From the NCBI GenBank assembly GCA_008632985.1, contig QPGO01000142.1:1-64000 (forward strand): a stretch of DNA of 64,000 nucleotides, read 5' to 3'. Numbering within the stretch: position 1 is the stretch's first letter; each line of letters begins with the position of its first letter. This DNA is from Psammoneis japonica. Lineage: Eukaryota. The notes below the pieces were generated by a model that worked only from the letters and a program-made list of their open reading frames with translations, had not been told where the DNA came from and searched no databases. The translations under genes were made by a program, and so were the position numbers. Positions 1-64,000 of the stretch are shown one piece after another.

Positions 1-935
1 AAGGTTGCCTCTCCCTCGCGTACCGACGTGATTGCCACGCCGGTTCGTACATCCACACCTCTCGATTGCAAATGTTCCTTGGCGACATTTGCCAGCGACT
101 CGTCAAAGGGCGCCAAAATGCGCGGCATGGCTTCGACTAGCACAATGCGGATGCGATCCGACAAGTCTTGACCATATCGCATGGCAACATCGTGATGGGC
201 AAAGTCGGCAAGCTCAGCAGAAAGCTCCACACCCGTCGGACCGCCTCCCACGACGACCACTTTTAAGAGTCGATCAATTTCTTGTTCGTACTCTTCCCCC
301 TTGCCGCCATGACGCATCAAAGCTGCGGCGCGTTCCAGATTGGACAAAAGCTTGGCATGAAGCTTGGCGGAATCTTCCGCTTCCTTGAGAAACAGTGCAT
401 GCTCCTGGACACCGGGAATGCCAAACGTGTTGGGTTGTGCCCCAACCGCAATCACGAGCTTGTCATACGACAATTCCAACTCCATACTGCCCTCACCCGT
501 GGTGGCACGGACCTTTTTGTTATGCACATCCACCTCACGGGCATCGGCTCGCACAAATGTGGCACTCGTTGCCTTGCCGGTGGCCGACTCGATGAGTTGA
601 CGAATGGGTTCACAGGCCGATCGGAGTGTAATGGTACCCACCGCTGATCCGGCAAGAAGCGGAGTGTAGAGAAAATGTGGTCTTGGACTGACAACGACGA
701 CATCCTTGCCCGGACCGGCGCATTTGCGAAAGGCATTGAGTCCAGCCCAGCCACTTCCGAGAATGACAATCTTTTCGGCCGGCTTGTCTTCTTGTGCAGA
801 AGAGCGTTGAAACGCGTTCATGTGTGTATAATCATCCCAATCGTCATTGACTGTAGTGATGGTTGCCCACGCGCCGACACCCACCGTGGCGAGAGCTGGT
901 GCTGCACGACGGGTCGCGAATTTTACAAATCCCAT
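1..935 (-). CDS. Type II (alternative) NAD(P)H:quinone oxidoreductase NDH-2; 3' end runs off the window
   Basis: Manual translation from ATG at 935: KIVILGSGWAG...VVVSPRPHFLYTPLL...YDKLVIAVGAQPNTFGIPGV...VVVVGGGPTGVELSAEL, i.e. both Rossmann motifs of NDH-2. Absent from the ORF track because it has no stop in the window. Confidence 0.92.
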   Translation of the reverse strand, partial: MGFVKFATRRAAPALATVGVGAWATITTVNDDWDDYTHMNAFQRSSAQEDKPAEKIVILGSGWAGLNAFRKCAGPGKDVVVVSPRPHFLYTPLLAGSAVGTITLRSACEPIRQLIESATGKATSATFVRADAREVDVHNKKVRATTGEGSMELELSYDKLVIAVGAQPNTFGIPGVQEHALFLKEAEDSAKLHAKLLSNLERAAALMRHGGKGEEYEQEIDRLLKVVVVGGGPTGVELSAELADFAHHDVAMRYGQDLSDRIRIVLVEAMPRILAPFDESLANVAKEHLQSRGVDVRTGVAITSVREGEAT

Positions 936-1444
936 TGCTTATACTGAATTGTGTACTGAAATTGCGTTGACTTGAGTGTTCGTAATTGCGTTGTTGTCAG
1001 TAGACGACTCTTGCTTTTGTGAGAAATTGTGAGCAGGAACAAAAACTATCATGGACACAGCCACGTCATGCGGACGTGGAGATGATGACGTGTGCATGAT
1101 GGTAAGTACAGTACATACGTACGCGAACGCAGACACTGTATCGGAAGAGTTTGCCGACCGGGTCACCGAAATAGTTTTTTTCAGCCACACGCACATTAGG
1201 GGATATTTACAATAATTGTTAATGAATAAGTTTTAATATATTTAGGTTTTCAATCATTTTACTTTCTTTCAACTCGCATAAATTTCAATTCAATTCAAAA
1301 TGGGTGCGCGCCATTTCATTTTTTGCGAACATCACGCGCCGCCTCACGCCTCTCATCAACATCACAACAACCGCAAACAAAAACAACAAACAACGGCTTA
1401 TTCTTGCAAGCAACGCAAGTAACAGATTTAGCAGAGCAGCAACC

Positions 1445-3984
1445 ATGGACTTTGACGAATCCCGCATCTTTTACTCTCATCAGTCGCTCCAACAGGTACC
1501 GAACAATCAGGACAATGAAAACGATAGTACAACTCCCCCTCCAACCGACGAGTCGGCTGTTGACGGCAATGCCGTACAACGTCACTTTCGCGAATTTCTC
1601 CGCAACTACCGTCAGGGCCCCAACCGTTACTTGTATCGTGACGCTCTCTTGAAAATGCATCGCACCTCTCAAACCAAACTCAAGGTGGATTTGGCGCACG
1701 TCGGGGAATACGATGCGGCCATGCTGGGGTTTTTGCTGTCGCAGCCCGATGCGGTATTGCCGCAGTGTCAAGCCGCAGCTGTGGATGCGTTAAAGACACT
1801 ACTGTATGATTCGAAAGTACTACAAGGCAACGAAGAAGACCCTCAAGACGACACGATAAATCAAGAGCAGCAGCAAGACGCTACAACGATTTCCAATATT
1901 CAAATTCTGCTCAAGGGCAACTTGACGCTGACGCCACTCCGTTCGATTCAATCGTCACACATGAATCGTTTGATTGCTTGCCGGGGAATCATTATATCCA
2001 CAAGTCCCGTTCGTTCCCGAGCGTCTGTTCTCAAAATCCGATGCTCCCGTTGTCTCGATACACAGACGGTTGTTTCGGATGCGGGTCCCTTTGGATCCGT
2101 GGCGCTCCCCTCGCGGTGTCGTGGTGCCGATGCGGCCGAGTGTCCGCGCAATCCCTACGCCGTCGTGGCGGACGAATCGACATTTGTCGATCGACAATCT
2201 CTGAAATTACAAGAAGCACCCGAACAAGTACCGACGGGTGAAATGCCACGGAGTGTCTTGCTGGCGTGTGAAGGCAGTCTGGTGGATCAAGCTCCGCCGG
2301 GAACTCGAGTTAAAGTCTTGTGTGTGCCGACGCTATTCACCTCCAAGTCGACTTCGTCGAGTTCGGTCCGATCCATTTATCTCCGCGTTGTGGGATTGTC
2401 ACGTGATACAGCTCCCGGCGAGACGGCCACCTTTTCCGTCAAGGAACAAGAAGCCTTTACGCTTTTAAGTCGTCACGAGCGTGTCTACGACTTGCTGGCC
2501 AACAGCATGGCTCCGTCCATCTCGGGAAGTTATACCGTTGACATTAAAAAGGCACTCGTCTGCATGCTCATGGGCGGCTCTCGCAAGAAGCTACCCGACG
2601 GCGTCAAGCTCCGCGGTGACATTAACGTGTTGCTCATGGGCGATCCGTCCACGGCCAAGTCACAATTTCTCAAATTCACTTCCAGCGTTGCTCCCGTTGG
2701 CATTTACACTTCGGGCAAGGGCTCGAGTGCCGCCGGATTGACCGCGTCGGTCGTTAAGGATGCCCGCGGCGAATTTTATCTGGAAGGCGGTGCCATGGTG
2801 TTGGCCGACGGCGGCGTTGTGGCCATTGACGAATTTGATAAAATGCGTCCCGCCGACCGTGTCGCCATTCACGAAGCCATGGAACAGCAAACCATTTCCG
2901 TAGCCAAGGCGGGAATTACGACCGTCCTCAATTCGAGATCGTCCGTCTTGGCCGCGGCCAATCCCGTGTTTGGGCGGTACGATGAATTAAAGAGCGCATC
3001 GGAGAATATCGATTTAATGACTACGATTTTGTCAAGGTTTGATTTGATTTTTCTGGTGCGCGATGTGCGGGAAGAAGAACGGGATCGATCCATTTGTCGG
3101 CATGTCATGGGAGTGCACATGTCGTCGTCATCCGGCAATAGTAGTGATGTTGCTACTGGAATGCAAGAGTCTTCTTCTAGGTACGAGCAAGCGAGGGATT
3201 GATTCGAGTGTGTTTGTCGTCTGTGTTCTCACCTCTGTTTGTTTTCCATCGCAGCCATGAAGCGACCAATGCCGCTGCAAATTCGGCAGACGCCATTGCC
3301 GAAAACGTGTCGAGGGTAGCCTCCACGGGACAAGGCGAGCTGACAGTGCCAGCCATGAAAAAGTACATTCAGTATTGCAAAACAAACTGCTCTCCACGCC
3401 TGTCGGAAGAAGCGGGCAATGTCTTGGCGAGTTCCTATGTGAAAATTCGGGACGATGTTCGAAAGCGTGCCATGGCTGTGAGTGTATTGTTCATACTGTT
3501 TGGTGTTGCCGATGCGTCTGCTTGTTCTGTTTCACTCAACATTGGTTATCTTTATTTTTAAATACAGAACGCGGAAAAGAACGGCGACACACAGGCGGTC
3601 ATCCCCATTACGGTTCGACAATTGGAAGCTCTTGTACGTCTCTCGGAAAGTCTCGCCAAGATGCGGCTGGATTCTCAAGTTCGCTCCAACGACGTCACGG
3701 AAGCCTTGCGCTTGTTTCGTGTCTCCACCATGGAGGCCAACGCCACTGACAATAACAACCACATGCCATCAGCTGTGGCTGCACATGTCGATATGGACCG
3801 GGCCGAGGCCTTTTTGAGATCACGATTGATGATTGGTGCCACGCTCAACAAGCAGAGGCTTGTAGAAGAGGCGGCGGCACAAGGGTACAATGCCATGTTG
3901 GTGACCCGTGCCATTGCCGTCATGGCCATGAGGGGAGAAGTGCAAGAACGGAATCAGAGCCGTCTTTTGAAAAGAATCAAGTAG
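1445..3984 (+). CDS. MCM5: DNA replication licensing factor MCM5; exons ~1445-3180, 3255-3477, 3568-3984
   Basis: MCM box with GDPSTAKSQ (typical of MCM5), IDEFDKM, SRFD, PITVRQLEA; Zn finger; GT..AG introns 3181-3254 and 3478-3567. Confidence 0.93.
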
Positions 3985-4163
3985 TAATTGTAGCAATTGT
4001 GTAGCTGTAATTGTGATATTGTCGAGGTTCCCAAATAGTATGTGTGATTCATTCATAATAATTTACGAAAAGTTCTAAAATGGATGCTTTTAGCAAGCAT
4101 ACTGCTAGGTTGCCGATAGAAGAACAGCCTTCTGATTACCATACCCCAACTCCACCGGCAACC

Positions 4164-5881
4164 TTAGATCATACGTCCATCACAAATTCCCAATCCTGTG
4201 ACACTGCCATCAGCCACATTTTGTCTGATCTTAACTTCACCTCGGTCCAAAGGGCACGTCGCACAGTGAAGTGAGCCAGCAAAGTCACGGGCATACGGAA
4301 ATGGAACTTTAAGCACTTCAAAATCGTGACTTTCGAGAATCTCTGCTAGACGTGTTTGTTTGGCTTCCACCAACACAGTTTGTGGCGTAAGCTGCAACAA
4401 ATTCATGGCGATAGAGTTGGACGCTGCGTTGTTTAGCCTCATCTCAACCGGGACCATATCCTCCGCAGAGATGCCAATAAACGATCCGGGTCCGTAGCCA
4501 TATGGTCCAAATAACTGTTCCATTTGGCCCTCCGTGACGTGCTTCTTATTATAGATCATTTTTGTACTTGAGAGCGGAAGGATCGTAGTGTCAATGTGGC
4601 TGGAATAGTACACTCCTTCAAGAACCAAAACTGTCATGCCCATTGGCTCAAGATGGGTCCGCAGAAGCTCAGCTCCGGCGCGGTTCCCACTAATGCTTAC
4701 CAGATAGACTGCAATCTGCTCATTCAACACAAAGATGTTCGCAGCATCAAACAGAGGAATTGTCTCAGTCAGTGGTATATCGGTCGGCTCTTCCCCCGGA
4801 TGACGAAGAAATGTACTTTCCGAGTATGCTTTCCAGTATGAGCGGGATCGTAGATCAATCACCTTACCACCCTGCATTCTGAAGTAATCAATAACATCCA
4901 CGTATACTTCATCCACTTCATGAGAACGCGACCGGTAGGGAGTAGGGCTGAGAAATAAAGTATCACCGATTGTGATCATTAGATCACGGGCTGAATGACC
5001 CTTGTACCCTGTCTCCGCGTCTTGGTCCTCAAGTCCTTGTAAGTCGGATCTCAAAACCTCGACTCCACGTGATTCGAGCACCTGCACCAGCTTCTCCATG
5101 CCATCATTCATTGCATCAATTACATCTTGCGGGTACTCTTTGCCAACAAAGGACATGCCTTCACCAGATAAACACTTTGCGAGATTTGGGTGCGCGATGA
5201 CACCTGTCTCAAGAAACGCATCCTCATCATCCAATAAGAGCTCCATGCTTTGAACCGGCAATCGAAAATGATCAGCACGACCCACAACCACAGATCGAAG
5301 ACTGTCAAAATCGGAGTGAACCGATGGCCCCTTGACACTTCGTAGATGCTGCTGCCTTAAAGACTTGGTGGAAGGCTGCAATCCAACAGCACTGCATTGG
5401 TTTTTGAGAAGGAGCGAGTTCCACGGAAGCCATGGTTCCTCCTGAGAAAGGGCGACATGCGGATTTAGGTCCTCCAGAGCCTTGTCCCAGAGAAACGCAG
5501 TGTCGTTGCCATGAATGTCATTGATTGCGTCACGGAACTCGCTTCTCTCTTTCGTGTCTACCATGGTGAAGTCGAACATGTCATCGAGAGAATCCAATTC
5601 CCACTCCTCGTAGATGTGTTCAACCAACTTATCATCGAGTTCTAGGCCTTTCCATTCCAGCCATTCCTCAAGGTCCTCCTCCTGTTCCGGCCACAAAAAT
5701 AACAGCAAATCGAAACTCATGAGTGTCCGTGTGTCAACATCGAATTTGCGGCACGGAAGTGACACAACTAACTTACGGTGTCACAAGGCCAGAGCCAAGG
5801 CTGGTCATAGCTAGCATGACTCGGCCACATTAGCAGTGCTGTCGCCCACAGTACAAGTTCACAAAAGCTCGTCATCGTCAT
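4164..5881 (-). CDS. Amidinotransferase-family (pentein) protein with predicted signal peptide; exon 1 5881-5777, intron 5776-5682, exon 2 5681-4164
   Basis: Motifs LRSVVVGR, ARD, DAAN, HIDTT, GSLHCAT. In-frame phase-0 GTAAGT...CAG intron joins an upstream exon MTMTSFCELVLWATALLMWPSHASYDQPWLWPCDT. Confidence 0.8.
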
Positions 5882-6414
5882 GCCACTCCGATGCCAGGCA
5901 TGGATTCGGAGATTTTGTGAAAGTTCAGGGTAAGTGCACTTTTTTTTCTACTCTAAAGTACGTACAGCAAACACCACTGTACTGTGTACAGTATCAATTT
6001 TGAGGGCAATTTTCACACGTTCTTGTCCATACAGTATGTACAGTGGGGCCCTTCGTACCAAGCAAATAGTCTAATCTACTGATCGACGAGAGAAGTTACA
6101 AGACTCAACGCACGGCATGCGAACACCGAAATTTTAGACCCACCTAAGTGCACGAAATGCAACTTTTTAAAGAACTCCATCTATGAAGACGACAGCGCGT
6201 GCATTTCGAACTTTCATGTGTTTATGATAGATCTCATTGAACTTTTATGCATCATCAGAAAAAAATTCTCCGCTCTTTCAAATCCGGATAGTTGTGGGTT
6301 TTGGCGCGCGCACCAAAATGTCCGACGAGGCGGGGCTAATGTCTACGACTGTGTCACAGGAGGGTCGCGATTTATACATACCGCAGCAGGGCCCTCCACG
6401 TCACAAACGTAGAA

Positions 6415-9400
6415 TTGGCGCCACATCCTGCCTCCACTGGCTCCACATCGCATCGGCACGACACATCAGATGCACCATGGCGCCACCGAAGAAGCCTCCG
6501 AAGACGGAGGAATGTGCTCCATCATGTTTGTTGACCATGGCATCTTCATTCGTGAAGGTCAGCACAGCAAGGAGAAACTGGTTGAAATTTTCAAAAGCAA
6601 AAAGAGTTCAATGAGCGGCATTGGAGAAACAGAGGAGAGCCATGAGCAAGTCAATGGATCCATGGACTGCAGCGATGAAGCTGCTCAGGATCCATTTGTG
6701 CATCAACATAATGAGGGTTGGTGCAGTGTCATTCATTTGGACCTCCATTTGCAGTGGCACAGTCATTTGTTTGCACAGCTGCACTGCAGGTGGAGACGGC
6801 CGCTGACCACTGGTCACGCGCTGTCAAAATGCTGTTTTTGTGGAGCATGTGCCTCGCATCCATCATTTGAGCCTCTCAGCACATGGGCCTTAATTCATGC
6901 CTGGCCTCAAACTGCTTTCTGCTCTTTGTGAAAGATTGTGTTGTGCTGATGTGAAAACAATTTTGTGCGCAATTCTGAAATTTGAGTCAATCACAATTTT
7001 CGGCGCGCGAACAAAAAATGCATCTGCGGAGCTGTGGATGACAGGAGGTGCTCACAAGAAGACCCGGGGGTGCAAGACATGTGTTCTGGGACAAATGCAC
7101 ACAGATTTTGATGATTGTGCATCACACATCAAACATCATCCAACCATGGCACCGCCTCTGAGACCCCCCAAGACGGAGGAGCAGGCCAAGAGCCAGGGTC
7201 TGGTGCTTTTTGCTGACTTCTTTAGCACCAAAAGGAAAAAACATCAGCCCAAAAAGAAAGCCACAACAACTGGTGATTTCAAAAAGCTTGCACCAAAGGT
7301 TGTCAAACCCAAGGCAAAGCACAAAGCAGCGCCAAGGTCGTTGTCTGTGAAGCCGTCCAAGAAGCAGAACACCATCACTCAAGTGAACTGGTCAGTGGAA
7401 CCAAATCTGAGTGAAATGAAGCAAGCATCATCAGAGGGTCACTCAGCAAATCTCCAGCCAATGTTCTTGTGACACTCAAATGGCAAAGATCTTGTGCCCA
7501 GAGGATTCAAGAAATGTGGCAGCAAAGAATTGTGTGACAGACAAGTCCATCACCCAAAAAAACCTTTGTGCCATTCTGTTCATTGACCACAAAGTGTTTT
7601 CCAAAGAAAGCAAGTGCAAGAAGGATGTTTTGGTGCAAAAGTGTTGAAGCACAACACAAGTTGATCAGATGGCATGAGCGACAGATCTGACGCTGCCACC
7701 CAACCAGCAGAAGATCCTGCCAAATCTTTGCAAGAGCCAAGCCAGCAAGGGCATCATCTGGTGCTCCTTTACAAAGAAGATCAAGAGGTGCAAAATGGTG
7801 CAGTCAAGTGGTGGTGCAAAACAGTTCAGTCCAGTTTTTGCATTGATGCAAAGTCAATTCAATCAGCTTCAGTTGCAGCAGTCGGCACACAATCATGTGT
7901 CATGATGCCTTGCATCACTTGGGTCATGACAATTGTTGGGAGCTTCAACCTTGCAGGCTTGATGTGAGCTTGACAGCCTCCAGGTCTTGATTTGCACTGG
8001 GCCCAACTTTGGGATGTGGGCTCCACTCCAAGGGACTCCATGTCTGCTTCAGAGTTCAAGAGGCTTCCACCATCTGTGCTGAATTTTTTGCACAGGCATT
8101 TGTGTCAGAGACATGTTGAAAGATTTGTTGAAAGCTGTGAAATCTTGGCTGTAGAAACTTCAAGCATTTTGACAAAAACTCAATTGGTCACAAGGACTCA
8201 ATTTGGTTTTTCACTGGCACTTGGCAAACGTTCAATGCCAAATGTTGGCAAACATTTTTTAGAGATGTCACAATGTTCAAGAGAGCCGTGTCATGCCATT
8301 CCATAAAAATGTGCCACTCCTGAGGAAACAGTCAAGTGGATCACTGCATCCAAAGCCAGCACAACTTGGTTTTTCTCCCCCCCCCCCCCCAACCCAGTGT
8401 CTCAATGGTGCCAATGGCCAAAGCCTGCCACCACATCTTTGTCAACCAACCTTGTTCTCCTTGTCTGCTCTCTTGTTTTTGTGCAAAGCCCAAGAAATAG
8501 AAGCTGGAAAGTTTGTTGGGGGGGGGGGACATGGGGGCAAGAAAAAGAAGCCAAAGTGAAAGGCATGCACACAAGCAGCTTGTCGCACAAGAGTCGGGTG
8601 TCATGATGAGTGACTCGTGCATGACAAATCACAACCCCAGGCAGCTGCACATGAGGACACAACTGTCAATGCCATCTCTGTCATGGTTGTGGGCTCTGAT
8701 GACATGTCCAACACTCTGCTGTGACAGCACCAGCACTCAAAAAAAAAAGTGGACAAAGAGCTCAAAGCATCAAGATCTTGGCACAACAAATTTGTGATGC
8801 AGGCATGAATTGCCACCCTCTTTGCCAAACCAACATTCTCATCTGTCTGCCCAAAAAGAAGTGGAGCAGAGCAGACACAGTGCCATCAGCCAAGTGAGCA
8901 GCCAAGTCAATGACAGCAGATTCAACAAAGGTGTGGGGCAAAGGGACAGCTGAATCAGAGAGAAGGCACCAGTTGACAAAAAACCACAAAAAATGCAATG
9001 TCAAATGTGACTGGATGCTGCAAACAAAGTGAAGCAACATTGCAGTGGAAATGAGCACTCTTCCCAGAGAGGCACCAAGTTGCAACTGCCCTCATGGAGG
9101 AAAGCCCCTTGGGACATGCAACACAACAAATTTGCTCAACATGCATTGCAAGCTGAGAACAGAAAAGAGAGGGTCACCTGCACTGTTTGGAGGGCATTCT
9201 GGCAACTGGAGTTGTTGACATCAAACACAAAGAAGAAGAAGTTGCAAGCACAACATAAAAAAGACACTCCCTGAGCAAAGGAAAGCTGGAACAGGTTGCT
9301 TGGCTTTTGGCACAATTTGGCATCAGTGAGAAAGCAGATTTTGCAAAAGTCCTTTTTGGTGTTACAAGGCAACATGCCAGACAATTTCAACCCAGAAAAG

Positions 9401-12400
9401 CTTGGTTCAAAGAAGCCAGAAACCACTCAGATTGAGTGGTGTGGGGTCAGATGTGCAAGAAGCTTGTGACAGGAAAGATGGGGGCCAAGAAAGATGGCAG
9501 TCAAGAAAGAGAGTGTCATTTGAAACAAGACCCAGCAACCAGCAAGTTGGGCCCAAATGGTGTGCTGGCAGATGATGACAGCAGCAAAGCATGTTGCTGG
9601 GTGTTGCAAAAACTGCCAGAAAAATGTGTGTGAAGATGCTCTGCTGCAATTGAAGGTGAATGTCCAGAGCTGTTGGAGACAATTGGGGCACTTCATTTTG
9701 TCCAGCAAAAATTGCAAACAGAGGAAATTGATTGAGAGGTTGCAACAGTCAAAGGCTTCTCTGGCAACATTCAATCTTCACCTCAGATGGAAAATGAGAG
9801 ACAACATCTTGATCTTTGGAGGCATGAGTGCATTGCAAAGCTGAAGAGACTTGGAGGTGAGACTGCCAAAAAATTCCAAGACAGTGGCAAGGAGGACTTG
9901 GTTGCACACCAGATGATGCCTGGGCATTTGGAAGGCAGCATTTGGTTGAGCAAATCAAACAACAAACTGTGTCTGCAGAAGAAGATGAAAAAACATTGAC
10001 ACAAACAACTCAAAATTAAAGAAATGTTGCTGCAATGTTTTCTTGCCACAAATGAAAACTCTGTTCACTTGGGCATCAATTGTGGTCATCAGCTGCATCT
10101 TTTGACAGGAAAATGATCACTTGCATGGCCCACTGCCCAAAAATTGATCTCCGGCAGAGAAGATGCAGAAGACTCACCCAATTTTCAGACAATGAGAGTT
10201 GACTCATTCAACTCAGTGTGACATTCTGTTCTAGAAACAATTGTGTGCGAACCTTTTGCCAGCAGTGAGAAAATGGTTAGAAGCAGCCACAGCCAGACAA
10301 ACAGGGGTTTGACCACTGCACATGCAGCAAAATTTGTGACAAGCACAAAACCAAAAAACCAAATCTTTGTTTGCCATGCAACCTCAATCTGAAGGTCAGC
10401 CTGCATGTCTGACAGTGTAAAGTGAAGGTTTGGCCACATGTGACATTGTGTGAAGAGATCAGCTTCAGTTGCAATTTTTGTTTTGTGACATCAAAACAAC
10501 AAGAGGTTGATTGTTCTTCTCTCTTTTGTAGGATCCACATGTCACATTGTGTTGAGATGTTGGCTTTGGTCACACTGTTTTGTGATCATGACAACAGCAG
10601 GTCAAGTGTTCTTCACTCTTTTCTGGGATCTCATTTCATCCACTGGACTGGCAAAATTCATTTGCTCCACCACAGCTGAGACTTGTTGTGATGATGACAT
10701 GGACAAGAAAAAGGCCTGACCAAGCTGTGTCAAGAGAGTGTGGGCATGAGGTTACAGGAAATTGGTTGCAGAAATGTGGCCAAACACTGAAAATGCAGCC
10801 ACAACATGGACTTTTATGATCTTGGGCACATGCACCTCTGTGGCATGCAAGTGTTGTTCTCCATGTGGAAGTGGTGCTGAGGTGGCATGACACATCAAAG
10901 ACAATGTGCAAAAATGGAGCAGAACTTTGGACAATGTGGCACAGGAGGGTCTGATCAGCCCCCATTTTGCTGGTTGGTTCAGAAGTCCTTTTGTGCAGGG
11001 TCTCATCCCAAATGGAAAGAGTGCCATTTGATGAGCACCAACAACTGCCTCTCATTTGGCATGTCTCTGAGCTCCATGTGCCTTTAAGAAGTGTCAACAG
11101 ATCATGGCTGCAGCAAACAAAGGAGCTGTCACAAGTGAACTCACAAGTGTCATCACTCTGAAGAAATTCTTGCTTGCAATGTGCAAACAGCCTCATGTCA
11201 CCATGAGTTGACTCACACACTGTTGAAAGCTCCTTGCAATCTGCAGAGCAAACAATTGCCTTTGTCATGCCACCAGTTTCATCCTTGTGCATTCCAACAA
11301 CTTGGGCAGGATGCATGTCAGTGGAATCATCATCCATGCCAAAGTTGGCTTCCACCCAATCATGCCAGGTCACTTGCAGCAGGACAAACAGATGTTGCGG
11401 AGGAAAAAACAAAGGATGTTTGAAATTTTGGATGTCCAATCATTCAGTGATGAACAAGTGAACATTTTTAAAGTTGGGTGAGTTTCTTTGAGTTGCACTC
11501 ATCAAACCAAGAAAATGAACAACATCAATGACCCTCTAAATTTCAGATCAAAAACAACTTTGATGTGTGGCACATGCAGAGTGCAAGACCAGCAATTTGG
11601 ACAGTGATTTGATGTCAGACTGCAATGTGGAGATCAACAAAGACAGAATCCCTTGGCAGGGAGAACTTGTGTGAAACAATCATGCCAAAACTCACCATTG
11701 AAGAGCAAGAGGAAACAGACAACAGATCAAGCACACTCACATTGTTGCAAGAGGACCCCATGAACCAACAGAACAAGGAATGGTCCAGCAGATGGCAAAC
11801 AGGTTCAAGGAGGCAAGGAAAAAGTCCCACAAGAGTCGTGACAAAAACATCAAGAAGATGCAAACACAGAGCAAGAGACACAGGAGCACATTGCTGCTTT
11901 GACAAAAGAATGAGGCAAACACTGCTTCTCCCACCATGGGACTTGGTTGTTTGTACATCAACAGCTGTGCAGTTGATCAAGTTGAGAGCGTTGTCACAAC
12001 AATGAGATGACAGTGCTCAATGCCACAGTTGTGTTGGATTTGTTGTCACTGTTGACCACCATGCTGCACTCAGATGTGCCAACAAGCAGTGTGTTTTGCT
12101 GACTTTTGCAGCACTCTTGCAACCTCAGCACACAAGTCTGCAATGATTCAGTTTGTTTCCACTGTGGATGGCACAACTGCATCTGATGAATGTGTGCATG
12201 TCATTGCATGATGGTCTTCAACTCACAACAGCAGGTGCAGAAAATGGAATTTGGCCAAGATGGTGACTTCATCAAATCTGTCAAACTTTTTTAAATGTCA
12301 AACTGGTCTTTGTCATCACTCATGCATCACAACTCATTGCTTTGGAAGCCTCATGCTTTGTGCCTTTTCAACCAACTATCTTGTGAATTCTTTTTGGGGC

Positions 12401-14330
12401 ATCCTTTCTGCATGTTGAGAGTTCTTGCATTCATGACACCTTGTTCATTGTTCTCTTGTGCCTCACAGTGCAATTGCAGCATGGCTGTGTGACAAATCTA
12501 ACTGATTTGGTCACAAATGAATTTGCATGTGCTCATGGTCATACACACATGACATGTCAGGGGAGACTGAGGTCTGGCTGCATGCCTCACAACTGGGCTG
12601 CCAAGGTCAACACAAAGACAATGGCAGTTGGGGTTCAATCAACAAGGGAAATGGACATCATGAAGAAGGCACCCAAGGTCATGGATGATGAGTCACTTTT
12701 GGTGGGACACCAGGGCATCAAATGCCAGCACTTGGTGTTCTTTGAAACAAAATTGCTGGATTTTGTGTGCAAGGCATGCTGTGTTGTGGCAGGGACACCA
12801 TGCTGCCAAATCTCCAACAACTTTAACATGCACAAGCATTGCATCTCATGAGAGTGTGAAAACTGTCTTTGCTCTTCTGGTGCTGCTTCAAACAGCAAAA
12901 AGATGACTGCAATGGCAGCTCCAGGTTCAACCTGAGTTTAAACCTGATGCCAGCAAAAAACAATTGTCCAGTGGGTGTTGCACAGTTTCAAAAGCACAAG
13001 TGCATCTTTCAGGAATCACCCAGCTTTTGCAAGCACCACTTGGGTTTTGGACCATGTCTGGCTGACCAGGATGTGTGGCTCAGCCAAATGCCAAGAAGGA
13101 AGAAGCCAGGGCTGCACCATGCTGCCATGGTGATGTGTGCTGGCGGTGCACCATGATGCCACAAAGGCTTGGAAGAAGGTGCCAGGTCACTGCTTGAAGA
13201 AAAAGCCAGGCTTGGTTGGCAACCCTGAGACATGCCTTGGAAGAAAAGCTTGCCAAGCCCAGCTGCCAAGTGCCAAGTGGATTGCAGCTTAAGGCACGAG
13301 CTCCAGCAAGTGCACCCAGCAGGTCATCAAGAACATCAAGGCTCTTATTTTTGAATGGGATGAGTTGAGAACAGATGTTGCCACATGGGGTGGCAGCCTT
13401 TCCTGCATGACTGCCGTCCAGAGTTGGGTGTGCGTGCGACCAGCTTGAAGTTGATGATGCTCAGTTTTTGCCAATCTCAGCTCATTTTTGCAGGGACATT
13501 GTTCAGCAATTCTGAGCAATGTGCCCCAAGCTCCAGGCAAGGAAGTGGCCTTAAGGCAGGTTGTTTGTCAATCAACTCAGATCATGCAAATGACAAGTTG
13601 ACAGGGCATTTGTGCAACCAGGTGTTTCATCTGTTTGAGCATGGGCCTGGTGGCACAGCTTTCCAAGCACCATTTTTTGAAGTCTCAGCACTTGAAGCCA
13701 AGTTCATGGCCATGAAGCAAGGCATTTGCATGGTTTGAGGTGCAAGAAGCTGAGAATGATGGGGTGTGCCAATGTCCAGAGTCCACTTTGAAAAATGAGT
13801 TAAACTCCATTTTTGGTGTCATGCCATCAGGGAGACAGAGGCAATGGGACAATCTCTTGCTGGACATGTCAGATCAGAGTGCAATCCAGTGGATCTAATG
13901 ACCAAGATCATGTGTGGTGGCATGGAGCAAGATGGACTGGTGTGGGGATGATTGAGAAGCAGGTTTGTGATTGGGTTCCATTTTCATTGCAGGTTGTTGG
14001 GCTTCCCTTGTTGCTCAACAGCAACTGAATGCAGCCAGGAGGTAAACTGGATCAAGCCAATTTGCTGTCCACCTTAACAACTTGAGCAGACTGAAGAAAT
14101 TGCCACATGGAAAACAGAGAACTGCCATCAGGTTGACATGCATGCATTTAGATTTGGCGATGTAGAGCAGCTCAGTGACATCCGAGATTGGAGCTCAATT
14201 CTTCTTAAGTGGCAGGATGTCACAACAATTTTACTTTTGTTCACTCTGTTGCATGCAGGGACATAAATACAATGTTTATATCCCTGGTTGCATGCCACTG
14301 CAGGGTGTTTTTTATTCAATGGGCATACTT
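6415..14330. mobile_element. Hypermutated repeat/TE block A (TpA- and CpG-depleted; families not confidently identified)
   Basis: Nearly no TA or CG over ~8 kb; excess TG/CA; ORFs essentially lack Tyr and are rich in C/H/Q/M/W. Confidence 0.75.
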
Positions 14331-14371
14331 TCCTGACCACACTCCATCGTGGCGCGAGTCTATGTGTTAAC

Positions 14372-14756
14372 CGTCTGATCTGTGTTTCACGTCGGTCCAA
14401 GAGCATGTCGCAAAGTCACAGACATGCGGAAATAATGAACTTTTAGCACTTTAAAGTCGTGACTTCGAGAATCTCTGCTCTAGACGTGTTTGCCACCAAC
14501 ACAGTTTGTGGCGTGAGCTGTAACAAATTCATGATGATAGAGTTGGACGCTGCACTGTTTTGCCTCATCTCAACCGGGACCATATCACGGTGTCACAAGG
14601 CCAGAGCCAAGGCTGGTCATAACTAGCATGACTCAGCCACATTGGCAGTGCTGTCGCCCACAGGACAAGTACTTTCCCTGTATACTTTCCAGCATGTGCG
14701 GGAACGTAGATCAATCACCTTATCACCCAGCATTCTGAAATAATCGATCCCATCCA
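14372..14756 (-). pseudogene. Scrambled partial duplicate of the amidinotransferase gene
   Basis: Three joined pieces matching ~4223-4460, ~5775-5859 and ~4814-4900, out of original order. Confidence 0.9.
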
Positions 14757-14759
14757 TGA

Positions 14760-15171
14760 AAGCCGCTCGGTGTAAGCCCAGAGAGTCTGTGAGGCATATT
14801 CAAAAAGGAACACGGTTCGCATCGATCAACAACCCGGCCACCCGATCCCGCTGCACGATGTCCAGTGGACTACAATCCAACCACGCGATCGGCATCCACC
14901 TGCTCACTTTGATTTTCAGAGTCCCCGGACGACGTCGCATCACCCGCGCATCAGTGGTCTCGGGGAGATTTTTGGGTGTCTCCTCCATTTCATTGATATC
15001 AAGCGCGAAAGCACTGGCGTCCAAATCGAGTCCGGTCATTTCCAACGATCCGGCTATGCGTCAAAAACCTCTGCGACTCGCCCTCGAAAATCGTCAGGCA
15101 TCACCACTAGCATGCGGTCGTGCGAGATTCGCGGGTGCGTCGTCTACTGTAGAGGTTCGGCGTTGAAACAC
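14760..15171 (-). pseudogene. ftsQ: Decayed bacterial ftsQ fragment (POTRA region)
   Basis: GTG start ~10 nt after the ddl stop; ...LPETTDARVMRRRPGTLKIKVSRWMPIAWL...GLLID resembles FtsQ POTRA and the following strand; stops/frameshifts; ddl-ftsQ is the canonical dcw order. Confidence 0.65.
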
Positions 15172-15181
15172 GGGTCGTTGC

Positions 15182-16111
15182 TTAGGTTCGGGCGGTGAGA
15201 GAAATCTCAGCAATCCGAACGCAAAGTTCACCAAATGACAGGCCTCCTTCCTTCCCCGACATCGGCAAAAGGCTGGTTTCCGTCATCCCTGGAATAGTAT
15301 TGACTTCTAAAACGTAAGGATCCCCTAGCGAGTTTAACAGCACATCCACCCGGGAGTAAACCTCAATTTCCAGAGCATCATAAGCTTTCTTCGCTGCAGC
15401 CTTCACCACGGCCTCTTCGTCGGCCGTAAGGGCCGCCGGGCAGATATACTGGCTGCCTCCCGATTTCCCGCTCAACCACGGGTATTTCGTCTCCATGTCA
15501 TACCATCCTCCGTCCGGAGGGATGATTTCCACCACCGGAAAGGTCTCTCCACCAATAACCGCCACGGTAAGCTCCCGGCCTTCGACGAATTCCTCTACTA
15601 GGAGCTTTTTATCGTATTGCGCCGCATGCTCCATGGCTGGCAAGGCCTCTTCCTTGGTCTTCACGACCCGAACTCCCACACTCGATCCCTCACGCGGCGG
15701 CTTTACCACAAAAGGCACCAGCATTTCTGGTAGTTTCACTCCATCCGAACAATCGACGATTTCCGAAGCCGGCGTCGGCACCCCCTTCTCCAAAAAACGC
15801 CGCTTGCTGAGACGCTTGTCGAAAGCAACCTCGCTCGTCTCCGCCCCCGCCCCGGTATAGGGAATATTGAGCCCTTCCAGATACCGCTGCAGCCTACCAT
15901 CCTCACCAAATGTTCCGTGGATAACATTGAAGACCAATCCCGTCCCTTTTGGGATCTCCGGCGTCTCGTCGCTGACCTCCACAGCCACCGCATTGAATCC
16001 CTGATCCTGCAGCGCCTTCAAAACCGCCTTTCCCGATGCAAGTGAGATATCCCGCTCCGTTCCCGGTCCGCCCATCAGGACGGAGATCAACAAATCACGA
16101 TCCAATTTCAT
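15182..16111 (-). CDS. ddl: D-alanine--D-alanine ligase, bacterial type, intronless
   Basis: GGPGTERDISLASG, HGTFGEDG, IPYTG, VKPPREGSSVG, EEFVEGRELTV, YDMETKY, LEVNTIPGMTETSLLP; 309 aa intact. Confidence 0.95.
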   Translation of the reverse strand: MKLDRDLLISVLMGGPGTERDISLASGKAVLKALQDQGFNAVAVEVSDETPEIPKGTGLVFNVIHGTFGEDGRLQRYLEGLNIPYTGAGAETSEVAFDKRLSKRRFLEKGVPTPASEIVDCSDGVKLPEMLVPFVVKPPREGSSVGVRVVKTKEEALPAMEHAAQYDKKLLVEEFVEGRELTVAVIGGETFPVVEIIPPDGGWYDMETKYPWLSGKSGGSQYICPAALTADEEAVVKAAAKKAYDALEIEVYSRVDVLLNSLGDPYVLEVNTIPGMTETSLLPMSGKEGGLSFGELCVRIAEISLTART

Positions 16112-16169
16112 CGGGGCCGAATGTCTCTCTCTTCAATTTTCAATTCTGCCGCAGTCTTTCAACATCATT

Positions 16170-16170
16170 C

Positions 16171-16205
<35 letters not shown>
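16170..16205 (+). repeat. (CAA)n microsatellite, ~12 units
   Basis: Perfect CAA/AAC run between the bacterial segment and block B. Confidence 0.95.
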
Positions 16206-16214
16206 AACTGGTAT

Positions 16215-17490
16215 GTCAAAAGTCAAAAAATGTCAACGCAAAAATTGAATTCTGACGGTCTGGCCGCGTGTCAGTTGGTGTCAAGTGAAGGTCTGGCCAC
16301 ACCCACAACATGTCATGTCGATTCAAGGGATTGTTCTTTAGCTTTCGGTCATTGTTCTTTTGCAATCGCGACAGCAACAGGTTGGTTGTTCTGCACTCTT
16401 TTCTGGGCTCATTTTCATTGTGGAAGCCCACAGTTGTGAGGGGACAAATTGGTGTGCATTTTTGTGTGCCAAAGACAAGAATCTTGTGAACTCTGGGCAT
16501 TTTTTTTGAACTGGTCACAGAAACTGTGCCAGTTTTGCATGTGCAGGCTGCATGTTTCAGCAACAGCCACCAAAGCAGCAGTGCTCCCCTGTGTTTGTGG
16601 GGTCCCATGATGAATTTCATCCACTGAAAAGCAACGGGAGACTCGCCATGCATGTTTTGCACAAGAGACAACACGGAGACATGAACAAATGGGCCTGGTG
16701 AGCAGCTCATCTGATGCCACCAAACAGCATCAAGTGAGTGTGAGTTTGACATTGCAGGCAACAGGTTTCAGAAATGTGTGCACTGAAAATGCAGCTCACA
16801 CCTTTGACCAGTGCTCTGCTCAAAAGGATTTTGTGAGACACGCGCCACATGTTGTTGCACAACATGCAGCTCTGGTGCACTGCCTGAGAGGACACCAGCT
16901 GTGAACACTGGGTTTTGAAAGCACATGGTGTGAGCCACTGGCTGATCACCCAGCATTTGCTGCTGCTCACTGTGGTGAACAACGGGAGGCAGGTTTTGCT
17001 GCTTTGGAAGATGCTGACATGGCTCGTGAAATTTGAAGCTGACATGACCAAAGTGGAGAAAGATCTTGCAGCTTGCATGATTGCAGATGTGTGTGCAAAC
17101 CTTGGAATGGTTGCAATTAAAAGGGGGTTGTGGCTTTGGCTTGGTCAGTTCGTGATAAAAAAAAGGGGCACACCATTGCGGGGGCAAAACTTTTTGCGGC
17201 AGCTGAGGTTGCTCCAGAGTGATGCCATGTTCAATGCCAGTCAGCTCAAACTAGTTGAAAATGAAAGGGGGAAGGTGGCTGTGGCACACATGACGTGAGT
17301 GCCTGCTTTTCAACCAGCTGGTGTCACACAGAGAAGTTGGGAGAGGAGTGACAAAAGCACCTTTGCGCTTTGCTGCATGTGCTTTAGTTGGTCCAAACAA
17401 CTTTCAAATGACAAAGAGCGTTGTGTGTGCCAGCTGCTGTTTGTTGGCTTGGCACTTGGCAAAGGCAGTGGTCAAGTTATCATGATGTGC
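16215..17490. mobile_element. Hypermutated repeat block B
   Basis: Same TpA/CpG-depleted composition; weak inverted similarity between ~16251-16272 and ~17526-17543. Confidence 0.65.
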
Positions 17491-17727
17491 TGAAGAAGGA
17501 GTTTTTGGGCGGTCGCTTGGCTGGCGACACCCAGACTGTCCGACCGGAAGCTCGCGCGCGAATGCGCGTTTTTCGCTCATCGCTTCCTTCTTCCTTCCCC
17601 ATTCATCAGTGACTCAGCACCGCGATGGCCACAAATTGCACCATGACATCGGGTGCAGCGATTAATCAACGGCGCCTCATGCCGATGCAAAAGCTATGGT
17701 AACACATGCAGAGTCGTGGACACTGAC

Positions 17728-20557
17728 ATGTCTTGCTTGGGTGGAATTAACGTTTGCCGAAAATACGGGTTTCGTACTGTTGCGCTCCTTTGCTATTCTG
17801 CTGTTTCGTCCTTTGCCTTCACCATTTTGAGCGGTAGCAGTTCCCAACGAATCGCAAAGTCTAGAAGATATGGCACCACAGCCTTCTTCGCTAAACGTTA
17901 CAAAGCTGCCGGCATCCCTTCAACTAGTCCTGAAGAATCTTTTCGACACTTCAGCAGTACATCGGAAAGTATGATCTTCACCTAGTGATGTTGGATCATT
18001 ATGATTCCTACACCTACAATCTTTACGATATGTTCGCCACACTTTGTCAAACCCCCCTCTCGTGATTGCTGCTGATGCTTTTCCATCATGGACAGATCTG
18101 GAAGAATACCTTAAGCTGCACCAAGGTTCTTCACAAGCCGTGGACGGCTTAATCTTGTCGCCTGGACCTGGAAATCCCTCACGTGCATCCGATATGGGGG
18201 TAACAATAGACGCGATCCAACAGAATTCGCAACTGCCAATTTTCGGTGTGTGTTTGGGACATCAAGCCTTAGCTCATGTCTACGGTGCGAACGTTACACT
18301 TGCACCCAAAGGCCCACGACACGGAGAGATTTCCGCAGTTCATCACAAACAGCACATGATACCGACATTTACAACTTGTGGCGAGACGTACCTGAACAGT
18401 TGGATGTGGTTCGTTATCATTCCCTAGTAGTTGATGCACCACTTCAAGAAAACAATGGTTCGGGCTCATTGTTAAACGGCGGGATAGAAAACGCTGCGCC
18501 TACTTTGCCATCAGGGTTGAAAGCAACAGCCTGGAGTTTTGACGACAAAGTTCCTATAATTATGGGGCTACAACACACTGAACTGCCTCATTTTGGAGTT
18601 CAGTTTCACCCTGAAAGCATTGGGACCCAGTATGGATATAAAATCATTGAGAATTTTTGTCGTATATGTCAACATCAGAAATCCGTTTCAAAACCAAGGA
18701 AATGGATAAGACAACCAAACTTGATTTCACCGACTACCGATGAATTACCCGTTGCTGAGGGAAGCAGAAATTTACAAACAAGCCCGTACCAAGTCTTGGT
18801 TCACAGGGTAGACATTCCAAAGGCGACACCTGCTGTAACACCATTGGTTGTGTACGAAAGGCACTTTGGGAATTCATCACATTCCTTTTGGTTGGACAGT
18901 GGCGAAAGCGTGGGAGAGTTCGACAAAAAATGATTCGTCATCTGTAGTTTCTCGATTATGGGCGGAAGTGATGGGCCACTTCATCATCGTTTGGAGTATT
19001 ACAACGAAGAGCATGTCTGCCAGGTGAAAGGATTGCGCCTGATTACGAAAGATCCGTCAACAGGACACGACAACGAGGAATCCTCAAGCATGATATTCTA
19101 ACTCATTTGAAGCGGTCATTATCATCTAGTTCGAGGACGAACGATGTAACATTTGTTTCTTTCTCTCGAGCAAAGAGCAAACGGAAATATAATTAACGCC
19201 TGTCCCAGACGTCCCAGCTGTTGACGGTATTGTGAATGGAGTTGCAGAAGAAGGAAACTTTTCACAGAACAAAAGTCTTCCATTTGAATATCGAGGGGGT
19301 TACGTGGGCTTTTTGGGTTATGATGTTCGAAAGGAAGCATTGCGGTTGCTGCAAGAAATGGAGCTAGGAAGTCCACAGAAAACGCCTTGCACGAGTGGAT
19401 CTGGTCACACTTCTCCGATTCCCACTTCGTACTTTCTATTTGCGGATCGAAGCTTAGTCTATGACCATCGAGACAAAGAATGGTACCTTGTTGGAGTCGC
19501 AAAGACCGGCTCAACAGAAAGTTTGGATAACGTTGTCGGATGGATGCAGGGATTGGAATCCAAAATTATATCCTTATCTTGCTCCGCCGCTCCTACATTT
19601 CAAACAGATGCACAGAGCTCCGCCGAGAGTCTGAGAGCTGACTCAGCTGGAAGTGAGTCGCCTGTAAAGTTTGTTCCGAATAGATCACGGCGACAATACA
19701 AACAAGATATCGCCTCTTGTCATGAGAAGATTCGCTTAGGAGAAAGCTACGAACTGTGCTTAACCAATCAAATAGAGGCTGATGTGGCCGCATCGTCATC
19801 TCCGTTAGAGTTAATCATCTCATCGCCAAAGTTTGCAATTTGCTGTTCGTCTCCGGAACGTTTCGTCTCTGTAAAGCGACATGTGCCTCAACCGAGTCGC
19901 CAAGCTGACAACCAAGAAGCCTTCTTTCAGCTGGAATCGAAACCTATAAAAGGAACATGCGCGCGAAAGATAATACCTTCTAACAGACCACCGACACAGG
20001 CGGAGCTACGAGAAGATCAGCGTCGAGCTCACGAGTTGCAAACAAGCGTAAAGAATCGTGCAGAGAACTTAATGATCGTAGACTTGCTTCGAAATGATAT
20101 GAGTCGGGTTTGTCAGACGGGCACTGTGCACGTCCCGAAGCTCATGAAGATCGAGAGTTTTGCAACTGTACATCAAATGGTTTCGACAATTCGTGGAACT
20201 TTGCTGAAGAATAGCACGGCAGTAGATGCGCTGATTGCGTGTTTTCCCGGCGGAAGTATGACAGGTGCCCCAAAGTTAAGAAGTGTGGAGATCCTAGAAG
20301 AGCTCGAGCTTGGTGTTAGTCGCGGCGTATACTCGGGAAGCCTTGGCTATCTCAGTCTAAACGGAAGTATGGACATGAACATTGTCATCAGGACTGCATG
20401 CCTGGAGCCGTCCGCAAAACGCAACTCATGGAAAGTCAGCATTGGCGCTGGTGGTGCCATCACGGCATTGAGCGAATCAGAAGACGAGTACGAAGAAATG
20501 TTGCTCAAAGCAAGAGCAGTGGTGGAAGCTGTCCAAGCATGGGCAGATGGAGCCTAA
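17728..20557 (+). CDS. pabAB: Aminodeoxychorismate synthase (PabA-PabB fusion), several apparent frameshifts
   Basis: GATase motifs DHYDSYTYNL, LSPGPG, FGVCLGHQ, RYHSL, GVQFHPES; PabB motifs GESYELCLT, SSPERF, KPIKGT, KNRAENLMIVDLLRND, FPGGSMTGAPK. Possible bipartite plastid presequence (VSSFAFT). Confidence 0.88.
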
Positions 20558-20622
20558 GTAAGGTACCGTAGGAATGAGCCCTGTACACTCAAAAATGTCT
20601 GACATCGCAATCAAATCATGTC

Positions 20623-22755
20623 CTATGGCTTCTCCTGATGCGACAGGCGGAAGCCATGCGACACTCTCGACTGGATATCAGCCGGAAACTCCGGGGTGCA
20701 TGCAGCAGACACTTCAACGTCACTGAGATGTCCGTTCTTACACTGGCATTTCACCAGTACTGGGAACTTTGGTTTCTCAATTTCTTCGTTCTGCTCGTTG
20801 GCCAGCTGGAACTGCGCTTGTAGTTGAAATTTCTCACCACCACCAAGTTCTGCGACGCACCAGATAACACTGCGTTTTGCAGCATTCCAAACTCCGCCGG
20901 ATGGGACCGTTGTCAAGGTCTCGCCAATGATCTCTTCCGGCACACCCATTATGATAGTCAGGTCAACTAAATCTGCCTCGTTGGCGGGGTTCGAACTTAT
21001 CTGCAGGGCGACGCGACAGTGAGATGGGTACACTCGAACACGAGTTCGCACTCGCTGCCAAAAACGAAACAAAGTTGCGAAGAAAGAAGGGTGACATTGT
21101 CAGCCACAGAGTCATCAAAGAAACCCATGGCATAGATTGCCAAAATATATGGTACTTACAATGGGCACTGGACGCAGTTGACTACCACATCTGTACCTAA
21201 CAATTGGAAAATACTCCTCTGCATTGCCGTTTCTGTGCGGTGACACCATGTATGCGTACTGTCGAGAATCCTCTAAAGTCTTCTTATCTGTCACGTCGCT
21301 AGCGTATCTATTGTTTTCTTGAATGGCCTTGACATGATGAGAGGGATCCCGAAGCAGCAAATGAAAGGGAATGTTGTTCTCGTCATCGAATCTGACTTGT
21401 ATCTTTTCCATTAAACGGAAACGAGATTGCCATAGTTAGCGAAAGGGCATTCCAAAAGCTGGACACAAAAAGGTTCACACTCACCTGGATCACACCTTCA
21501 ACCATGCAGGATGAAAACTTTGACTGCTTGTAAGAGCAAACAAGGTCCTCGCTTTGGTGGATGTTCACCTCGATCAGAGACTGTTCAACAGAATCCACAG
21601 CAGCGTCCACAGCAGCATCCTCGGCATTGGTCTCTTCATCACTTGTCTCGGAAATTTCCTCCTCGATGGAATGCGAAGCCTCGGCATCTTCGTCCGAAAT
21701 ATCACTTGATACATCGATTCGGAAACAGCTTCGTTTTTCTCAGGTGTCGGACGATCAGCTCCACTTGCTTCGCTTTTCTCTCCAGTAGAAGACGTTGTCG
21801 CAATCTCAAACGGATCAAAACGAGGCTTAGGACTACCATCCGTTGCAGGCGATTCGGCATTTTTGGGAGAAGACAAGGTCTGTGTAGATTTTCCGTCGCT
21901 CGCGGTGCTTTTCTCTGAAAGAAATGCTGCACTACCAGGGAACGATGTCGGAGATAGTGCTTGGTGCTGTTCTGCAACTGGAGAATGATATTCAGGCTCA
22001 GAAGAAGCAATACTCCGACTGCTACTGGCGACATTTCTTCGTCTGATTGGAGGTTGATCTTTACGAGGCGCCGACAAGGTGGGAATAATGGGTGAAGTTG
22101 CACCCCGAAAGCCTTTGCGAGAAGAATTAACAGCTGAAGGCGAAATGATGTTGGACTCGAAAGCATCTTGTCCGTTTTCGACTTCCGCATTGCCGCCGGC
22201 AGACGGTGTTGGAGGAATTTCCTCCTCGCAAAGAAAATCGTCCATTGGAAAATCATGGATTTTGCTTTTCTTGTTCCTTCTCTTCATTCTTGACCTGAAA
22301 GATGTCGCATGAGACAGCGGTGTTGCACCACCATCCGTCGTTTGTTCGTCAAACTTTGAAAGAAACGAGTCGGTTTCGGCAACTGAAAAAACCGCAAACT
22401 GCTCGGCAATAGTTCGCGCGTGTTGCGACGAGGTTGCATCTTTACGGCGGACCAGAGTGTTGGTCGAATATGCTCCAAGTCGGTGTTTATTAGAAGATTG
22501 ATGATGAGGGCGGAACTTCTTGAGGCTCTTTGAGGCACTGCCACTTGTAATGGCAGCAACCACTGGAGCTGACGTAGCGGCGTCTGGTAATTCTCTCGCC
22601 TCGTCCAGTAGACGAGACTCATTTTCATCACGTGATCTCCAAATATCACTGTGACTTGAAATTAAGCTAGACATCAAGCTCGAAGAGATCAAACTGTGAA
22701 TTTCTTTCTGCTTTTTCTTGTCGATCGAAGATATGAGCGTTGATAAATGAGCCAT
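20623..22755 (-). CDS. Protein with long Ser-rich disordered N-terminus and C-terminal mu-homology (muniscin/stonin-like) domain, multi-exon
   Basis: C-terminal PIVRYRC...TTVPSGGVWNAAKRSVIWCVAEL...FQLQAQF...FPVLVKC resembles an MHD; GT-AG introns near 21.1 and 21.45 kb; one apparent frameshift near 21.7 kb. Confidence 0.6.
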
Positions 22756-23515
22756 GAGATTTCTGTCGTCATTAACAAAAGGTGTCTGGGTTGGGTTGAC
22801 GTTTCCAACACAAATGACAAGAAGTTGGGAAGCTCTTTTCTTCCCATTTTTGTTTTCATTGTGGACATGTGTGCTTATCATAGACCTGCCCCCAACAGAA
22901 TACTCCGTTTGACTTTGACACGCTCGGACCTGAAGTTCTGCTTCACCGCGATCCTGGCGGCAGTACAGAAAAAGGGGAAGCAACAGAAACAAAGGTGCCA
23001 TAACTCGAATCCTCTGATCCATCCTTAGGGAGAAAGTAGAGACTAACATGGTCCGGGTAACGTGACACTCTGGAACATCCTTGAAGGAGCTGCATCTCAT
23101 TGCCGTCTCCTATTACTATTACCGGTCTTACGCGTCGTGTGAACGTTGACTGCACGATTATGCTTCTGTTGTCAGTTTGTCAACCGCGCGGCGCGCGCGC
23201 GGTTCGCACAACCGGACTGGTGGAGCCTCGGAACCCTCTCTACTGCTAAGTCGACTGTAACAGAGGGGCCCTCTACTAGAGAGTAGAGGCCCTACTACTC
23301 CGAGTAGCTAGCTCTGAGCTCTAGTAGAGAGACTTTGCCATTGGCTTAGCCTTGCTGATATCGTTTCTGCCCGATGGCATTGGATCGTACGAGAAATTGT
23401 GATCGCGCTCGCCCTCAAATCACACCCAATGCAACTCGATCTCAATGGCATGATTCAACAACACCAGTGCTACTGTATGGAAAAGCACGGCCAATTAGGA
23501 AAACTAAATTAGGTA

Positions 23516-24732
23516 TCAAATTGAGACTTTGCAAAAAAGCGAAGAAACGGTTTCATTCCAGTTTCTTTCATGATTTGCAATGCTTCCACTTGGGATTCCA
23601 GCACCCGCAGCTTGTCTTTTTCGGTAAAGTTCTCGATCCAACTTTCTCTCTTTCTGCAGTCCGCCGTCCGGTTCTCGGACGCGAGGAGACACCATGTTTA
23701 TGGCTGCCGAAACGCCCCGCCCTTGTCGCTTGAGCTCATTGCGATACCCCTGGATTTGCGCGGCACGGAGCTCTGCAGATACTTCTTCTCGTTCCTGCAA
23801 GAAGAACCAAGTTTATGAGTCTCTACAATCAGATTCAATGAATAAACACAGCGTGAACTCACCCCAAGCAGCACTTCGGTAGACTCTTGTTTGAGCTTAC
23901 GTTTGGTTAGAGCTATTGCCCTCTCCTCCTCTTGGAATTCCCGCTTAAGCCTTGCTGTTTCCCTTAGTTCAGCCGCGATTCTAAAGCAAGCAAGCAAACA
24001 GCGACACAGAGATTGTTTTAAACTATTGAAAGGCCAAGTCCAGCAAGCACAATTCACAAGATAATTTCACATACCGTTCTTCAATGGTTCGCTCTTCGTC
24101 CGCTCGCTGACTCTGCCGAATCACGATTTGGGACTTGTTGGCTTCTTCATATGCCTTTACCTTTGCTTTTGCATCTTCTGCGTTTGGTTCTTCATTCACA
24201 ATGCTATATATTACTCCTCGACTTCTTCAAGATAGTTGTTGTACTCTAACAGATTTGGAAAGTCGCTTTCAACCTTGTTGAAAACCTTCATTACACGCCT
24301 TCTCCAGCTGTGTCCTTCTCACACTGAACATCGTCTAGAGTCCTTTTGGAAAGTGTCACTTTTTTCACTGGTGTTTCGCAAATGGGACACGGAAATTCCT
24401 GACGACGCCAACGGAGATTTTGGTTAAGAGCGCTGCTGCATGATGATTTGTTTGCACAGATAAACAGATTCATGCCCGCAGATTTACTCACCTTTTTCCT
24501 CGCAAGTTCTCGTTCCACACAGGGCGTGCAGCTGCATTTAATTTAAGCGGAAAAATGTGAGCACGATATACAAAAAGAACAGCAACGAAGAGGGGAGGTC
24601 AACTCACAATTGATGCCCGCAGCGCACATTCGCGTTCGTTTGCAGAGAGCTTTGCGACGTTAGATTTGACGAGTCGCCTTCCGAGACCCCGCATTTAGCG
24701 CACCGGAATAACTCATCGTCTTCTTCCATCAT
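23516..24732 (-). CDS. MAT1: CDK-activating kinase assembly factor MAT1/Tfb3, multi-exon
   Basis: RING CAKC...CGHQ...CTPCVERE...CPICETP, then [31 protein letters not shown], then coiled coil. Confidence 0.85.
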
Positions 24733-24944
24733 CTTGCTGTTGGGGTTATTGTTACAGTTTATATGCAAAGATCGAGAGAGACGGTGTTCGTGGCATTGGT
24801 CTCTCTAGAGTTCCGCACTTGCAGGTTTTTGCTGTTGTGTTCGATCTTCGATCTTCCACACTTTCAACTTCGGACGCACTTCGGCCAGATGTTTTTGCGC
24901 GCATTGCTGCGTTCGTGCAATTCTACGTGTCTCTAGTACTTAAT

Positions 24945-26040
24945 GACGGCAAGACGGCCAGGAAGCGCAGACCATGGCACCATGGCATGCCACCGCACCG
25001 CTGTCTCACCAAATGGCAAGATTGCAAAATCCAAATGAGAAAATTCAAACACTTGGCTGTCCTTGTTCATCACCTGTCTATGCATGCCCTCCGCTTCACC
25101 TCCTCTCTCCCCACTCCTTCATCCCCCACTCCCTCTGCCACCAAGAAACACCCTGCGTGTCCTGTGTTCTGCGCTCACTCTGCACTGCCTCAACTGCAGC
25201 TGCTTCTGTGCCTCCTTCTGCTGTTCCCATCTGCTCTCTGAGGGCTCTTTGACTCTGTGCTCAGTTTAAAAAACAATTCTTGTGCATCAACGGCGCATTG
25301 CCACCTCTGGCTGTGCACTCAAAAAACTTGTTTCTCTGCTGGCTGTGCAGGGTCTTTCATGAACCACCCAAAATGTGCACACGGATTTGTTGTCCTTGGA
25401 CTGCTCATGCAGAGCTCTGCTTGAGAAATGTGGGGCATGGCACCATTTTGAACTCAATCTTTGACATGTCTCAACATGCTGGTGTTTGGAAATGTCTGAA
25501 TCTCTTGCACAAAAGAGTTGGCTCACGCGCACAGCATTGCTTGACACAAGTGAGGGGATGTTGGCAGGTGCAACTGAGTGCACTTTGCCACTGTGTGGCA
25601 ACTCACACCAGCCAAATGGGCACTCCATCAGCACATTTGTGTTGTGCAAGATGCAGGAGCGACACAATCGCGGAGTTTTGCGCTTGCCGCCATGCGTGCT
25701 GGTGGGTTGACCATTTCCACACCTGTCACAGCCACCCTGCAGAACATCCATGCTCCAAAATTTACCCAACACACTTGACATGGTCATGATGGCATGCAAG
25801 AGCCAGAGCTGGGTTGCTCCTGTTGTGTGCAAGTTTTTGTGATTTGGTCATTGAGCAACAGCGCAAAAAACACTCTGACAACGAGTGCTTTTGATCTCTG
25901 CAAGCAATCACAGCTGACATTGCCACCACCACAACAAACGAAGTTTTTGTTGACTCCTTTGGATCAGAAGTGTCAAGTTGAAATGCACTCTCCTCAGGTC
26001 AGTGAGAAGTGGTGCTCTGGATCCATGCGACAGCAGGTTG
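24945..26040. mobile_element. Hypermutated repeat block C
   Basis: TpA-depleted, TG/CA-rich ~1.1 kb island between two normal genes. Confidence 0.65.
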
Positions 26041-26376
26041 TAGGATGACTGCTGTACGTACAGTGCAGTACGTAGTAGGCTGTCATCAACGGTAGCCCAA
26101 AAAAATAGAGATTTACACGTTAACAAGTATTGCAATCTACAGCGTCGAAGGACCAAAATATTTTTGATAGCTTTTTCAAGTCAGAATATGGTGACAGGGT
26201 ATGATATTCCTCATTTCTGTATGTTACTTCGGCGATTTATACCACGTGCCGTACATCCTGCGACCTGCGTCCCGCATTGCGACCTGAGGCAATGACATTG
26301 TTCAAGATTTAGGGCCGTAAGTCAATAGTTTAATACACTGTAACTCTTGCCACCAAGTCGCCAGGGACGGGAGAAT

Positions 26377-29073
26377 ATGCGTTCTAGCAATGGTAATCCG
26401 CGTATCAATGGCCATGGTAAAGGAAGAAACGATAGCAGAAATGCAAACAGCAACAGCGAGGCAGAAAGACAGCAAGGCTCTTATGAGGTTCTTATATCAA
26501 CACGCCTCATGGTGATTAGTGCAATTTGCTCCATACTGGCAGCTTACCTTGCGGGTGGACTGGCACGAGTCTACTTGGAACGAAAGCGAAGTAGGGTCAT
26601 CGTCGGACCGAACGAAGATCTCTCTCAGAAGAAATTGGAGGGGGGTGACGAAGAGCAGGTTTCGTCGTCGTCGTTTTGCCAGCAAGTGATGATCGAATGG
26701 GATCATTTAAGGAAAGACTTTTTGCAGTCGAAGCAGCTCCTTACCAATGCCCTTGTTGACACAATGTCTGTATTGCATGAGCCAAAGCTATCGTATTATT
26801 GTCACGAGAAGTCTGGCGTCACGTGCGTTGCTTCATTTCAAGCCCAGGGCCACGTCGCGTTTCATTCTAGACCGGACGTTGGGGTCTTGACGTTGGACTT
26901 GTTGTACTGTCAGCAGGAGGAAGGGACTTTGTTTGAACTGTTGGAACATACGGCAGAGACGTTCGGGCAGTACAGTCAGCAACCATATGGTGGTCTCGGC
27001 GATGCAGGCACAAGACCTTTCCACGCCGCACTCAATGTTCATTGGGGGATCAAACGGCGTCGATCCCTTTCCGATGAAGGAAGTGATTTGCGGAATGATT
27101 TAGAAGACATGTATACATCTTTGAAACATGTGGTAAGAACGCTAATGTTTGGAATTGCTGCTTGTTGTGTAGTAATCTTACGTTCATTTATCTCTATTCG
27201 TCGATTGTTCCTCTGCGACTAGAAAATGCACGTGGAGACGAACTTTCAAGATATCACGATTCTAGAGAGAGTCGATTTACGCGACGAGATTCTTGGACAT
27301 CACTTGGAATCTATCACGGGCAGCGGAGACTCCTACCAGTCGCAGCATCCGGAACTTTATCTGAAAGAAAAAACCGTTTACATGAGTGGCGCCATGCAGT
27401 CCGGCAACTCCGGAGACGCCGCCTACCACGAATCTCTCGTGCATCCAGCCTTGTTTGCTCACAACAAACCCAAGCGAGTAGCCATTATCGGGGGTGGAGA
27501 GGGTGCCACTTTACGAGAAGTGCTCAAGCATGCCACAGTGGAGAATGCCATCATGGTTGAAATTGACGCGCAAATGATGTCAGCTTCTCGTGAACACCTT
27601 CCAGAGTGGAGCAACTGTTCTCCCCTGGTAAACAGTACTGTGTCTTGCTTCGATGAACCGAGGGCTAGTGTCTATGCTGAAGATGCTCTTGCTTGGTTTA
27701 TCGATCGGTTTCATGGAAATGAAGATAAGAAGGCGAATGCAAAGGGCCTTGACAATGCAGAACCGATGGACGTTATTATCATGGATGCACTGTGAGTCTT
27801 TTTGACGATGCTGCATACATCTAGCTTCTGTGTTTCTCACCATCATTGCATGGGCTCTTTTTACAACAGGGACCCACAGGATCCATCGGAGTTCTGTAAC
27901 GTATTGTATAATCACGACACATTTTTCAAGGCATTGTACCAAGCCCTGACGGAGAAGGGGATATTGGTGGTACAACTGGGAGAGGCGCCAGAACTACTTG
28001 ACGCTCCCGACTCTCTTACCATGCATTCGAAACGAGCTAATCTTATGGATGAATTAGAACGAGTAGGATTCGTAAGCCTTCACGTGTATGACGATCAGTT
28101 GCATTCTGACTTTTTGGGCGTGTGGACCTACCTTGTGGCGTTTAAAGATTGGGATTCACGAGCCAAATGGTACGCCAATGAAGCTGAGATTGAGTTGGAA
28201 ATTAAAAAACGTGCCATGCAGACAAAGACGGGAAAGACTCCTTTTGTCTACTTTGATGGATCCACCATGTTGTCGAATCAAATACCCCACAAGGTGTATG
28301 AAACAGCATATCGTAACGAGCATCCAGAACACCGCTCGTGTAACGAGTTGGCTGGATTCGATCCAAATATTCCGGTCATCCCCCTTTCCGATTTAGAAGT
28401 GAAGCTCAGTGGCCAAGGCGATCATTCGGGAAGAGGCGTTTTTACCAAGGTGGACATTCCAGCGAATTCTTACATTGCCATTGATGCAGGTGTCGACCAA
28501 GCGTTTTTTTCGCCTAAGACTACGTCTCTCATCTACCAGATGAAGGATAAAGTCGAAGAAGCTCAAGCGCTGAAGGCTCTTGTATACTACATGGACGGAT
28601 ATGGATTTGAGAGTGATTACAACGTAAGTTTCTTTGTGTTTCAACTGGCTTTATAACGATCGGTCTGCTTATGAACGTCTGGGGTTGTTTTTCAGGGCGA
28701 GGTCGAAGTTAACGTTGACACCTGTGCCATCACCTTCGTAAACCATGGTTGCAACGGGACCTTCAACATTGGTTCTGAATTCGACCATCTATACACGGAG
28801 AACTCCGTGGATCCAGACGAGATGCCAGCTGAGTGGCACGACGTTGACAAGACTCTGTACAATCCATGTTTGGATCGTCAGATTGGACGCGTGAACTCGT
28901 GCGGTGACAAATCCCTTCGTGACATTCGGGCTGGAGAAGAGCTGCTTTCGAACTATTTGGGTTTTCATGTGGACCCAAAAAGCTGGACTCAGTATATTCA
29001 CGACTTGAGAGCTGAATGTGCCGGGGAGAAGATTGGGGACGTTTCCGCCTATGAAAGTATCGAAACAGACTGA
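26377..29073 (+). CDS. AdoMetDC-like + aminopropyltransferase + SET-domain fusion, probable long-chain polyamine synthase; introns ~27133-27222, 27792-27869, 28624-28695
   Basis: N-terminal TM; GVTCV...GHVAFHSRPDVGVLTLDLLYC (SpeD-like); YHESLVHPAL, VAIIGGGEGATLREVLKH, DVIIMDALDP; SET motifs GRGVFTKVDI, FVNHGC, RDIRAGEELLSNY. Confidence 0.85.
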
Positions 29074-29439
29074 TTCGCTTCACCACGGTCCTCATTAGAA
29101 CGGGATGTGCATAGTGAATGCTGACGTTGCAGTTGCGAGGAATAACGTGGTAGTGAAAGTAGTAAAGAAATAGAGTTTCACATCAGACATGAAGCCACTG
29201 AGACCATTGGGTTTTTTCTACTTGCTGCAGTTGGCTATTGCATTTTCCAGGGCTCTACTCGAGGGTGTCTACAGTTAGCGCCCAAATGATGGAAATTTGC
29301 CAGTGAAGAGACCGTGCTGTATTGTATGGGGAATAAGATTCTACAATAATTATTACTTGCTTACCGGTAGTGTCGTGACGAGCCTGACACCTGCAAAGAG
29401 ACAAAAGACTCTGGTGCTGCACCAACAAACTTGAAAGCC

Positions 29440-32400
29440 CTAGTCATCCCCATCAAAGAGAAGCTTGCATGCACCAACTTCAGCACAATATTCGTCGGTC
29501 TACAAAGAGGGGCAAGGAGGTGTCAGCTTAGAAGTCGTTGGTTACACTTTTCTCGTCAAGAATCCAGCAAATTGAAATCTTACCTTGCCAACACAACCAG
29601 CGCCGTCAAAGCAGCACTTCCTTTTGTTGCAATGTCTCCTGCATGTTTCCTCTCCTGCGGTGGTTCCAAGACGTTCCGCGGTGCAGTAGGCGTCGACTAA
29701 GTCTTTTAGATATGGGTCGTCGTCCTCGACCCCTTCATAGAGAGGCTTACAGGCTTCGACCTCTGCACAATATTTATCACTCTGGACGAATGAGTAATGA
29801 CAGAACGAGGTAAGTGGATACCGGTTAAACATGTTTCATATAACGAGTACAATGCATTCGAAACTTACGGTGCTACCACATCCAGCGTCTTCGAAGCAAC
29901 ACTTCCTCTTGTCGCAGTGTCTCCTGCAGGTTTCTTCTCCTCCGGACGTCTGAAGTCGTTCAGCAGTACAGTAGGCCTCCACAAGAGCAACGAGATATGG
30001 ATCGTCATTCTCGAAGGGATCTGGGTGTTTATCAGTTGTCACCAGAAAGGCACAACTGTTGTAAACATCGCATTCTGCCGGACCAAGGACGCTTCTACAG
30101 GATGACGGATTCTCAGGAGGCTGGAAGCAACAAAGATGAGTAGCGCATAGGAGACGACATTCTTTGAACGCATCCGCCGTGCCAATGTCAGGCGATAGAC
30201 AGGCATCGTCCACCGCATCCTTTTTGGCAGCAAGGATTTCAACATCCATTAGAGCAGAACAATCAGAAAAGGCCTCACACTCTTCAGGCTTGTCACTTTT
30301 ACAGTTTAGGTCGCCTTGCGGCAAGCTTTCATCATGAAAGCAGCACAACTGATTGTAGCACTCTATCAAGAGTCAGCGAGAAACGAAGGGCGAAATGATT
30401 AGCAAATCAACATCTCGAACCATAGGGGGGAAAAAGTATCTTATCTATTGCTCACCATCATAACACTTGTGAAAGCCTGTCAGCGTCGATACGCCATCCT
30501 CACTGCACACTTGCGATAGTTCCACATCAGTTGGATTGTTTGGCGGCTTTGGCTTCTCTCCGCCAGGCTCCGACAAAGTGATCTCTTCCAAGAGCACATG
30601 ACAACCATGGTAGATATCACAAGTGCCAGGATCTAAAAGATCGTCACAAAACGATGGAGAACCCGGTTCCTCCATACAGCACAAGTGCGATGCGCACATT
30701 CGATGGCATTCCTTGAATTGAAACGGGGTTTCAAGCGGGTATTCTCGGCATGATGTTTCAACCACTGATTTTGATGCGTTTGGGATATCCGACTTTACCA
30801 GAATGGAGCAAGCCTCGTGTTCTTGGCATTTGGCTTGTCGATCTACACGGCAATTTAACGAGGTGCCGACGGCACCGTCAGAGGTTTGTGCAAAGCAACA
30901 AAGATCTTCGTGGCAAGCTGAGATACAAACGGCGGCAACATTGAAAGGCGTGAGACAAGCATCTACAGATACAGTCAACATTACTTCCTCTCTATTCACC
31001 CACCTTGGTAGCATTGCTTGAATAATGTTGAATTTAAAACTGTATTCTCGTTGCACACTTCCTCAAGGGCTTTGCTCGAAGAAGGAGCATCAGGAGGTGA
31101 AGGAAGCGGTGCGGGAGGTGAACTAACCGGATTCTGGGGAGCGTCAACAAGATTAGATTCATCGATGCCATTCAGAGTTTGACAATCGACCACCTCTTGG
31201 CAAAAGTCAGGATCCTGTTTCAGAAAAAAAGAGATTAAAACGAGGAGTGAGATAACCCTGGCCTATCGTTGGGTACAGTTGCAGAATCTTGTCGTTCTTA
31301 CTGTTTTCAAGCAACTTCCGACCCCCGTCTTCATGCAGCACTCCCGCTCCTTGCAGTAGGTACGACACTTTTCAACTCCCTGCTTTGTCGTTAGCTGATC
31401 GTCACTGCAATATTTTGCGACATCCGAAACAAGATTGGGCTTTTCCAGAAGCTCCGCTGCTTTGAGGGCTGAGCACGGAGCAGCATCGTCACAAGCATCC
31501 GCCCGGCTCAATCCACAAGACGACGAGAGTCTGTCGTCCACCAAGCAACACAAATTAGACGCACACGAGTTCAAACAGGCTTTTGGTCCCTGTGGCGAAT
31601 CAAACATGGGGTCGTCACAAACATTCAGCAAATCCTCTGGATTCTTCAAGGGTGTGCTGTTTTCCACGAGGCGGCCGCATTCGTGGTAAATTTCGCACTC
31701 ACTCCCGAGCTTAGCCGCGCAGTTCTCTCCGGGAAACGAGTCCAAGCAACAGAGGTGATGCTCACATAGACCAAAACACTTTTGGACGCCCTCCAACGTC
31801 CCAAAATTGTCTTTGCGGCACGCGGTAGCAACCTCGACGCGCATCTCAACCAATGCTGCCTGAGCCTCTTCATCAATCTCATCGTCCGGATCATCAAATG
31901 GCTCGTCATCATCACCGAAATCATCGTCATCGTCGTCATCGCCCGTGCTACCTTGAGGAGGACTGGTTGCGCCCGTACTGCCTTGCGGAGGACTGGTTGG
32001 AGCAGCTGGAACAGCGGGTTCTTCCATTTGCCCATACAAAACATGGCAAGCTTCATAGTGGGTACAGTTCACGTGACCGCATTCGTCTCCCGCTGGGAAT
32101 TCCACCTTGGCAAAGCAGCACTGCGCCGTCCGACAAATATTGGTACACTTGGTATACCCCTCCAAGGCAGCCACGTCCGAGCACGCGTCCTCCACCGTCT
32201 CCTTGGCCTCTTGGTGAGAATCAAATCCGTCTTGATCGACATAGTTGAGTGCGCTACAGGCCGAGTACTCGGCACACCACGCCCGAGACACGTCACACGG
32301 TTCATAATCTTGTGCAAAGCAGCACATGTAATCGTCACAAACAGCCTTGCACTTGTTAACACCCTCTTCGGACGTGAGGGCGCTGCTGGCGCACAACTTG

Positions 32401-32906
32401 TCCACCACGGCTTCGCCCGAAGCCGCATCCTTTGTTTTCTTTTGACTCAAGTGTTGACAGGACGCGTGAAAGACGGCACACTCCTTTCGATTGTCATCGA
32501 CACAAGAAAAGGGATTGGTATCTACCAATTCACAGCACTGTGATGGATGACAGGCGTTCAGACACGAAATGTAACCCGCATCGGTTTCGAGATTGCTCGG
32601 AGCACAAACCATATCGAGATCTGCCGGTGGCTCGAGACGGACAGCGTTCGAATTAGCATCACCATCATTCTTGTTGTTTGATACAGCGACTCCCACACCA
32701 ACGCTTACTCCAATAACGGCAAGGACACAAAACAGGAGGCACGCAACACGCTTTTTGCGAGTACCACGGAGTTCGTCCCAAGTCACGTTTTCATACTCAT
32801 CGTCAAATGGAGCGGCGTCTGCGTCGTTGACTTCGACATCGTACGATTGCTTTGCCAACGACTGTGTTTCGTTGTTGTCATTGTTGACGACGACTTCGTC
32901 CGCCAT
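29440..32906 (-). CDS. Type II membrane protein with many Cys-rich repeats, multi-exon
   Basis: Single TM (VACLLFCVLAVIGVSVGVGVAV) followed by ~10 or more modules of pattern C..C...C....CC...C...C..Y..C; GT-AG introns. Confidence 0.75.
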
Positions 32907-33365
32907 TGTTGTGCTTTTCGTAAAAATGGGGGAGTCTCTGTTTTGATACAAAGAACAAGAATAGAATCAGTTCACTCAACAACAACAAGCACGAACCCCG
33001 GTCTTGCACCAAAAGCTTGAAACAAGCTCTGGCTGATAAATGTTTCTTTGGGTCATTCCAGCTCTTTTTGACTTCAGCCCCTAATTAAAACGGACATAAA
33101 GACCCAATTTTGCTAGGAGACACAATGACCCGACAAAATTCTGTTTACCAGGTACGAAGTTTCGGGTGGCTCATTGCCTGTTTCTGCTTTCTCCGGGTTT
33201 CTGGAAACGGCGCCACTCATTTTTTGGTCGTTCCAAAACAAGACGCGCAAAACGACGCCTGCTTTGCTTCGTTCATTTCGTGGGAAGAAGTATAAGCCCG
33301 TTGTTGCTGTTGATATCACCCTTGTGTTGCTCCATTGTCCTTTCTAAATAAATTCTATTGAAAGC

Positions 33366-34979
33366 ATGGGCAAGAGCAAAAAGCCCTTTATCGACAAGAA
33401 AAAGTCGTCCACCTATCACGTATTGCACCGATCACAACGTGATGTCGGCGGTGATGGTTCGTCTCAAGTGGTGTTGTGGCCGAGTCCGGACAATCTTGAG
33501 GAAACCAACGACCGCGTATTGTCTTCTTCTACCGATAACGTATTACAAGAATGGAAGAAACAGGCTGCCGAGGTTGGTTTGTTGCAAGAGTACAATTACG
33601 ACAAGCATCTCAAACCAATCACGGGAAGCGGTGACTTTTTTGATGCATCCGGAACAAAACGCGATGTTTCTGCCTTGGGCGATGCCCGATCTCGGTTGCT
33701 TATTGATGAGGATGAAGTCAAGGAGGTATCACGTCAGCTCGAGTCTATTGCCTTGACTCCCGATTGTATGGATGACGATGTAGCGCAAGCGTTGTTTGGA
33801 GATTATGATGAGGGGGACTTTGAAGAGATTTTGGATGATTTTGTACTTACGGCGGCACAAGAACCAAACGACAAGGACGAACAGCAAGAGGTGTTTGATT
33901 TTGATGCGCACATTCAGGAATTGATGGAACGTGCCAAAAAGCAAGAGCAAGACGAGGCTGTGTTGTTTGTCAAGGATCATGCTTGGGCACAACAAGACGA
34001 TGAGTTCTTTTCCAAGGCAAAAGCGTTGCATCAAAAAGACCATGACGACGACGACGATAGCGGCCATTTTGACGAGTCTTGTTTGGATGGAATGCTTTTC
34101 GATACACCGGGTGTGGTTCCTGCGTTACAAGCAGACGAAGAACGTGCCTTGTGTGAACGGTTTGAACAAACCTTGGCCGAGTACGATTCCGACGAAGTTG
34201 GGGATTTAGACGAGGAATGTGAAGATATTCGAGGCGCTCGGCCGCTCGAGGGAGATACGCAGGTGGACGCCGCCCTTGACGATTTTTTGCAAGAAAAGGA
34301 GGATCAAGTCTTTATGGAAGGAGTCGAGAACCGTCGAACGGGTGGTAGCGGCTTTTCGGTTCTTGTGGGAAAACACATGGTGCCTGCTGAGCACTTGACA
34401 GGAGACATGAATAACGAGGAAGCGGTAGAGCCCGTAGAAGAAGTGATTGCCAAAGCAAACGAGGTCCTTGCTGGTCCTGAATTAGAGCCTCCACCTGAAG
34501 AAGTTTTGATTGACGGCAAATCGTACTTTTCCGAAAGAAAGGTCAACCCGTGGGATTGCGAGTCGATCCTGACTACCTACAGTAACTTAGACAACAACCC
34601 CGCTGTAATTGGTAATCAGAGAAGAAGAAAAAAGAAGAAAAACAGCAAAATCTCTCCAGAGAGTGTGCCAGAGCAAGAGCCTGTGCAAATTCGCTTATCC
34701 AACAAGACAGGATTGCCTCTTGGAGTGTTGTCGCAGCGAGGCGAAAGTGGCGACGATTGCAACGACACGTTTGTCAGTGTCAACAAGGGTATGGCGAGAA
34801 AAACAAATGAGACGGCAGAGGAGAAAAAGACAAGAAAGAATGCAGTTAAAAAGGAGCGACAAATGGCCCGCATGCAAAAGAAAATGATGAAGGAGGCTTT
34901 CAAAGAAGAGTTTATCAGACGAAGCGACGAGGTCGTAGCTGACGACGTTGGCGGAAAGTCTGTTTTCCGATACTCGTAA
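33366..34979 (+). CDS. LTV1: Ribosome biogenesis protein LTV1
   Basis: KKPFIDKKKSSTYHVLHRSQRD, YNYDKHLKPI, EYDSDEVGDLD, WDCESILTTYSNLDNNP, ETAEEKKTRKNAVKKER. Confidence 0.92.
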   Translation: MGKSKKPFIDKKKSSTYHVLHRSQRDVGGDGSSQVVLWPSPDNLEETNDRVLSSSTDNVLQEWKKQAAEVGLLQEYNYDKHLKPITGSGDFFDASGTKRDVSALGDARSRLLIDEDEVKEVSRQLESIALTPDCMDDDVAQALFGDYDEGDFEEILDDFVLTAAQEPNDKDEQQEVFDFDAHIQELMERAKKQEQDEAVLFVKDHAWAQQDDEFFSKAKALHQKDHDDDDDSGHFDESCLDGMLFDTPGVVPALQADEERALCERFEQTLAEYDSDEVGDLDEECEDIRGARPLEGDTQVDAALDDFLQEKEDQVFMEGVENRRTGGSGFSVLVGKHMVPAEHLTGDMNNEEAVEPVEEVIAKANEVLAGPELEPPPEEVLIDGKSYFSERKVNPWDCESILTTYSNLDNNPAVIGNQRRRKKKKNSKISPESVPEQEPVQIRLSNKTGLPLGVLSQRGESGDDCNDTFVSVNKGMARKTNETAEEKKTRKNAVKKERQMARMQKKMMKEAFKEEFIRRSDEVVADDVGGKSVFRYS

Positions 34980-35010
34980 TCTTTTGCTAGAGAGAGATGG
35001 CATCTATGTT

Positions 35011-35347
35011 GTCGCACCGTCTTAGATTACTTCTACCCGTTCGTTTCCTCATCTAGTCCCTAGCTTTGGAACAAGAAAAACTAGAAGATGTGAATGACGT
35101 AAGGGCAATCCATATGTCGGGGTCGTTGAGCTCTGCAGCATGCCAGTTGTAACACATGCATTTACTTGCAAATCATTAGTAAGTGTCGCGCAGTCTTAAA
35201 TTAGTTCTACCCGTTTCCTCCCCTAGTCGCTAGTTTTAAGAACAAGATAAACTAGAAGATGTGAATGACGAAAGGGCATCTATGTCGGGGTCGTTGAGCT
35301 CTGCAGCATGCCAGTTGTACCACATGCATTTACTTGCAAATCATTAG
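35011..35347 (+). repeat. Imperfect tandem duplication of ~170 bp (35011-35179 / 35185-35347)
   Basis: Both units contain ctagaagatgtgaatgacg...atgtcggggtcgttgagctctgcagcatgccagttgt...catgcatttacttgcaaatcattag. Confidence 0.9.
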
Positions 35348-35756
35348 CGCACGCAAAGATCTAATAGCAGTTCTTGCTGTTTCAGCTATAAACCATATCT
35401 TCCTTAAAACCGTGGTATTGACCCGTGCTTGTTTTATACGCAGTACAATACGCATTCATAAGCACATCGGCACGCCGTCTTCATATCCTCTACGATGTAC
35501 GTCTGTGTTGAGTGTCTAGCTAACAACGCGTGCCATCCTGATCACGGGTAGAATTTATATTGCACAGTTTAGCTGTAGGGCAAATTGACTCTGGCATGCT
35601 TCCGTATCCCGAACTTAAAAGCTTTCGCAGTGATTCGTAGTACATACATTTCACACAGACACTGCACTACTGATCATATCTGATCATATCATGTCTATAG
35701 AGAGTAACAGCTACCACAAACGTTTGCCGCCATATTGCGTTGCTAAAGCAAACACT

Positions 35757-36680
35757 TTACACTCCCGGAACAAACCGATCGGGTCGCTTTCTTTCCTCAC
35801 TACCGGCATTCCGGTAACCAAACAGATCCGGTTTCTCGCATAGTAAGGAGTAGAAGATGCCCACTCTGGACATGTCCGTGCTCCTCTCCCCGACTTTGGC
35901 CAAGACATGGGCCCATGTCGTCGGATGAACATGATCACACTTCAAGAGTTGCTGCCCATGCGCCTCCATCAAGACAGAGGCCGCTGCATGATGACCACTC
36001 ATAACGGCGTGTTGCAACGCCGTTTTTCCCTCGGTGCTAGTGGCACTCAAGTCAGCTCCGTGTTCCACGAGTAGTCTTGCCATGCTTTCACCACTGTCCA
36101 TGATGGCTGCAAAGTGCAAAGGCGTTAGAGAATCGTCATTTGTGGCATTAGTGCAAGCTCCGTTTGCCAGAAGCACTCGCACCGTGCATGCGTTTCCACG
36201 GGCCGTTGCAAGATGAAGCGGCTGAAAACCGCGAAGTGCCAATTTTGAATTTACATCAGCACCATTCTGCAACAACATGAGACAAATCTCAGCGTTTTCA
36301 AACCCTGCAGCTATGTGCAAAGGTGTCATGGCTACTCCATGAAAAGAGCCACTGTTGTTTACATCCGCTCCACATGACAATAAAATTTGTACGGCGGACA
36401 GATCACAGAATTGACATGCCTTGCCAAGTGGTGTGAGACCCCTCAATCTATCCGTCAAACTTGCTCCAGCATCCAGCAAGAGCCGAAGTTTGACGTCGCG
36501 ATCGGTTGCTTCTCTATAAACAATGGCATAAAATGTTGGTGTGGTAAAAATGGGATCATCGGCTTCGTCCACTTGGATGTTCAGAATTCCATTCGGGTTT
36601 GCTCCATCTTGAAGAGCGCTGCGAACATCTTCTACAGTGCCAACTGCAATGGCCCTCAAAAGAGACCTATCCAGTTCCAT
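35757..36680 (-). CDS. Ankyrin repeat protein
   Basis: Repeated TPLH/ GADVN / GKTALQHA ankyrin motifs; 307 aa intact. Confidence 0.9.
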   Translation of the reverse strand: MELDRSLLRAIAVGTVEDVRSALQDGANPNGILNIQVDEADDPIFTTPTFYAIVYREATDRDVKLRLLLDAGASLTDRLRGLTPLGKACQFCDLSAVQILLSCGADVNNSGSFHGVAMTPLHIAAGFENAEICLMLLQNGADVNSKLALRGFQPLHLATARGNACTVRVLLANGACTNATNDDSLTPLHFAAIMDSGESMARLLVEHGADLSATSTEGKTALQHAVMSGHHAAASVLMEAHGQQLLKCDHVHPTTWAHVLAKVGERSTDMSRVGIFYSLLCEKPDLFGYRNAGSEERKRPDRFVPGV

Positions 36681-36986
36681 ATTTCTTCAATGTTAGCGCG
36701 GAACTGCGGTGAGCGTTGCCGACCGGACCGGAGAACGTCAGCCTGTCTGTGCTGCGATTTAGCTGTGCTGCCAACAGAGTTGACGCCGAAGTTTGTCGCC
36801 TCTACGGTGTGTTTTCAAGGTCAAGTGTGATAGACCTCTACTCTGGAAATGTGGTGATTTTGCGAACCCAGTTTCTACAAGTTCATGTGTTGTGTCATGG
36901 CGTTTTGCGTTTTTGTGGTGCGTGCTATGGTGCACCGGTCCTCGTACTGTACCTGGTACGGAAACTTACCGTAACGGTAGTGTGAA

Positions 36987-37083
36987 TGAGCTCTGGCACG
37001 AGACACTCGTATCTGCTTCTCAGACAGACAGACACACTCACAGACAGCATAGAAAGATCTCCAACAGAAGCTGAGCTCGGGCG
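36987..37083 (+). repeat. ~100 bp element repeated at 53129-53237, immediately upstream of DRS1
   Basis: tgagctctggcacg...tctgcttctcagaca(g)gacagacacactcacaga...agaagctgagctc present at both positions. Confidence 0.85.
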
Positions 37084-37549
37084 AGTGCACAGATCGGAGA
37101 CCAATGGGAGACAGCTTCCACAATCTGCTTCTGATGCCTTTCTTTGTCAACATTGCACTGCTGAGTTGATGAGCTCTGGGAGTGAGTTTTCACTTGCAGC
37201 ATCTTCCTCTCACAGTGGCATCAGCACCGGCGGCTGTGCACACCCAAGTCACAGCAGGTCTCGGACCCAGCTGCCATCTCGGCAAAGTGGCTGTTTCACT
37301 GTTTGCAGCTCCTCCTTGCTTCTGGAGTGAGCAGTTCGGCCACCCCAATGGCCTCCCAGCCTGGTTTGGATGCTCCTCCAGCTCTCCAGATGTGACATGC
37401 GCGCGGCGGCCTTCGCATGGATTTGATGTCATGTGCTCCAGCCCCACGCGAAACTCCACACAACTGGGCCCACAGAATTCTGCATGCAAGCTCCACAGCA
37501 CAACAATTTAATTGAAAATGCACTCCAGCTCTGGGTGGGATGTCTTGCA

Positions 37550-38090
37550 GCACAGGACTGTGACATTAAAGAAGTTTTTTTCATCTGCTGTGTGCTGCAG
37601 TTGCTCGCACATTTCTGTGCAACACTTGCACAATTTTGTGTCATTTTGCAGCACATTGTCATCAGGCTGTCCACTCAACAACTTTTGACATGTTTTAGAG
37701 TGCCACTCTCTGATGTGTCAAGAACAGCACAGGGCAGGCAAATCTTCAAAAACGTTGAGTGTCAAGAGGCCCAATGTCATCGTGCACAGCTCAACCTGTG
37801 CGCAGGGCTGGAAAGCATCTGACGGAAATGTTTGTCTTCAAAATCAAACAACAGATGACCAAGTTTGTGGCACAACTGTGCCTCTCTTGATGAAATTGTT
37901 GAAAATTTGTCTGCACTGCACCATTCTCAAGACAGTCAAAAGAGCGGCTTTGCAAAAAATGTCAAACACGGTTGAGTGGGTGGCCCAACAATTGCACCAC
38001 AAAATGATGCAAAATTGTGACAAAGTCACAGAAAAATGTGCAATTGCAACATGCAGTGGATGAAAAAAGATTCAGTGTCACAGTCTTGCA
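37550..38090. repeat. Long imperfect palindrome (foldback/MITE-like), centre ~37830
   Basis: e.g. agaacagcacagggcaggcaaatcttcaa (37720) vs reverse complement of ~37899-37927 agaatggtgcagtgcagacaaattttcaa; outer arms also pair. Confidence 0.7.
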
Positions 38091-40282
38091 CCAATTTCTG
38101 ATGATGCTGTCACAGCCATTGGCCTCTCGGCCACCACTGACAGCCTGGCTGCCACTGCTGCAGCTCTTCTGGCCCAGGCTCTTCTGGCTGACAAAGGCAC
38201 AAGCCTTTGCACACCAGAGAAGCATTGTGCTGCACAGGCTTTTGTGCTTTCAGGGAGGGGCACTTGTGTTTGTGCACACTCACCATGCCCCAACCTTGGA
38301 AGGTCAAGGTGATCCTCATGACACTTGCTCTGACCCCATCCCACAGTTGCTGCTGGCCTCAGCATTGCTGTGCTGGGCTCCTCAGTCCCTCAGCCAGAGG
38401 GCTGGTTGGCAGCTCTCACTCTGGGTTCAAGACATGCACCCCCACACCACCAGACTCTTTCTGTCCTGCTGTTGCCATGCACTTTGGGAACAATTCCCTT
38501 CTGACAACCTGGTCTCCCAAGCCACTTGATTGTTGCGTGGCTCCATCTGCAGCATGTTCCTTCAAGGACAGCAAGCTTGCCACTGAACTTGGCTGATGAA
38601 TGTCATTGGCTGCTTTGCACCTGCATGGGCACACATGGGGAGTCATGCCACACTTGCCCAGCATGCAGCAACGCAGACCTCCCTGCTCCTTTGTCGCTCC
38701 CATCTGATCAATCAACAGATGAGGTGTGGTGTGCAGTGCCATGAGTTTTCCAGCACCCACCCTGCTTTGACTTGCCAGTGTGGCAAACCCACGCTGCTGA
38801 TGCCACTTTTGAGCAGCTTCTTGTGCCAGCCTTTCTGCTGTGAGCACTGATGCCACTGGTTCCAGGGTGGCTTTGATGTCCCAGTGCTTGTTGCAGGAAT
38901 GGTTTGCCACAGTTGTTGCCTGCCCCATGGACTTTGTCATGGACTTGATCTCCAGCAGGTCTCAATTTAAGACTGGCCAGACAGAAAGGCACATCCTCCT
39001 CATGCTCTTGTGTTCCTAAAACATTTGTTGAAAAAAGGTGTGCTGAGAACATTCGTGCACCAAACATTTTTTCCTCATTCACATGACCAACTGTCTTGAT
39101 TGTTGAGACATTTTAAAGGCCTTCATTTGTCAGGAACAAGGAGCTGACAAAAACAACACATGTGCAGATGAAAAGCACCTGACAAGTGCTTCCCATCAAT
39201 GTTCACACCTCAAAGTCAACTGTGTGAGCTTCAAGCTGGGGTGTGCTTTTCTGTCTGGCCAACTCCCTGTGCTGCAGTCAAATTCTGTGCAAGAGTGACC
39301 AAGACTTGCACTCTGCATGTCTTGGTTGTAAAGCCAAGGCTCGCAACAGTGTTTGCCTGGTTTGCTGCTGTCTGGACAAGCACCCCACTGAACACAGCTT
39401 TGATCTTCAGCCTCATCACCCTCTCACAGTGCACAAGCTGCAACAAGCCTCAAAATGTTTTGGTCTCAACCCTTTTATGGCAAAATTGGGGGACCTCTTT
39501 CTTGCACAACACTTCCCATGCTGGCTTGCCTGGACAGCCTGAGCTTCCTTGCCTCTTCATTGCTGCACAGGCACTGCAAGTTCAAATGGTGGACACCTCC
39601 ATGAGTGGTGACATTGTCTGTGCCAGCCAAGGGGGGGGCAGTGATGGCAAGGGAATCATGAGTTGGCTTGCCCACTCTTCTGCACCTCCTTGCATTTGTC
39701 ATCTGTGCCCACTTGCACAGTGCACACTTCCCCTTCATGGCAGCCATGACCCAACATGCTGAGTCAGCAGCTTTTGCACCAAACACTCTGCTCAATCTGC
39801 CGCTGCCACCCAGGCAGCCCACCCATGACTTTGCCAGCAATCCTGTTCTCCACGCCACCCTGCAGCTGCTCTTGGTCAGCAACAGTCTCTGCAAAAGGCA
39901 GTGCAGAGCACACCACCCACCTCCTGGGTCCAGCTCGCACCCCAGCACCCCTCTCTTCCACTCTCTTGGCCACACCTCCAATGAGTCAGGCACTGTTTGC
40001 TGACTCTGACTCCCCAGTTGGCCCCTTGGCTCCTCCCAGCCCAGCTCCTCCTCTGATGGCAACTCCTTGGTCCACACCCACCTAAGATCAGCCAGCACAT
40101 TCAGTTGCTGGCACTCCAGCTCCGCCGGCCTCCTCTGCTGAAGACTGGTCCTCACATTGGGGCAACAGCCAACAAACCCATTTGCAGAGAGCCACAATGC
40201 ACTTGCCCACCATCACTTTGGAGTCAATCCTTCCCGGGTCTCTTGGCCAGCACAGCTGCCGCCATTGTCCCAGATGCTTGCA

Positions 40283-40385
40283 AGCTGTTTCCAGCATGGA
40301 TCAACCCAGCCTTTTGCGATGCAGTGTTTGGTCAGCTGTTTCCAGCATGGATCAACCCAGCCTTTTGCGATGCAGTGTTTGGTCA
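40283..40385 (+). repeat. Perfect 51-bp tandem duplication
   Basis: agctgtttccagcatggatcaacccagccttttgcgatgcagtgtttggtc occurs twice. Confidence 0.95.
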
Positions 40386-40499
40386 GTCAGCGGCCATGGA
40401 AGCTGCTCAGTTGATGAGGATTTTTCCAAAGGGAACGGCTCATGACAGCTGTCTCTTCCAGTGCCTCCTTCAGTGCATTGTTCTTTCACTCGGAAGCAT

Positions 40500-40990
40500 T
40501 TCATGGAATTGATGGAGTGGGCCAAAAAGCAAGAACAAGACGAGGCTGTGTTTGTCAAGGATCAGCTTGGGACAACAAGACAATGAGTTGTTTTCCAAGG
40601 CAAAAGCGTTGCATCAAAAAGACCATGACAATGACAATGGCCATTTTGATGAGGACAATGGCCATTTTGATGAGACTTGTTTGGATGGAAAAAAGAGACA
40701 GGATTGCCTCTTGGAGTGTTGTTGCAGTGAGGCGGAATTGGCGACGATTGCAATGACATGTTTGTCAGTGTCACCAAGGGCATGGCAAGAAAAACAAATG
40801 AGATGGCAGAGGAGAAAAAGGCAAGAAAGAATGCAGATAAAAAGGAGTGACAAATGGCCAGCATGCAAAAGAAAATGATGAAGGAGGCTTGCAAAGAAGA
40901 GTTTGTCAGACAAAGCAATGAGGTTGCAGCTGACAACGTTGGCGGAACATCTGTTTTCCGACACTCGCAATCTTTTTTATGTGAAGAGAT
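40500..40990 (+). pseudogene. Mutated, internally deleted copy of LTV1 3' parts
   Basis: Aligns to ~33915-34092 joined to ~34704-34998. Confidence 0.93.
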
Positions 40991-43277
40991 TAAGTTCCAT
41001 GGTGTTGGAAGAGGTTGGCATGGGGAAATGTGTGGCGGGAGAGGTGCGCGAAGCGTGCTTGGGGATGGAGAGAAAAAGGGAGGGCCCAAAGTGCGGACAG
41101 ATGGTTGAGGCAAAGAGTTGGCAACAGAGGTGCTGTTGGGATGATGAAGCAATGGATCTTGGTGTGAAGAGAGATGGTGGGAGAGAGTGCAGCCAAAGTT
41201 GAGGCTGAGGATTTGGGAAGCCCAGAGTTGAGGTGTGGCAGCATGATGGGAAGAGCCAAAGTGGTCCGGGGACAGCAGTTTCCAGGCCATGTTGGAGTGG
41301 CTGAGAAGGTCAGAAGGGGCGAGCAGTGAGTTGGTGAAGGATGCTTGAGAGTTGGAGAAGGGTGGTGGGCTTGTCCAGGGTGGTTTGGGAGGGAGGGGCA
41401 GGACAGAGGCGGATGCAGAAGAGGAGGATCCAAAGAAGAAGACATGAAAATGGTGTCCGATGCCGCCTGGGTGGTCAAAGGTGAAAGGGAGAAGAAAGAG
41501 GCCTGCTTGGTTGATGGCGTCGATGACGTCAGAGTTGGCAGCAGATTGAGTGGAGCAACCAAGAAGCTTGTCCCATGTGCTGCTGAGGTGAACCTTGTTT
41601 AATGGGTTTTCAGGGACAGGCAAACCAGGTGCAGGAACCGGGGGAGCTGGTGGTGCAGCAATGTCAATGGCCAAGAAGTGATGAGCAGATGGGGCGTTGG
41701 GTGGTGCAGAGCCAGGAGTGAGTTGAATGCCAACATTGGCGGGGCGTCAAGGGGGTGGTCAGCGAGAAGGCCGGGTGGTTCGAGACATGCTTGTTGGCAG
41801 GAGAGGCACAGGCTGCAAAGAGGACCTGGGGTGTCAATGATGGCACAGACAGTGTCGCAGATGTGGTTGGACAGCGGGCTTTCATGCATTTTGGAGCATG
41901 CAAAGGCATGATCACCGAAGGGGTCAGGGTGGGTGTGACCACATGGACAGTCGTGTTGGAGCAAGGTGGCAGAGGGATTGCAGGGAGGCGCAGCTTGTGG
42001 AGGAGGAGCAGTGTGAAAAGGTGTGAGGGAAGTCGGTTGGAGGTGGAGGATCAGGAGAGAGAATGTGGGCAAAGGCTTGTTGGAGGAGACAGAAGGGATG
42101 GAAGGGCTGGTTGCATGGAAGGATTGGCAAGGATCTGAGGAAGAGCATTGGTTTTGTGGTGATGAAGGTGAAGGCGTTGAGCAAGGCTGTGCAGGTTGTG
42201 GTGTTCGATGGCATGCTTGAGGGACATGAAGGAGGAGGAGTTGAAGCAGAGGAGAATGGGAGTGTGATGACTGAAGATGTGGCAGAGGGAGAGGGTGGAG
42301 CATGGGTTGGAGACCATGAGCCGAGGGCTGTGGAACGGCTTGGAGGAAGTTTGAAGATGTCACCACCGGTGAGTGGGACACCATGTTGGGTGCAGTGCAT
42401 GGATCTTGTCAGAGAAGTGATGAGAGCTGGGATGGCAATGGCGGAGATGTCACGGTGTCCGACGCTGCCTGAAGAAACGGGTGGGTTGGCAATGAGTTTG
42501 GCAGCTGAGGGGAAAGGGGCAGGATGTTGAGTGAGGCAGGCAAGGAAACGTGGGGAATGGCCGATGATTTTGTCCACAAAGGGTGAAGCCCATTGGAAAG
42601 GAGGGGTTGAAAGGTCGTTAGAGTGCATGAGATTGAAGCATGCAACAGTTGCGAGGAGGTGGGTGACAGAAGGGATGGAGCACTTGTGAAAGAGGGTGCT
42701 TTGTGTTTGTTTGTTGGTGAGGTGGTCAGTGAGGTGCAGGAGGTCTGAGGTGGAAGATGTGGCTTTGTCATGAAGAAAGTTGATGACGAAGGCGCAGGAG
42801 CCAACAGGTTGGCCAAGGAAGTGGACACCAGAGGTGATCTCGGGTTTGATGCATGGGTCGTTGTGAGGATTGAGGAAGGAGAGAGCTTTGGAGAGAGCGT
42901 GAGCGTCGGCAGGCGGGAGGCGGTCTGTGGGGGAGGTGCCGGATGTGGAGGTGAGGATTTTGGTTTTGGAAGTGTCGAGTTTGATGCCAAATTGGGGGCC
43001 ACAAGTGGAGAGGCATTGGAGGAACCAAGGGAGCTGGGTGAAAGGGAGGAAGACATGAGTGTTGTCAATGCATGATGAAGCAGCAGATTTGGAGCGAGGA
43101 GGGAGTCGATGGTGCAGTTCGTCGTTGATGGGTTTGAAGACTTGGGCCAGGACAAGGCAGGAGAAGGCGGGGCTTGGAGGGCAGCCTTGGGTGAAGCCTT
43201 CAGGTTGAGAAAAGGATGACCATCGAAGGCGATGATCTTGACACCAACAGGTGTTGGGGTTTTGGCAGGCCAGAGAT
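40991..43277 (-). mobile_element. 5'-truncated non-LTR retrotransposon with C-terminal restriction-like endonuclease (CRE/R2-like), mutated
   Basis: RT motifs EGFTQGCPPSP and SCIDNT (from YIDD), GIKLDTSKTKI, FLGQPVG; Zn knuckle CPCG...DPFGDHAFAC; AIDI, PFTFDHPGG; interrupts the duplicated LTV1 downstream sequence at gagat|ggcatct. Confidence 0.8.
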
Positions 43278-45037
43278 GGATGGCATCTGTGGTGTCACGC
43301 AGTCTTAAATTGCCTCCACCCGTTTCCTCCTCCAGTCGCCAGTTTTTAAGAACAAGAAAAACTGGAAGATGTGAATGATGCAAGGGCAGTCTGCATGTCG
43401 GGGTCGTTGAGTTCTGCAGCATGCCAGTTGCACCGCATGCATTTGCTTGCAAATCATCAATGCACACCACAAGATCTGGCAGCAGTTCTTCCTGTTTCAT
43501 TTGGGAGCATCTTGTTTGACGACAACATCTTAATCCACAATGAAGCACAGCAGCTCTAGAGTGTGCTTGCAGTGAACCGCATCTTCCTTAAAACCATGGT
43601 GTTGACCTGTGCTTGCTCCACACGCAGCACAACATGCATTCCAAAGCACATCGGCACACTGTCCTCACATTCTCTCCATCATGTGTGTCTGCGTCTGCAT
43701 CACCACGCATGCATTCTGATCACGGGCAGAGCTTGCATTGCAGAGTTAGGATGCACAGCAGGGCAAACTGACTCTGGCATGCTTTTGCGTCCTGAACTTG
43801 AAAGTTTTGTCAGTGATTCGCAGCAGATGCCTTGAACACAGACACAGCACTTCGGATAAAATCATGTCTCTACAGAGAGTTGCAGATGTCACAAACGTTT
43901 GCTGCCACATTGCATTGTTTTACCAACTGCTCTGCATTCCTAGAACAAACCGATCGGGTCGCTTTCTTTTCCTTCCGGCATTCCGGCAACCAAACAGATC
44001 TGGTTTTTCAGAAAGCAAAGAGAAAAAGATGCTCACTCTGGACATGTCCGTGCTCCTCTCCCCAACTTTGGCCAAGACATGCGCCCAAAATGTTGGATGA
44101 ACATGATCACACTTCAAGAGTTGCTGCCCATGCACCTCCATCAAGACAGAGGCCACTGCATGATGACCCATTGCAGCTGCACATTGCAACGCTGTTGCTT
44201 CCTTGATGGAAGTTGCACTCAAATCAGCTCCATGTTCCACAAGCAGTCTTGCCATGTTTTCATCACTGGCAACGTGTGATGCAATGTGCAAAGGCGTTGG
44301 AGATCATTCTCTGTGGCATTGATGCAAGCTCTGTTTGCCAGGAGCTCTTGCGCCATGTCTGTGTTTCCATGGGTCATTGCAACATGAAGCGGTGAAAAAA
44401 CACCATGTGCCGACTTTGAATTTACATCAGCACTGTTCTGCAACAACAGGAGACACATTTCAGCATTTCTGCTCATTGCAGCCATGTGCAAAGGTGTCAT
44501 GGCTAATCCATTGTAAGAGCCACTGTTGTTTACATTCGCTCCACGTGACAATAAAATTTCCATGGCTGACAGATCACAGAATTGACATGCCTTGCCAAGT
44601 GGTGTGAGACCCCCCATCCCATCCATCAAACTGGCTCCAGCATCCAGCAAGAGCTGAAGCTTGACATCTTGATCAGTTGCTTCTCTAGAAAGGATGGCAC
44701 AAAATGTTGGTGTGTGGTAAAAATGGGATCATTGTCTTCGTCCGTTTGGACATTCAGTGTGGCATTCGGGTCTGCTCCATCTTGAAGAGTGCTGCAGACA
44801 TCTTCTGCAGTGCCATGTTTAATGGCCCTGGAAAGAGACCTTTCCAATGTCCAGTTCCACATTTCTTCAATTTAAGCACCGGACCGGAGAACGTCAGACT
44901 GTGCTGCGATTTGACTGTGCTGTCAAGAGAGTTGACACCAAAGTTTGTTGTCTCAATGGTGTGTTGTCAAGGTCAATCGGGACAGACCTCTGCTCTCTGG
45001 AAGTGTGCAGGTGGTTTTGAAAACCCAGTTTCTACAA
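43278..45037 (-). pseudogene. Mutated copy of the ankyrin gene and its flanks
   Basis: Colinear with ~34997-36880, frameshifted, with TA and CG transitions. Confidence 0.93.
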
Positions 45038-46600
45038 CGAAAATGGAAGTTGGTCTTATGAAGGCACTGTGTTGTGACTTTCGTACAACTCAACTAACAC
45101 ATGGTCCCCGAGTGGTCCTGTGGGATGTGGGTGTGGGTGTGGCATGATGTGCGATGACATCATTGCAACATGCCATGCATTGATTGAGTCGTCGGACAGT
45201 CATGCCGCATTCTTGCAAGCATGTTTGTCATGTAAAAACTCCCATCGCACACACAGCACAGGAGGCACCCCTAAATCTTGACTCGCCTGAATGAAACCAA
45301 ACAGACTGTGACACTTTGTGACCTTTCTTGCAACAATGAAAAAGCACATGTCACATTGACTCAACCATGATGATGCCCCACGATTCTTCTCTGGTGCCTT
45401 TGCAGGACACCAGCCCTGTGAACAATGTTGCCACCAACACTGCTGCAAAAGGTGGTGTCATTGTTCCAGTTGTCGTGGGCCTGGCACAAGCAAAATGAGA
45501 TGTCCCACAAACATGTGCTGCACCGATCTCACCCCAACACCTCCCACAGCTTCCATGATGAATGTCAATGCCACACATGTGTTTCAGTTGACCACCATGC
45601 CTGGTGCTGTTGCTCGCACCCTTGTTGCCACAGGTGTGGTTCATGCTGCCATTGTCTTGTGCCAAAAACAGCCATGATGAAATGGCTCCAACTCACACTT
45701 TTTTAAACTCTTGCCCCACCACCTCCCACAGGTGCCACACAATGGGCTGGTGCTCAGTGGATGGGCCCATCAAAACCTTTCTGGTCATGGAATTTGTTGT
45801 TGAAAAGTTGAGGAAATGAAATGCTTTCTGGCACAAGGCTTGAAAAGAGCCAGTTGCACAATTGCAGGCTGAGACTTGGGGGAGAACATGACTCAGGATT
45901 TTCCTGTGACTGCAGGCATTCTTTGTGCACAAGTGCAACATTTGGTGATTTCACATCACATCAAAATGTTTGTGACATGTGAACATCACATCACCATGAC
46001 ATCAAACCACATTCTCCACTTGCAACGGGGTGCTTGCAACTGCTCCATGAGCTGGAAAACATTGAAGTCAGCATGCACAAATGAGCTTCATCTGTCCATC
46101 CATCCATCTGTCCATCATCCTTCCTGCAAGCTCCATCTGACCATGACACTCCCTCGTGCCAATGAGGGCTCTGACTGGTGCTGTGGATGGAGCCAAGCTG
46201 ACGGAGCATTGTCTGTGCAAAGCCTCCAGATCTGGGGTGTGTCTCTCCCTCAAAACAAAATTGCTGTTTGCACAGGTTCAAAAACACTGTTTTTGGGCAA
46301 AGCAACAGTGCTTGGTTGAACTGCTCAAAATGTCATCAACCCATCATCATGCACCACAAGCCTCCAAACTTTGTCTCTCCTGCCAAGAGGTTCAGTCAGA
46401 GCAAGTCTGCCAAGTTGCAGTTTGCATCAACTTTTGCTGTTAAACCAGTGAGTCAATGGTGCCAAACCAGAGCTCCACAAGGCTTCCTCTGTGCTCTTGT
46501 CGTCACACTTGCCTTGGCCACTTGTGTGGCTGTGGTTTGCTTGCAAAGTTGTGTGTGCAAACTTCAAACCAACAATGTGGCAACATGTGCTGCGAGACAC

Positions 46601-46753
46601 TTACAGACTGGCGGCATCGGGACAATCTAACAGATGTCTGAGCCAGATGACAATCGTGTGCTGGATGAGAAAGAAAGTGAGCAAAAGCTCCATGCTGTCT
46701 GTGCCAGTCTGTCCGACAGAAGGGAGTGCACTCCCCATCTCGGATGTCTGTCA
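46601..46753 (-). repeat. Copia 3' LTR
   Basis: Matches 52062-52230; preceded on the minus strand by the PPT. Confidence 0.92.
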
Positions 46754-46893
46754 CCCTCCCCTGATGAGCAATGCAATGCTCAACAAGAAAGAAAGAGACG
46801 ATCCGAATAAAAAGAGAGGACCAGAACAGCAGAACAAAACAAGCAAGACAGAGACACACCCAAGACTCAATCCACAACAAAACCCGATGACAA

Positions 46894-49640
46894 TCAACGG
46901 CAATGTCCCATCAAGCGGCGAGCATGGCGGGAATGGAGTGTCCAACCCACAGCCTTGGTCAGTGCATCAGCAGGGTCAATGACACCCGGGATGTGTCGAG
47001 CGACAATCTTGCCCGCGTCATGCCAGTCTTGGACAGCAAAGTGTTGAACATCAATGTGGCAGGATCGCTCCGCAGGCACCTTGTTGTTGATCATCTGGAT
47101 GGCAGAGGAGTTGTCAATGTGCAAGGGAGCAGGATCACGTTGAGGAAAGCCCAATTCTTCCAGAACCATGCGGAGGCACAGGGTCTGCTTTGCACCAGTG
47201 ACAGCCGCGAGGAACTCAGCTTCCATGGAGCTGGTGGCGGCAATCATTTGCGTGCGGCATCGACAGTCAATTGCAGCACCAGCAAGGACATGCGCGTGGC
47301 CAGCAGCAGAATGGCGATGCCAGAGTTCATTGGCATGTGCCGCATCAATGAAACCAAGAAGTTGGAAAAGGTCGGCAGCACGAGGGAAGTCCTGGAGAGA
47401 TGGATCATCCTCAAGCCATTTGAAATCACGAGGAGGAAGACCGGGATCGTGCTTGGACTTCTTGCACATCAGTCCCAAATGTTTGGTGCGCTGCAAATGC
47501 TTGGCCATGTGCTTGAGTGAATCACAATGAAGCTCAGCCGGGGCCTTGGAAAACTTGGACAAGGTGACAAAGACCAATTCACCCAAAAGAGAACGGCAAG
47601 AGAATCCCTGGGACTCAGTGAGAGCATCATGCTCAGGAGCACCCTCTTCAGGACCTTCGGTGGCACACAGATCAGGAATGCAATCAACCGGAACAGGTGC
47701 AGCCTTGAAATCTGAATCAGACTCATTCGCAGCGGGAGCATCCCAACCATGGGTCTTGAAAACACGGTCAAGGCAGCTGGCAACGTTGACAGCAATGGAG
47801 TCGTCATTTTGAATGACATCAATGCCATCAAATTCAGCAACCAAGCCCAAATGCTTGAAAGGAGGAGTGTCCTCATTGTCCATCTGGAGAGCTTTTCCAA
47901 TGTGGTCGTAGATCTCTTTTGCAATCTTTTCGGAGGGACAAGCAACAGCAAAATCATCAACCTGATGAAGAAGAAGGACCTTGACACCATCACATTCACC
48001 AGAGCAGACACACTTGTCATGAGTGGCATTGCGAAAAAGAAGTTTCGCACCCGTGAGAATCGAGTTGATGTGCTTTTCCCAAAGAACACCAGCTTCATGG
48101 TGACCTTGAAGAGCATGCTTGAGCGGAAGAACACAATGGCGGGGTGCTTTCTTGCCAAATCGCTTTTCACACCAGGTGGCATGTGCATCATCAACAGCAA
48201 TGAAAACTGGCTGTGAAGGACCAGGAGAATGAGTGCAGGCATCCCGAGCATCACCTCCGTAGACTCAACATGACACAGCCGCACTGAGAGCAAAAAACAT
48301 CTTTTCGACAGAGCGTTCCACACACGACGAACAGGTGGAAGTCAACTTGTGCAAGGCCGGCATTGCCGACTTGGAGCCATCACCACATTGCCGAGAATGA
48401 CGTTGTCCATCCGGCTTTGCCATGTGGTCCCAATGCGGATGCACAACATTCACGCCAGGAGGACCATGCACACCAAGGGCATGAAATTGATCCAATTGGC
48501 GGTGCTCGCCTTCTTCCCATTCAGGCCATGTGTCAAGTTTACAAAGCTTGGCACGGGTGAGGCGGTCAAGAGCAGCTTCCTCCGGAGTGAGAGAGCGGGA
48601 GCCAATTGCATTGAGGTGTGCACAGAAGACATCCACAGGGACAGCCTCATCCGAAAAATCATCATCAGGATGGAGAAGGGCTGCAATGGAACGCACATCT
48701 TCCAAAGTGAGTTCAGGAACATGGGAGTCGTCCTCCATGGAATCAGGTTCAAACAACTTTGCTTCCTCAAATGCCTTGTTAAGGGTGCGAGAATCCAATC
48801 GTCGTTCCGGCACAAAAGCAATCTCAAAGGTCGGGATTTCATCATGGAAGACCTGAGACAAGGCCTCTTCAGCATCCGACGGAGTAAAAACTTCACGCTT
48901 GTTGACAGAGACAACGCATGCACTCACAATCTTGTTGTGAGCAGCACGGAGGGAAGAAAATGAGGATGCCGCAGGACTGTGCTGCTTGATTTCCGATGCA
49001 TGGACACGGTCCATTAGCGCACACTGGGAAAATCAAAAACTGCAGGCAGGATCCTTTTGGGGACATTTCATGGTGCATGTGACAGTCGCAGCAAAAGGAT
49101 TCGACGAAGAGGCAAACACAGGAATGGTGGTGTCCTGTGTTTCAGCTGGAAAAGGCTGACCATTTTCCACACGCTGCAAATGGACAGCATTGGGAGGAAG
49201 TTGATCCAAAAACAGGTCATTCATGCCTTCATCGCAGCGCACATGCTTGGCCGTCTTGACTTTGTCAGTCTCAGGATCCCACCACATGACATTCTTGAGG
49301 GTGTTTGGAAGGCAACCAAGGAATGCGCCCTTCTTGGAATTGGTCCGGAAGGCAGCAGAACAAGCAGTGGACCGTTTGGACCATGCTCGACTTCCGAAAG
49401 TCTTCAGAGCAGTAAAATCTTTGACCTTTCCTGCAGCAAGGGTGATGGGTGCCGCATCTTGATCTTTCGCAGGAGTGGCATTCTTGATGCAGAGGCAATG
49501 GTAAAATGCATGGGGCCAGAATCGAATCGGAAGGTTGGCACCAATTAAAATTGCACGAATTGCGTTTTCAACAGTCAAATGTGAGCGTTCAACAGGTCCA
49601 CATTCTAAGTCCCTCCCCTGATTGTGATTGCCAGGGTCAT
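46894..49640 (-). pseudogene. Copia pol remnant (integrase C-part, RT, RNase H)
   Basis: LPIRFWPHAF, FGSRAW, GAFLG, FSCRSLLGEL, GFIDAAHA, SSMEAEFLA, HIDNSSAI, HIDVQHF, PADALTK; frameshifts. Confidence 0.88.
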
Positions 49641-50407
49641 CATCAGGAATCATCTTGGGATCAGGAGTGCCAGCCTTCGTCAAGCTCAAAAGAAGGTCAG
49701 CAAATGACACAGGTGAAAGAGGAGCAGCAGCGGAAGGTGACGAGTCGGTTGGACCCTCTTTCACAGTTGCCCCACTTACAGGAGTTTTTGGATGGGAGGA
49801 GGATGGGCGGCATTGTTCATCCGAACATGACAATGGCCCCAGGAAAAATCCTTCCTGGCCGTGTCAGATTCAAGTGCATCACGAGCATGCTGATCACGTT
49901 GGAGGAACTGGGAGAACCGAGTGAGATGGGTGCGCAGGTGCTCAGCATTGTTCAACACAGGACACTCATGGAACAAGTGGTTGTTGCCACAAACAACACA
50001 TGGACGGTTCTGTGCAATGGCAGGAGAGGACTTGATCCTACAGACACAGGCCTTGTAGACACCATGGAGGGCTTGTGCATCATCATCTGCAGAAACATCC
50101 ACAGTGGCAAGTTCATTCACAAAATGCTCCACAGTTTCCGCAGGTTCTTCCACAGCAGGAGATTCAGTTTCCTTGGGAGGCTCCTCAATCGCTGAAGGCA
50201 GAGTAGAAACTTCATCTTTGGGAAGTGAGTCAAGACCGCGGACAGGAGCTGCAAGAGGAGGAGCAGGCAAAGTGTGAAGACAATGTGGAGGACATTTGGG
50301 AGGGTCCTTGACACGAAGAGCTGGACTGTCCGGTTCCTTGAGAATCGCACTAACAGTTTCAACAATCTTCTTCTGGGGGTAAACTTGTGTTGTTTGTTCT
50401 TGTCTTC

Positions 50408-51859
50408 TCAGGCATCCACTGTTTTATGGTGAAGGCACTCGCCACAGCGGGTGTTGCCAAGAAAGACATCGAGCTCACCAGGGTTGTCAAGAGAGGCATC
50501 AACATTGGACATGATGGCTCGTAGCTGGAGACAGTCTCTGAAAAGAGCACAGCAGCTGAGGACTGCAAGATTGTTTTGGCACAGGTGGCTCTTGATCAAC
50601 TCATGCAGACGCTTCGTCCAAATCGGTGGGATGTCAAAGAGAATCATCTTGACAGCAGCATGTCCATCACCACAGCATTGACGAACAATGTCAGGGCATT
50701 TGGAATCTGCCAGAAAAATTCCAACTTTCTGAATGTGCTGGAAGACAGTCAGTTTCATTTGGTCAAGTGCTGCTGTCATCCGGAGAGGCAGATCATCGGT
50801 TGGATCATTGCCACAGGTGAAACCCCAGTTTCCACCATCCTTGATAAAACACCACAGAGGATGCATGTGTGTGCCACAAGCCGAGGCTTGTTGGGTGACA
50901 GCAGTGTGCCAAGCACGGATTCCTTGAGGAGAGATGTCATCACAAGTGAGAGGGTCACGAAGGAAAGACTTTGCATCCCAGTCAGTGCGGTGAACAAAGA
51001 GAGAACCATCGGCAAGGATTGGATGCTCAGTGCCGTCATCGCAACAAAGGTTTCCAGACTTGTGAGGCACCAGTGATTTTCCGAGCACTTCTTTCCCGGC
51101 TTCTTTGCATTGACAGCGGGCCAGCACATCCTTTGGAAGTCCCTTTGGGTTGAAGGTGTACACAGCACTGGCAGCAGTCAATGAAGAAGCCGCGCCAGCA
51201 GCAGTCATGGCAGACGGTGCAGGAGATGACACCTTGGGAGCAGAGTTCTTCAGTGCGTTTGTCACAGCTTGCTCAAACTGTTTTGGACCAGGCAAATGAG
51301 TGGCCAGGGCCTTGGCAAAGTCTTCAGGAGTGGGACCTGCAGCAGCAACCGGTGCAGGTGCAGAACTCAAAGCAATTGGTGGATCTGGACACGGATCATC
51401 GGAGATGTCATCCCAGCAATCACAACGTCGAAAATGAGGGCTGAAATGGAAACGTAGAGTCCCAACATGCAGATGTGTGGTGTCATCGTTCTCTGAAATC
51501 GCCTTGATCACAGTCTTCTGAAGAGTGCCAAGGTTCAGACAAACCAGGGGGCCTTGAGGAGCAGCCACAAAAAGAGGAGCCTTCTCAATGATTGGTCCGA
51601 TTTGTGCAAGATCTTCAGTCTGGACAGCTTCAGGGATGACAAGATTCTGAACGATCTCATGTCGGAGGATGGCAACAGCGTCGCTCTTGAGGCCTTGAGG
51701 GGCAAATCCATCCAAAAGATCTTCAGGAGCAGGGATCTCATCCAAACAAAGGGCATTCAGGAAAATGTGGGCATCGGGCAAGCGATTGTGTGGGCTGAAT
51801 TCAACCCGTGTCGTCTTGATCTTGGTCAAATCGACGGCGTTTTGATTTTTGTTCACCAT
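50408..51859 (-). CDS. Copia gag-like ORF, mutated
   Basis: First long ORF after 5' LTR/PBS; only one Tyr in 483 aa; downstream knuckle CVVCGNNHLFHEC in the adjacent frame. Confidence 0.6.
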   Translation of the reverse strand: MVNKNQNAVDLTKIKTTRVEFSPHNRLPDAHIFLNALCLDEIPAPEDLLDGFAPQGLKSDAVAILRHEIVQNLVIPEAVQTEDLAQIGPIIEKAPLFVAAPQGPLVCLNLGTLQKTVIKAISENDDTTHLHVGTLRFHFSPHFRRCDCWDDISDDPCPDPPIALSSAPAPVAAAGPTPEDFAKALATHLPGPKQFEQAVTNALKNSAPKVSSPAPSAMTAAGAASSLTAASAVYTFNPKGLPKDVLARCQCKEAGKEVLGKSLVPHKSGNLCCDDGTEHPILADGSLFVHRTDWDAKSFLRDPLTCDDISPQGIRAWHTAVTQQASACGTHMHPLWCFIKDGGNWGFTCGNDPTDDLPLRMTAALDQMKLTVFQHIQKVGIFLADSKCPDIVRQCCGDGHAAVKMILFDIPPIWTKRLHELIKSHLCQNNLAVLSCCALFRDCLQLRAIMSNVDASLDNPGELDVFLGNTRCGECLHHKTVDA

Positions 51860-52061
51860 GGTTGCGTGGGAAAAAAATCAAATTTCTGCGCAGAGCTCTG
51901 GCATGTGTTCTGCGGTGGTCGTTTGATCACAAATCGAGAGGTGAAAAAACAGCTGTGACAATGATGACGATTTCAACGAAGAAAAAGTCACCAAATCACA
52001 CAGGTGGCGTTGCAAAGGAGGAGCACAGAGGAAGAGGAACAGCGTGCTGCTGCTCACAACC

Positions 52062-52230
52062 TTGCGGACTGGCGGTGTCGGGACAATCTAACAGACATCT
52101 AGGACAGATGATGATTGTGTGCTAGATGAGAAAGAAAGTGAGCAAAGGAGAGATCATCGGATCTCTCCATGCTGTCCATGCCAGTCTGTCCGACAGAAGG
52201 GAGTGCACTCCCCATCTCGGATGTCTGTCA
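52062..52230 (-). repeat. Copia 5' LTR
   Basis: Starts TGACAG on the minus strand; followed by the PBS. Confidence 0.92.
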
Positions 52231-53310
52231 GACACAGTTGCGCATGTCTTCTCAACAATCCCAACTTGCCAAATGATTTGCTCTAAAGAGTGAGAACAAC
52301 AAACACATGTGTGTTGGATTTTTTACTGTGCATCTTTGATCTCATCCAGTTGCCATGTCCTTCTCAACAGAAGCTTCAACACATCATCTTTTTCTCCTCT
52401 TTAACACACCCGATTCTCTTGAACTCTCCCATCTCATGACTTGTTCCAACACTGTTGGGGAATCACCTGAACAGAAACATTCAAGGTTTTCAAAAAATTG
52501 ACAGCAAATGTCCCTCCTGTGAGCAATTGCATCTGGAGGTGGCTGAGTGCAGCACGTCATGTCAACGCGTGCAAATGCAGCGGGGAAGTGCTGTGTGCAG
52601 GTGTCTGCGTGTGTGACAGAGGCATCTGTGCAGTGCAAATGTCTGAATGTAAAGAACATTGATCACCAGATGCAGGTGGCCACAGCTGTGATGATGACAA
52701 GGACCATTCAAAAAAAATGCACCACAGACATCAGACGACTCATGGACATGCTTTGAAAAAATTGAAGAGCACACCGACTTTGAGAAAAGCATCCCAAGAA
52801 ACTGCAGAGATGAGAAAAACAATCAATGTTGAGTTTTCCAACCATGAGAATTCAAACAAGTGGCCAAACATTGCCGCAAACAACCCCACAACACGCTGTG
52901 GCATGCGCAACTGTGGCAGAAGAAATCAGAAAGATGTCGGCATTGTTCTTGGACTGGAGAAAGCGGCACCCAGGCGCAAGACGCACAAGGCACCAGGCAC
53001 TTTGCAGATGTCTGTGCAGAGGTGCCAAAGCTAGTGCCAAACCTGGGAGCATCAGCAGGAAGACACTGATGGATGTCGATTTGAATAAAGAACCACACGC
53101 CGTGACATTTCATGTGCACTTGCATGTGTGAGCTCTGGCACGTGGCTGACACTCATGTCTGCTTCTCAGACAGGACAGACACACTCACAGATGGAATCTG
53201 GAATCTTTTTATCTTCAGTAGAAGCTGAGCTCAGGCGCGCCACTCATCACGGGCTCATCTTTTTTTTCCTTTTTTTTTCACACACTCAAACACTACTCTA
53301 GACCCAGACC

Positions 53311-56208
53311 ATGGCAACGTTGTTGCCGTCTCTATCCTCGGATGACGAGGAAAAAACACATGTCACAAAGGAAGACAATGACGATAGCAGCGATGATGAA
53401 ATGGACGGAGATTTTGAATTTGGTGGGATATTGGTAGGTTCTTGAAACAAATAATCACACAAATGTTTACAGAACTTTTTGGAATCGACTCACAATTTTT
53501 CCTTTTCAATAAATGCAAAACAACAGGGAGAAGATGGTGTAATGGTGACTTCTTCGAGTTCGAGTAGTTGGGGTGTGGCACGCCATCAAGATGGTTGGTC
53601 CTATCAGTCTGCGTTGGAACTGTTGGAAAAGAACGACGGAACAACAAGCCAATCACCTCGGTTAGACGTGGCAAATCTTATTCAAGCCAAGAGACGCAAA
53701 TTAAACAGCAATAACGCAGCCGAAAATGAAGCTAAGAAACAACCCGACGACAATGATGCATCATCTTCGGATGGGTCCTCCAAAAGCAATGAATCGGAAG
53801 CCACAAACAGTGACGACAGTGATAGCAGCAGTGATGACGATGACGAGGTGGACGACGAGCAGGTCGCTACTCGTGATATGGAGGCCGACGTTTTAAAGAT
53901 GCGTTCAGGAAGAGAAAAGAAGGAGGAAAGTGCTTCTGAGGACGATTCTAGTAGCTCTGATGAAGAAGACAAAGAGGAGATGGCGAAGGCAGCGGCATTC
54001 TTTGATACCCAATCATCACCGAACGACGAGATTGTGTTGTTTGCGCAGCTGACATTGTCTCGTCCCTTGTTGAGAGGTGTGGCTGCCATGGGCTTTGTGC
54101 GTCCTACACCTATCCAGGCTTCCGTTATTCCAGTGGCTCTAAAGGGGCGAGATGTGTGCGCGAGCGCAGTTACGGGATCAGGTATGCTGACGATTTGATT
54201 GATTTCAGGACGCTGAATTCTTGATGCGGATCTCATTATTTTCTCTTTCAAAATGAATCCTGTTTTCACAGGAAAGACTGCAGCCTTTGTACTTCCAATT
54301 CTGGAACGGATTATGCATCGATCATCTGGAGGTACTAAAGGTTTGATCTTGACCCCTACGCGCGAGTTAGCGGCACAATGCCTGGGAATGATGGCCACGC
54401 TTTCACGCTACACAAAGATTACATCCACGCTTGTGGTTGGAGGAGCGAAGAATATGAACGCGCAGGTTGGATTATATTTTGCGATTTTGGTGTTGTTCGT
54501 GAGTGGTAGTCTTGTGTAGCTAATTCTGCTCTTGCTCCCCTCCCCCCCACTAGGCGACGGAACTTCGAGCTCAGCCCGACATTGTTGTAGCTACACCAGG
54601 CCGTCTCTTGGATCATGTGACAAACTCACCGGGTGTAACGCTGGATGATGTTCAGTTCCTTGTTCTTGACGAGGCAGACCGTCTTTTGGATTTGGGCTTT
54701 CAGGATGAAATCCACGAGCTCGTGAAATCTTGCCCGACCGAACGACAAACAATGTTGTTTTCAGCCACAATGACAACCAAAGTTGATGATCTTGCAAAGC
54801 TAAGTTTGAAACGCCCAATCAGAATTAAAGTCAGCGACAAGGACAAAAAGACCACTGAAGTGGAAGTTGCTCCACGGTTAGAGCAGGAGTTTGTGCGTGT
54901 CCGTTCCGGAAACGAAGGCATCAATCGTGAGGGCATGTTGCTGGCGCTCCTCACGCGAACATTCAAAACTAGGACCATTGTGTTTTTCGACACCAAAGCG
55001 ACGGCACATCGACTCATGATTTTATGTGGACTCTGCGGAATCAAATGCGCCGAGCTGCATGGGAATCTCACGCAGATGCAGCGATTGAACGCCTTGGAGC
55101 AATTTCGAGAAGGGGAAGTTGACATTTTGCTTGCCACGGACTGGCTGCACGTGGATTGGACATTGAAAGTTTAAAGACGGTCATCAACTTTGAGATGCCT
55201 AACCTGGTTTCAACTTATGTGCATCGCATTGGTCGAACTGCTCGCGCAGGACGGGGTGGAAAGAGCTGTACTCTGATTGGCGAAGGCAGGCGTCATTTAA
55301 TGAAGGAGGTCATTAAGGATGCAGAAGAGAAGAGCCAACGGAAGGAAGCAGGATCAAAAACTTCCTCGTCTTCTGGCATAATTCGGTCTCGTACCATTCC
55401 ACCCGCGGTGGTTGCTCATTTTGTGGCGAAAATTACATCCCTTCAGCCTCACGTGGACGAGGTACTGGCAGCGGAAGCTGTCGCAAGAATGGATCGCATT
55501 GCTGAAATGGAAGCGACAAAGGCTGAGAATATCATTGAGCATTCGGATGAGATCATGTCGCGCCCTCAACGAGAGTGGTTTGCGTCTAGTAAGCAGAAAG
55601 CATCGACAAAGGCTGCCATGGCGGAGAGGCAGAAACTTATTGCTGAAAAGGCTGGCACGGGCATGCATCGAATGACGAGAAAGAAGCGCAGAGCACGAGA
55701 AGCAAAGGAAGAGCTGATGCGTTTTCAGGAAGAGAATAGGCAAGAACGAGAAGCCGCCGGGAAGAAGCCAAAAAGGCATGTAAATGAGAAAACGATAAAG
55801 TCGTCGGCTCGAGCGCAAAAGAAACAGATTGAACAAAGAGAAAAGGATCTGGCGGACAGGACGATCAGGGACGAGGAAGCCGAACAGCGACGCGAGGCTC
55901 CAGAAAAGAAGAAGAAAACAAAGGGAGCTTTTGCATCGGACGCGTTGGGTGACAGCAGTTTGTTTGACGACGAAAAGGTTGCGTATTCCAAGAAGAAGAC
56001 CACAGAAGCAACTTCAGAGGTCAAGAGCAGGTATGTTTTTTAATGATTGCAAAGACGCAATAGAGTATCGCCACAACAGCTAATCTCGCTTCCCCCTCTT
56101 CGTTGCAGCTATAACTTTGTCGGGTTTGATCCATCAAAGCCCAGGCGAAAGACGAAAAAGAAGTCTGTGCATTCTTTCAAATCAAAGAGTAAATACAAGC
56201 GCAGGTGA
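53311..56208 (+). CDS. DRS1: DEAD-box RNA helicase DRS1/DDX27, multi-exon
   Basis: [51 protein letters not shown]-terminal [10 protein letters not shown]; one 1-nt frameshift at ~55141. Confidence 0.9.
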
Positions 56209-56438
56209 AGCCTTTTTGACTGCAGATTCCGGAGCCTGAGGAGTCGTTGCATCGCCTGTCACTAGCAAAATCCTGTAAGAAAATTATCGTTTCTCTAGTA
56301 CTTAAAAGGTCTTTTACAATATTACAATTCACAAACTCATGTGCTTGTGTGATTGCCAGAGGCATACAACGCTGGCGTTGCAATTACTCTTAAATGAAGC
56401 AACTTGAAGCCAGTTTTGCATGGCACATCGTGCAGATT

Positions 56439-57452
56439 CTACGTAAGCTTTGGAGCCTTGAGCGGATCGGCACCACGAATGCGAATGGCTCCCATCATTT
56501 GTTCTGGCATTTCATCCGCACTCTTACCTTCAATAACAAATCCCACATCGGCGGTAAGGAGGTTCATGTACCTCCGACAAACCGAAACAATCTTTTTGGC
56601 AGCCTTTCCCGATGATCCGATATCCAAATCAGCCTCCAGGTATTCAGCTTTGCCTCCCTCGCGAGGGCCGTACTTGTAACTTACGGGAAGCTTGTTTCCA
56701 ATAATGGCAGGCTTGCCAGTCACCATTGTGCGAGCCACCCACGGTCCTTCTGCTACATGGGGAACGAGCTTGAGTCGATCGTTCTTGTGCTTGTCGTCTC
56801 CAAGAAAAAACTTGGCTAGAGTTCGTTCTGGCGCTGACATGCCCTTCATGGAGGGTGAGCCTTTGCCTCCAGATGCTGCCAAAAACGGCAGGTACAGAGA
56901 AGGAATTTCATAATAGAAAATAAAATGTCCCCAAGGAAACCGCAAGTGAATGATAAACGTAGGAACCTTTCGAAGCACGCCTCCAAGGATTGCGTTATTG
57001 TCACCGACGCTATGCGCAGGATCGTCGGCTAAAAAGACATCACAGCCCCGTGCCTTGAGCAAGTACGGCCCAGATTTCGTCTTTTTCTTGTTTCTCAAAT
57101 AATCCTTGCCTCTCACACGAAAGGTTGAAACGTCTGGTTCATCCCAACAATTCAAGTCTCGCTGTTCTCCCACGGGATAACGAGGAAGAGTCGGCAAAAC
57201 GAACTCTGGCTGCAGTTCGTGCAAGATTTCAAGCTCATCGGCTTCGGAAGAAACATCATCGGTTGGCGCATCAAAGGGATCCGACAAGGCCCGATCTAGC
57301 TTGCGAAGGCTTGCACGAATGCTTCCGTCACGGTCTTCCAGGTGATAATTAAGCTCCATGGATCTCTCCTGTGATCGAGAACGAGTACTCCTTCCGGTTC
57401 GTCCAGTGTGGCTCTTTTCTCTCGTTATGCTTGTGCGGCGTACAGTCTTCAT
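56439..57452 (-). CDS. DUF1336 / EDR2 C-terminal domain protein
   Basis: WDEP...FRVRGKDYL..KKK, RLKLVPHVAEGPW, KPAIIG, YLEADLDIGSS, DVGFVIEG...EMPEQMMGAIR. Confidence 0.85.
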   Translation of the reverse strand: MKTVRRTSITREKSHTGRTGRSTRSRSQERSMELNYHLEDRDGSIRASLRKLDRALSDPFDAPTDDVSSEADELEILHELQPEFVLPTLPRYPVGEQRDLNCWDEPDVSTFRVRGKDYLRNKKKTKSGPYLLKARGCDVFLADDPAHSVGDNNAILGGVLRKVPTFIIHLRFPWGHFIFYYEIPSLYLPFLAASGGKGSPSMKGMSAPERTLAKFFLGDDKHKNDRLKLVPHVAEGPWVARTMVTGKPAIIGNKLPVSYKYGPREGGKAEYLEADLDIGSSGKAAKKIVSVCRRYMNLLTADVGFVIEGKSADEMPEQMMGAIRIRGADPLKAPKLT

Positions 57453-58642
57453 TGTGTGGTTGTGATGCAAGTAAGTTGTTCAGTAAGATAGAATGCTCAC
57501 CAGGATTGTATTATTTGTAAGTCGTAAGGTGAGTTTGGCGTTTTCAGTTTGGCTGTTGGCAGCGCACATGATGTCGGCAGTCGGCACGTCCCTGCGCTTT
57601 CGAAAGATGCATGAAAGCATTCGGGAGTGTTCCTACGTACAGTTAGTACGGTAGAAATGTATCGGGGGTAGGGCAGCGAAGGACGGACGCTCTGCCGTTT
57701 GTCGGTTCGTTCGTTGTCTGGTGGGTTGTCACGCTCCTGCTCCAAGTGGTGCTGGTGCAAAATGCAGCACCAACATGATGTGTCCACTGCTGTGTCCCGA
57801 AAAACCCTGTGGCTCAGCCAGACAAGCGCTTCTTGTGTCCTGCGTGCAAGAGCCAGCAGCTGTTTGTGCTTTCAAATGACATGTGGTTGGCTTTCCAAAG
57901 GGTCAGAAAAGGTGCTTGTTCCTTCTTTTGATTGCTCTGTGATCTTTCTGTTTTTTCTGCAAGCCACCTGTCTGGTGCCAATTTGCCCCAGCACCAAATT
58001 TTTCAAGCACAACATGTGCAAAAATGACTGTCCTGAGCAGCTGATGCTGCATCAAACATGAGTGGCCAAGGGCCAAGTTCAGCCACAGTCAGAGCACACC
58101 TTGGGCGTGTCACCAAAATCCTTCAATTCAGAAAGATTTTTTTTTCACTTTGTGGAGAGAATGTCTGGCAGGCACATTTTGATCAATGATGTGACTGTGG
58201 CAGCACAAAACCAGAAACCAATGGTTTGCAGGTGGACCTCTTTTCCATGTGCCTTTTCACTTTGCTGGCGTGCATGACATTTGCGCACAATCTCTCAATT
58301 CATGCAGATGATCTTGCAACACGCAAAATGCGCGCCAAGCAAACCGAAAACCAAGCGTGGAGCTCAGCTTGCTCAAAAAACAACAAGCACTTTTATGTGC
58401 ACAAAACACAAACAATGCAAAGCCTGGCAATGTCTGCAACATCCTCATCACTCACAGCATCCCGGTCCCGGTCATCATCAAGAAGGAGCACAAAGAGGAT
58501 TAGATTGGACCCCTGTGTCGAAATGGACAAGAAGAAGAAGAAGCGTCAAGGGAAAGAACGTGACTGCCATGCACTCCTTGACCTCCCTCAGAACTCCATC
58601 ACGTAAAAACAAACAGAAGATCATGACAATGAAATTCACAAA

Positions 58643-60296
58643 ATGCAAACAGAGACAGAAGAGCTTGAGCTGGAAGCCCAGAGAGAGGAGAAGAGAGCAC
58701 GGGCCGCATCCCCAAGCCAGCTCAACGCGGAAAACCTTGCCTTCGCGAGGGGATGCATGAGGATTCATGATCGTGACTCTGGCATGGCTCGTCACCCCCT
58801 CTTTGACAGAGTTGTCCAATGTCTGCAAGAAAGTGCCTTTGAACAAATGAAGAATGCAATGTTCCAACGGCGTGCTGAGGAGAACATTCCCATCATGGAA
58901 GGCCTTCCCGACTTAGAGGATGTTTCCAATGTGCATGAGGAGGCATGGGGCATTCTCTCTGAGTCCATCAAAACGAAAATGGAAGAAAATGAAGAAAATC
59001 GCAATTCTGCGGAGCCACAAAAAGCCGTTCGGGGATGAGAAGCACATTGTTCCCATCAACTGACAAAACTGCTGGAGCTTTTTTGCCATCATCACAACTT
59101 GCCTTTTGTCCTCACACAGCAGGTCCCATGTTCGTCGGCTTCCGACAAGGAAGACACGGTCAACATTGCAGTTGATCCAATCAAAGCAGTCAACGAGGCT
59201 GTGCTCATTTCGCTCACAGAGGTGAAAAGGGATGCAGGCTCGAGCGCCAAGTGGCAACTTTGTGGTCACCTGTCAGAAGTTGAGTCGTCGCGGCTTAAAG
59301 GACAGATCTCTTTCGGCCTTGCCATCGATCACACAAGTGTCAATCTCCATGGTTTCTGTTGGAACAGGGGTGACAGTCCCCTCCTGGAGCACTCTTTGTT
59401 GTGGCGAGAATGCGTGTCGGGCGATGCATCAAAGGTTTTGAAGGCCTGCTTCATCTGCCTCTTTGCGCTTTCCAAGATGAAAGCACGATCATCTACACCC
59501 GATGACTTTTGTCCATTGGTCAACATGGCTGTCAAGAGGATCTGCCCAAAAGTCTTTCGCGAGATTTGTCACAATGGATCGCTTGGGGATCTGTGCAAGC
59601 TGTTTGACTGTGGGCGTCATCGTCTCTGTGTTCGACAGACAAACGAGTGCATTGTGAAGGTGACACACAGAAGTGGAGAGGGCATTCAAGTTCTGAAGGA
59701 CGAAAGGGTGTTTTGTCTCAGTGCTGAAAACACCTTGGTTCAATGGGCGTCACAAGCCAGAATGTCCTGAACACGTTGCACTGCTTTGCGACAAACTTGC
59801 AAGACTTCACGAAAAAAATCTGAAACACTCCAACGTGCTTTGTCAAAACATCTTGTTTGGAGGAGATGAGAGCAACCCTTCTGCTGAACTTGTTGACTTT
59901 GACTGCGCTCACTGTGGCATGTGTCCATCCTCTTGGAATGCATCTTTTCCGGAACGTCATCCTCGCGCGAAAGAATGTCATGAGTCACATCCTGGACACG
60001 ATGTGTGTTCTGCCATTGCAATCCTCTGCCTTTTTTTCAAGCAAACTGATGGAGGAGAGAGCCTGCATGAAACTTTTGCGGAAGGACCTTTTGAGAAAGA
60101 TGGTCACCCGGCATTGAAAAAGGACTGGGAATGGTCTTCGGCGAAGGATGTTGCCTGTTGGATTTGGACTGAGAAACTCAGGCTAAAGGGAAATGGCAAG
60201 GTTGTGGCAACCCAGCAAACCAATTCACACCTGGAAAAAGCACATGAGAAGAACAAAGCGCTGTTGAACACTCAAGGGAATTACCGCTGCAGTTAG
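58643..60296 (+). pseudogene. Mutated protein kinase-like gene inside block E
   Basis: LHEKNLKHSNVLCQNILF (catalytic loop HxD changed to HSN), LVDFDCA, ERHP, HDVCS; frameshifts; almost no Tyr. Confidence 0.6.
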
Positions 60297-60299
60297 CTG

Positions 60300-63200
60300 C
60301 AACAATGCACTGAGCAAAGTGTTGAGATGCCCCGCCCCCCTTTCTGCCAGAGAGGCAGTTCTCGCAGGCTTGAGCTCCTGCAACATGACAATGTCTTCCC
60401 AATGATGACAAATGGCCTGAGGATGCAAATGCAGAGTCGGCTTGGTTGGGGCCATGTTCAGTGTCCAATGATCCAAGCATCTTGTCCAAGAAAGCAAAGC
60501 AAAAGATGATGCCCCTCAACAAACAGCAAATGCATGGCATGGTTCACAGCAGCAGGCGGTGACAAAATGGTGGGTGAATGTGCAGTGCCAGCCAATCCAA
60601 TTGTGAGCTGGTGCTGCTTTGCACAGCAGGTGGCAGTGTGTGGCAGTTGCTGCATTGTGTCTCTCAGTGGAGGTGGAAAGTCATGCCAGATTTTTGGTCA
60701 ATGATGGGATTGCCATGCTGAAAGTCACTGTGGGATTTTGCAATGACTTTTTCACATGGTGGCATTTGGCAGTCCAGTTGACTGACTGCCAAGCAACAGC
60801 TGTCTGAAGTTGTTTTTCAAGGCTTCTTTGATTGTGGCATTGATTTTTTTCCTTGTTTGAACTCTCATGGTGGCATGTGGATGAACTTTTCATTTGCTTG
60901 CTTGCTGTGTGATGACACACTGGAGCCCACTTCCTGGAGTCATGAGTCATCATGCTCAACATCATGAACACTAGGGACTCCAGCCCTGTCACCTGTGTGT
61001 GCCACCTGATTTGTCTGCCGTGGCTTTTCTAAAATCAAGGTGTTGTTGAAACTGCAGTTGAAAGCTGTCAGATCTGAATGCTCAAAGTCACAGATCTCCC
61101 TCCAGTGGTGTGCTGAGCCTCCTGTCATTCACTTGGTGACCCCCGCTTCAGTTTTTGTTTTGGCTCCTGCCTGATGATGACAACCTTTTGGCCCTGATGC
61201 ATGGTTTTGGCCCTGACCTTGTTGTTCTCTTTTTCAATTGCTTGAGCAAGAAGTGTCAGTTGACAAAAAGAGCACATGAAAGATTTGAGCAAGAACAAAG
61301 GAGTTGAGAAATGACATGTCATGAGAAAGGCTGGCAGACTTGGTGATCAAGACTGCTCCATCGACAAAGGTCATCAGCTGGGTGTGTGTTTGTTTTGACA
61401 ATGGAGAAAGCAATTGCTGATTTGAAAAAAGCCCATGGCCAAAATCCATGATGTTGAGCTGGGTTTTCAAGGGTTGACAGGCTCTCGCAGGCTGGTGGCG
61501 GTTAAGAATCACATCATTTCTTGCACTTCCCAGAGGACTCTCAGAATGAGTTCCACCTGCTTGGCCCCTGTGTGGTTGAGCTTCTGTCAGAAAAATGGGA
61601 TTTGTTGCAGTTGAGATGTTCTGCAGATCATCTTGGGTTCAAAGAAAGCTGCCCATTTGTGGGCACATTTTCCAGTGGGACTTGTTCACACAAGTGAGCC
61701 AGGATGGCAAACTCACTCTCTTTCATCTGACAAACAAGTCAATGTGGACACAACATGGGTTGCAGATCAAAATGTCAGCTTGAAGAGTTTCATCACCGGG
61801 AAAGGCTCCGCACATCTTGAACAATGGCCCATCTTCAGAAGTGGAGTCATCCTCAGTGCAATGGTTTGTCCACCCAATCAAACCAGCCAACAGGGGGGAG
61901 GGAACTTGTGGCATGGGAATGCATCTGAGGCAGAAAAGCACTCTAGAAGCATGCAGAAGCTTTGCCTTTTCTTTCAAGAAATTGGAAATCAGTCTCAGAA
62001 TGATCCGCTTGTCTTTGACAAGGTCCGTTTTGTTTTTGTCATTCCGAAGAACAACACAGGCAGTTTTTGACTCCCAAGTGATTCTGATGATTTGGTTGCT
62101 CGCAACCAACTGAGGGGATGACATTTTCCTGGGTTTGAGGTCTTGGGAGGCAAGTGGACTGTGGAAGAACACTGGTTTGCCTGAGACTGTTGGATGCAGC
62201 AATTTTTGTTTCATGGCCAACCAGAGCCATGCAGTGGGCCCACTCATCTGCGTGTGTGATGGTTGCTGGCAGGCTCCCTTTGTTCAGCCAAATCATTTTG
62301 CAAGCTCATCCATGTCAAAAAATCCAAGTCCATTTTGCAGTCCAGCTCAACAGTGGCATGGCCAGGGATGACCTTGCAGCCCATGGCGCCAAGGATGTCC
62401 ACGATCTCTTCGACATCTTTCCTTCGTGCTTTTGCCATGGTGACGCCATGATTCTTTGCTGGTTTGGGTTTTCCATGAGGAGACAATCTTTGTAAACTTG
62501 TTGGAAGAGTGACACAATGAGTGTGCTGTGCACCCTTTTGATCCAGTGAATGACTGGAAGAAGCAGGAGACAGGTCAGGAGAAGCTTGTCCCAAATGAGA
62601 TGACCAGGTGCCTGTTGCTTTTTCCAACAGTGGGAGTGTTGTGGGTGACATTGAACCACAACCTGCAAGATTTTGCCACACACCTCTCCACTCAAGAGAA
62701 CCATGAGTTTACATTGCCAACTCATCAAGACTCTTTTTTTGATGAGGACTCCTGCTTGCAAAAGTTTTCCGAAAATGGTGATGATCACTGTCGCGGACAG
62801 AGTGGTTGCAAGTGACATGTTTAAGACTGAAGCAGAGCCAGCCCTGTGGCAAAAGGTTCATGGACAGATGTGCAATCATTGCACAAATGTTTTTCAACAA
62901 TGACTCTCACACTCTGCAACATTGCCCATTTTTGGGCCCAACAACGAAAAATGAATGTCGCATGATGCGAACGTCTCACAAGTGCGAAAATGACATTGCA
63001 GAAAGCATGCCAAAGGAGAAGCCCCTCTGGCTGATCAGACTGATTGGATTCTTGTGGGCAACAACAGCACAGCAACAGCCCCATGACCGATGGGACAAAA
63101 TTTTAATGCGCACATTTTTCACACACACACCATCACACCACGCACCCTGTCTCTGACTGGCTCTGAGAATGCAGCCACACTCTTGTGTGATGCACCCATG
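60300..63200 (-). mobile_element. Possible heavily decayed LINE-like RT remnant
   Basis: Weak motifs only (LPLLEKATG, TFVDG, GPTAW). Confidence 0.25.
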
Positions 63201-64000
63201 TCTGTGTGGCCTTGATTGCTTGCAGTTGTTCTCATCAATTGCTTGAGAGATGGCAGTGACAGCCTCTGTGGGGAGAGATCCAGTCTTCCTTGTGCATCTC
63301 AACCCATTCGTCAAAGTCCCAGAGGCTCACACAAGCCCTCTTCTTCGTTGAGATTTTGTGGTGTGTGCGCACTGCTGCACACGACGGAGCTTGGATGGTC
63401 TTAATGAAATGACAGAAAAAGCTCCACAGCTGCATCGAGTTGTCGTGTTGGGTTTGGAAGTGAAGGCGACTTGCCTCCTGGTCCTGCCGTTTGGTCTCCT
63501 CGAACGCAGTCACCAAATCATGGATTCCCTCTCTCTCCTCTTGCTGTGCAGCTGGAAAAAACCACAAGATTTCATGGAAAATCAGCTGCACTGGCAAGCA
63601 AACACAACCGAGACAACCAAAAGCTGGAAAAACAGAACGATTGCAGTGCAGCAATCAACAGTTTCTCTACAATGTGTGATTTGTGACAGAGTTCAAAAAA
63701 GAGAAGATGCAGAGAGGCGCTTTTGCGGTGTGTTGTGAAAGATCTGGTGCTTGTTTTTCGTGGGTTTCTACGCAGTGGTTGGAGGGTCACCCGGAAATTG
63801 GAACGCAGTTTTGCTTCTTCGGCAAGTCTTCGGTAATTTTACAAGACCGGCACATCTCCTGAGATGAGCTATCTCTCCTTTTCTATCAGCTCTTCCTGCT
63901 ATGTGAATTTGAAATGGCCACTGGGTTCCTTCCTTGCTGCAAAAGTGTCTGCTTGTTGGAATGTCACAGCGACGAATGTGTGCGATGTTTTGTGTGAATC

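Follow-up and report, generated by a model that had tools for sequence, protein, structure and literature searches.

The window analysed here, a 64,000-nucleotide stretch of contig QPGO01000142.1 from the diatom Psammoneis japonica, carries an LTV1 gene, an ankyrin-repeat gene and a helicase ORF among five blocks of DNA that have lost nearly all of their TpA dinucleotides [Table 1]. The MCM matches with a named organism were all from diatoms (55-71% identity), except for one weaker insect match. The largest block contains repeats without assignment (37.1-40.5 kb), a mutated host-derived copy, a LINE inserted into that copy and a Copia element, and the direct repeats that bracket it share 77% identity in a self-comparison. 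The LINE sense strand is C-rich (G 42% and C 13% on the plus strand), and its P/S/T/L/H-rich composition is common to its homologues, of which a full HMMER search returned 307; the closest relatives of the Copia element are diatom Copia elements (Nitzschia, Cylindrotheca) at 53% identity. A protein domain search of the first block found nothing recognisable, and among the 102 ORFs of all blocks there was one significant domain match (Copia SH3-like) and two weak ones below threshold. The targets within the blocks are Copia, LINE and the host-derived duplicate, and most of the block DNA is without recognisable origin.

Table 1. Features of the 64-kb window, in order of position (strand "." where the feature has none)
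Feature	Position	Strand	Remarks
TpA-depleted domain 1	6411..14042	.	CpG obs/exp 0.115, the most decayed of the five
Third TpA-depleted domain	15923..17477	.	TA 0.08, CpG 0.52
Fourth TpA-depleted domain	24942..26040	.	1.1 kb, intergenic, very sharp edges
LTV1 gene, 3' part in source	ORF 33348-34979	+	Pfam LTV
Intact source segment	33913..36880	.	Pfam LTV and Ank matches, self-BLAST
Control tandem duplicate, 170 bp	35010..35347	+	genic DNA, 88% identity; 10 TA/TA and 5 CG/CG retained
Ankyrin-repeat gene in source	ORF 35757-36686	-	Pfam Ank
Bracketing direct repeat (~100 bp), left copy	36987..37083	+	adjoins ankyrin gene start
Main TpA-depleted domain	37051..53209	.	holds the original finding; dense TAs end at 37050 and resume at 53210
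Mutated copy of two LTV1 3' pieces	40500..40976	+	source 33913-34092 and 34705-34985; 613 bp between the pieces absent
Degenerate LINE-type reverse transcriptase element	40977..43268	-	inserted into host copy; weak RVT_1 match; tblastn match 41000-43294
Mutated copy of intergenic DNA and ankyrin gene	43269..45037	.	source 34986-36880; 1509-bp alignment, 78.7% identity
Degenerate Ty1/Copia retrotransposon	46600..52230	-	Pfam RVT_2 and SH3_retrovirus
Copia LTRs	46600-46753 and 52061-52230
Copia RT/RNase H	46894-48264
Copia integrase SH3-like region	49036-49863
Bracketing direct repeat, right copy	53129..53237	+	~220 bp upstream of helicase ORF (start near 53455)
Fifth TpA-depleted domain	57670..63850	.	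may extend beyond the window end

Sharply bounded blocks of TpA depletion

From the dinucleotide composition, the five blocks, together 33.4 of the 64 kb, have a TpA obs/exp of 0.06-0.08 against 0.46-0.60 in genic DNA, and across this half of the window TG and CA are in 1.6- to 2.0-fold surplus. CpG obs/exp is 0.115-0.52 inside the blocks against about 1.0 outside, while the GC content of blocks (0.46-0.51) and genic DNA (0.47-0.52) is equal. The density of TA flips within at most 50 bp at positions 6410, 24941, 26041, 37050 and 57669, and within the 64-kb window the loss of TpA is restricted to these discrete blocks, the rest of the DNA being normal. The initial annotation had placed a hypermutated feature at 40500-45037 and proposed a sliding map of TpA and CpG obs/exp; this map bears out the depletion and gives it sharp bounds, and the feature is real, its extent being far larger, namely a block of about 37051-53209 (TA obs/exp 0.079 and CpG 0.366 over 37001-53250) plus four more.

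The letters themselves are supported by contigs from a public sequencing run (k-mer depth 38-66), which show 0 differences from the window over 40807-41219, 42092-42501 and 42664-43690; the run is possibly the source sample, and its platform and library type are off record. Independent metagenome assemblies contain related Copia elements with the same TpA signature. A base-calling artefact on modified DNA, the refutation foreseen by the initial annotation, is largely ruled out by these exact matches together with the repeated signature. An artefactual or non-targeted cause in the broader sense (base-calling or polishing error, RNA editing before integration, biased gene conversion, or a genome-wide bias under relaxed selection) could draw on the uncertain record of the run and on a TA frequency that is somewhat low even in genic DNA. 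It is nevertheless extremely improbable given the read and metagenome support, the equal GC of blocks and genes, the retention of TAs in unconstrained intergenic source DNA, an A>G rate of only 4-7% outside TA, and the post-integration divergence of the Copia LTRs with both strands hit, as detailed below.

Direction and context of the substitutions

The mutated host segment (LTV1 3' end and ankyrin gene) is a pseudogenised second copy, and it can be compared base by base with its source; the counts below come from the four aligned pieces of 33913-36880 versus 40500-45037. The 80 TA sites of the source have become 34 CA, 18 TG, 8 AA, 4 TT and 5 others, with 11 remaining TA, so that 86% of the TAs are lost and 52/80 are converted to CA or TG. 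At the 111 source CG sites the copy has 36 CG, 36 TG, 29 CA and 10 others (65/111 converted). The earlier manual count over 34705-34985 versus 40696-40976 proved exact, both for TA (5/6 converted, 4 to CA and 1 to TG) and for CG (12/20 converted, 8 to TG and 4 to CA, with 7 kept and 1 other). TA is destroyed and not created, as the initial annotation had held: its retention is 0.14, compared with 0.86 for TG and 0.84 for CA, and the change rate in the remaining contexts is 1-13%. In its noncoding parts, the direction is presumed to be the one seen in the coding parts of the duplicate, taken as analogous. The transition is also confined to TpA, as had been claimed, with A>G at 20/81 in TA against 7/176 in AA, 12/173 in CA and 6/137 in GA (Fisher p=2.5e-7), and T>C at 35/80 in TA against 3/134, 5/157 and 12/158 in the other contexts (Fisher p=6.9e-19). 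The changes at CG are enriched likewise (C>T p=2.9e-10, G>A p=1.6e-12).

The retroelements carry the same mark. The LINE has a TA obs/exp of 0.03, and conserved Tyr is replaced by Cys at 3/3 columns. Of the 15 Tyr columns that 40 Copia homologues conserve, 8 read Cys in the window copy, 4 His, 2 Tyr and 1 Phe, while the control columns are retained (Glu 11/11, His 14/14, Gln 8/8); the Tyr>Cys and Tyr>His outcomes both lie on one coding strand. The LTRs of one element are identical at integration, and here 16/154 positions of the pair are mismatched, 13 of the 16 in YR dinucleotides, including 4 double differences of CA<->TG, with a rate estimate based on just the 3 non-YR mismatches. These double differences indicate that the mutation acted in place, after integration and on both strands.

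Both strands are hit site by site and independently. In the duplicate, 34 TAs became CA and 18 became TG, and runs tests for strand gave z = -0.7, -0.7, +1.1 and -0.5 in environmental pairs and +2.0 in the window, and this lack of strand clusters argues against a deaminase acting along single-stranded tracts. Editing of the APOBEC3/ADAR type takes place before integration and leaves clustered, strand-specific marks. The window resembles them in being a case of hypermutated genomic copies, such as deaminase-based restriction of retroelements leaves behind, and differs in that the hits fall on either strand without forming clusters, the two LTRs became different once integrated, and a host segment that was not retroposed is affected just as much. 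Editing of RNA or cDNA before integration is contradicted by the LTR differences, the Cys and His outcomes on one coding strand and the absence of clustering.

The context of the conversion extends beyond the dinucleotide. Among TAs surviving in the blocks, TTAA (4.1x) and CTAA (2.2x) are enriched and ATAT (0.10), ATAC (0.12) and GTAC (0.25) are depleted (chi-square p = 7e-19). In five environmental pairs, conversion was 86/94 at RTAY, 23/61 at YTAR and 179/248 at mixed sites (Fisher p = 1e-12), and per strand it depended on the +1 base (C 0.50, T 0.44, A 0.24, G 0.21). The preferred motif is 5'-T-A-Y-3', the A being the base that changes; read from the opposite strand, this is equivalent to a change of T in R-T-A. 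Transversions of A<->T at TA are mildly enriched as well, both in the window (12/161 vs 18/935, p = 5e-4) and in the environmental pairs (32/932 vs 103/5043, p = 0.012).

Targeting by domain and the separate decay of CpG

The initial annotation had described the process as RIP-like and targeted to repeats, a description that this window does not support. The source segment (LTV1, intergenic DNA and ankyrin gene) is normal, with a TA obs/exp of 0.43-0.92 and CpG of about 1, and its noncoding 780 bp stand at 0.92; the functional first copy is thus untouched 3.5 kb away from the mutated one. The tandem duplicate in genic DNA, at 12% divergence, keeps its 10 TAs, and the other duplicates in genic DNA, all of them <200 bp, are spared too. 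Block DNA at 38.1-40.6 kb has a single-copy-like read depth, yet its TA obs/exp is 0.02-0.07. The sparing of the source and of the short genic duplicates is indicative that targeting follows the domain, and it tracks a sharply bounded domain rather than duplication or foreign origin.

Fungal RIP is an irreversible inactivation of transposons in place, by dinucleotide-specific point mutations that are transitions only, and in these respects the window is similar. RIP depends on a RID-type DNMT and a premeiotic stage. Its change is C:G>T:A, mostly CpA>TpA, which creates TpA where the blocks lose it, and it mutates both copies of a duplication; neither RIP nor 5mC deamination can remove TpA, a point of the initial annotation that stands. 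A homology-triggered, RIP-like process in which selection alone saved the intact source is very unlikely, even though the mutated host segment did arise by duplication, transposons present in many copies make up the remaining identifiable targets (read depth 600-1000 at 41.0-41.8 kb versus about 55 in genes), and diatoms carry RID-related DNMT4 enzymes, described without a known function (PMC9998398). It would have to account for the sparing of the whole 3-kb source, noncoding part included, for the depth-normal depleted DNA, for the unmutated genic duplicates (<200 bp), for the opposite direction, and for the hypermutated viral region of Bigelowiella natans, reported as single-copy (bioRxiv 10.64898/2026.01.13.699255).

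The decay of CpG and the hypermutation of TpA are separable, contrary to the single process implied earlier. TA obs/exp is uniform among the blocks while CpG spans 0.115 to 0.52, and environmental copies lose TA without directional loss of CpG. In one such pair (L075 vs L062), 59 TAs correspond to 10 TA, 25 TG and 17 CA with 0 reverse changes, and CG changes number 8 forward and 12 reverse; in another (L055 vs L019), 169/275 TAs are converted against 27 in reverse, and CG changes are 97 in each direction. Arg columns are retained in the environmental copies (15/15 and 12/12). These copies were found through conserved peptide patterns, by which mutated copies are under-sampled, and the contigs carry no assigned host taxon. 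Loss of CpG is faster where it is flanked by A/T (TCGA 0.55 vs GCGC 1.51). The CpG>TpG/CpA change is a second, slower process, most simply explained as deamination of 5mC in methylated diatom transposons, methylation of which has been described (PMC9998398). Such deamination explains the substitution, why it is limited to transposon blocks and why A/T-flanked sites are lost faster; it does not account for the removal of TpA, which is faster, more uniform and separable.

One dual-specificity, ADAT2-like deaminase acting on both A and C is a highly improbable source of the two signatures, although they share blocks, amphioxus ADAT2 acts on C at TCG and on A in DNA (PMC10354150), and Trypanosoma ADAT2/3 is cited as a deaminase of C in DNA (PMC10354150; bioRxiv 10.64898/2026.01.13.699255). 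Against it, CpG conversion in the duplicate shows no preference for a 5' T (T 12/24, A 20/32, C 18/29, G 15/26), the extents of the two changes are uncoupled among blocks, and at several borders the CpG-depleted zone starts 60-180 bp inward of the TA edge. The retained Arg columns and non-directional CpG changes of the environmental copies point the same way, as does B. natans, for which the mutations given in the preprint hold no C>T excess (bioRxiv 10.64898/2026.01.13.699255).

A known precedent and candidate mechanisms

TpA-specific hypermutation of DNA has so far been reported only in a 2026 preprint on one chlorarachniophyte. The initial annotation knew of no described system with this spectrum, and exactly this spectrum, TpA->TpG/CpA, was measured by Mettrop et al. 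in integrated viral DNA of B. natans (bioRxiv 10.64898/2026.01.13.699255). There, 230 of 231 single-nucleotide mutations in two viral regions (302 nuclear mutations in total) consisted of A>G or T>C changes at TpA, and mutation-accumulation lines put the ongoing, episodic process at about 1e-7 to 1e-6 per site and generation (bioRxiv 10.64898/2026.01.13.699255). Both cases share the restriction of A:T>G:C to TpA, local action amid otherwise normal DNA (in the diatom, within the 64 kb), the sparing of some copies or regions, and a long-term footprint of TpA-depleted, CpA- and TpG-enriched clusters, which in B. natans are enriched for reverse-transcriptase and DDE domains. They differ in that B. 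natans belongs to Rhizaria and the diatom to Stramenopila; that the viral region has a TA obs/exp of 0.45, the window being far more saturated (0.06-0.08 over half its length); that integrated viruses are hit there, and retrotransposons and a host-derived pseudogene copy here; and that the preprint describes no G:C>A:T excess, whereas CpG decay co-occurs in the window. The known case being from B. natans, the diatom window adds a further lineage to TpA hypermutation. The words 'context', 'trinucleotide', 'CpG' and 'diatom' were absent in a term search of the preprint text, and what the window newly adds to it is the T-A-Y motif, hits that do not cluster by strand, the proof from LTRs of action in place and the separability of CpG decay.

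Our main reading, to which we assign a probability of about 0.8, is that the silent, transposon-filled DNA of this diatom undergoes, in place, a TpA-specific A:T>G:C hypermutation targeted to a chromatin or silencing domain, with CpG decay as a separate matter, and that the process is of the B. natans type with a saturated footprint. What the data demonstrate is the signature with its direction, its action in place after integration and on both strands, the bounds of the domains, the extended motif and the independence from CpG decay; that the blocks are silent and that the process serves in genome defence are inferred. In such a process, TA in silent DNA would turn into TG or CA depending on the strand hit, strand by strand; targeting would follow the chromatin or silencing domain up to edges of at most about 50 bp; and everything within the 37-53 kb domain (host pseudogene copy, LINE, Copia and repeats) is in fact mutated equally. 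The window would then represent the long-term, saturated footprint, with 5mC deamination at CpG possibly running beside it at a slower pace.

Both routes that the initial annotation had put forward, an adenine deaminase or a modified thymine, fit the spectrum, and the sequence alone separates neither from the other. As for the lesion itself, we tentatively propose that adenine is deaminated by an enzyme of the TadA/ADAT kind, with an HxE-PCxxC deaminase domain, that is brought to silent chromatin, and give this somewhat less than even odds. In the tRNA target of TadA/ADAT, U precedes the edited A and C follows it (U-A-C); this resembles T-A-Y, in which C is the most favourable +1 base, and the inosine produced from A by TadA and ADAT2-3 is read as G. 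We know of no natural deaminase of adenine in duplex DNA. The amphioxus enzyme BjADAT2 is, according to PMC10354150, the one ADAT for which deamination of A in DNA has been demonstrated, and it differs from the T-A-Y on duplex of the window in acting on hairpins or single strands, where it prefers A in GAA and C in TCG. Conceivably, though we consider it rather doubtful, diatoms and perhaps much of SAR including Bigelowiella possess a chromatin-guided adenine deaminase acting at 5'-T-A-Y-3' in silenced duplex DNA, an 'anti-RIP' defence that erases TA (Tyr codons, TATA elements, TAA/TAG stops) in parallel to but independently of cytosine methylation, which would make it the first natural duplex-DNA adenine editor.

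The mutated base could instead be T, if a TET/JBP-like or other enzyme modifies the T in R-T-A of silent chromatin (5hmU, 5fU or base-J type) and the product mispairs with G, giving T>C, seen as A>G on the opposite strand. The strand symmetry at a palindromic dinucleotide and the lack of strand clusters are as expected of a duplex modification like CpG methylation, the motif reads equally well as R-T-A, and the blocks coincide with presumed 5mC domains, 5mC and T both being 5-methylpyrimidines. Dinoflagellate 5hmU has a preference for TpA; counting against this route, 5hmU is only weakly mutagenic. The excess of A<->T transversions at TA would be easier to explain by an abasic intermediate formed at A than by one at T, which is a weak inference. 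Dinoflagellates replace 12-68% of T by 5hmU according to a review, in which the TpA preference did not turn up, and the titles and abstract openings of 15 papers naming both diatoms and 5hmU contain no report of 5hmU in a diatom. Altogether we judge this route unlikely.

The presence of this saturated footprint in a diatom, and also in Copia elements from the environment, suggests a widespread process in a group with a large share of ocean photosynthesis, where TpA hypermutation would shape genome composition, the death of transposons and the decay of pseudogenes. The T-A-Y motif, the strand-independent hits, the sharp edges, the independence from CpG and the host-derived targets narrow the search for the enzyme, which, if it is a natural adenine deaminase on chromatin DNA, would be relevant to genome-defence biology and base editing. 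The blocks are without TAA and TAG stops and so give rise to long false ORFs, by which repeat annotation and gene prediction are confounded.

Composition and borders of the depleted blocks

In the sliding-window map of TpA and CpG observed/expected (obs/exp) ratios that the initial annotation had proposed, the 64-kb window was bimodal at 1-kb resolution, with TpA of 0.34-0.92 and CpG of about 0.8-1.4 in the genic stretches, and TpA of 0.02-0.16, CpG of 0.00-0.70 and TG/CA of 1.3-2.2 in the remaining stretches. Segmentation yielded five depleted blocks with a sum of 33.4 kb [Table], the normal stretches having TA of 0.46-0.60 and CpG of 0.98-1.10. A stretch of 400 bp (51-450) was flagged by the segmentation too and was left out of the block count, CpG being normal there. 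The conversion of TpA to TpG/CpA, originally noticed in one duplicated segment, is confirmed and far extended.

Features of the window, with obs/exp ratios of the depleted blocks
Feature	Coordinates	Strand	TA obs/exp	CpG obs/exp	Basis or description
Depleted block	6401-14100		0.063	0.115	Segmentation
Depleted block	15901-17650		0.08	0.52	Segmentation
Depleted block	24951-26050		0.059	0.318	Segmentation
Depleted block	37001-53250		0.079	0.366	Segmentation
Depleted block	57651-63850		0.06	0.396	Segmentation
Source of the duplicate: LTV1 gene 3' part, intergenic DNA, ankyrin gene (-)	33913-36880				Pfam
LINE-type RT insertion	40977-43268	-			307 matches, full HMMER search
Ty1/Copia RT-RNase H ORF	46894-48264	-			Profile match
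Direct repeat bracketing the 16-kb block	36987-37083 and 53129-53237				~100 bp, 77% identity

The block edges are sharp. TAs were spaced 5-40 bp apart up to positions 6410, 24941, 37050 and 57669, with a gap of hundreds of bases beyond each, and they were abruptly back at 26041. At several block borders, the onset of CpG depletion lay 60-180 bp inward of the TA edge. Biased gene conversion was ruled out as the origin of the blocks because their GC content is not raised. TAA and TAG (TTA and CTA on the opposite strand) are nearly missing from all depleted blocks, so that long stop-free ORFs abound there in several frames. Stop-to-stop ORFs of 90 aa or more number 150, mostly inside blocks, and such long false ORFs are a pitfall for gene prediction. 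Pfam searches on 102 stop-to-stop block ORFs gave a Copia SH3-like match, two weak chance-level matches and nothing else, and tblastn of 144 Copia and LINE proteins revealed no element beyond the Copia and LINE already known. Two TA-depleted segments (37253-38086 and 41006-41839) had a contig depth of 340-1066 vs about 55 in genes; they are present in many copies at 90% identity or more, which is indicative of some amplification or duplication after or during depletion.

Mutation spectrum and extended motif

By self-BLAST, the source segment is repeated at 40500-45037, where the copy is without 613 bp of the source (34092-34705) and is interrupted by the 2.3-kb LINE insertion. Of the two, the copy is the one that was mutated, the source being a conserved gene of normal composition. 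The manual count initially made for 34705-34985 (5 of 6 TA and 12 of 20 CG converted) proved exact. Over all four aligned pieces, the 80 TA sites of the source became 11 TA, 34 CA, 18 TG, 8 AA, 4 TT and 5 other dinucleotides, and the 111 CG sites became 36 CG, 36 TG, 29 CA and 10 others; TG and CA were retained at 0.86 and 0.84, respectively. A>G changes were found at 20/81 TA sites vs 4-7% in other contexts and T>C changes at 35/80 vs 2-8% (Fisher p = 2.5e-7 to 6.9e-19). The initial reading of direction (TpA destroyed) and chemistry was right; 52 of 80 TA sites became CA or TG, and A>G is enriched at TpA over other NpA contexts. A Pol-eta-type WA signature was ruled out by AA>AG changes at background level (7/176). 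A<->T transversions were mildly enriched at TA, both in the window (12/161 vs 18/935, odds ratio 4.1, p = 5e-4) and in environmental pairs of a depleted metagenome locus with its less-depleted relative (L055, L075, L070, L045 and L046; 32/932 vs 103/5043, odds ratio 1.7, p = 0.012), possibly a sign that the adenine passes through an abasic stage.

We compared the 138 surviving TAs of the blocks with 1125 TAs of normal window DNA and found the survivors enriched in TTAA (4.1-fold), CTAA (2.2-fold) and CTAG (1.6-fold) and depleted in ATAT (0.10), ATAC (0.12), ATAG (0.23) and GTAC (0.25), with a chi-square p of 7e-19 for the difference in context. Conversion in five environmental pairs reached 86/94 at R-TA-Y, 23/61 at Y-TA-R and 179/248 at mixed sites (Fisher p = 1e-12). 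When each strand was counted separately, conversion depended most on the nucleotide following the mutated A (C 0.50, T 0.44, A 0.24, G 0.21) and little on the one two positions 5' (0.28-0.45), which gives the motif 5'-T-A-Y-3', or R-T-A if the T is mutated.

The same changes can be read in the proteins of the main block. The best relatives of the Copia ORF among the matches listed were from Nitzschia and Cylindrotheca (53% identity), and an alignment with 40 of at least 120 homologues gave 259 conserved columns. Of the 15 conserved Tyr columns, the window Copia keeps Tyr in 2 and has Cys in 8, His in 4 and Phe in 1, the changes to Cys and His being exactly TAY>TGY and TAY>CAY; the 16 Arg columns hold 10 Arg, 2 His and one each of Gln, Trp, Cys and Val. 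Ala now stands in 7 of 16 Thr columns, which is consistent with NNT|ACN>NNT|GCN, and Glu (11/11), His (14/14), Gln (8/8) and Gly (19/20) were retained. For the LINE, a word-based homologue search with its ORF gave no match, and its matches come from the full HMMER search; aligned with 47 of 150 listed homologues, the element has Cys in all 3 conserved Tyr columns and His in 2 of 5 Arg columns. The strand composition of the LINE is extreme (G 42%, C 13% on the plus strand). Strand-specific hyperediting as its cause was ruled out because Pro, Ser, Thr, Leu and His abound to an equal degree in the homologues, so that the G skew is a property of the LINE family and is unrelated to the hypermutation.

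CpG decay behaves as a second process, apart from TpA loss: CpG obs/exp varies more than 4-fold between blocks while TA obs/exp stays uniform, the borders of the two depletions do not coincide, and environmental copies have lost TA with no directional CpG loss. CpGs flanked by A/T were lost faster (TCGA 0.55 vs GCGC 1.51). A 5'-T preference of CpG conversion, as in the TCG motif of the amphioxus deaminase BjADAT2, was not seen in the duplicate. As methylation of diatom transposons is documented (PMC9998398), deamination of 5mC would be the simplest cause of the CpG decay.

Environmental copies, authenticity and known systems

When metagenome contigs were scanned with patterns taken from the Copia alignment, 80 loci came out with TA obs/exp of 0.12-0.84, from which depletion frequencies are not readable because the retrieval patterns favour intact copies. 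Five loci (L075, L070, L045, L026 and L055) were below 0.3 and L046 was at 0.35. Twelve loci, the six lowest in TA and six of the highest, were compared at the protein level, L026 and L068 being excluded from the Tyr counts as out of frame. Conserved Tyr columns had become Cys or His in 12/15 (L070), 16/20 (L055), 7/7 (L045), 6/8 (L075) and 10/19 (L046) cases, and five high-TA controls retained Tyr in 10/11, 11/13, 10/11, 17/20 and 17/20; Arg columns were all retained in L070 (15/15) and L075 (12/12). Eight pairs of depleted loci and their closest less-depleted relatives were compared at the DNA level. From L062 to L075, 59 TA became 10 TA, 25 TG and 17 CA with no reverse changes, and CG changes were 8 forward and 12 reverse; from L019 to L055, 275 TA became 63 TA, 93 TG and 76 CA with 27 reverse changes, and CG changes were 97 in each direction. 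The weakest pair, L026 vs L007 (21 forward, 17 reverse), involves a relative that is itself partly depleted. Runs tests for strand clustering in environmental pairs found none (z = -0.7, -0.7, +1.1, -0.5), and no LTRs were found in the four environmental loci searched. We take the environmental contigs to be diatom-type on the named relatives of the Copia family only. TA depletion was uneven along single contigs (L026, 0.45 to 0.07; L007, 0.25 to 0.9; also L073), which suggests a block structure like that of the window in other organisms too.

The possibility of a base-calling artefact, raised initially, was checked against contigs of a public run of unrecorded library type, possibly from the source sample itself: 40807-41219, 42092-42501 and 42664-43690 matched with 0 differences (k-mer depth 38-66), the last contig spanning the junction of insertion and duplicate. 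Given these uncertainties about the run, the same signature in unrelated metagenome assemblies is the stronger argument against an artefact. Differences of reads and contigs from the window were in mixed contexts and partly from paralogous contigs (40 of 250 examined). Within 33500-36879, another run from this sample (X2) is limited to the two genes, where it has 5 and 11 differences from the window, and may be a transcriptome or another allele; X2 and a further run (X3) do not cover the mutated region, which carries no weight as evidence of silence.

The window is not Bigelowiella DNA. Its genes are long uninterrupted ORFs, without the numerous introns of Bigelowiella natans genes. The organism-named matches of the window MCM protein were all diatom (55-71% identity), bar one weaker insect match. 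The initial statement that no such system had been described has been overtaken by a 2026 preprint on B. natans (bioRxiv 10.64898/2026.01.13.699255), in whose mutation-accumulation lines two integrated viral regions hold 231 of 302 nuclear single-nucleotide mutations, 230 of these 231 being A>G or T>C, every one of the 230 at TpA. The rate is about 6e-7 per site per generation, a subset of the lines being affected. That genome has 124 clusters poor in TpA and rich in CpA+TpG, in which RT and DDE domains are over-represented, and an ADAT2-like deaminase was proposed as the cause; the main text has no mention of diatoms, CpG or extended context, and its supplementary Table S2 could hold context data. 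In the literature searched, we found no diatom report of TpA hypermutation, RIP-like mutation or 5hmU, and the consulted parts of two diatom papers (PMC2806351, PMC4504042) held nothing relevant. We therefore file the window as a diatom case of this very recently described TpA hypermutation, with new mechanistic constraints. Our preferred mechanism would be deamination of adenine at T-A-Y by an enzyme active in silenced chromatin. BjADAT2 deaminates C at TCG and A at GAA in hairpin or single-stranded DNA (PMC10354150), and is a precedent for the chemistry but not for the motif. The main rival is a thymine modification at R-T-A, the form that the motif takes if the T is mutated; a TpA preference of dinoflagellate 5hmU found no confirmation in the parts of a 5hmU review consulted.

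Timing, targeting and borders

The Copia LTRs (46600-46753 and 52061-52230), identical when the element integrated, have 16 differences in 154 aligned positions, 13 of them in YR dinucleotides (4 CA<->TG doubles, 3 TA/TG and 2 CG/(CA or TG)). This indicates that each LTR was mutated independently in the chromosome, and excludes pre-integration editing of RNA or cDNA. Outside shared YR dinucleotides there are 3 mismatches in 80 positions and the TA obs/exp of the element is 0.07, values which suggest, roughly and from small numbers (3 mismatches), a TA mutation rate of the order of 100-fold over background. Both strands are affected in the duplicate (34 CA vs 18 TG, binomial p = 0.036), where a runs test found no same-strand runs (z = +2.0).

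Duplication alone is not the trigger, and the "RIP-like" targeting of the initial annotation was wrong. The source is untouched down to its noncoding part (TA obs/exp 0.92 at 35-36 kb); among genic duplicates, all shorter than 200 bp, a 170-bp tandem duplicate of 12% divergence within the source retained 10 TAs and three more have changes in both directions. Block DNA at 38.1-40.6 kb has a depth of 52-99, like that of single-copy genes (about 56-60), and yet a TA obs/exp of 0.02-0.07. The layout would fit an old tandem duplication of the host segment, after which transposons may have invaded the second copy and led to its silencing, the mutated domain presumably stopping at two active gene starts. 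The repeat bracketing the 16-kb block adjoins two gene starts, that of the ankyrin gene and that of a DEAD-box helicase gene, and possibly represents a piece of bidirectional promoter that was duplicated and marks a chromatin border. In each copy of this repeat, mutation is apparent only in the domain-facing half.

Two observations concern the borders of other blocks. A D-Ala-D-Ala ligase ORF (15182-16132, minus strand) matches the N-terminal Pfam domain over no more than the final 34 domain positions, and the ORF begins with ~70 codons in DNA that is poor in TA, normal in CpG and adjoins the block at 15923-17477; the gene may be cut off by this block or run on into it. Just outside the 6.4-14.0 kb block, 14410-14756 holds duplicates of three rearranged fragments (corresponding to 4279-4460, 5775-5858 and 4813-4900) of the gene at 4164-5780 (minus strand), with normal TA content.

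Follow-up and report, generated by a model that had tools for sequence, protein, structure and literature searches.

Post-integration TpA>TpG/CpA hypermutation on both strands as a probable source of differences between the LTRs of a diatom Copia element

RESULTS

A Copia element and a duplicated host segment within a TpA-poor block

Sharply bordered TpA-poor blocks make up 52% of the window, that is, of the whole 64-kb stretch of DNA that was analysed. Composition is bimodal in 1-kb steps, with TA observed/expected (O/E) values of 0.02–0.16 per kb in the blocks versus 0.32–0.92 in genic kb, and across this one 64-kb window the block borders are sharp to <100 nt. CA and TG O/E values in the blocks are 1.6–2.0 and CG O/E 0.0–0.7; the TpA O/E of the blocks is 0.06–0.08, with a CA/TG excess. 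One block of ~16.2 kb (37051..53209; TA O/E 0.08, CG 0.37, CA 1.75, TG 1.61) contains the Copia element and is flanked by a ~100-nt direct repeat (36987-37083 and 53129-53237). Another spans 6411..14148 (TA O/E 0.06, CG O/E 0.11), and no Pfam family was matched in its 6 ORFs of at least 130 aa. Further blocks, delimited by composition and borders, are found at 15923..17662 (~1.7 kb), 24942..26040 (~1.1 kb) and 57670..64000, the last reaching the window end or nearly so.

The Copia element (46601..52230) reads on the minus strand. Its two direct LTRs were found at the ends proposed by a sequence-only reading of this DNA and were aligned: on the left the 3′ LTR (46601..46753, 153 nt) and on the right the 5′ LTR (52062..52230, 169 nt), which has a 16-nt stretch missing in the 3′ LTR. 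Identical 5-bp target site duplications (TSDs), GACAC on the + strand, lie on both flanks (46596..46600 and 52231..52235), and thus both LTRs belong to one insertion. The purine-rich tract CAGGGGAGGG (minus strand, 46754..46763) adjoins the 3′ LTR directly upstream, a position that makes it a putative polypurine tract. Inspection by eye recognised no primer binding site complementary to a tRNA next to the 5′ LTR.

The frame for reverse transcriptase (RT) and RNase H (46894..48264, minus strand) is hypermutated and 456 aa long between stops. Its Pfam match to RVT_2 is weak (E 1e-5, 25.7 bits, under the cut-off of 31.6); at E ≤ 1e-10, however, 244 proteins are homologous to it, the best of them sharing 53% identity (E 4.8e-152) and carrying PF07727 (RVT_2), and despite the sub-cut-off Pfam score the homology identifies it as an RVT_2-type reverse transcriptase of the kind expected for Ty1/Copia. 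Two internal in-frame stops interrupt the translation of the upstream part of the same frame (48265..49863, minus strand), in which the SH3-like domain of the integrase C terminus is encoded (PF25597 SH3_retrovirus, 49033-49863, minus strand; 34 bits, above the cut-off of 27; E 2.8e-8). Integrase thus lies 5′ of RT in a single minus-strand reading frame, which is the Ty1/Copia order. The Gag/protease-side frames (50408-51877 and 49776-50423, together 49776..51877, minus strand) occupy two other reading frames, with frame shifts between them deduced from the ORF coordinates, and gave no Pfam match. The paired direct LTRs of 153 and 169 nt with their 5-bp TSD are likewise those of Ty1/Copia, and we take the whole to be a dead Ty1/Copia retrotransposon from a pennate-type diatom.

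The window also holds two copies of a host segment. Segment A (33913..36880) carries an LTV-domain ORF and an ankyrin ORF, both intact, and keeps normal TA (O/E 0.43–0.92) and CG. Its duplicate B (40500..45037), within the same block as the Copia element, is mutated and is split by an insert of 2.3 kb that weakly matches RVT_1; it keeps an ankyrin fragment at 44222-44728 (minus strand).

Differences between the two LTRs

Over the 153 ungapped columns of their alignment the LTRs differ by 16 substitutions, and a single gap spans 16 columns. Fifteen of the 16 substitutions are transitions, and 13 fall within the Y-R dinucleotides TA, CG, CA and TG, which hold 48% of LTR positions (P = 0.005 for at least 13 of 16 at random placement, 200,000 trials). 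This bears out the sequence-only reading that the LTRs differ mainly at such sites, and all seven groups of differences that it had listed were found in the alignment. Its 'one indel and very few others' correspond to the 16-column gap and to 46641 A/G, 46643 C/A (the sole transversion) and 46686 A/G, which adjoins the indel. The substitutions are unevenly spread, 13 of the 16 lying in nt 1–64 of the + strand copy.

Reciprocal states, CA in one LTR against TG in the other, had been claimed at one site; they are present, at four (46615-6, 46635-6, 46651-2 and 46700-1). The probability of four double differences each falling within one Y-R dinucleotide is 9.5e-5. The full matrix of Y-R states in the LTR pair is TA/TA 1, TA/TG 3, CG/CG 4, CG/(CA or TG) 2 and CA/TG 4. 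By our arithmetic, TA loss is ~75–85% per LTR copy, and non-Y-R sites differ at 3 of ~80.

Since the LTRs of an element are copied from one template, and the matching TSD marks a single insertion, these differences arose on the chromosome, which upholds the claim of mutation after integration. Both strands were mutated, as had also been claimed: each LTR has two CA and two TG at the reciprocal sites, four in all.

Direction and sequence context of the change

The direction of change could be read from the host duplicate. At TA sites of segment A, copy B has TA at 11, CA at 37 and TG at 19, and the conversion to both products demonstrates both-strand action here also. Over four aligned segments, changes from TA in A to CA/TG in B numbered 56 and the reverse 1, while changes from CG to CA/TG numbered 50 against 10 in reverse; B has lost 50 of 84 aligned CG. 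The mutation is in copy B only, and comparison of the two sequences, as a natural experiment, shows the direction TA to CA/TG.

Protein conservation gives the same direction for the Copia element. In 259 columns conserved among 40 homologues, the element keeps only 2 of 15 Tyr, the others being His (CAY; 4), Cys (TGY; 8) and Phe (1), whereas all 14 His, all 11 Glu and all 8 Gln are kept. With 120 homologues, the element has Cys at 10 of the 15 covered Tyr columns, His at 4, another residue at 1 and Tyr at none. Where A>G was inferred at the first codon position (Thr>Ala, Ile>Val, Asn>Asp), the preceding base is T in 13 of 13 cases, against a third-position T background of 42% (P = 1.1e-5). The replacement of Tyr codons by His and Cys codons shows, at the level of aligned proteins, that TA was ancestral and that A>G/T>C changes occurred specifically at TpA.

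The base 3′ of the target A affects its fate. In the host-segment duplicate, the mutated fraction of target A is 0.59 before C, 0.56 before T, 0.31 before G and 0.17 before A. An unrelated metagenomic Copia family (35 loci; TA O/E 0.0–0.83, CG O/E 0.54–0.95) gives the same order, with 0.40, 0.38, 0.23 and 0.21, respectively, and from these alignments the target motif is read as 5′-TAY. Surviving TAs occur as TTAA in 36 of 155 cases in the blocks versus 66 of 1108 elsewhere. Of 788 cells at reference-TA columns of the metagenomic family, 262 kept TA, 219 had CA and 275 TG, counts in which the asymmetry from TA to non-TA is biased because the reference copies were picked for high TA; thus the direction rests on the protein evidence. 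The family establishes that the process occurs in a second, unrelated data set, and its TA signature and TAY motif without CpG loss show, by sequence comparison, that TA loss is independent of CpG decay.

The ancestral state of the reciprocal sites

A reciprocal site could descend from TA or from CG. The most serious alternative, improbable in our estimation, is that methyl-CpG decay acted alone, all reciprocal sites having once been CpG and the TA/TG differences being ordinary transitions. It draws on the CpG depletion of the Copia element (O/E 0.53), the polarised CG loss in the duplicate and the two LTR sites with CG against CA or TG; CpG decay is substantial in this genome, as the CG losses of segment B show, so some reciprocal sites could indeed be ancestral CG. 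The 40 best-supported of 1595 differences between the family and the window, a list that favours sites at which the family is unanimous, also include 5 CG>CA/TG private changes, besides 13 transversions, 17 non-Y-R transitions, 4 changes of TG>TA type and 1 TA>TG. That most of these 40 are ordinary changes counts against TA hypermutation as the explanation.

However, CpG decay alone leaves unexplained the TA O/E of 0.06–0.08, the Tyr>His/Cys changes at 12–14 of 15 columns and the 13 of 13 A>G changes after T. LTR CpGs are intact in both copies at four sites and lost in one copy at two; by our arithmetic this per-copy loss of ~0.2 predicts ~0.1 reciprocal double losses, not four. In the Copia element, TA loss has come close to saturation, unlike the loss of CpG. 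The family has A at 52113 (18 contigs, depth 1902/1966, run X1), which supports TA as the ancestral state of the reciprocal site 52112-3, the one site of four with direct support for ancestral TA among the 40 best-supported of the 1595 differences. A related family has 814 reciprocal CA/TG cells at reference-TA columns versus 121 at reference-CG columns, which again disagrees with a purely CpG origin. Written as TA, the reciprocal sites would have the contexts of highest susceptibility (GTAT, ATAT, ATAA and CTAT), while the TAs kept in the LTRs have those of lowest susceptibility (CTAA, CTAG and TTAC). Elsewhere, 52123-4 is TA in six family contigs of run X1, like the right LTR, and a loose-end consensus of 5 contigs at 46615-6 is CA (agreement 0.7), compatible with TA or CG. 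The balance of these sequence comparisons leans towards ancestral TA rather than CG at the reciprocal sites.

Recombination, assembly and editing before integration

Non-sister LTRs, into which inter-element recombination or gene conversion had introduced pre-existing family polymorphism, are very unlikely. The great abundance of the family (2970 contigs at ≥80% likeness) and the clustering of the differences noted above would fit, and left-LTR states at some sites are found again in other contigs; but recombination of two insertions would normally destroy the match between the flanking 5-bp duplications, which are identical, and conversion only shifts the question to donor copies, in which CA/TG varies in the same way.

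We give an equally small chance to an assembly artefact, in which modified TA/CG is miscalled by a signal-based sequencer and the consensus picks TG or CA randomly. Such miscalling would imitate the sharp borders, the near-equal CA and TG and the reciprocal LTR sites. Run X1 contains 47% of the sampled words of the window, and at that fraction an exact copy of the window was not confirmed in it. However, contigs of the family from run X1 show CA/TG variation of the same kind, and the 31-mer contigs of this run reach 315 kb, a length that calls for accurate reads. The signature and the TAY motif also appear in two metagenome assembly sources, with TA loss graded among the copies of one family, and a Bigelowiella natans preprint describes mutation of this kind measured de novo with Illumina NovaSeq reads (Mettrop et al., 2026, bioRxiv 10.64898/2026.01.13.699255).

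Least probable of all is ADAR-like A>I RNA editing or cDNA deamination before integration, then copied into the genome. ADAR enzymes favour a 5′ U/T context for A>G and are not known to prefer a 3′ pyrimidine. Editing of this sort would suit A>G after U/T and the excess of TG over CA on the coding strand of the Copia element, where Tyr>Cys outnumbers Tyr>His, but its changes would be common to both LTRs, which differ at exactly such sites; non-coding sequence across the TpA-poor blocks is likewise affected, the 3′ preference here is for a pyrimidine, and the preferred TAY context accounts for the coding-strand TG and Cys excess. The sequence-only reading had rejected RNA or cDNA editing, and the host-gene duplicate bears this out: though not a retroelement, it shows TA>CA/TG and CG>CA/TG conversion of the same kind in the same block, which excludes editing as the cause there. 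The 5′ U/T preference of ADAR is also given in the Discussion of the B. natans preprint (bioRxiv 10.64898/2026.01.13.699255).

DISCUSSION

The LTR differences are probably explained (we put this at about 80%) by post-integration TpA>TpG/CpA hypermutation of both strands, carried near to saturation, together with slower CpG decay. A context-specific process would strike both DNA strands after integration and turn TpA into TpG or CpA, the change being a transition (A:T>G:C) that affects the adenine of 5′-TA, with 5′-TAY preferred. Ordinary decay of putatively methylated CpG to TpG/CpA adds a slower second layer. As either route produces CA/TG, once-identical LTRs come to differ mostly at Y-R steps; conversion of an ancestral TA on different strands of the two LTRs would yield reciprocal CA versus TG. 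The targets would extend beyond the Copia element to inserted or duplicated DNA in separate blocks with sharp borders, with neighbouring genes and the unmutated twin spared.

Such a process would presumably be enzymatic and targeted, serving as a genome defence, and its chemistry may be adenine deamination in DNA by a TadA/ADAT2-like enzyme. The TadA/ADAT2 tRNA deaminases have as their substrate U33-A34 in the anticodon loop. The resemblance of the T-A core with its 3′ pyrimidine to U33-A34 suggests, by analogy, a natural ADAT-derived DNA adenine base editor across SAR (Rhizaria and Stramenopila). A joint reading, which we offer tentatively and consider rather doubtful as a whole, is that diatoms and other microbial eukaryotes with related Copia elements run a dedicated, ADAT-derived, SAR-wide defence mutator. 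It would recognise new insertions and duplications as discrete units and deaminate adenine in duplex DNA at 5′-TAY on both strands; with almost no TpA left, neither TAA or TAG stops nor Tyr codons would remain.

Literature searches for TpA hypermutation in diatoms found no report, and the closest precedent is the B. natans preprint, which describes de novo hypermutation of integrated viral DNA by TpA>TpG/CpA only (bioRxiv 10.64898/2026.01.13.699255). As described there, A/T>G/C changes are confined to TpA, give TpG or CpA according to strand, affect chromosomal DNA in particular integrated segments and leave TpA-depleted clusters enriched in CpA and TpG; among TpA-poor coding sequences, reverse transcriptase and DDE domains are over-represented. 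Loss of TpA from particular segments, with neighbouring genes spared, is also seen in our one 64-kb window. The host there, however, is a chlorarachniophyte, a rhizarian, and not a diatom, and the affected insertions it describes are of giant viruses and virophages, whereas here they are LTR and other retroelements and a duplicated host segment. The rate in B. natans was measured de novo, while the diatom process is read from sequence comparison. The depletion here is far deeper, with TA O/E 0.06–0.08 over half of the window against a Rho of 0.45 for the NCLDV region reported for B. natans. Diatom TA loss co-occurs with CpG decay, and it shows a 3′ pyrimidine preference (TAY) of a kind that the preprint's Results and Discussion do not describe.

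Methyl-CpG decay is alike in that CG>TG/CA changes on both strands after insertion, with CpG depletion, occur in the window, where methylation is putative; CpG methylation of LTR elements is described for the diatom Phaeodactylum (PMC2806351). It differs in that most of the changes, including the whole TA loss, fall outside it. In vertebrates, APOBEC editing of LTR retrotransposons, as described in PMC4866542, likewise leaves deaminase-type hypermutation in genomic retroelement copies, but as strand-biased C>U changes (G>A) on cDNA during reverse transcription, inferred to precede integration; the diatom mutations are A:T>G:C, affect both strands and follow integration. Hyper-editing of repeat-derived dsRNA by ADAR shares A>G and the 5′ U/T preference. 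It acts on RNA in metazoans, however, and is inherited only if reverse-transcribed; fixed by retrotransposition, it is excluded here because the LTRs differ from each other and the host-gene duplicate, no retroelement, is also mutated.

Fungal RIP in ascomycetes is similar in that dinucleotide-specific, DNA-level transitions ruin repeated and mobile DNA in sharp blocks. RIP changes C to T mainly at CpA, creating TpA, and mutates both copies of a duplicate. As a candidate it was rejected, since a TpA excess is absent, the 1 versus 56 of CA/TG>TA in the duplicate runs the opposite way, and segment A is untouched, copy B alone being mutated. The window, with its depletion of TpA, shows the opposite direction, and if the joint reading of a dedicated defence mutator were true, the diatom process would be the functional counterpart of RIP with opposite chemistry.

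The LTR pair of the Copia element

The direct repeats found in the window (46600–46685/52061–52146 and 46688–46753/52165–52230) form one LTR pair, where the sequence-only reading had placed it. Alignment and a scripted recount set the LTRs at 46601–46753 and 52062–52230, the left copy being the 3′ LTR. GACAC is present at both flanks of the element (46596–46600 and 52231–52235) as an intact target-site duplication (TSD), and the LTR pair is therefore that of one insertion. Over 153 ungapped columns the LTRs are separated by 16 substitutions, 15 of them transitions, and one 16-nt indel. As had been claimed from the sequence, the differences fall chiefly at TA, CG, TG and CA (Y-R dinucleotides), which hold 13 of the 16 substitutions and 48% of positions (random placement, 200 000 trials, P = 0.005). 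Every difference that had been itemised is present; the few others are at 46641, 46643 (the sole transversion) and 46686. Four Y-R dinucleotides differ at both of their bases, so that one LTR has CA where its partner has TG (P = 9.5 × 10−5). We refer to these as reciprocal sites.

The differences are unevenly spread, with 13 of the 16 lying within the first 64 nt of the plus-strand copy (46601–46663 region), and the sole difference in the last 66 nt (46688–46753) being one reciprocal site. Ancestral TAs could be scarce in this last part, or there could have been partial conversion between the LTRs.

The coding frames of the element are on the minus strand. An integrase C-terminal SH3-like domain (E = 2.8 × 10−8) is encoded upstream of a frame that matches RVT_2 weakly, and a purine tract adjoins the 3′ LTR. 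The reverse transcriptase (RT) frame has 244 relatives at E ≤ 10−10, the best of which is 53% identical and carries RVT_2. In-frame stops interrupt the polyprotein, which also changes frame twice, and this is therefore a dead Ty1/Copia element. No second copy of the family was found elsewhere in the 64-kb window.

TA-poor blocks

The dinucleotide statistics of the window are bimodal. Genic kilobases have a TA observed/expected ratio (O/E) of 0.32–0.92, a CG O/E of ∼0.8–1.36 and 19–67 TA per kb, whereas five blocks, ∼33 of the 64 kb in total, have a TA O/E of 0.06–0.08 and 1–10 TA per kb, with CG O/E at 0.0–0.7 and CA/TG at 1.6–2.0. The blocks lie at ∼6411–14148, ∼15923–17662, ∼24942–26040, ∼37051–53209 and ∼57670 to the window end, and their borders are sharp, within tens of bases. 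The Copia element (TA O/E 0.08, CG O/E 0.53) sits within the fourth. The organism of the window is a diatom: an MCM ORF at 1226–3202 is 59–75% identical to proteins of Nitzschia, Mayamaea, Phaeodactylum, Cyclotella and others. In a Pfam search of the blocks, 41 of the 44 ORFs of at least 130 aa had no Pfam family, and the matches of the other three were a weak RVT_1, an ankyrin fragment and a weak DUF.

The first block (7.7 kb) has a TA O/E of 0.06 and a CG O/E of 0.11, with zero CG in some kilobases and a Pfam family in 0 of 6 ORFs of at least 130 aa; compared with the block containing the Copia element, it seems to be of greater age or to have been methylated more heavily. The second block is adjoined by an ORF with D-Ala-D-Ala ligase domains (15182–16132, minus strand, E = 6 × 10−47) and high CG O/E. 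The block starts near 15923, and its border therefore falls inside or at the very end of this ORF.

The fourth block spans 16.2 kb and has a direct repeat of ∼100 nt and 77% identity at its two edges (36987–37083/53129–53237). These edge repeats, together with the mutated duplicate, at 40500–45037 inside the block, of the unmutated host segment 33913–36880, indicate that the mutated domain coincides with one segmental-duplication unit plus its spacer and later insertions. GC skew is strongly positive (0.27–0.34) over 40000–44000, where the duplicated segment is broken by a stretch whose sole match is a weak, below-cut-off RVT_1 (41927–43294, minus strand, E = 7.5 × 10−4). This stretch is possibly what remains of a decayed non-LTR retroelement.

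All the TpA-poor blocks are almost free of TAA and TAG, and as a result long open frames occur on both strands and in more than one phase. At 46000–53000, for example, 39 stop-to-stop frames of at least 80 aa overlap 7 kb. Gene finders run on the blocks would call spurious proteins.

TA is the ancestral state

That the change started from TA is shown by three independent lines of evidence. The alignment of the RT/RNase H frame with 40 homologues has 259 conserved columns. At the 15 conserved Tyr columns the element has Tyr in 2, His (CAY) in 4, Cys (TGY) in 8 and Phe in 1, while conserved His (14/14), Glu (11/11) and Gln (8/8) are unchanged and Arg shows 5 CpG-type replacements in 16 columns. 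An alignment with 120 homologues gave Tyr 0, His 4, Cys 10 and one other for 15 Tyr columns. At first codon positions, the inferred A>G changes (Thr>Ala, Ile>Val, Asn>Asp) are preceded by T in 13 of 13 cases, compared with 42% T at third codon positions (P = 1.1 × 10−5).

The host segment at 33913–36880 (segment A) is normal in composition, and its LTV-domain and ankyrin ORFs are intact; a diverged copy of it at 40500–45037 (segment B) lies within a TA-poor block. The TA sites of segment A are TA at 11, CA at 37 and TG at 19 in segment B; the opposite change, CA/TG in A and TA in B, occurs once over the same four segments. CG has become CA/TG 50 times in segment B, against 10 changes in the opposite direction, and 34 CG are kept. 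Because segment B is not a retroelement and segment A is intact, the process acts on DNA and is neither RNA/cDNA editing nor a RIP-like mutation of both repeats, one copy being untouched.

Ancestral state of the reciprocal LTR sites

Among three read runs, X1 shares 47% of the window's sampled words, and X2 and X3 next to none. The Copia family is highly repeated in X1, with 2970 contigs at 80% likeness or more, and of the 1595 places at which the family differs from the window, the 40 listed are for the most part ordinary private changes. At 52113, which is the G of a right-LTR TG at a reciprocal site, 18 X1 contigs have A (depth 1902 of 1966), and the T at 52112 is not among the 40 of 1595 differing places listed. 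The ancestral dinucleotide here is thus TA, converted to CA in the left LTR and to TG in the right one. At 52123–4, six X1 contigs have TA, matching the right LTR, so that the TG of the left LTR is derived.

A model with ∼12 ancestral TAs and a per-copy loss of ∼0.75–0.85 predicts ∼1 TA kept in both LTRs, 3–4 kept in one and 4 reciprocal sites, matching what is observed. The CpGs of the LTRs, with 4 kept in both and 2 lost in one, give a per-copy loss of ∼0.2, for which ∼0.1 reciprocal site is expected. From this arithmetic, most of the reciprocal sites were probably TA. The sequence-only reading had left their ancestor as TA or CG; TA now has direct support at one of the four, from the X1 contigs at 52112–3.

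A related Copia family in metagenomes

The replacement of Tyr by His or Cys is also seen in several RT homologues from the databases. One of these, P0176, has Tyr 3, His 2 and Cys 10 of 17 with 15 of 16 Arg columns intact, and thus has lost TA without losing CpG; another, P0134, has Tyr 4, His 4 and Cys 8. Copia RT fragments of this kind in public protein collections (P0176, P0134, P0147, P0230, P0236, P0126 and P0179) are unnamed or labelled hypothetical.

The DNA of P0134 relatives was obtained as 35 loci in microbial-mat metagenome assemblies. Once cross-sample duplicates were dropped, these represent a single Copia family with ∼27 distinct copies, whose TA O/E is 0.0–0.83 and CG O/E 0.54–0.95. 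Twenty copies were compared with the 7 least-mutated copies as reference. The 788 cells in reference-TA columns were TA in 262, CA in 219 and TG in 275, an asymmetry that is partly built in because the references were picked for high TA, so that the direction of change rests on the window evidence. CG was kept in 617 of 891 cells in reference-CG columns, and 12 969 non-Y-R sites showed 773 transitions and 318 transversions. Two copies have lost every reference TA (39/39 and 37/37). Reciprocal CA/TG cells between pairs of copies numbered 814 at reference-TA, 121 at CG and 520 at CA or TG columns, the remainder being in columns that vary among the references themselves. These counts show that TA loss and CpG decay are separable, and that in this family reciprocal CA/TG belongs mainly to TA sites.

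The 8 longest of the 35 loci were checked for a replicate of the LTR control. The sole LTR-like pair, in locus L033 (2312–2494/7785–7968, 5.47 kb apart), was rejected, as it belongs to a neighbouring TA-normal element and has CpG-type differences. It comes directly after a TA-poor RT fragment and encloses TA-normal DNA; this looks like the insertion of a younger element, itself unmutated, into or beside a mutated one. A Pfam family was found in 0 of 8 flank ORFs of the metagenomic loci, and their protein-atlas matches, to arthropod families with scores ≤0.83, were treated as chance.

The target motif

Conversions were scored as A>G on the A-bearing strand and grouped by 3′ neighbour. The converted fractions in the window duplicate and the metagenomic family, respectively, were 0.59 and 0.40 before C, 0.56 and 0.38 before T, 0.31 and 0.23 before G, and 0.17 and 0.21 before A. 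TTAA, which is TAA on both strands, makes up 36 of the 155 TAs surviving in the blocks, against 66 of 1108 elsewhere. The 3′-pyrimidine preference accounts for the excess of Cys over His among the products of Tyr (TAY), with no transcription-strand effect needed. The TAs left in one or both LTRs are in the contexts CTAA, CTAG and TTAC, and the four reciprocal sites, written as TA, are GTAT, ATAT, ATAA and CTAT, which are susceptible contexts. Both sets fit the TAY preference.

Mechanism and alternatives

The window thus carries discrete blocks in which, after integration, TA was converted to TG or CA on both strands, with a TAY preference and probably at far above the background rate; in the LTRs, 3 of ∼80 non-Y-R sites differ while most TAs are gone. 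CpG decay runs alongside and is slower than the TA conversion, and CA/TG is the common sink of the two. Its specificity, its saturation and the sharpness of the block borders make an enzymatic, targeted process more likely than spontaneous damage. The T-A core with a 3′ pyrimidine may parallel the U33-A34 anticodon-loop substrate of TadA/ADAT2. Since the 16.2-kb block coincides with one duplication unit between ∼100-nt direct repeats, newly arrived DNA is suggested as the unit of recognition.

The chemistry may be ADAT2-like adenine deamination or, alternatively, a modified T (5hmU or 5fU) that mispairs with G. That the LTRs are not sisters is unlikely given the intact TSD. Base-calling artefacts at modified TA or CG would mimic much of the window's pattern, but the signature recurs in two metagenome assembly sources and X1 contigs reach 315 kb, both of which contradict this reading. 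Methyl-CpG decay alone fails, as it leaves the TA depletion and the protein evidence unexplained. Editing before integration, of the RNA or cDNA, fails on the LTR–LTR differences and on the TA>CA/TG changes of the non-retroelement host duplicate, and the use of the LTR pair as a post-insertion control, as had been proposed, is sound, with one insertion, an intact TSD and LTRs that differ; the conclusion drawn from it, mutation of chromosomal DNA after integration and on both strands, holds.

Consequences and comparison with known systems

The loss of Tyr codons and of TAA/TAG stops gives hypermutated elements long spurious ORFs in all frames; they evade Pfam detection and then land in protein databases labelled as ‘hypothetical proteins’. 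Ages estimated from LTR divergence would be badly inflated for such elements unless Y-R sites are left out. Given near saturation over half of the window and the same signature in an independent retrotransposon family from the environment, this process may be common across SAR protists and may do much to shape their repeat landscape. The TAY motif, the sharp borders and the spared identical twin narrow the search for the enzyme and the targeting signal. A natural enzyme editing adenine in double-stranded DNA, if that is what acts here, would be of interest to the base-editing field.

Full-text searches of openly accessible literature, diatom papers included, turned up neither TpA depletion nor TpA hypermutation in diatoms. 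As far as our searches show, the only precedent for TpA-aimed A:T>G:C hypermutation of chromosomal DNA is a 2026 preprint on the chlorarachniophyte Bigelowiella natans (bioRxiv 10.64898/2026.01.13.699255). That preprint followed two integrated viral regions, in which A>G or T>C made up 230 of 231 de novo mutations, without exception at TpA and at ∼6 × 10−7 per site per generation, and it proposes an ADAT2-like DNA adenine deaminase. The B. natans de novo spectrum, A>G/T>C at TpA, is the same as the signature in the window. New with respect to B. natans are the stramenopile host, a retroelement and a host duplicate as targets, the near saturation, the TAY motif, the sharp borders and the overlay of CpG decay.

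Follow-up and report, generated by a model that had tools for sequence, protein, structure and literature searches.

A degenerate Copia-type retrotransposon and the other repeat blocks of the window (the whole 64-kb stretch of DNA analysed) have very probably been rewritten after integration by near-saturating A:T-to-G:C changes at TpA, together with decay of CpG, both confined to the repeat blocks. Two processes would be involved. One would convert A:T to G:C at TpA almost to saturation, with TpG or CpA as the product according to which strand was affected. The other would be the ordinary decay of CpG to TpG or CpA that 5-methylcytosine deamination is expected to cause in silenced transposons. 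The two tyrosine codons start with TA, so the first process would convert Tyr to Cys (TGY) or to His (CAY). Where the preceding codon ends in T, it would also turn Thr into Ala, Ile into Val and Asn into Asp. It would further remove TAA and TAG from all frames and alter the TA within the putative half-tRNA primer site for tRNA-iMet.

Structure of the element

The element belongs to the CoDi-like Ty1/Copia retrotransposons of diatoms and is dead, with an internal deletion (Table 1). Its two LTRs lie in direct orientation and are 81% identical over their blastn match, the 5' LTR being the longer one through a 16-nt insertion. As is typical of Ty1/Copia elements, the LTR pair is bordered on both sides by the 5-bp duplication GTGTC, a primer binding site (PBS) follows the 5' LTR, and a polypurine tract precedes the 3' LTR. 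The stretch from 49605 to 46903 corresponds to residues 550-1468 of an intact pol protein of 1,470 residues and encodes the C-terminal SH3-like domain of the integrase, the reverse transcriptase (RT) and RNase H. The position of the integrase domain ahead of RT supports the Copia gene order. The RVT_2 profile scored 25.7 bits, under its cut-off of 31.6, and the Copia type of the RT is indicated by relatives, matched at E values of 1e-152 to 1e-79, that carry PF07727. The best named relatives are Copia proteins of Nitzschia and Cylindrotheca. The part of pol that matches residues 1-549 has been deleted, and the element lacks the full set of gag, protease, integrase, RT and RNase H. Since the protease and the integrase core are absent, it is a deleted derivative and not an autonomous member. 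In addition, gag is frameshifted near 50400, and the pol remnant contains in-frame TGA codons at 49033-49035 and 48265-48267. Within the 64-kb window, there is no second copy of the family.

Table 1 Features of the element and of the ankyrin gene pair, with positions in the window
Feature	Position	Strand	Basis
Whole degenerate CoDi-like Ty1/Copia LTR retrotransposon	46601..52230	-	LTR pair; relatives are diatom Copia proteins
Target-site duplication GTGTC, upstream copy	52231..52235	-	read from sequence
5' LTR, 169 nt, starts with TGACAG, ends with CGCAA	52062..52230	-	
Degenerate PBS GGTTGTGAGC	52052..52061	-	directly after 5' LTR
gag ORF, N-terminal and central part, 489 aa stop to stop, ATG at 51859, 1 Tyr	50408..51877	-	
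gag C-terminal part, other frame, containing Cys-His knuckle CVVCGNNHLFHEC	49776..50423	-	
pol remnant, single frame	46894..49863	-	match to intact pol
RT/RNase H ORF, 456 aa stop to stop, 2 Tyr	46894..48264	-	
Polypurine tract AGGGGAGGG, adjoins 3' LTR	46754..46762	-	read from sequence
3' LTR, 153 nt	46601..46753	-	
Target-site duplication GTGTC, downstream copy	46596..46600	-	read from sequence
Host ankyrin gene	35618-36880		
Ankyrin copy, inside depleted block, 79.6% identical to host gene	43801-45038		

Loss of tyrosine

The original prediction had counted no Tyr in an ORF of 329 residues (RT/RNase H) and one in an ORF of 483 residues (gag). Both counts were reproduced when the frames were read from the first ATG; the two Tyr residues of the RT/RNase H frame lie upstream of its first Met. 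In the same columns of 40 RT/RNase H relatives Tyr averages 4.5% (range 1.1-6.4), and in 34 gag relatives 3.7%. About 15 and 18 Tyr residues would be expected where 0 and 1 were found, with a probability on the order of 1e-7 in each case. Conserved Tyr columns, defined by Tyr in at least 70% of the relatives, number 21 (13 in RT/RNase H, 8 in gag), and 20 of them have been replaced, 13 by Cys, 6 by His and 1 by Phe, the Tyr ancestry being deduced from relatives at most 55% identical to the element and not from an ancestor at the nucleotide level. In RT/RNase H, 12 of the 13 Tyr columns have been replaced, with Cys in 9, His in 2 and Phe in 1, vs 45 of the 231 other conserved columns (57 of 244 overall). 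In gag, all 8 had changed (4 Cys, 4 His) vs 21 of 94.

Four motifs had been cited as containing Cys or His in place of the usual Tyr. This is borne out for FSCRSLLG (Tyr in 37 of 40 relatives), AGHAH (27 of 39) and PLHIDN (27 of 40) but is wrong for DAAHAN, because His is the normal residue of the relatives (32 of 39). Nor did the element lose a YxDD motif of RT, as had been supposed. Its clade has RQVDD, with Arg in the respective column of 37 of 40 relatives, and the HQVDD of the element arose from Arg by conversion of CGT to CAT, which is a CpG change and not a loss of Tyr. The core of the proposal, that a spectrum which removes TA also removes Tyr (TAY to TGY or CAY), is correct. That an element can be killed in this way without stop codons is logically sound, since no change of TA to TG or CA makes a stop of a sense codon, but this particular copy also suffered a large deletion, the gag frameshift and two in-frame TGA codons.

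Context and direction of the changes

Replacements in RT/RNase H were scored against a consensus of at least 60% of the 40 relatives. All 14 A-to-G replacements at first codon positions (8 Thr to Ala, 4 Ile to Val, 2 Asn to Asp) are preceded by T, none by A. Changes in CpG context converted Arg to His, Gln, Cys or Trp, Thr to Met and, in three cases, Pro to Leu (CCG to CTG). The two LTRs differ at 18 of 156 aligned positions, and 13 of the 18 differences are interchanges between TA, CG, TG and CA, among them four double differences of TG versus CA. As LTRs are identical at integration, these changes occurred after integration. The outcomes along the sequence do not form strand runs.

All repeat blocks of the window, which make up about 31 of the 64 kb, have a TA o/e of 0.02-0.16, a CG o/e of 0-0.7 and a TG/CA o/e of about 1.3-2.2, with no depletion of AA; the corresponding values of the gene regions are 0.3-0.9 for TA and about 0.7-1.4 for CG. 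The element itself contains 27 TA within the 5,634 bases counted (46600-52233). TA and CG depletion share the same block edges, which are sharp within about 100 bp, such that discrete inserts are hit and the neighboring genes are spared. The cause of the TA loss is local to the repeat blocks. TAA and TAG are down to about 3 per kb and strand, vs 14-17 in the gene regions; with the destruction of TA these stop codons vanish and the frames stay open.

The duplicated host gene allows the direction of the changes to be read. Between the ankyrin gene and its copy, 23 TA became TG or CA vs 1 reverse change, and 36 CG became TG or CA vs 6 in reverse. The latter bias, together with the low CG o/e of the blocks, points to CpG decay of the 5-methylcytosine type. 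Besides this duplicate, the decay extends to the LTRs, the PBS and the non-coding flanks.

The primer binding site

The claim that the PBS is altered was confirmed, although the site lies outside the interval 46894..51859 to which it had been assigned. The element has GGTTGTGAGC where relatives have GGTTATGAGC(CC) at the same LTR junction, with TA reading TG. By chance, 2.35 such 10-mers with one mismatch would be expected in 64 kb, and 2 were found; the match is meaningful because it is located exactly at the LTR junction and because relatives contain the motif at that junction. We take GGTTATGAGC(CC) of the relatives to be complementary to the anticodon stem-loop of initiator tRNA-Met. Neither the window nor 20 related loci contain tRNA genes. 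Ty5 and Drosophila copia are described as using an internal segment of initiator tRNA-Met as primer (PMC5371799, citing Ke et al. 1999). The element shares with them the PBS directly after the 5' LTR and differs in that its PBS reads TG in place of TA.

Related copies

The 2,396 short contigs of the family in run X1 differ from the element at 393 places, of which 340 are transitions and 53 transversions. Among the 40 best-supported of these 393 places, there are five adjacent TG/CA swaps and only two places at which the others keep TA where the element has TG or CA. At least 99% identity to the element was found for 474 of the 2,396 contigs, including one 153-nt piece without a difference. X1 may be the source sample of the window assembly, and its contigs are thus not independent proof against an assembly artefact.

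Most of 80 related metagenome loci have a TA o/e of 0.55-0.82, and low values recur in L052 (0.05), L072 (0.18) and L069/L070 (0.35). Members of one family that are 88-90% identical form a graded series, with 61 TA in L060, about 25 in L016 and L018, and 4 in L052. From L060 to L052, 53 TA became TG or CA and none changed in reverse; among the 13 Tyr codons, 11 now encode Cys and 1 encodes His. Transitions in this environmental family outnumber transversions 143 to 15. Although L052 is lowest in TA, it has 76 CG vs 64 in L060, which shows that the loss of TA is uncoupled from that of CpG. Tyr-poor and Cys-rich relatives are also found in public protein sets (P0016, P0058, P0243, P0248, P0287, P0319), whereas the named diatom relatives contain 3.7-6.3% Tyr. 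Some of the TA loss could have been inherited from a master copy that was already poor in TA.

Alternative explanations

Since TpA is its own reverse complement, A-to-G on one strand and T-to-C on the other yield the same sequence, and the primary lesion might reside in thymine. According to this scenario, an enzyme would modify T in TpA of silenced DNA, to a 5-hydroxymethyluracil-type base for instance, and mispairing or misrepair would then give T-to-C. 5-Hydroxymethyluracil favors TpA in dinoflagellate DNA. However, nothing we found supports thymine modification in diatoms, and the sole proposal published for the signature is adenine deamination; we regard the scenario as improbable. The common blocks and sharp edges of TA and CG depletion would suit a single cause, in which T:G mismatches arising from 5-methylcytosine deamination enter non-canonical mismatch repair and a polymerase-eta-like enzyme introduces A-to-G changes nearby. 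The signature of polymerase eta is WA (both TA and AA) and includes transversions. The restriction of A-to-G to positions after T, the undepleted AA, the dominance of transitions and the uncoupling of the two losses in L052 and L060 make this explanation very unlikely. Equally unlikely is that the RNA or cDNA was hypermutated before integration, by ADAR-like A-to-I editing or by an error-prone reverse transcriptase. ADAR prefers U before the edited A, according to the preprint on Bigelowiella natans (bioRxiv 10.64898/2026.01.13.699255). The excess of Cys over His among the Tyr replacements (13 vs 6 in the element, 11 vs 1 in L052) indicates a mild sense-strand bias, or else an effect of neighboring bases. 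Yet the two LTRs share one template and nevertheless differ mostly by TA/CG/TG/CA interchanges, both strands are hit without strand runs, and the host-gene duplicate and non-coding flanks have decayed alike. ADAR-type hyperediting of one strand that was then fixed by retrotransposition was rejected in view of both strands being hit, the LTR divergence and the ankyrin duplicate.

Less probable still is a low-TA lineage, evolved for instance to escape a UpA-cutting nuclease, in which Cys and His are native. At an individual Tyr column, between 0 and 6 of the 40 relatives do have Cys or His, and several database relatives are also poor in Tyr, but these are the TA-depleted ones. Further points against a lineage trait or selection are the losses in LTRs, PBS, flanks and the host-gene duplicate, the one-directional series among copies of one family, and the 57 altered conserved columns in a deleted and frameshifted copy. 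Least probable of all is that modified bases in repeats were miscalled as TG or CA during sequencing or assembly. Errors of long-read basecalling at methylated motifs are a known class, but metagenome contigs from other records and database proteins display the pattern in relatives, and the X1 contigs match the element, with the reservation stated above. Post-integration change at TpA combined with CpG decay remains the preferred reading.

Implications

If an enzyme lies behind the TpA changes, the most likely candidate would be an adenine deaminase that attacks either DNA strand, the type proposed for B. natans, and the changes may serve as a genome defence. The chances seem to us even that diatoms possess a DNA-level kind of RIP in reverse, in which an enzyme, likely an adenine deaminase, rewrites TpA to TpG/CpA in transposons and in anything else inside silenced repeat islands, by a system that is shared with the rhizarian Bigelowiella and is thus ancient or widespread in the SAR supergroup. 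It would inactivate proteins by erasing Tyr and would disable priming sites. Of the three stop codons it would remove two, so that gene callers report the resulting "open-frame fossils" as proteins. If one mechanism is at work, it would be a second eukaryotic genome defence that is RIP-like but chemically opposite and widely distributed, and diatoms, a major and partly genetically tractable group of phytoplankton, would be a place to seek the enzyme.

There are also practical consequences. Such transposon fossils stay open over long stretches in each of the six frames and end up in protein databases as "proteins" devoid of Tyr and rich in Cys and His. Dating by LTR divergence will greatly overestimate their age, and detection of transposons by profile HMMs is weakened, as seen here for RVT_2.

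Comparison with known systems

The CoDi-like elements of diatoms (Maumus et al. 2009, PMC2806351) are assigned in PMC5445492 to Copia "branch 1", together with Ty and GalEa. The element shares with them the integrase ahead of RT and an RT motif other than YxDD, as does fungal GalEa with QTDD, and differs in being degenerate. Diatom transposons are described as silenced via DNMT5a-dependent methylation (PMC9998398). CpG decay of methylated transposons probably accounts for the change of CG to TG/CA in the same blocks (as in the ankyrin pair and the Arg and Pro codons), but it explains only the CG half and cannot remove TA.

Repeat-induced point mutation (RIP) of ascomycete fungi likewise acts at the DNA level through dinucleotide-specific transitions. 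It disables repeats and mobile elements, and duplicated host genes can be among its targets. It was rejected as the cause because the direction is opposite: RIP changes C to T at CpA, raises TpA and makes stop codons, whereas here TA is destroyed, CA/TG are enriched and the frames remain open; strand-coordinated runs are also lacking.

The one previous description of TpA-only hypermutation in invading DNA is a 2026 preprint that deals with a chlorarachniophyte; our literature search found no report of it in diatoms. Mettrop et al. observed A-to-G/T-to-C changes solely at TpA in integrated foreign DNA of B. natans mutation-accumulation lines, reported that low-TpA coding sequences are enriched in reverse-transcriptase and DDE domains, and proposed an ADAT2-like DNA adenine deaminase (bioRxiv 10.64898/2026.01.13.699255). 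In a term search of the preprint, neither CpG nor tyrosine, stop codons or diatoms turned up. The two systems have in common the A:T-to-G:C change at TpA alone (here 14 of 14 after T, 53:0 from L060 to L052 and 23:1 in the ankyrin pair), the outcome TpG or CpA according to the strand, and the restriction to discrete inserts. The host differs, a chlorarachniophyte there and a diatom (stramenopile) here, as do the targets, which are giant-virus and virophage inserts in B. natans and LTR retrotransposons plus a duplicated host gene in the diatom. In B. natans mutation was measured in living lines; here the signature is read from sequence. The B. natans signature is partial (TA o/e 0.45 in the NCLDV region) and its link to transposons is only statistical. 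In the diatom, the TA loss is near saturation, coincides with CpG decay, affects LTR retrotransposons directly and recurs in their environmental relatives.

Structure of the element and its host

The element is a dead CoDi-like Ty1/Copia LTR retrotransposon, whose parts are listed in the table together with the other features of the window. A protein search with the element yielded 248 relatives (top E 5e-152), of which the named ones come from the diatoms Nitzschia inconspicua and Cylindrotheca and are Copia reverse transcriptases, and Pfam recovered only an integrase SH3-like domain and an RVT_2 below threshold. Compared with intact relatives on metagenome contigs, whose gag and pol are roughly 700 and 1,470 aa long, the element is missing residues 1-549 of pol (protease and integrase core), its gag is frameshifted and two in-frame TGA codons are present, at sites occupied by Lys or a variable residue in two intact relatives (L036 and L010). 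A blastn search of the 64-kb window revealed no further copy of the family, and there is no RNA run among the public runs listed for the stretch.

The best named relatives of the host MCM gene are those of the diatoms Nitzschia, Mayamaea, Phaeodactylum, Cyclotella and Seminavis, with 54-71% identity, so the host is a diatom, and one with no proteins of its own in the searched database. An unbroken ORF for the bacterial-type enzyme D-alanine-D-alanine ligase (Pfam E 6e-47) sits in a diatom gene region, adjoining a depleted block.

Features of the element and of the surrounding window
Feature	Position	Strand	Remark
TA-depleted blocks	about 6450-14150, 16050-17100, 25000-26000, 37050-53200, 57700-64000		together ~31 of 64 kb
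LTR retrotransposon	46601-52230	minus	flagged stretch is its interior
5' LTR	52062-52230	minus
16-nt near-palindromic insertion AGATCCGATGATCTCT	52128-52143	minus	in 5' LTR, lacking from 3' LTR
PBS position, GGTTGTGAGC	immediately after 5' LTR	minus
gag	50408-51877, then 49776-50423	minus	second part in a different frame
pol remnant	46894-49863	minus	single frame, downstream of gag
Reverse transcriptase motif	47950-47970
Polypurine tract AGGGGAGGG	upstream of 3' LTR	minus
3' LTR	46601-46753	minus
Target-site duplication GTGTC	both flanks of element		5 bp
MCM gene	1226-3202
D-alanine-D-alanine ligase ORF	15182-16132	minus
Ankyrin gene, intact	35618-36880
Ankyrin copy	43801-45038		inside depleted block
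Weak RVT_1 ORF	41927-43294	minus	non-Copia reverse transcriptase

Tyrosine loss and the underlying spectrum

The original prediction stated that Tyr had been erased from the element's proteins in favor of Cys and His. A recount confirmed zero Tyr in the RT/RNase H ORF (329 aa from the first Met) and one in the 483-aa gag ORF, relative to means of 4.5% (n=40) and 3.7% (n=34) in the respective relatives. When columns with Tyr in 70% or more of the relatives were taken as conserved, 12 of 13 such columns were changed in RT/RNase H (9 to Cys, 2 to His, 1 to Phe) versus 45 of 231 other conserved columns, and in gag all 8 were changed (4 to Cys, 4 to His) versus 21 of 94. Three of the four motifs offered as examples (FSCRSLLG, AGHAH, PLHIDN) hold, but in DAAHAN the His is native, being found in 32 of 39 relatives. 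The proposed loss of YxDD, the motif found at this position in most Copia reverse transcriptases, did not occur: the motif of the clade is RQVDD (Arg in 37 of 40 relatives), and the HQVDD of the element results from a CGT to CAT change. In the reverse transcriptase alignment (A1), Gln, Val and the first Asp of this diatom Copia motif are invariant in 40 relatives. Overall, the observation and the core of its interpretation were right and three of the details were wrong.

The loss of tyrosine is caused by a dinucleotide spectrum. All 14 A to G replacements at first codon positions (8 Thr to Ala, 4 Ile to Val, 2 Asn to Asp) are preceded by a codon ending in T. Replacements of the CpG type are Arg to His, Gln, Cys or Trp, Thr to Met, Val to Ile or Met after C, and three Pro to Leu (CCG to CTG). 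As read off from the alignment, single transitions in a TpA or CpG context account for about 32 of the 57 conserved columns that are changed in RT/RNase H. A G following the target A is mildly disfavored, which is only a hint from three comparisons of common ancestry.

The same change is seen in the primer binding site (PBS), the loss of which had also been claimed. In relatives, the PBS was read from contigs spanning pol, a collapsed LTR and gag, with the motif starting at the base after the LTR. It conforms to GGTTATGAGC(CC) and reads GGTTATGAGCCC in L037, GGTTATGAAC in L035, GGTTATGACG in L036, AGTTATGAGC in L048 and GGTTACGAGCCC in L051. The GGTTATGAGCCC motif is presumably complementary to initiator tRNA-Met at its anticodon stem-loop. 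Relative to these motifs, the GGTTGTGAGC of the element is indeed altered, by A to G after T, and the same change is found in the GGTTGCGAGCCC of the TA-depleted loci L069 and L070, whose LTR-end flank is shared with L051. No tRNA gene was found in the 64-kb window or in 20 related loci. Priming by this internal part of initiator tRNA-Met is documented for Ty5 and copia (PMC5371799).

Depleted blocks of the window

The spectrum extends well beyond the element. In the depleted blocks, the observed/expected ratio (o/e) of TA is 0.02-0.16, that of CG 0-0.7 and that of TG and CA about 1.3-2.2, versus 0.3-0.9 for TA and about 0.7-1.4 for CG in the gene regions; the block boundaries are sharp, to about 100 bp. 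TAA and TAG together occur about 3 times per kb per strand in the blocks versus 14-17 times in gene regions, whereas TGA is more frequent in the blocks (about 25 versus about 18). The disappearance of TAA and TAG leaves many frames in the blocks open in all six phases. In ORFs of at least 150 aa, Tyr makes up 12 of 9,245 residues inside the blocks versus 160 of 8,434 outside. Most long ORFs in the blocks are without a Pfam match; a Pfam search of 26 further repeat-block ORFs identified just the weak RVT_1 and the ankyrin copy. The former lies in a depleted stretch (40001-44000) with strongly positive GC skew (+0.27 to +0.34), which may reflect strand-unequal outcomes of TA and CG decay.

Timing and targets

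The two LTRs of a retrotransposon are identical at integration. Over 156 aligned positions those of the element differ at 18, and 13 of the differences exchange one of the dinucleotides TA, CG, TG and CA for another. These include four double differences of TG versus CA, in each of which one ancestral TA or CG was resolved oppositely in the two LTRs. Since the LTRs diverged in this manner, the process acted on integrated DNA, and RNA editing prior to integration is disfavored. Nor is it limited to transposon genes, because the ankyrin-repeat duplicate, 79.6% identical to the intact host gene, decayed in the same way: from the normal to the depleted copy, TA changed to TG or CA 23 times versus once in reverse, and CG to TG or CA 36 times versus 6. 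Its targets thus include either DNA other than transposons that lies in repeat islands, or any duplicated DNA.

The family is present at high copy number in X1, a public run of short contigs, 2,396 of which were placed on the stretch. The differing places comprise 340 transitions versus 53 transversions, and at least five adjacent TG/CA swaps are among the 40 of 393 places listed. An artefact of base calling is disfavored by the 474 X1 contigs that match the stretch at 99% or more, X1 possibly being the assembly's own sample.

Recurrence in related loci and proteins

Among 80 related metagenome loci, TA o/e is 0.55-0.82 in most, with low values in L052 (0.05), L072 (0.18), L071 (0.30) and L069/L070 (0.35). 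In an environmental Copia family whose members are 88-90% identical over 1.6 kb, TA numbers 61 in L060, about 25 in L016 and L018, and 4 in L052. Private-change parsimony is confounded in its polarity in this family, every reference copy being itself partly mutated, and dinucleotide cross-tables were used instead. From L060 to L052, 53 TA are changed, 32 to TG and 21 to CA, with none in reverse; the two loci differ by 143 transitions and 15 transversions, and of the 13 Tyr codons of L060, 11 are Cys and one is His in L052. Along the graded series of TA loss (L060, L016, L018, L070, L052), former Tyr codons swap Cys and His between copies. Along the sequence, TG and CA outcomes are intermixed at random and do not cluster in strand runs, a pattern indicative of numerous single events hitting either strand and not of processive bursts.

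Relatives of the element's RT and gag that are poor in Tyr (0-1%) and rich in Cys (3.5-4.5%) occur in public protein sets (P0016, P0058, P0243, P0248, P0287, P0319); named diatom relatives contain 3.7-6.3% Tyr. Evidently, the open frames of hypermutated transposon fossils lead to their annotation as proteins.

Mechanism and comparison with known systems

The process is directional, acts on both strands at TpA and separately at CpG, follows integration, is confined to repeat blocks and recurs in related loci. CG is no rarer in L052 than in L060 (76 versus 64), so that the losses of TpA and CpG are separate processes; because of this uncoupling, one enzyme for both was rejected as the leading idea. 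The agent would be an enzyme directed at silenced or repeated DNA, and the TpA to TpG/CpA change is best read as adenine deamination. Modification of thymine would yield the same sequences, because TpA is self-complementary, and cannot be told apart from deamination by sequence. Patch repair of the polymerase-eta type and a trait of the lineage are both disfavored as sources of the spectrum.

No report of a TpA signature in diatoms was found in the literature, and a term search of the CoDi paper (PMC2806351) and of a 2025 preprint on diatom transposons (bioRxiv 10.1101/2025.10.24.684338) did not reveal one. The only precedent found is a 2026 preprint on mutation-accumulation lines of Bigelowiella natans, which describes a gain of 231 mutations across two viral regions integrated in the genome, with a single exception A to G or T to C and all of those at TpA, at a rate about 1000-fold over background, and proposes an ADAT2-like DNA adenine deaminase; a term search of the preprint revealed no mention of CpG, tyrosine, stop codons or diatoms (bioRxiv 10.64898/2026.01.13.699255). 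The consequences seen here, erasure of Tyr, frames opened by the loss of TAA and TAG, and a putative knock-out of the PBS, go beyond the kind described. The diatom process resembles RIP in that repeats are disabled via dinucleotide-specific transitions, but RIP makes TA, its defining feature, whereas the diatom process destroys it. All of its features that were testable here agree with the B. natans signature, and we assign the process to that very recently described kind.
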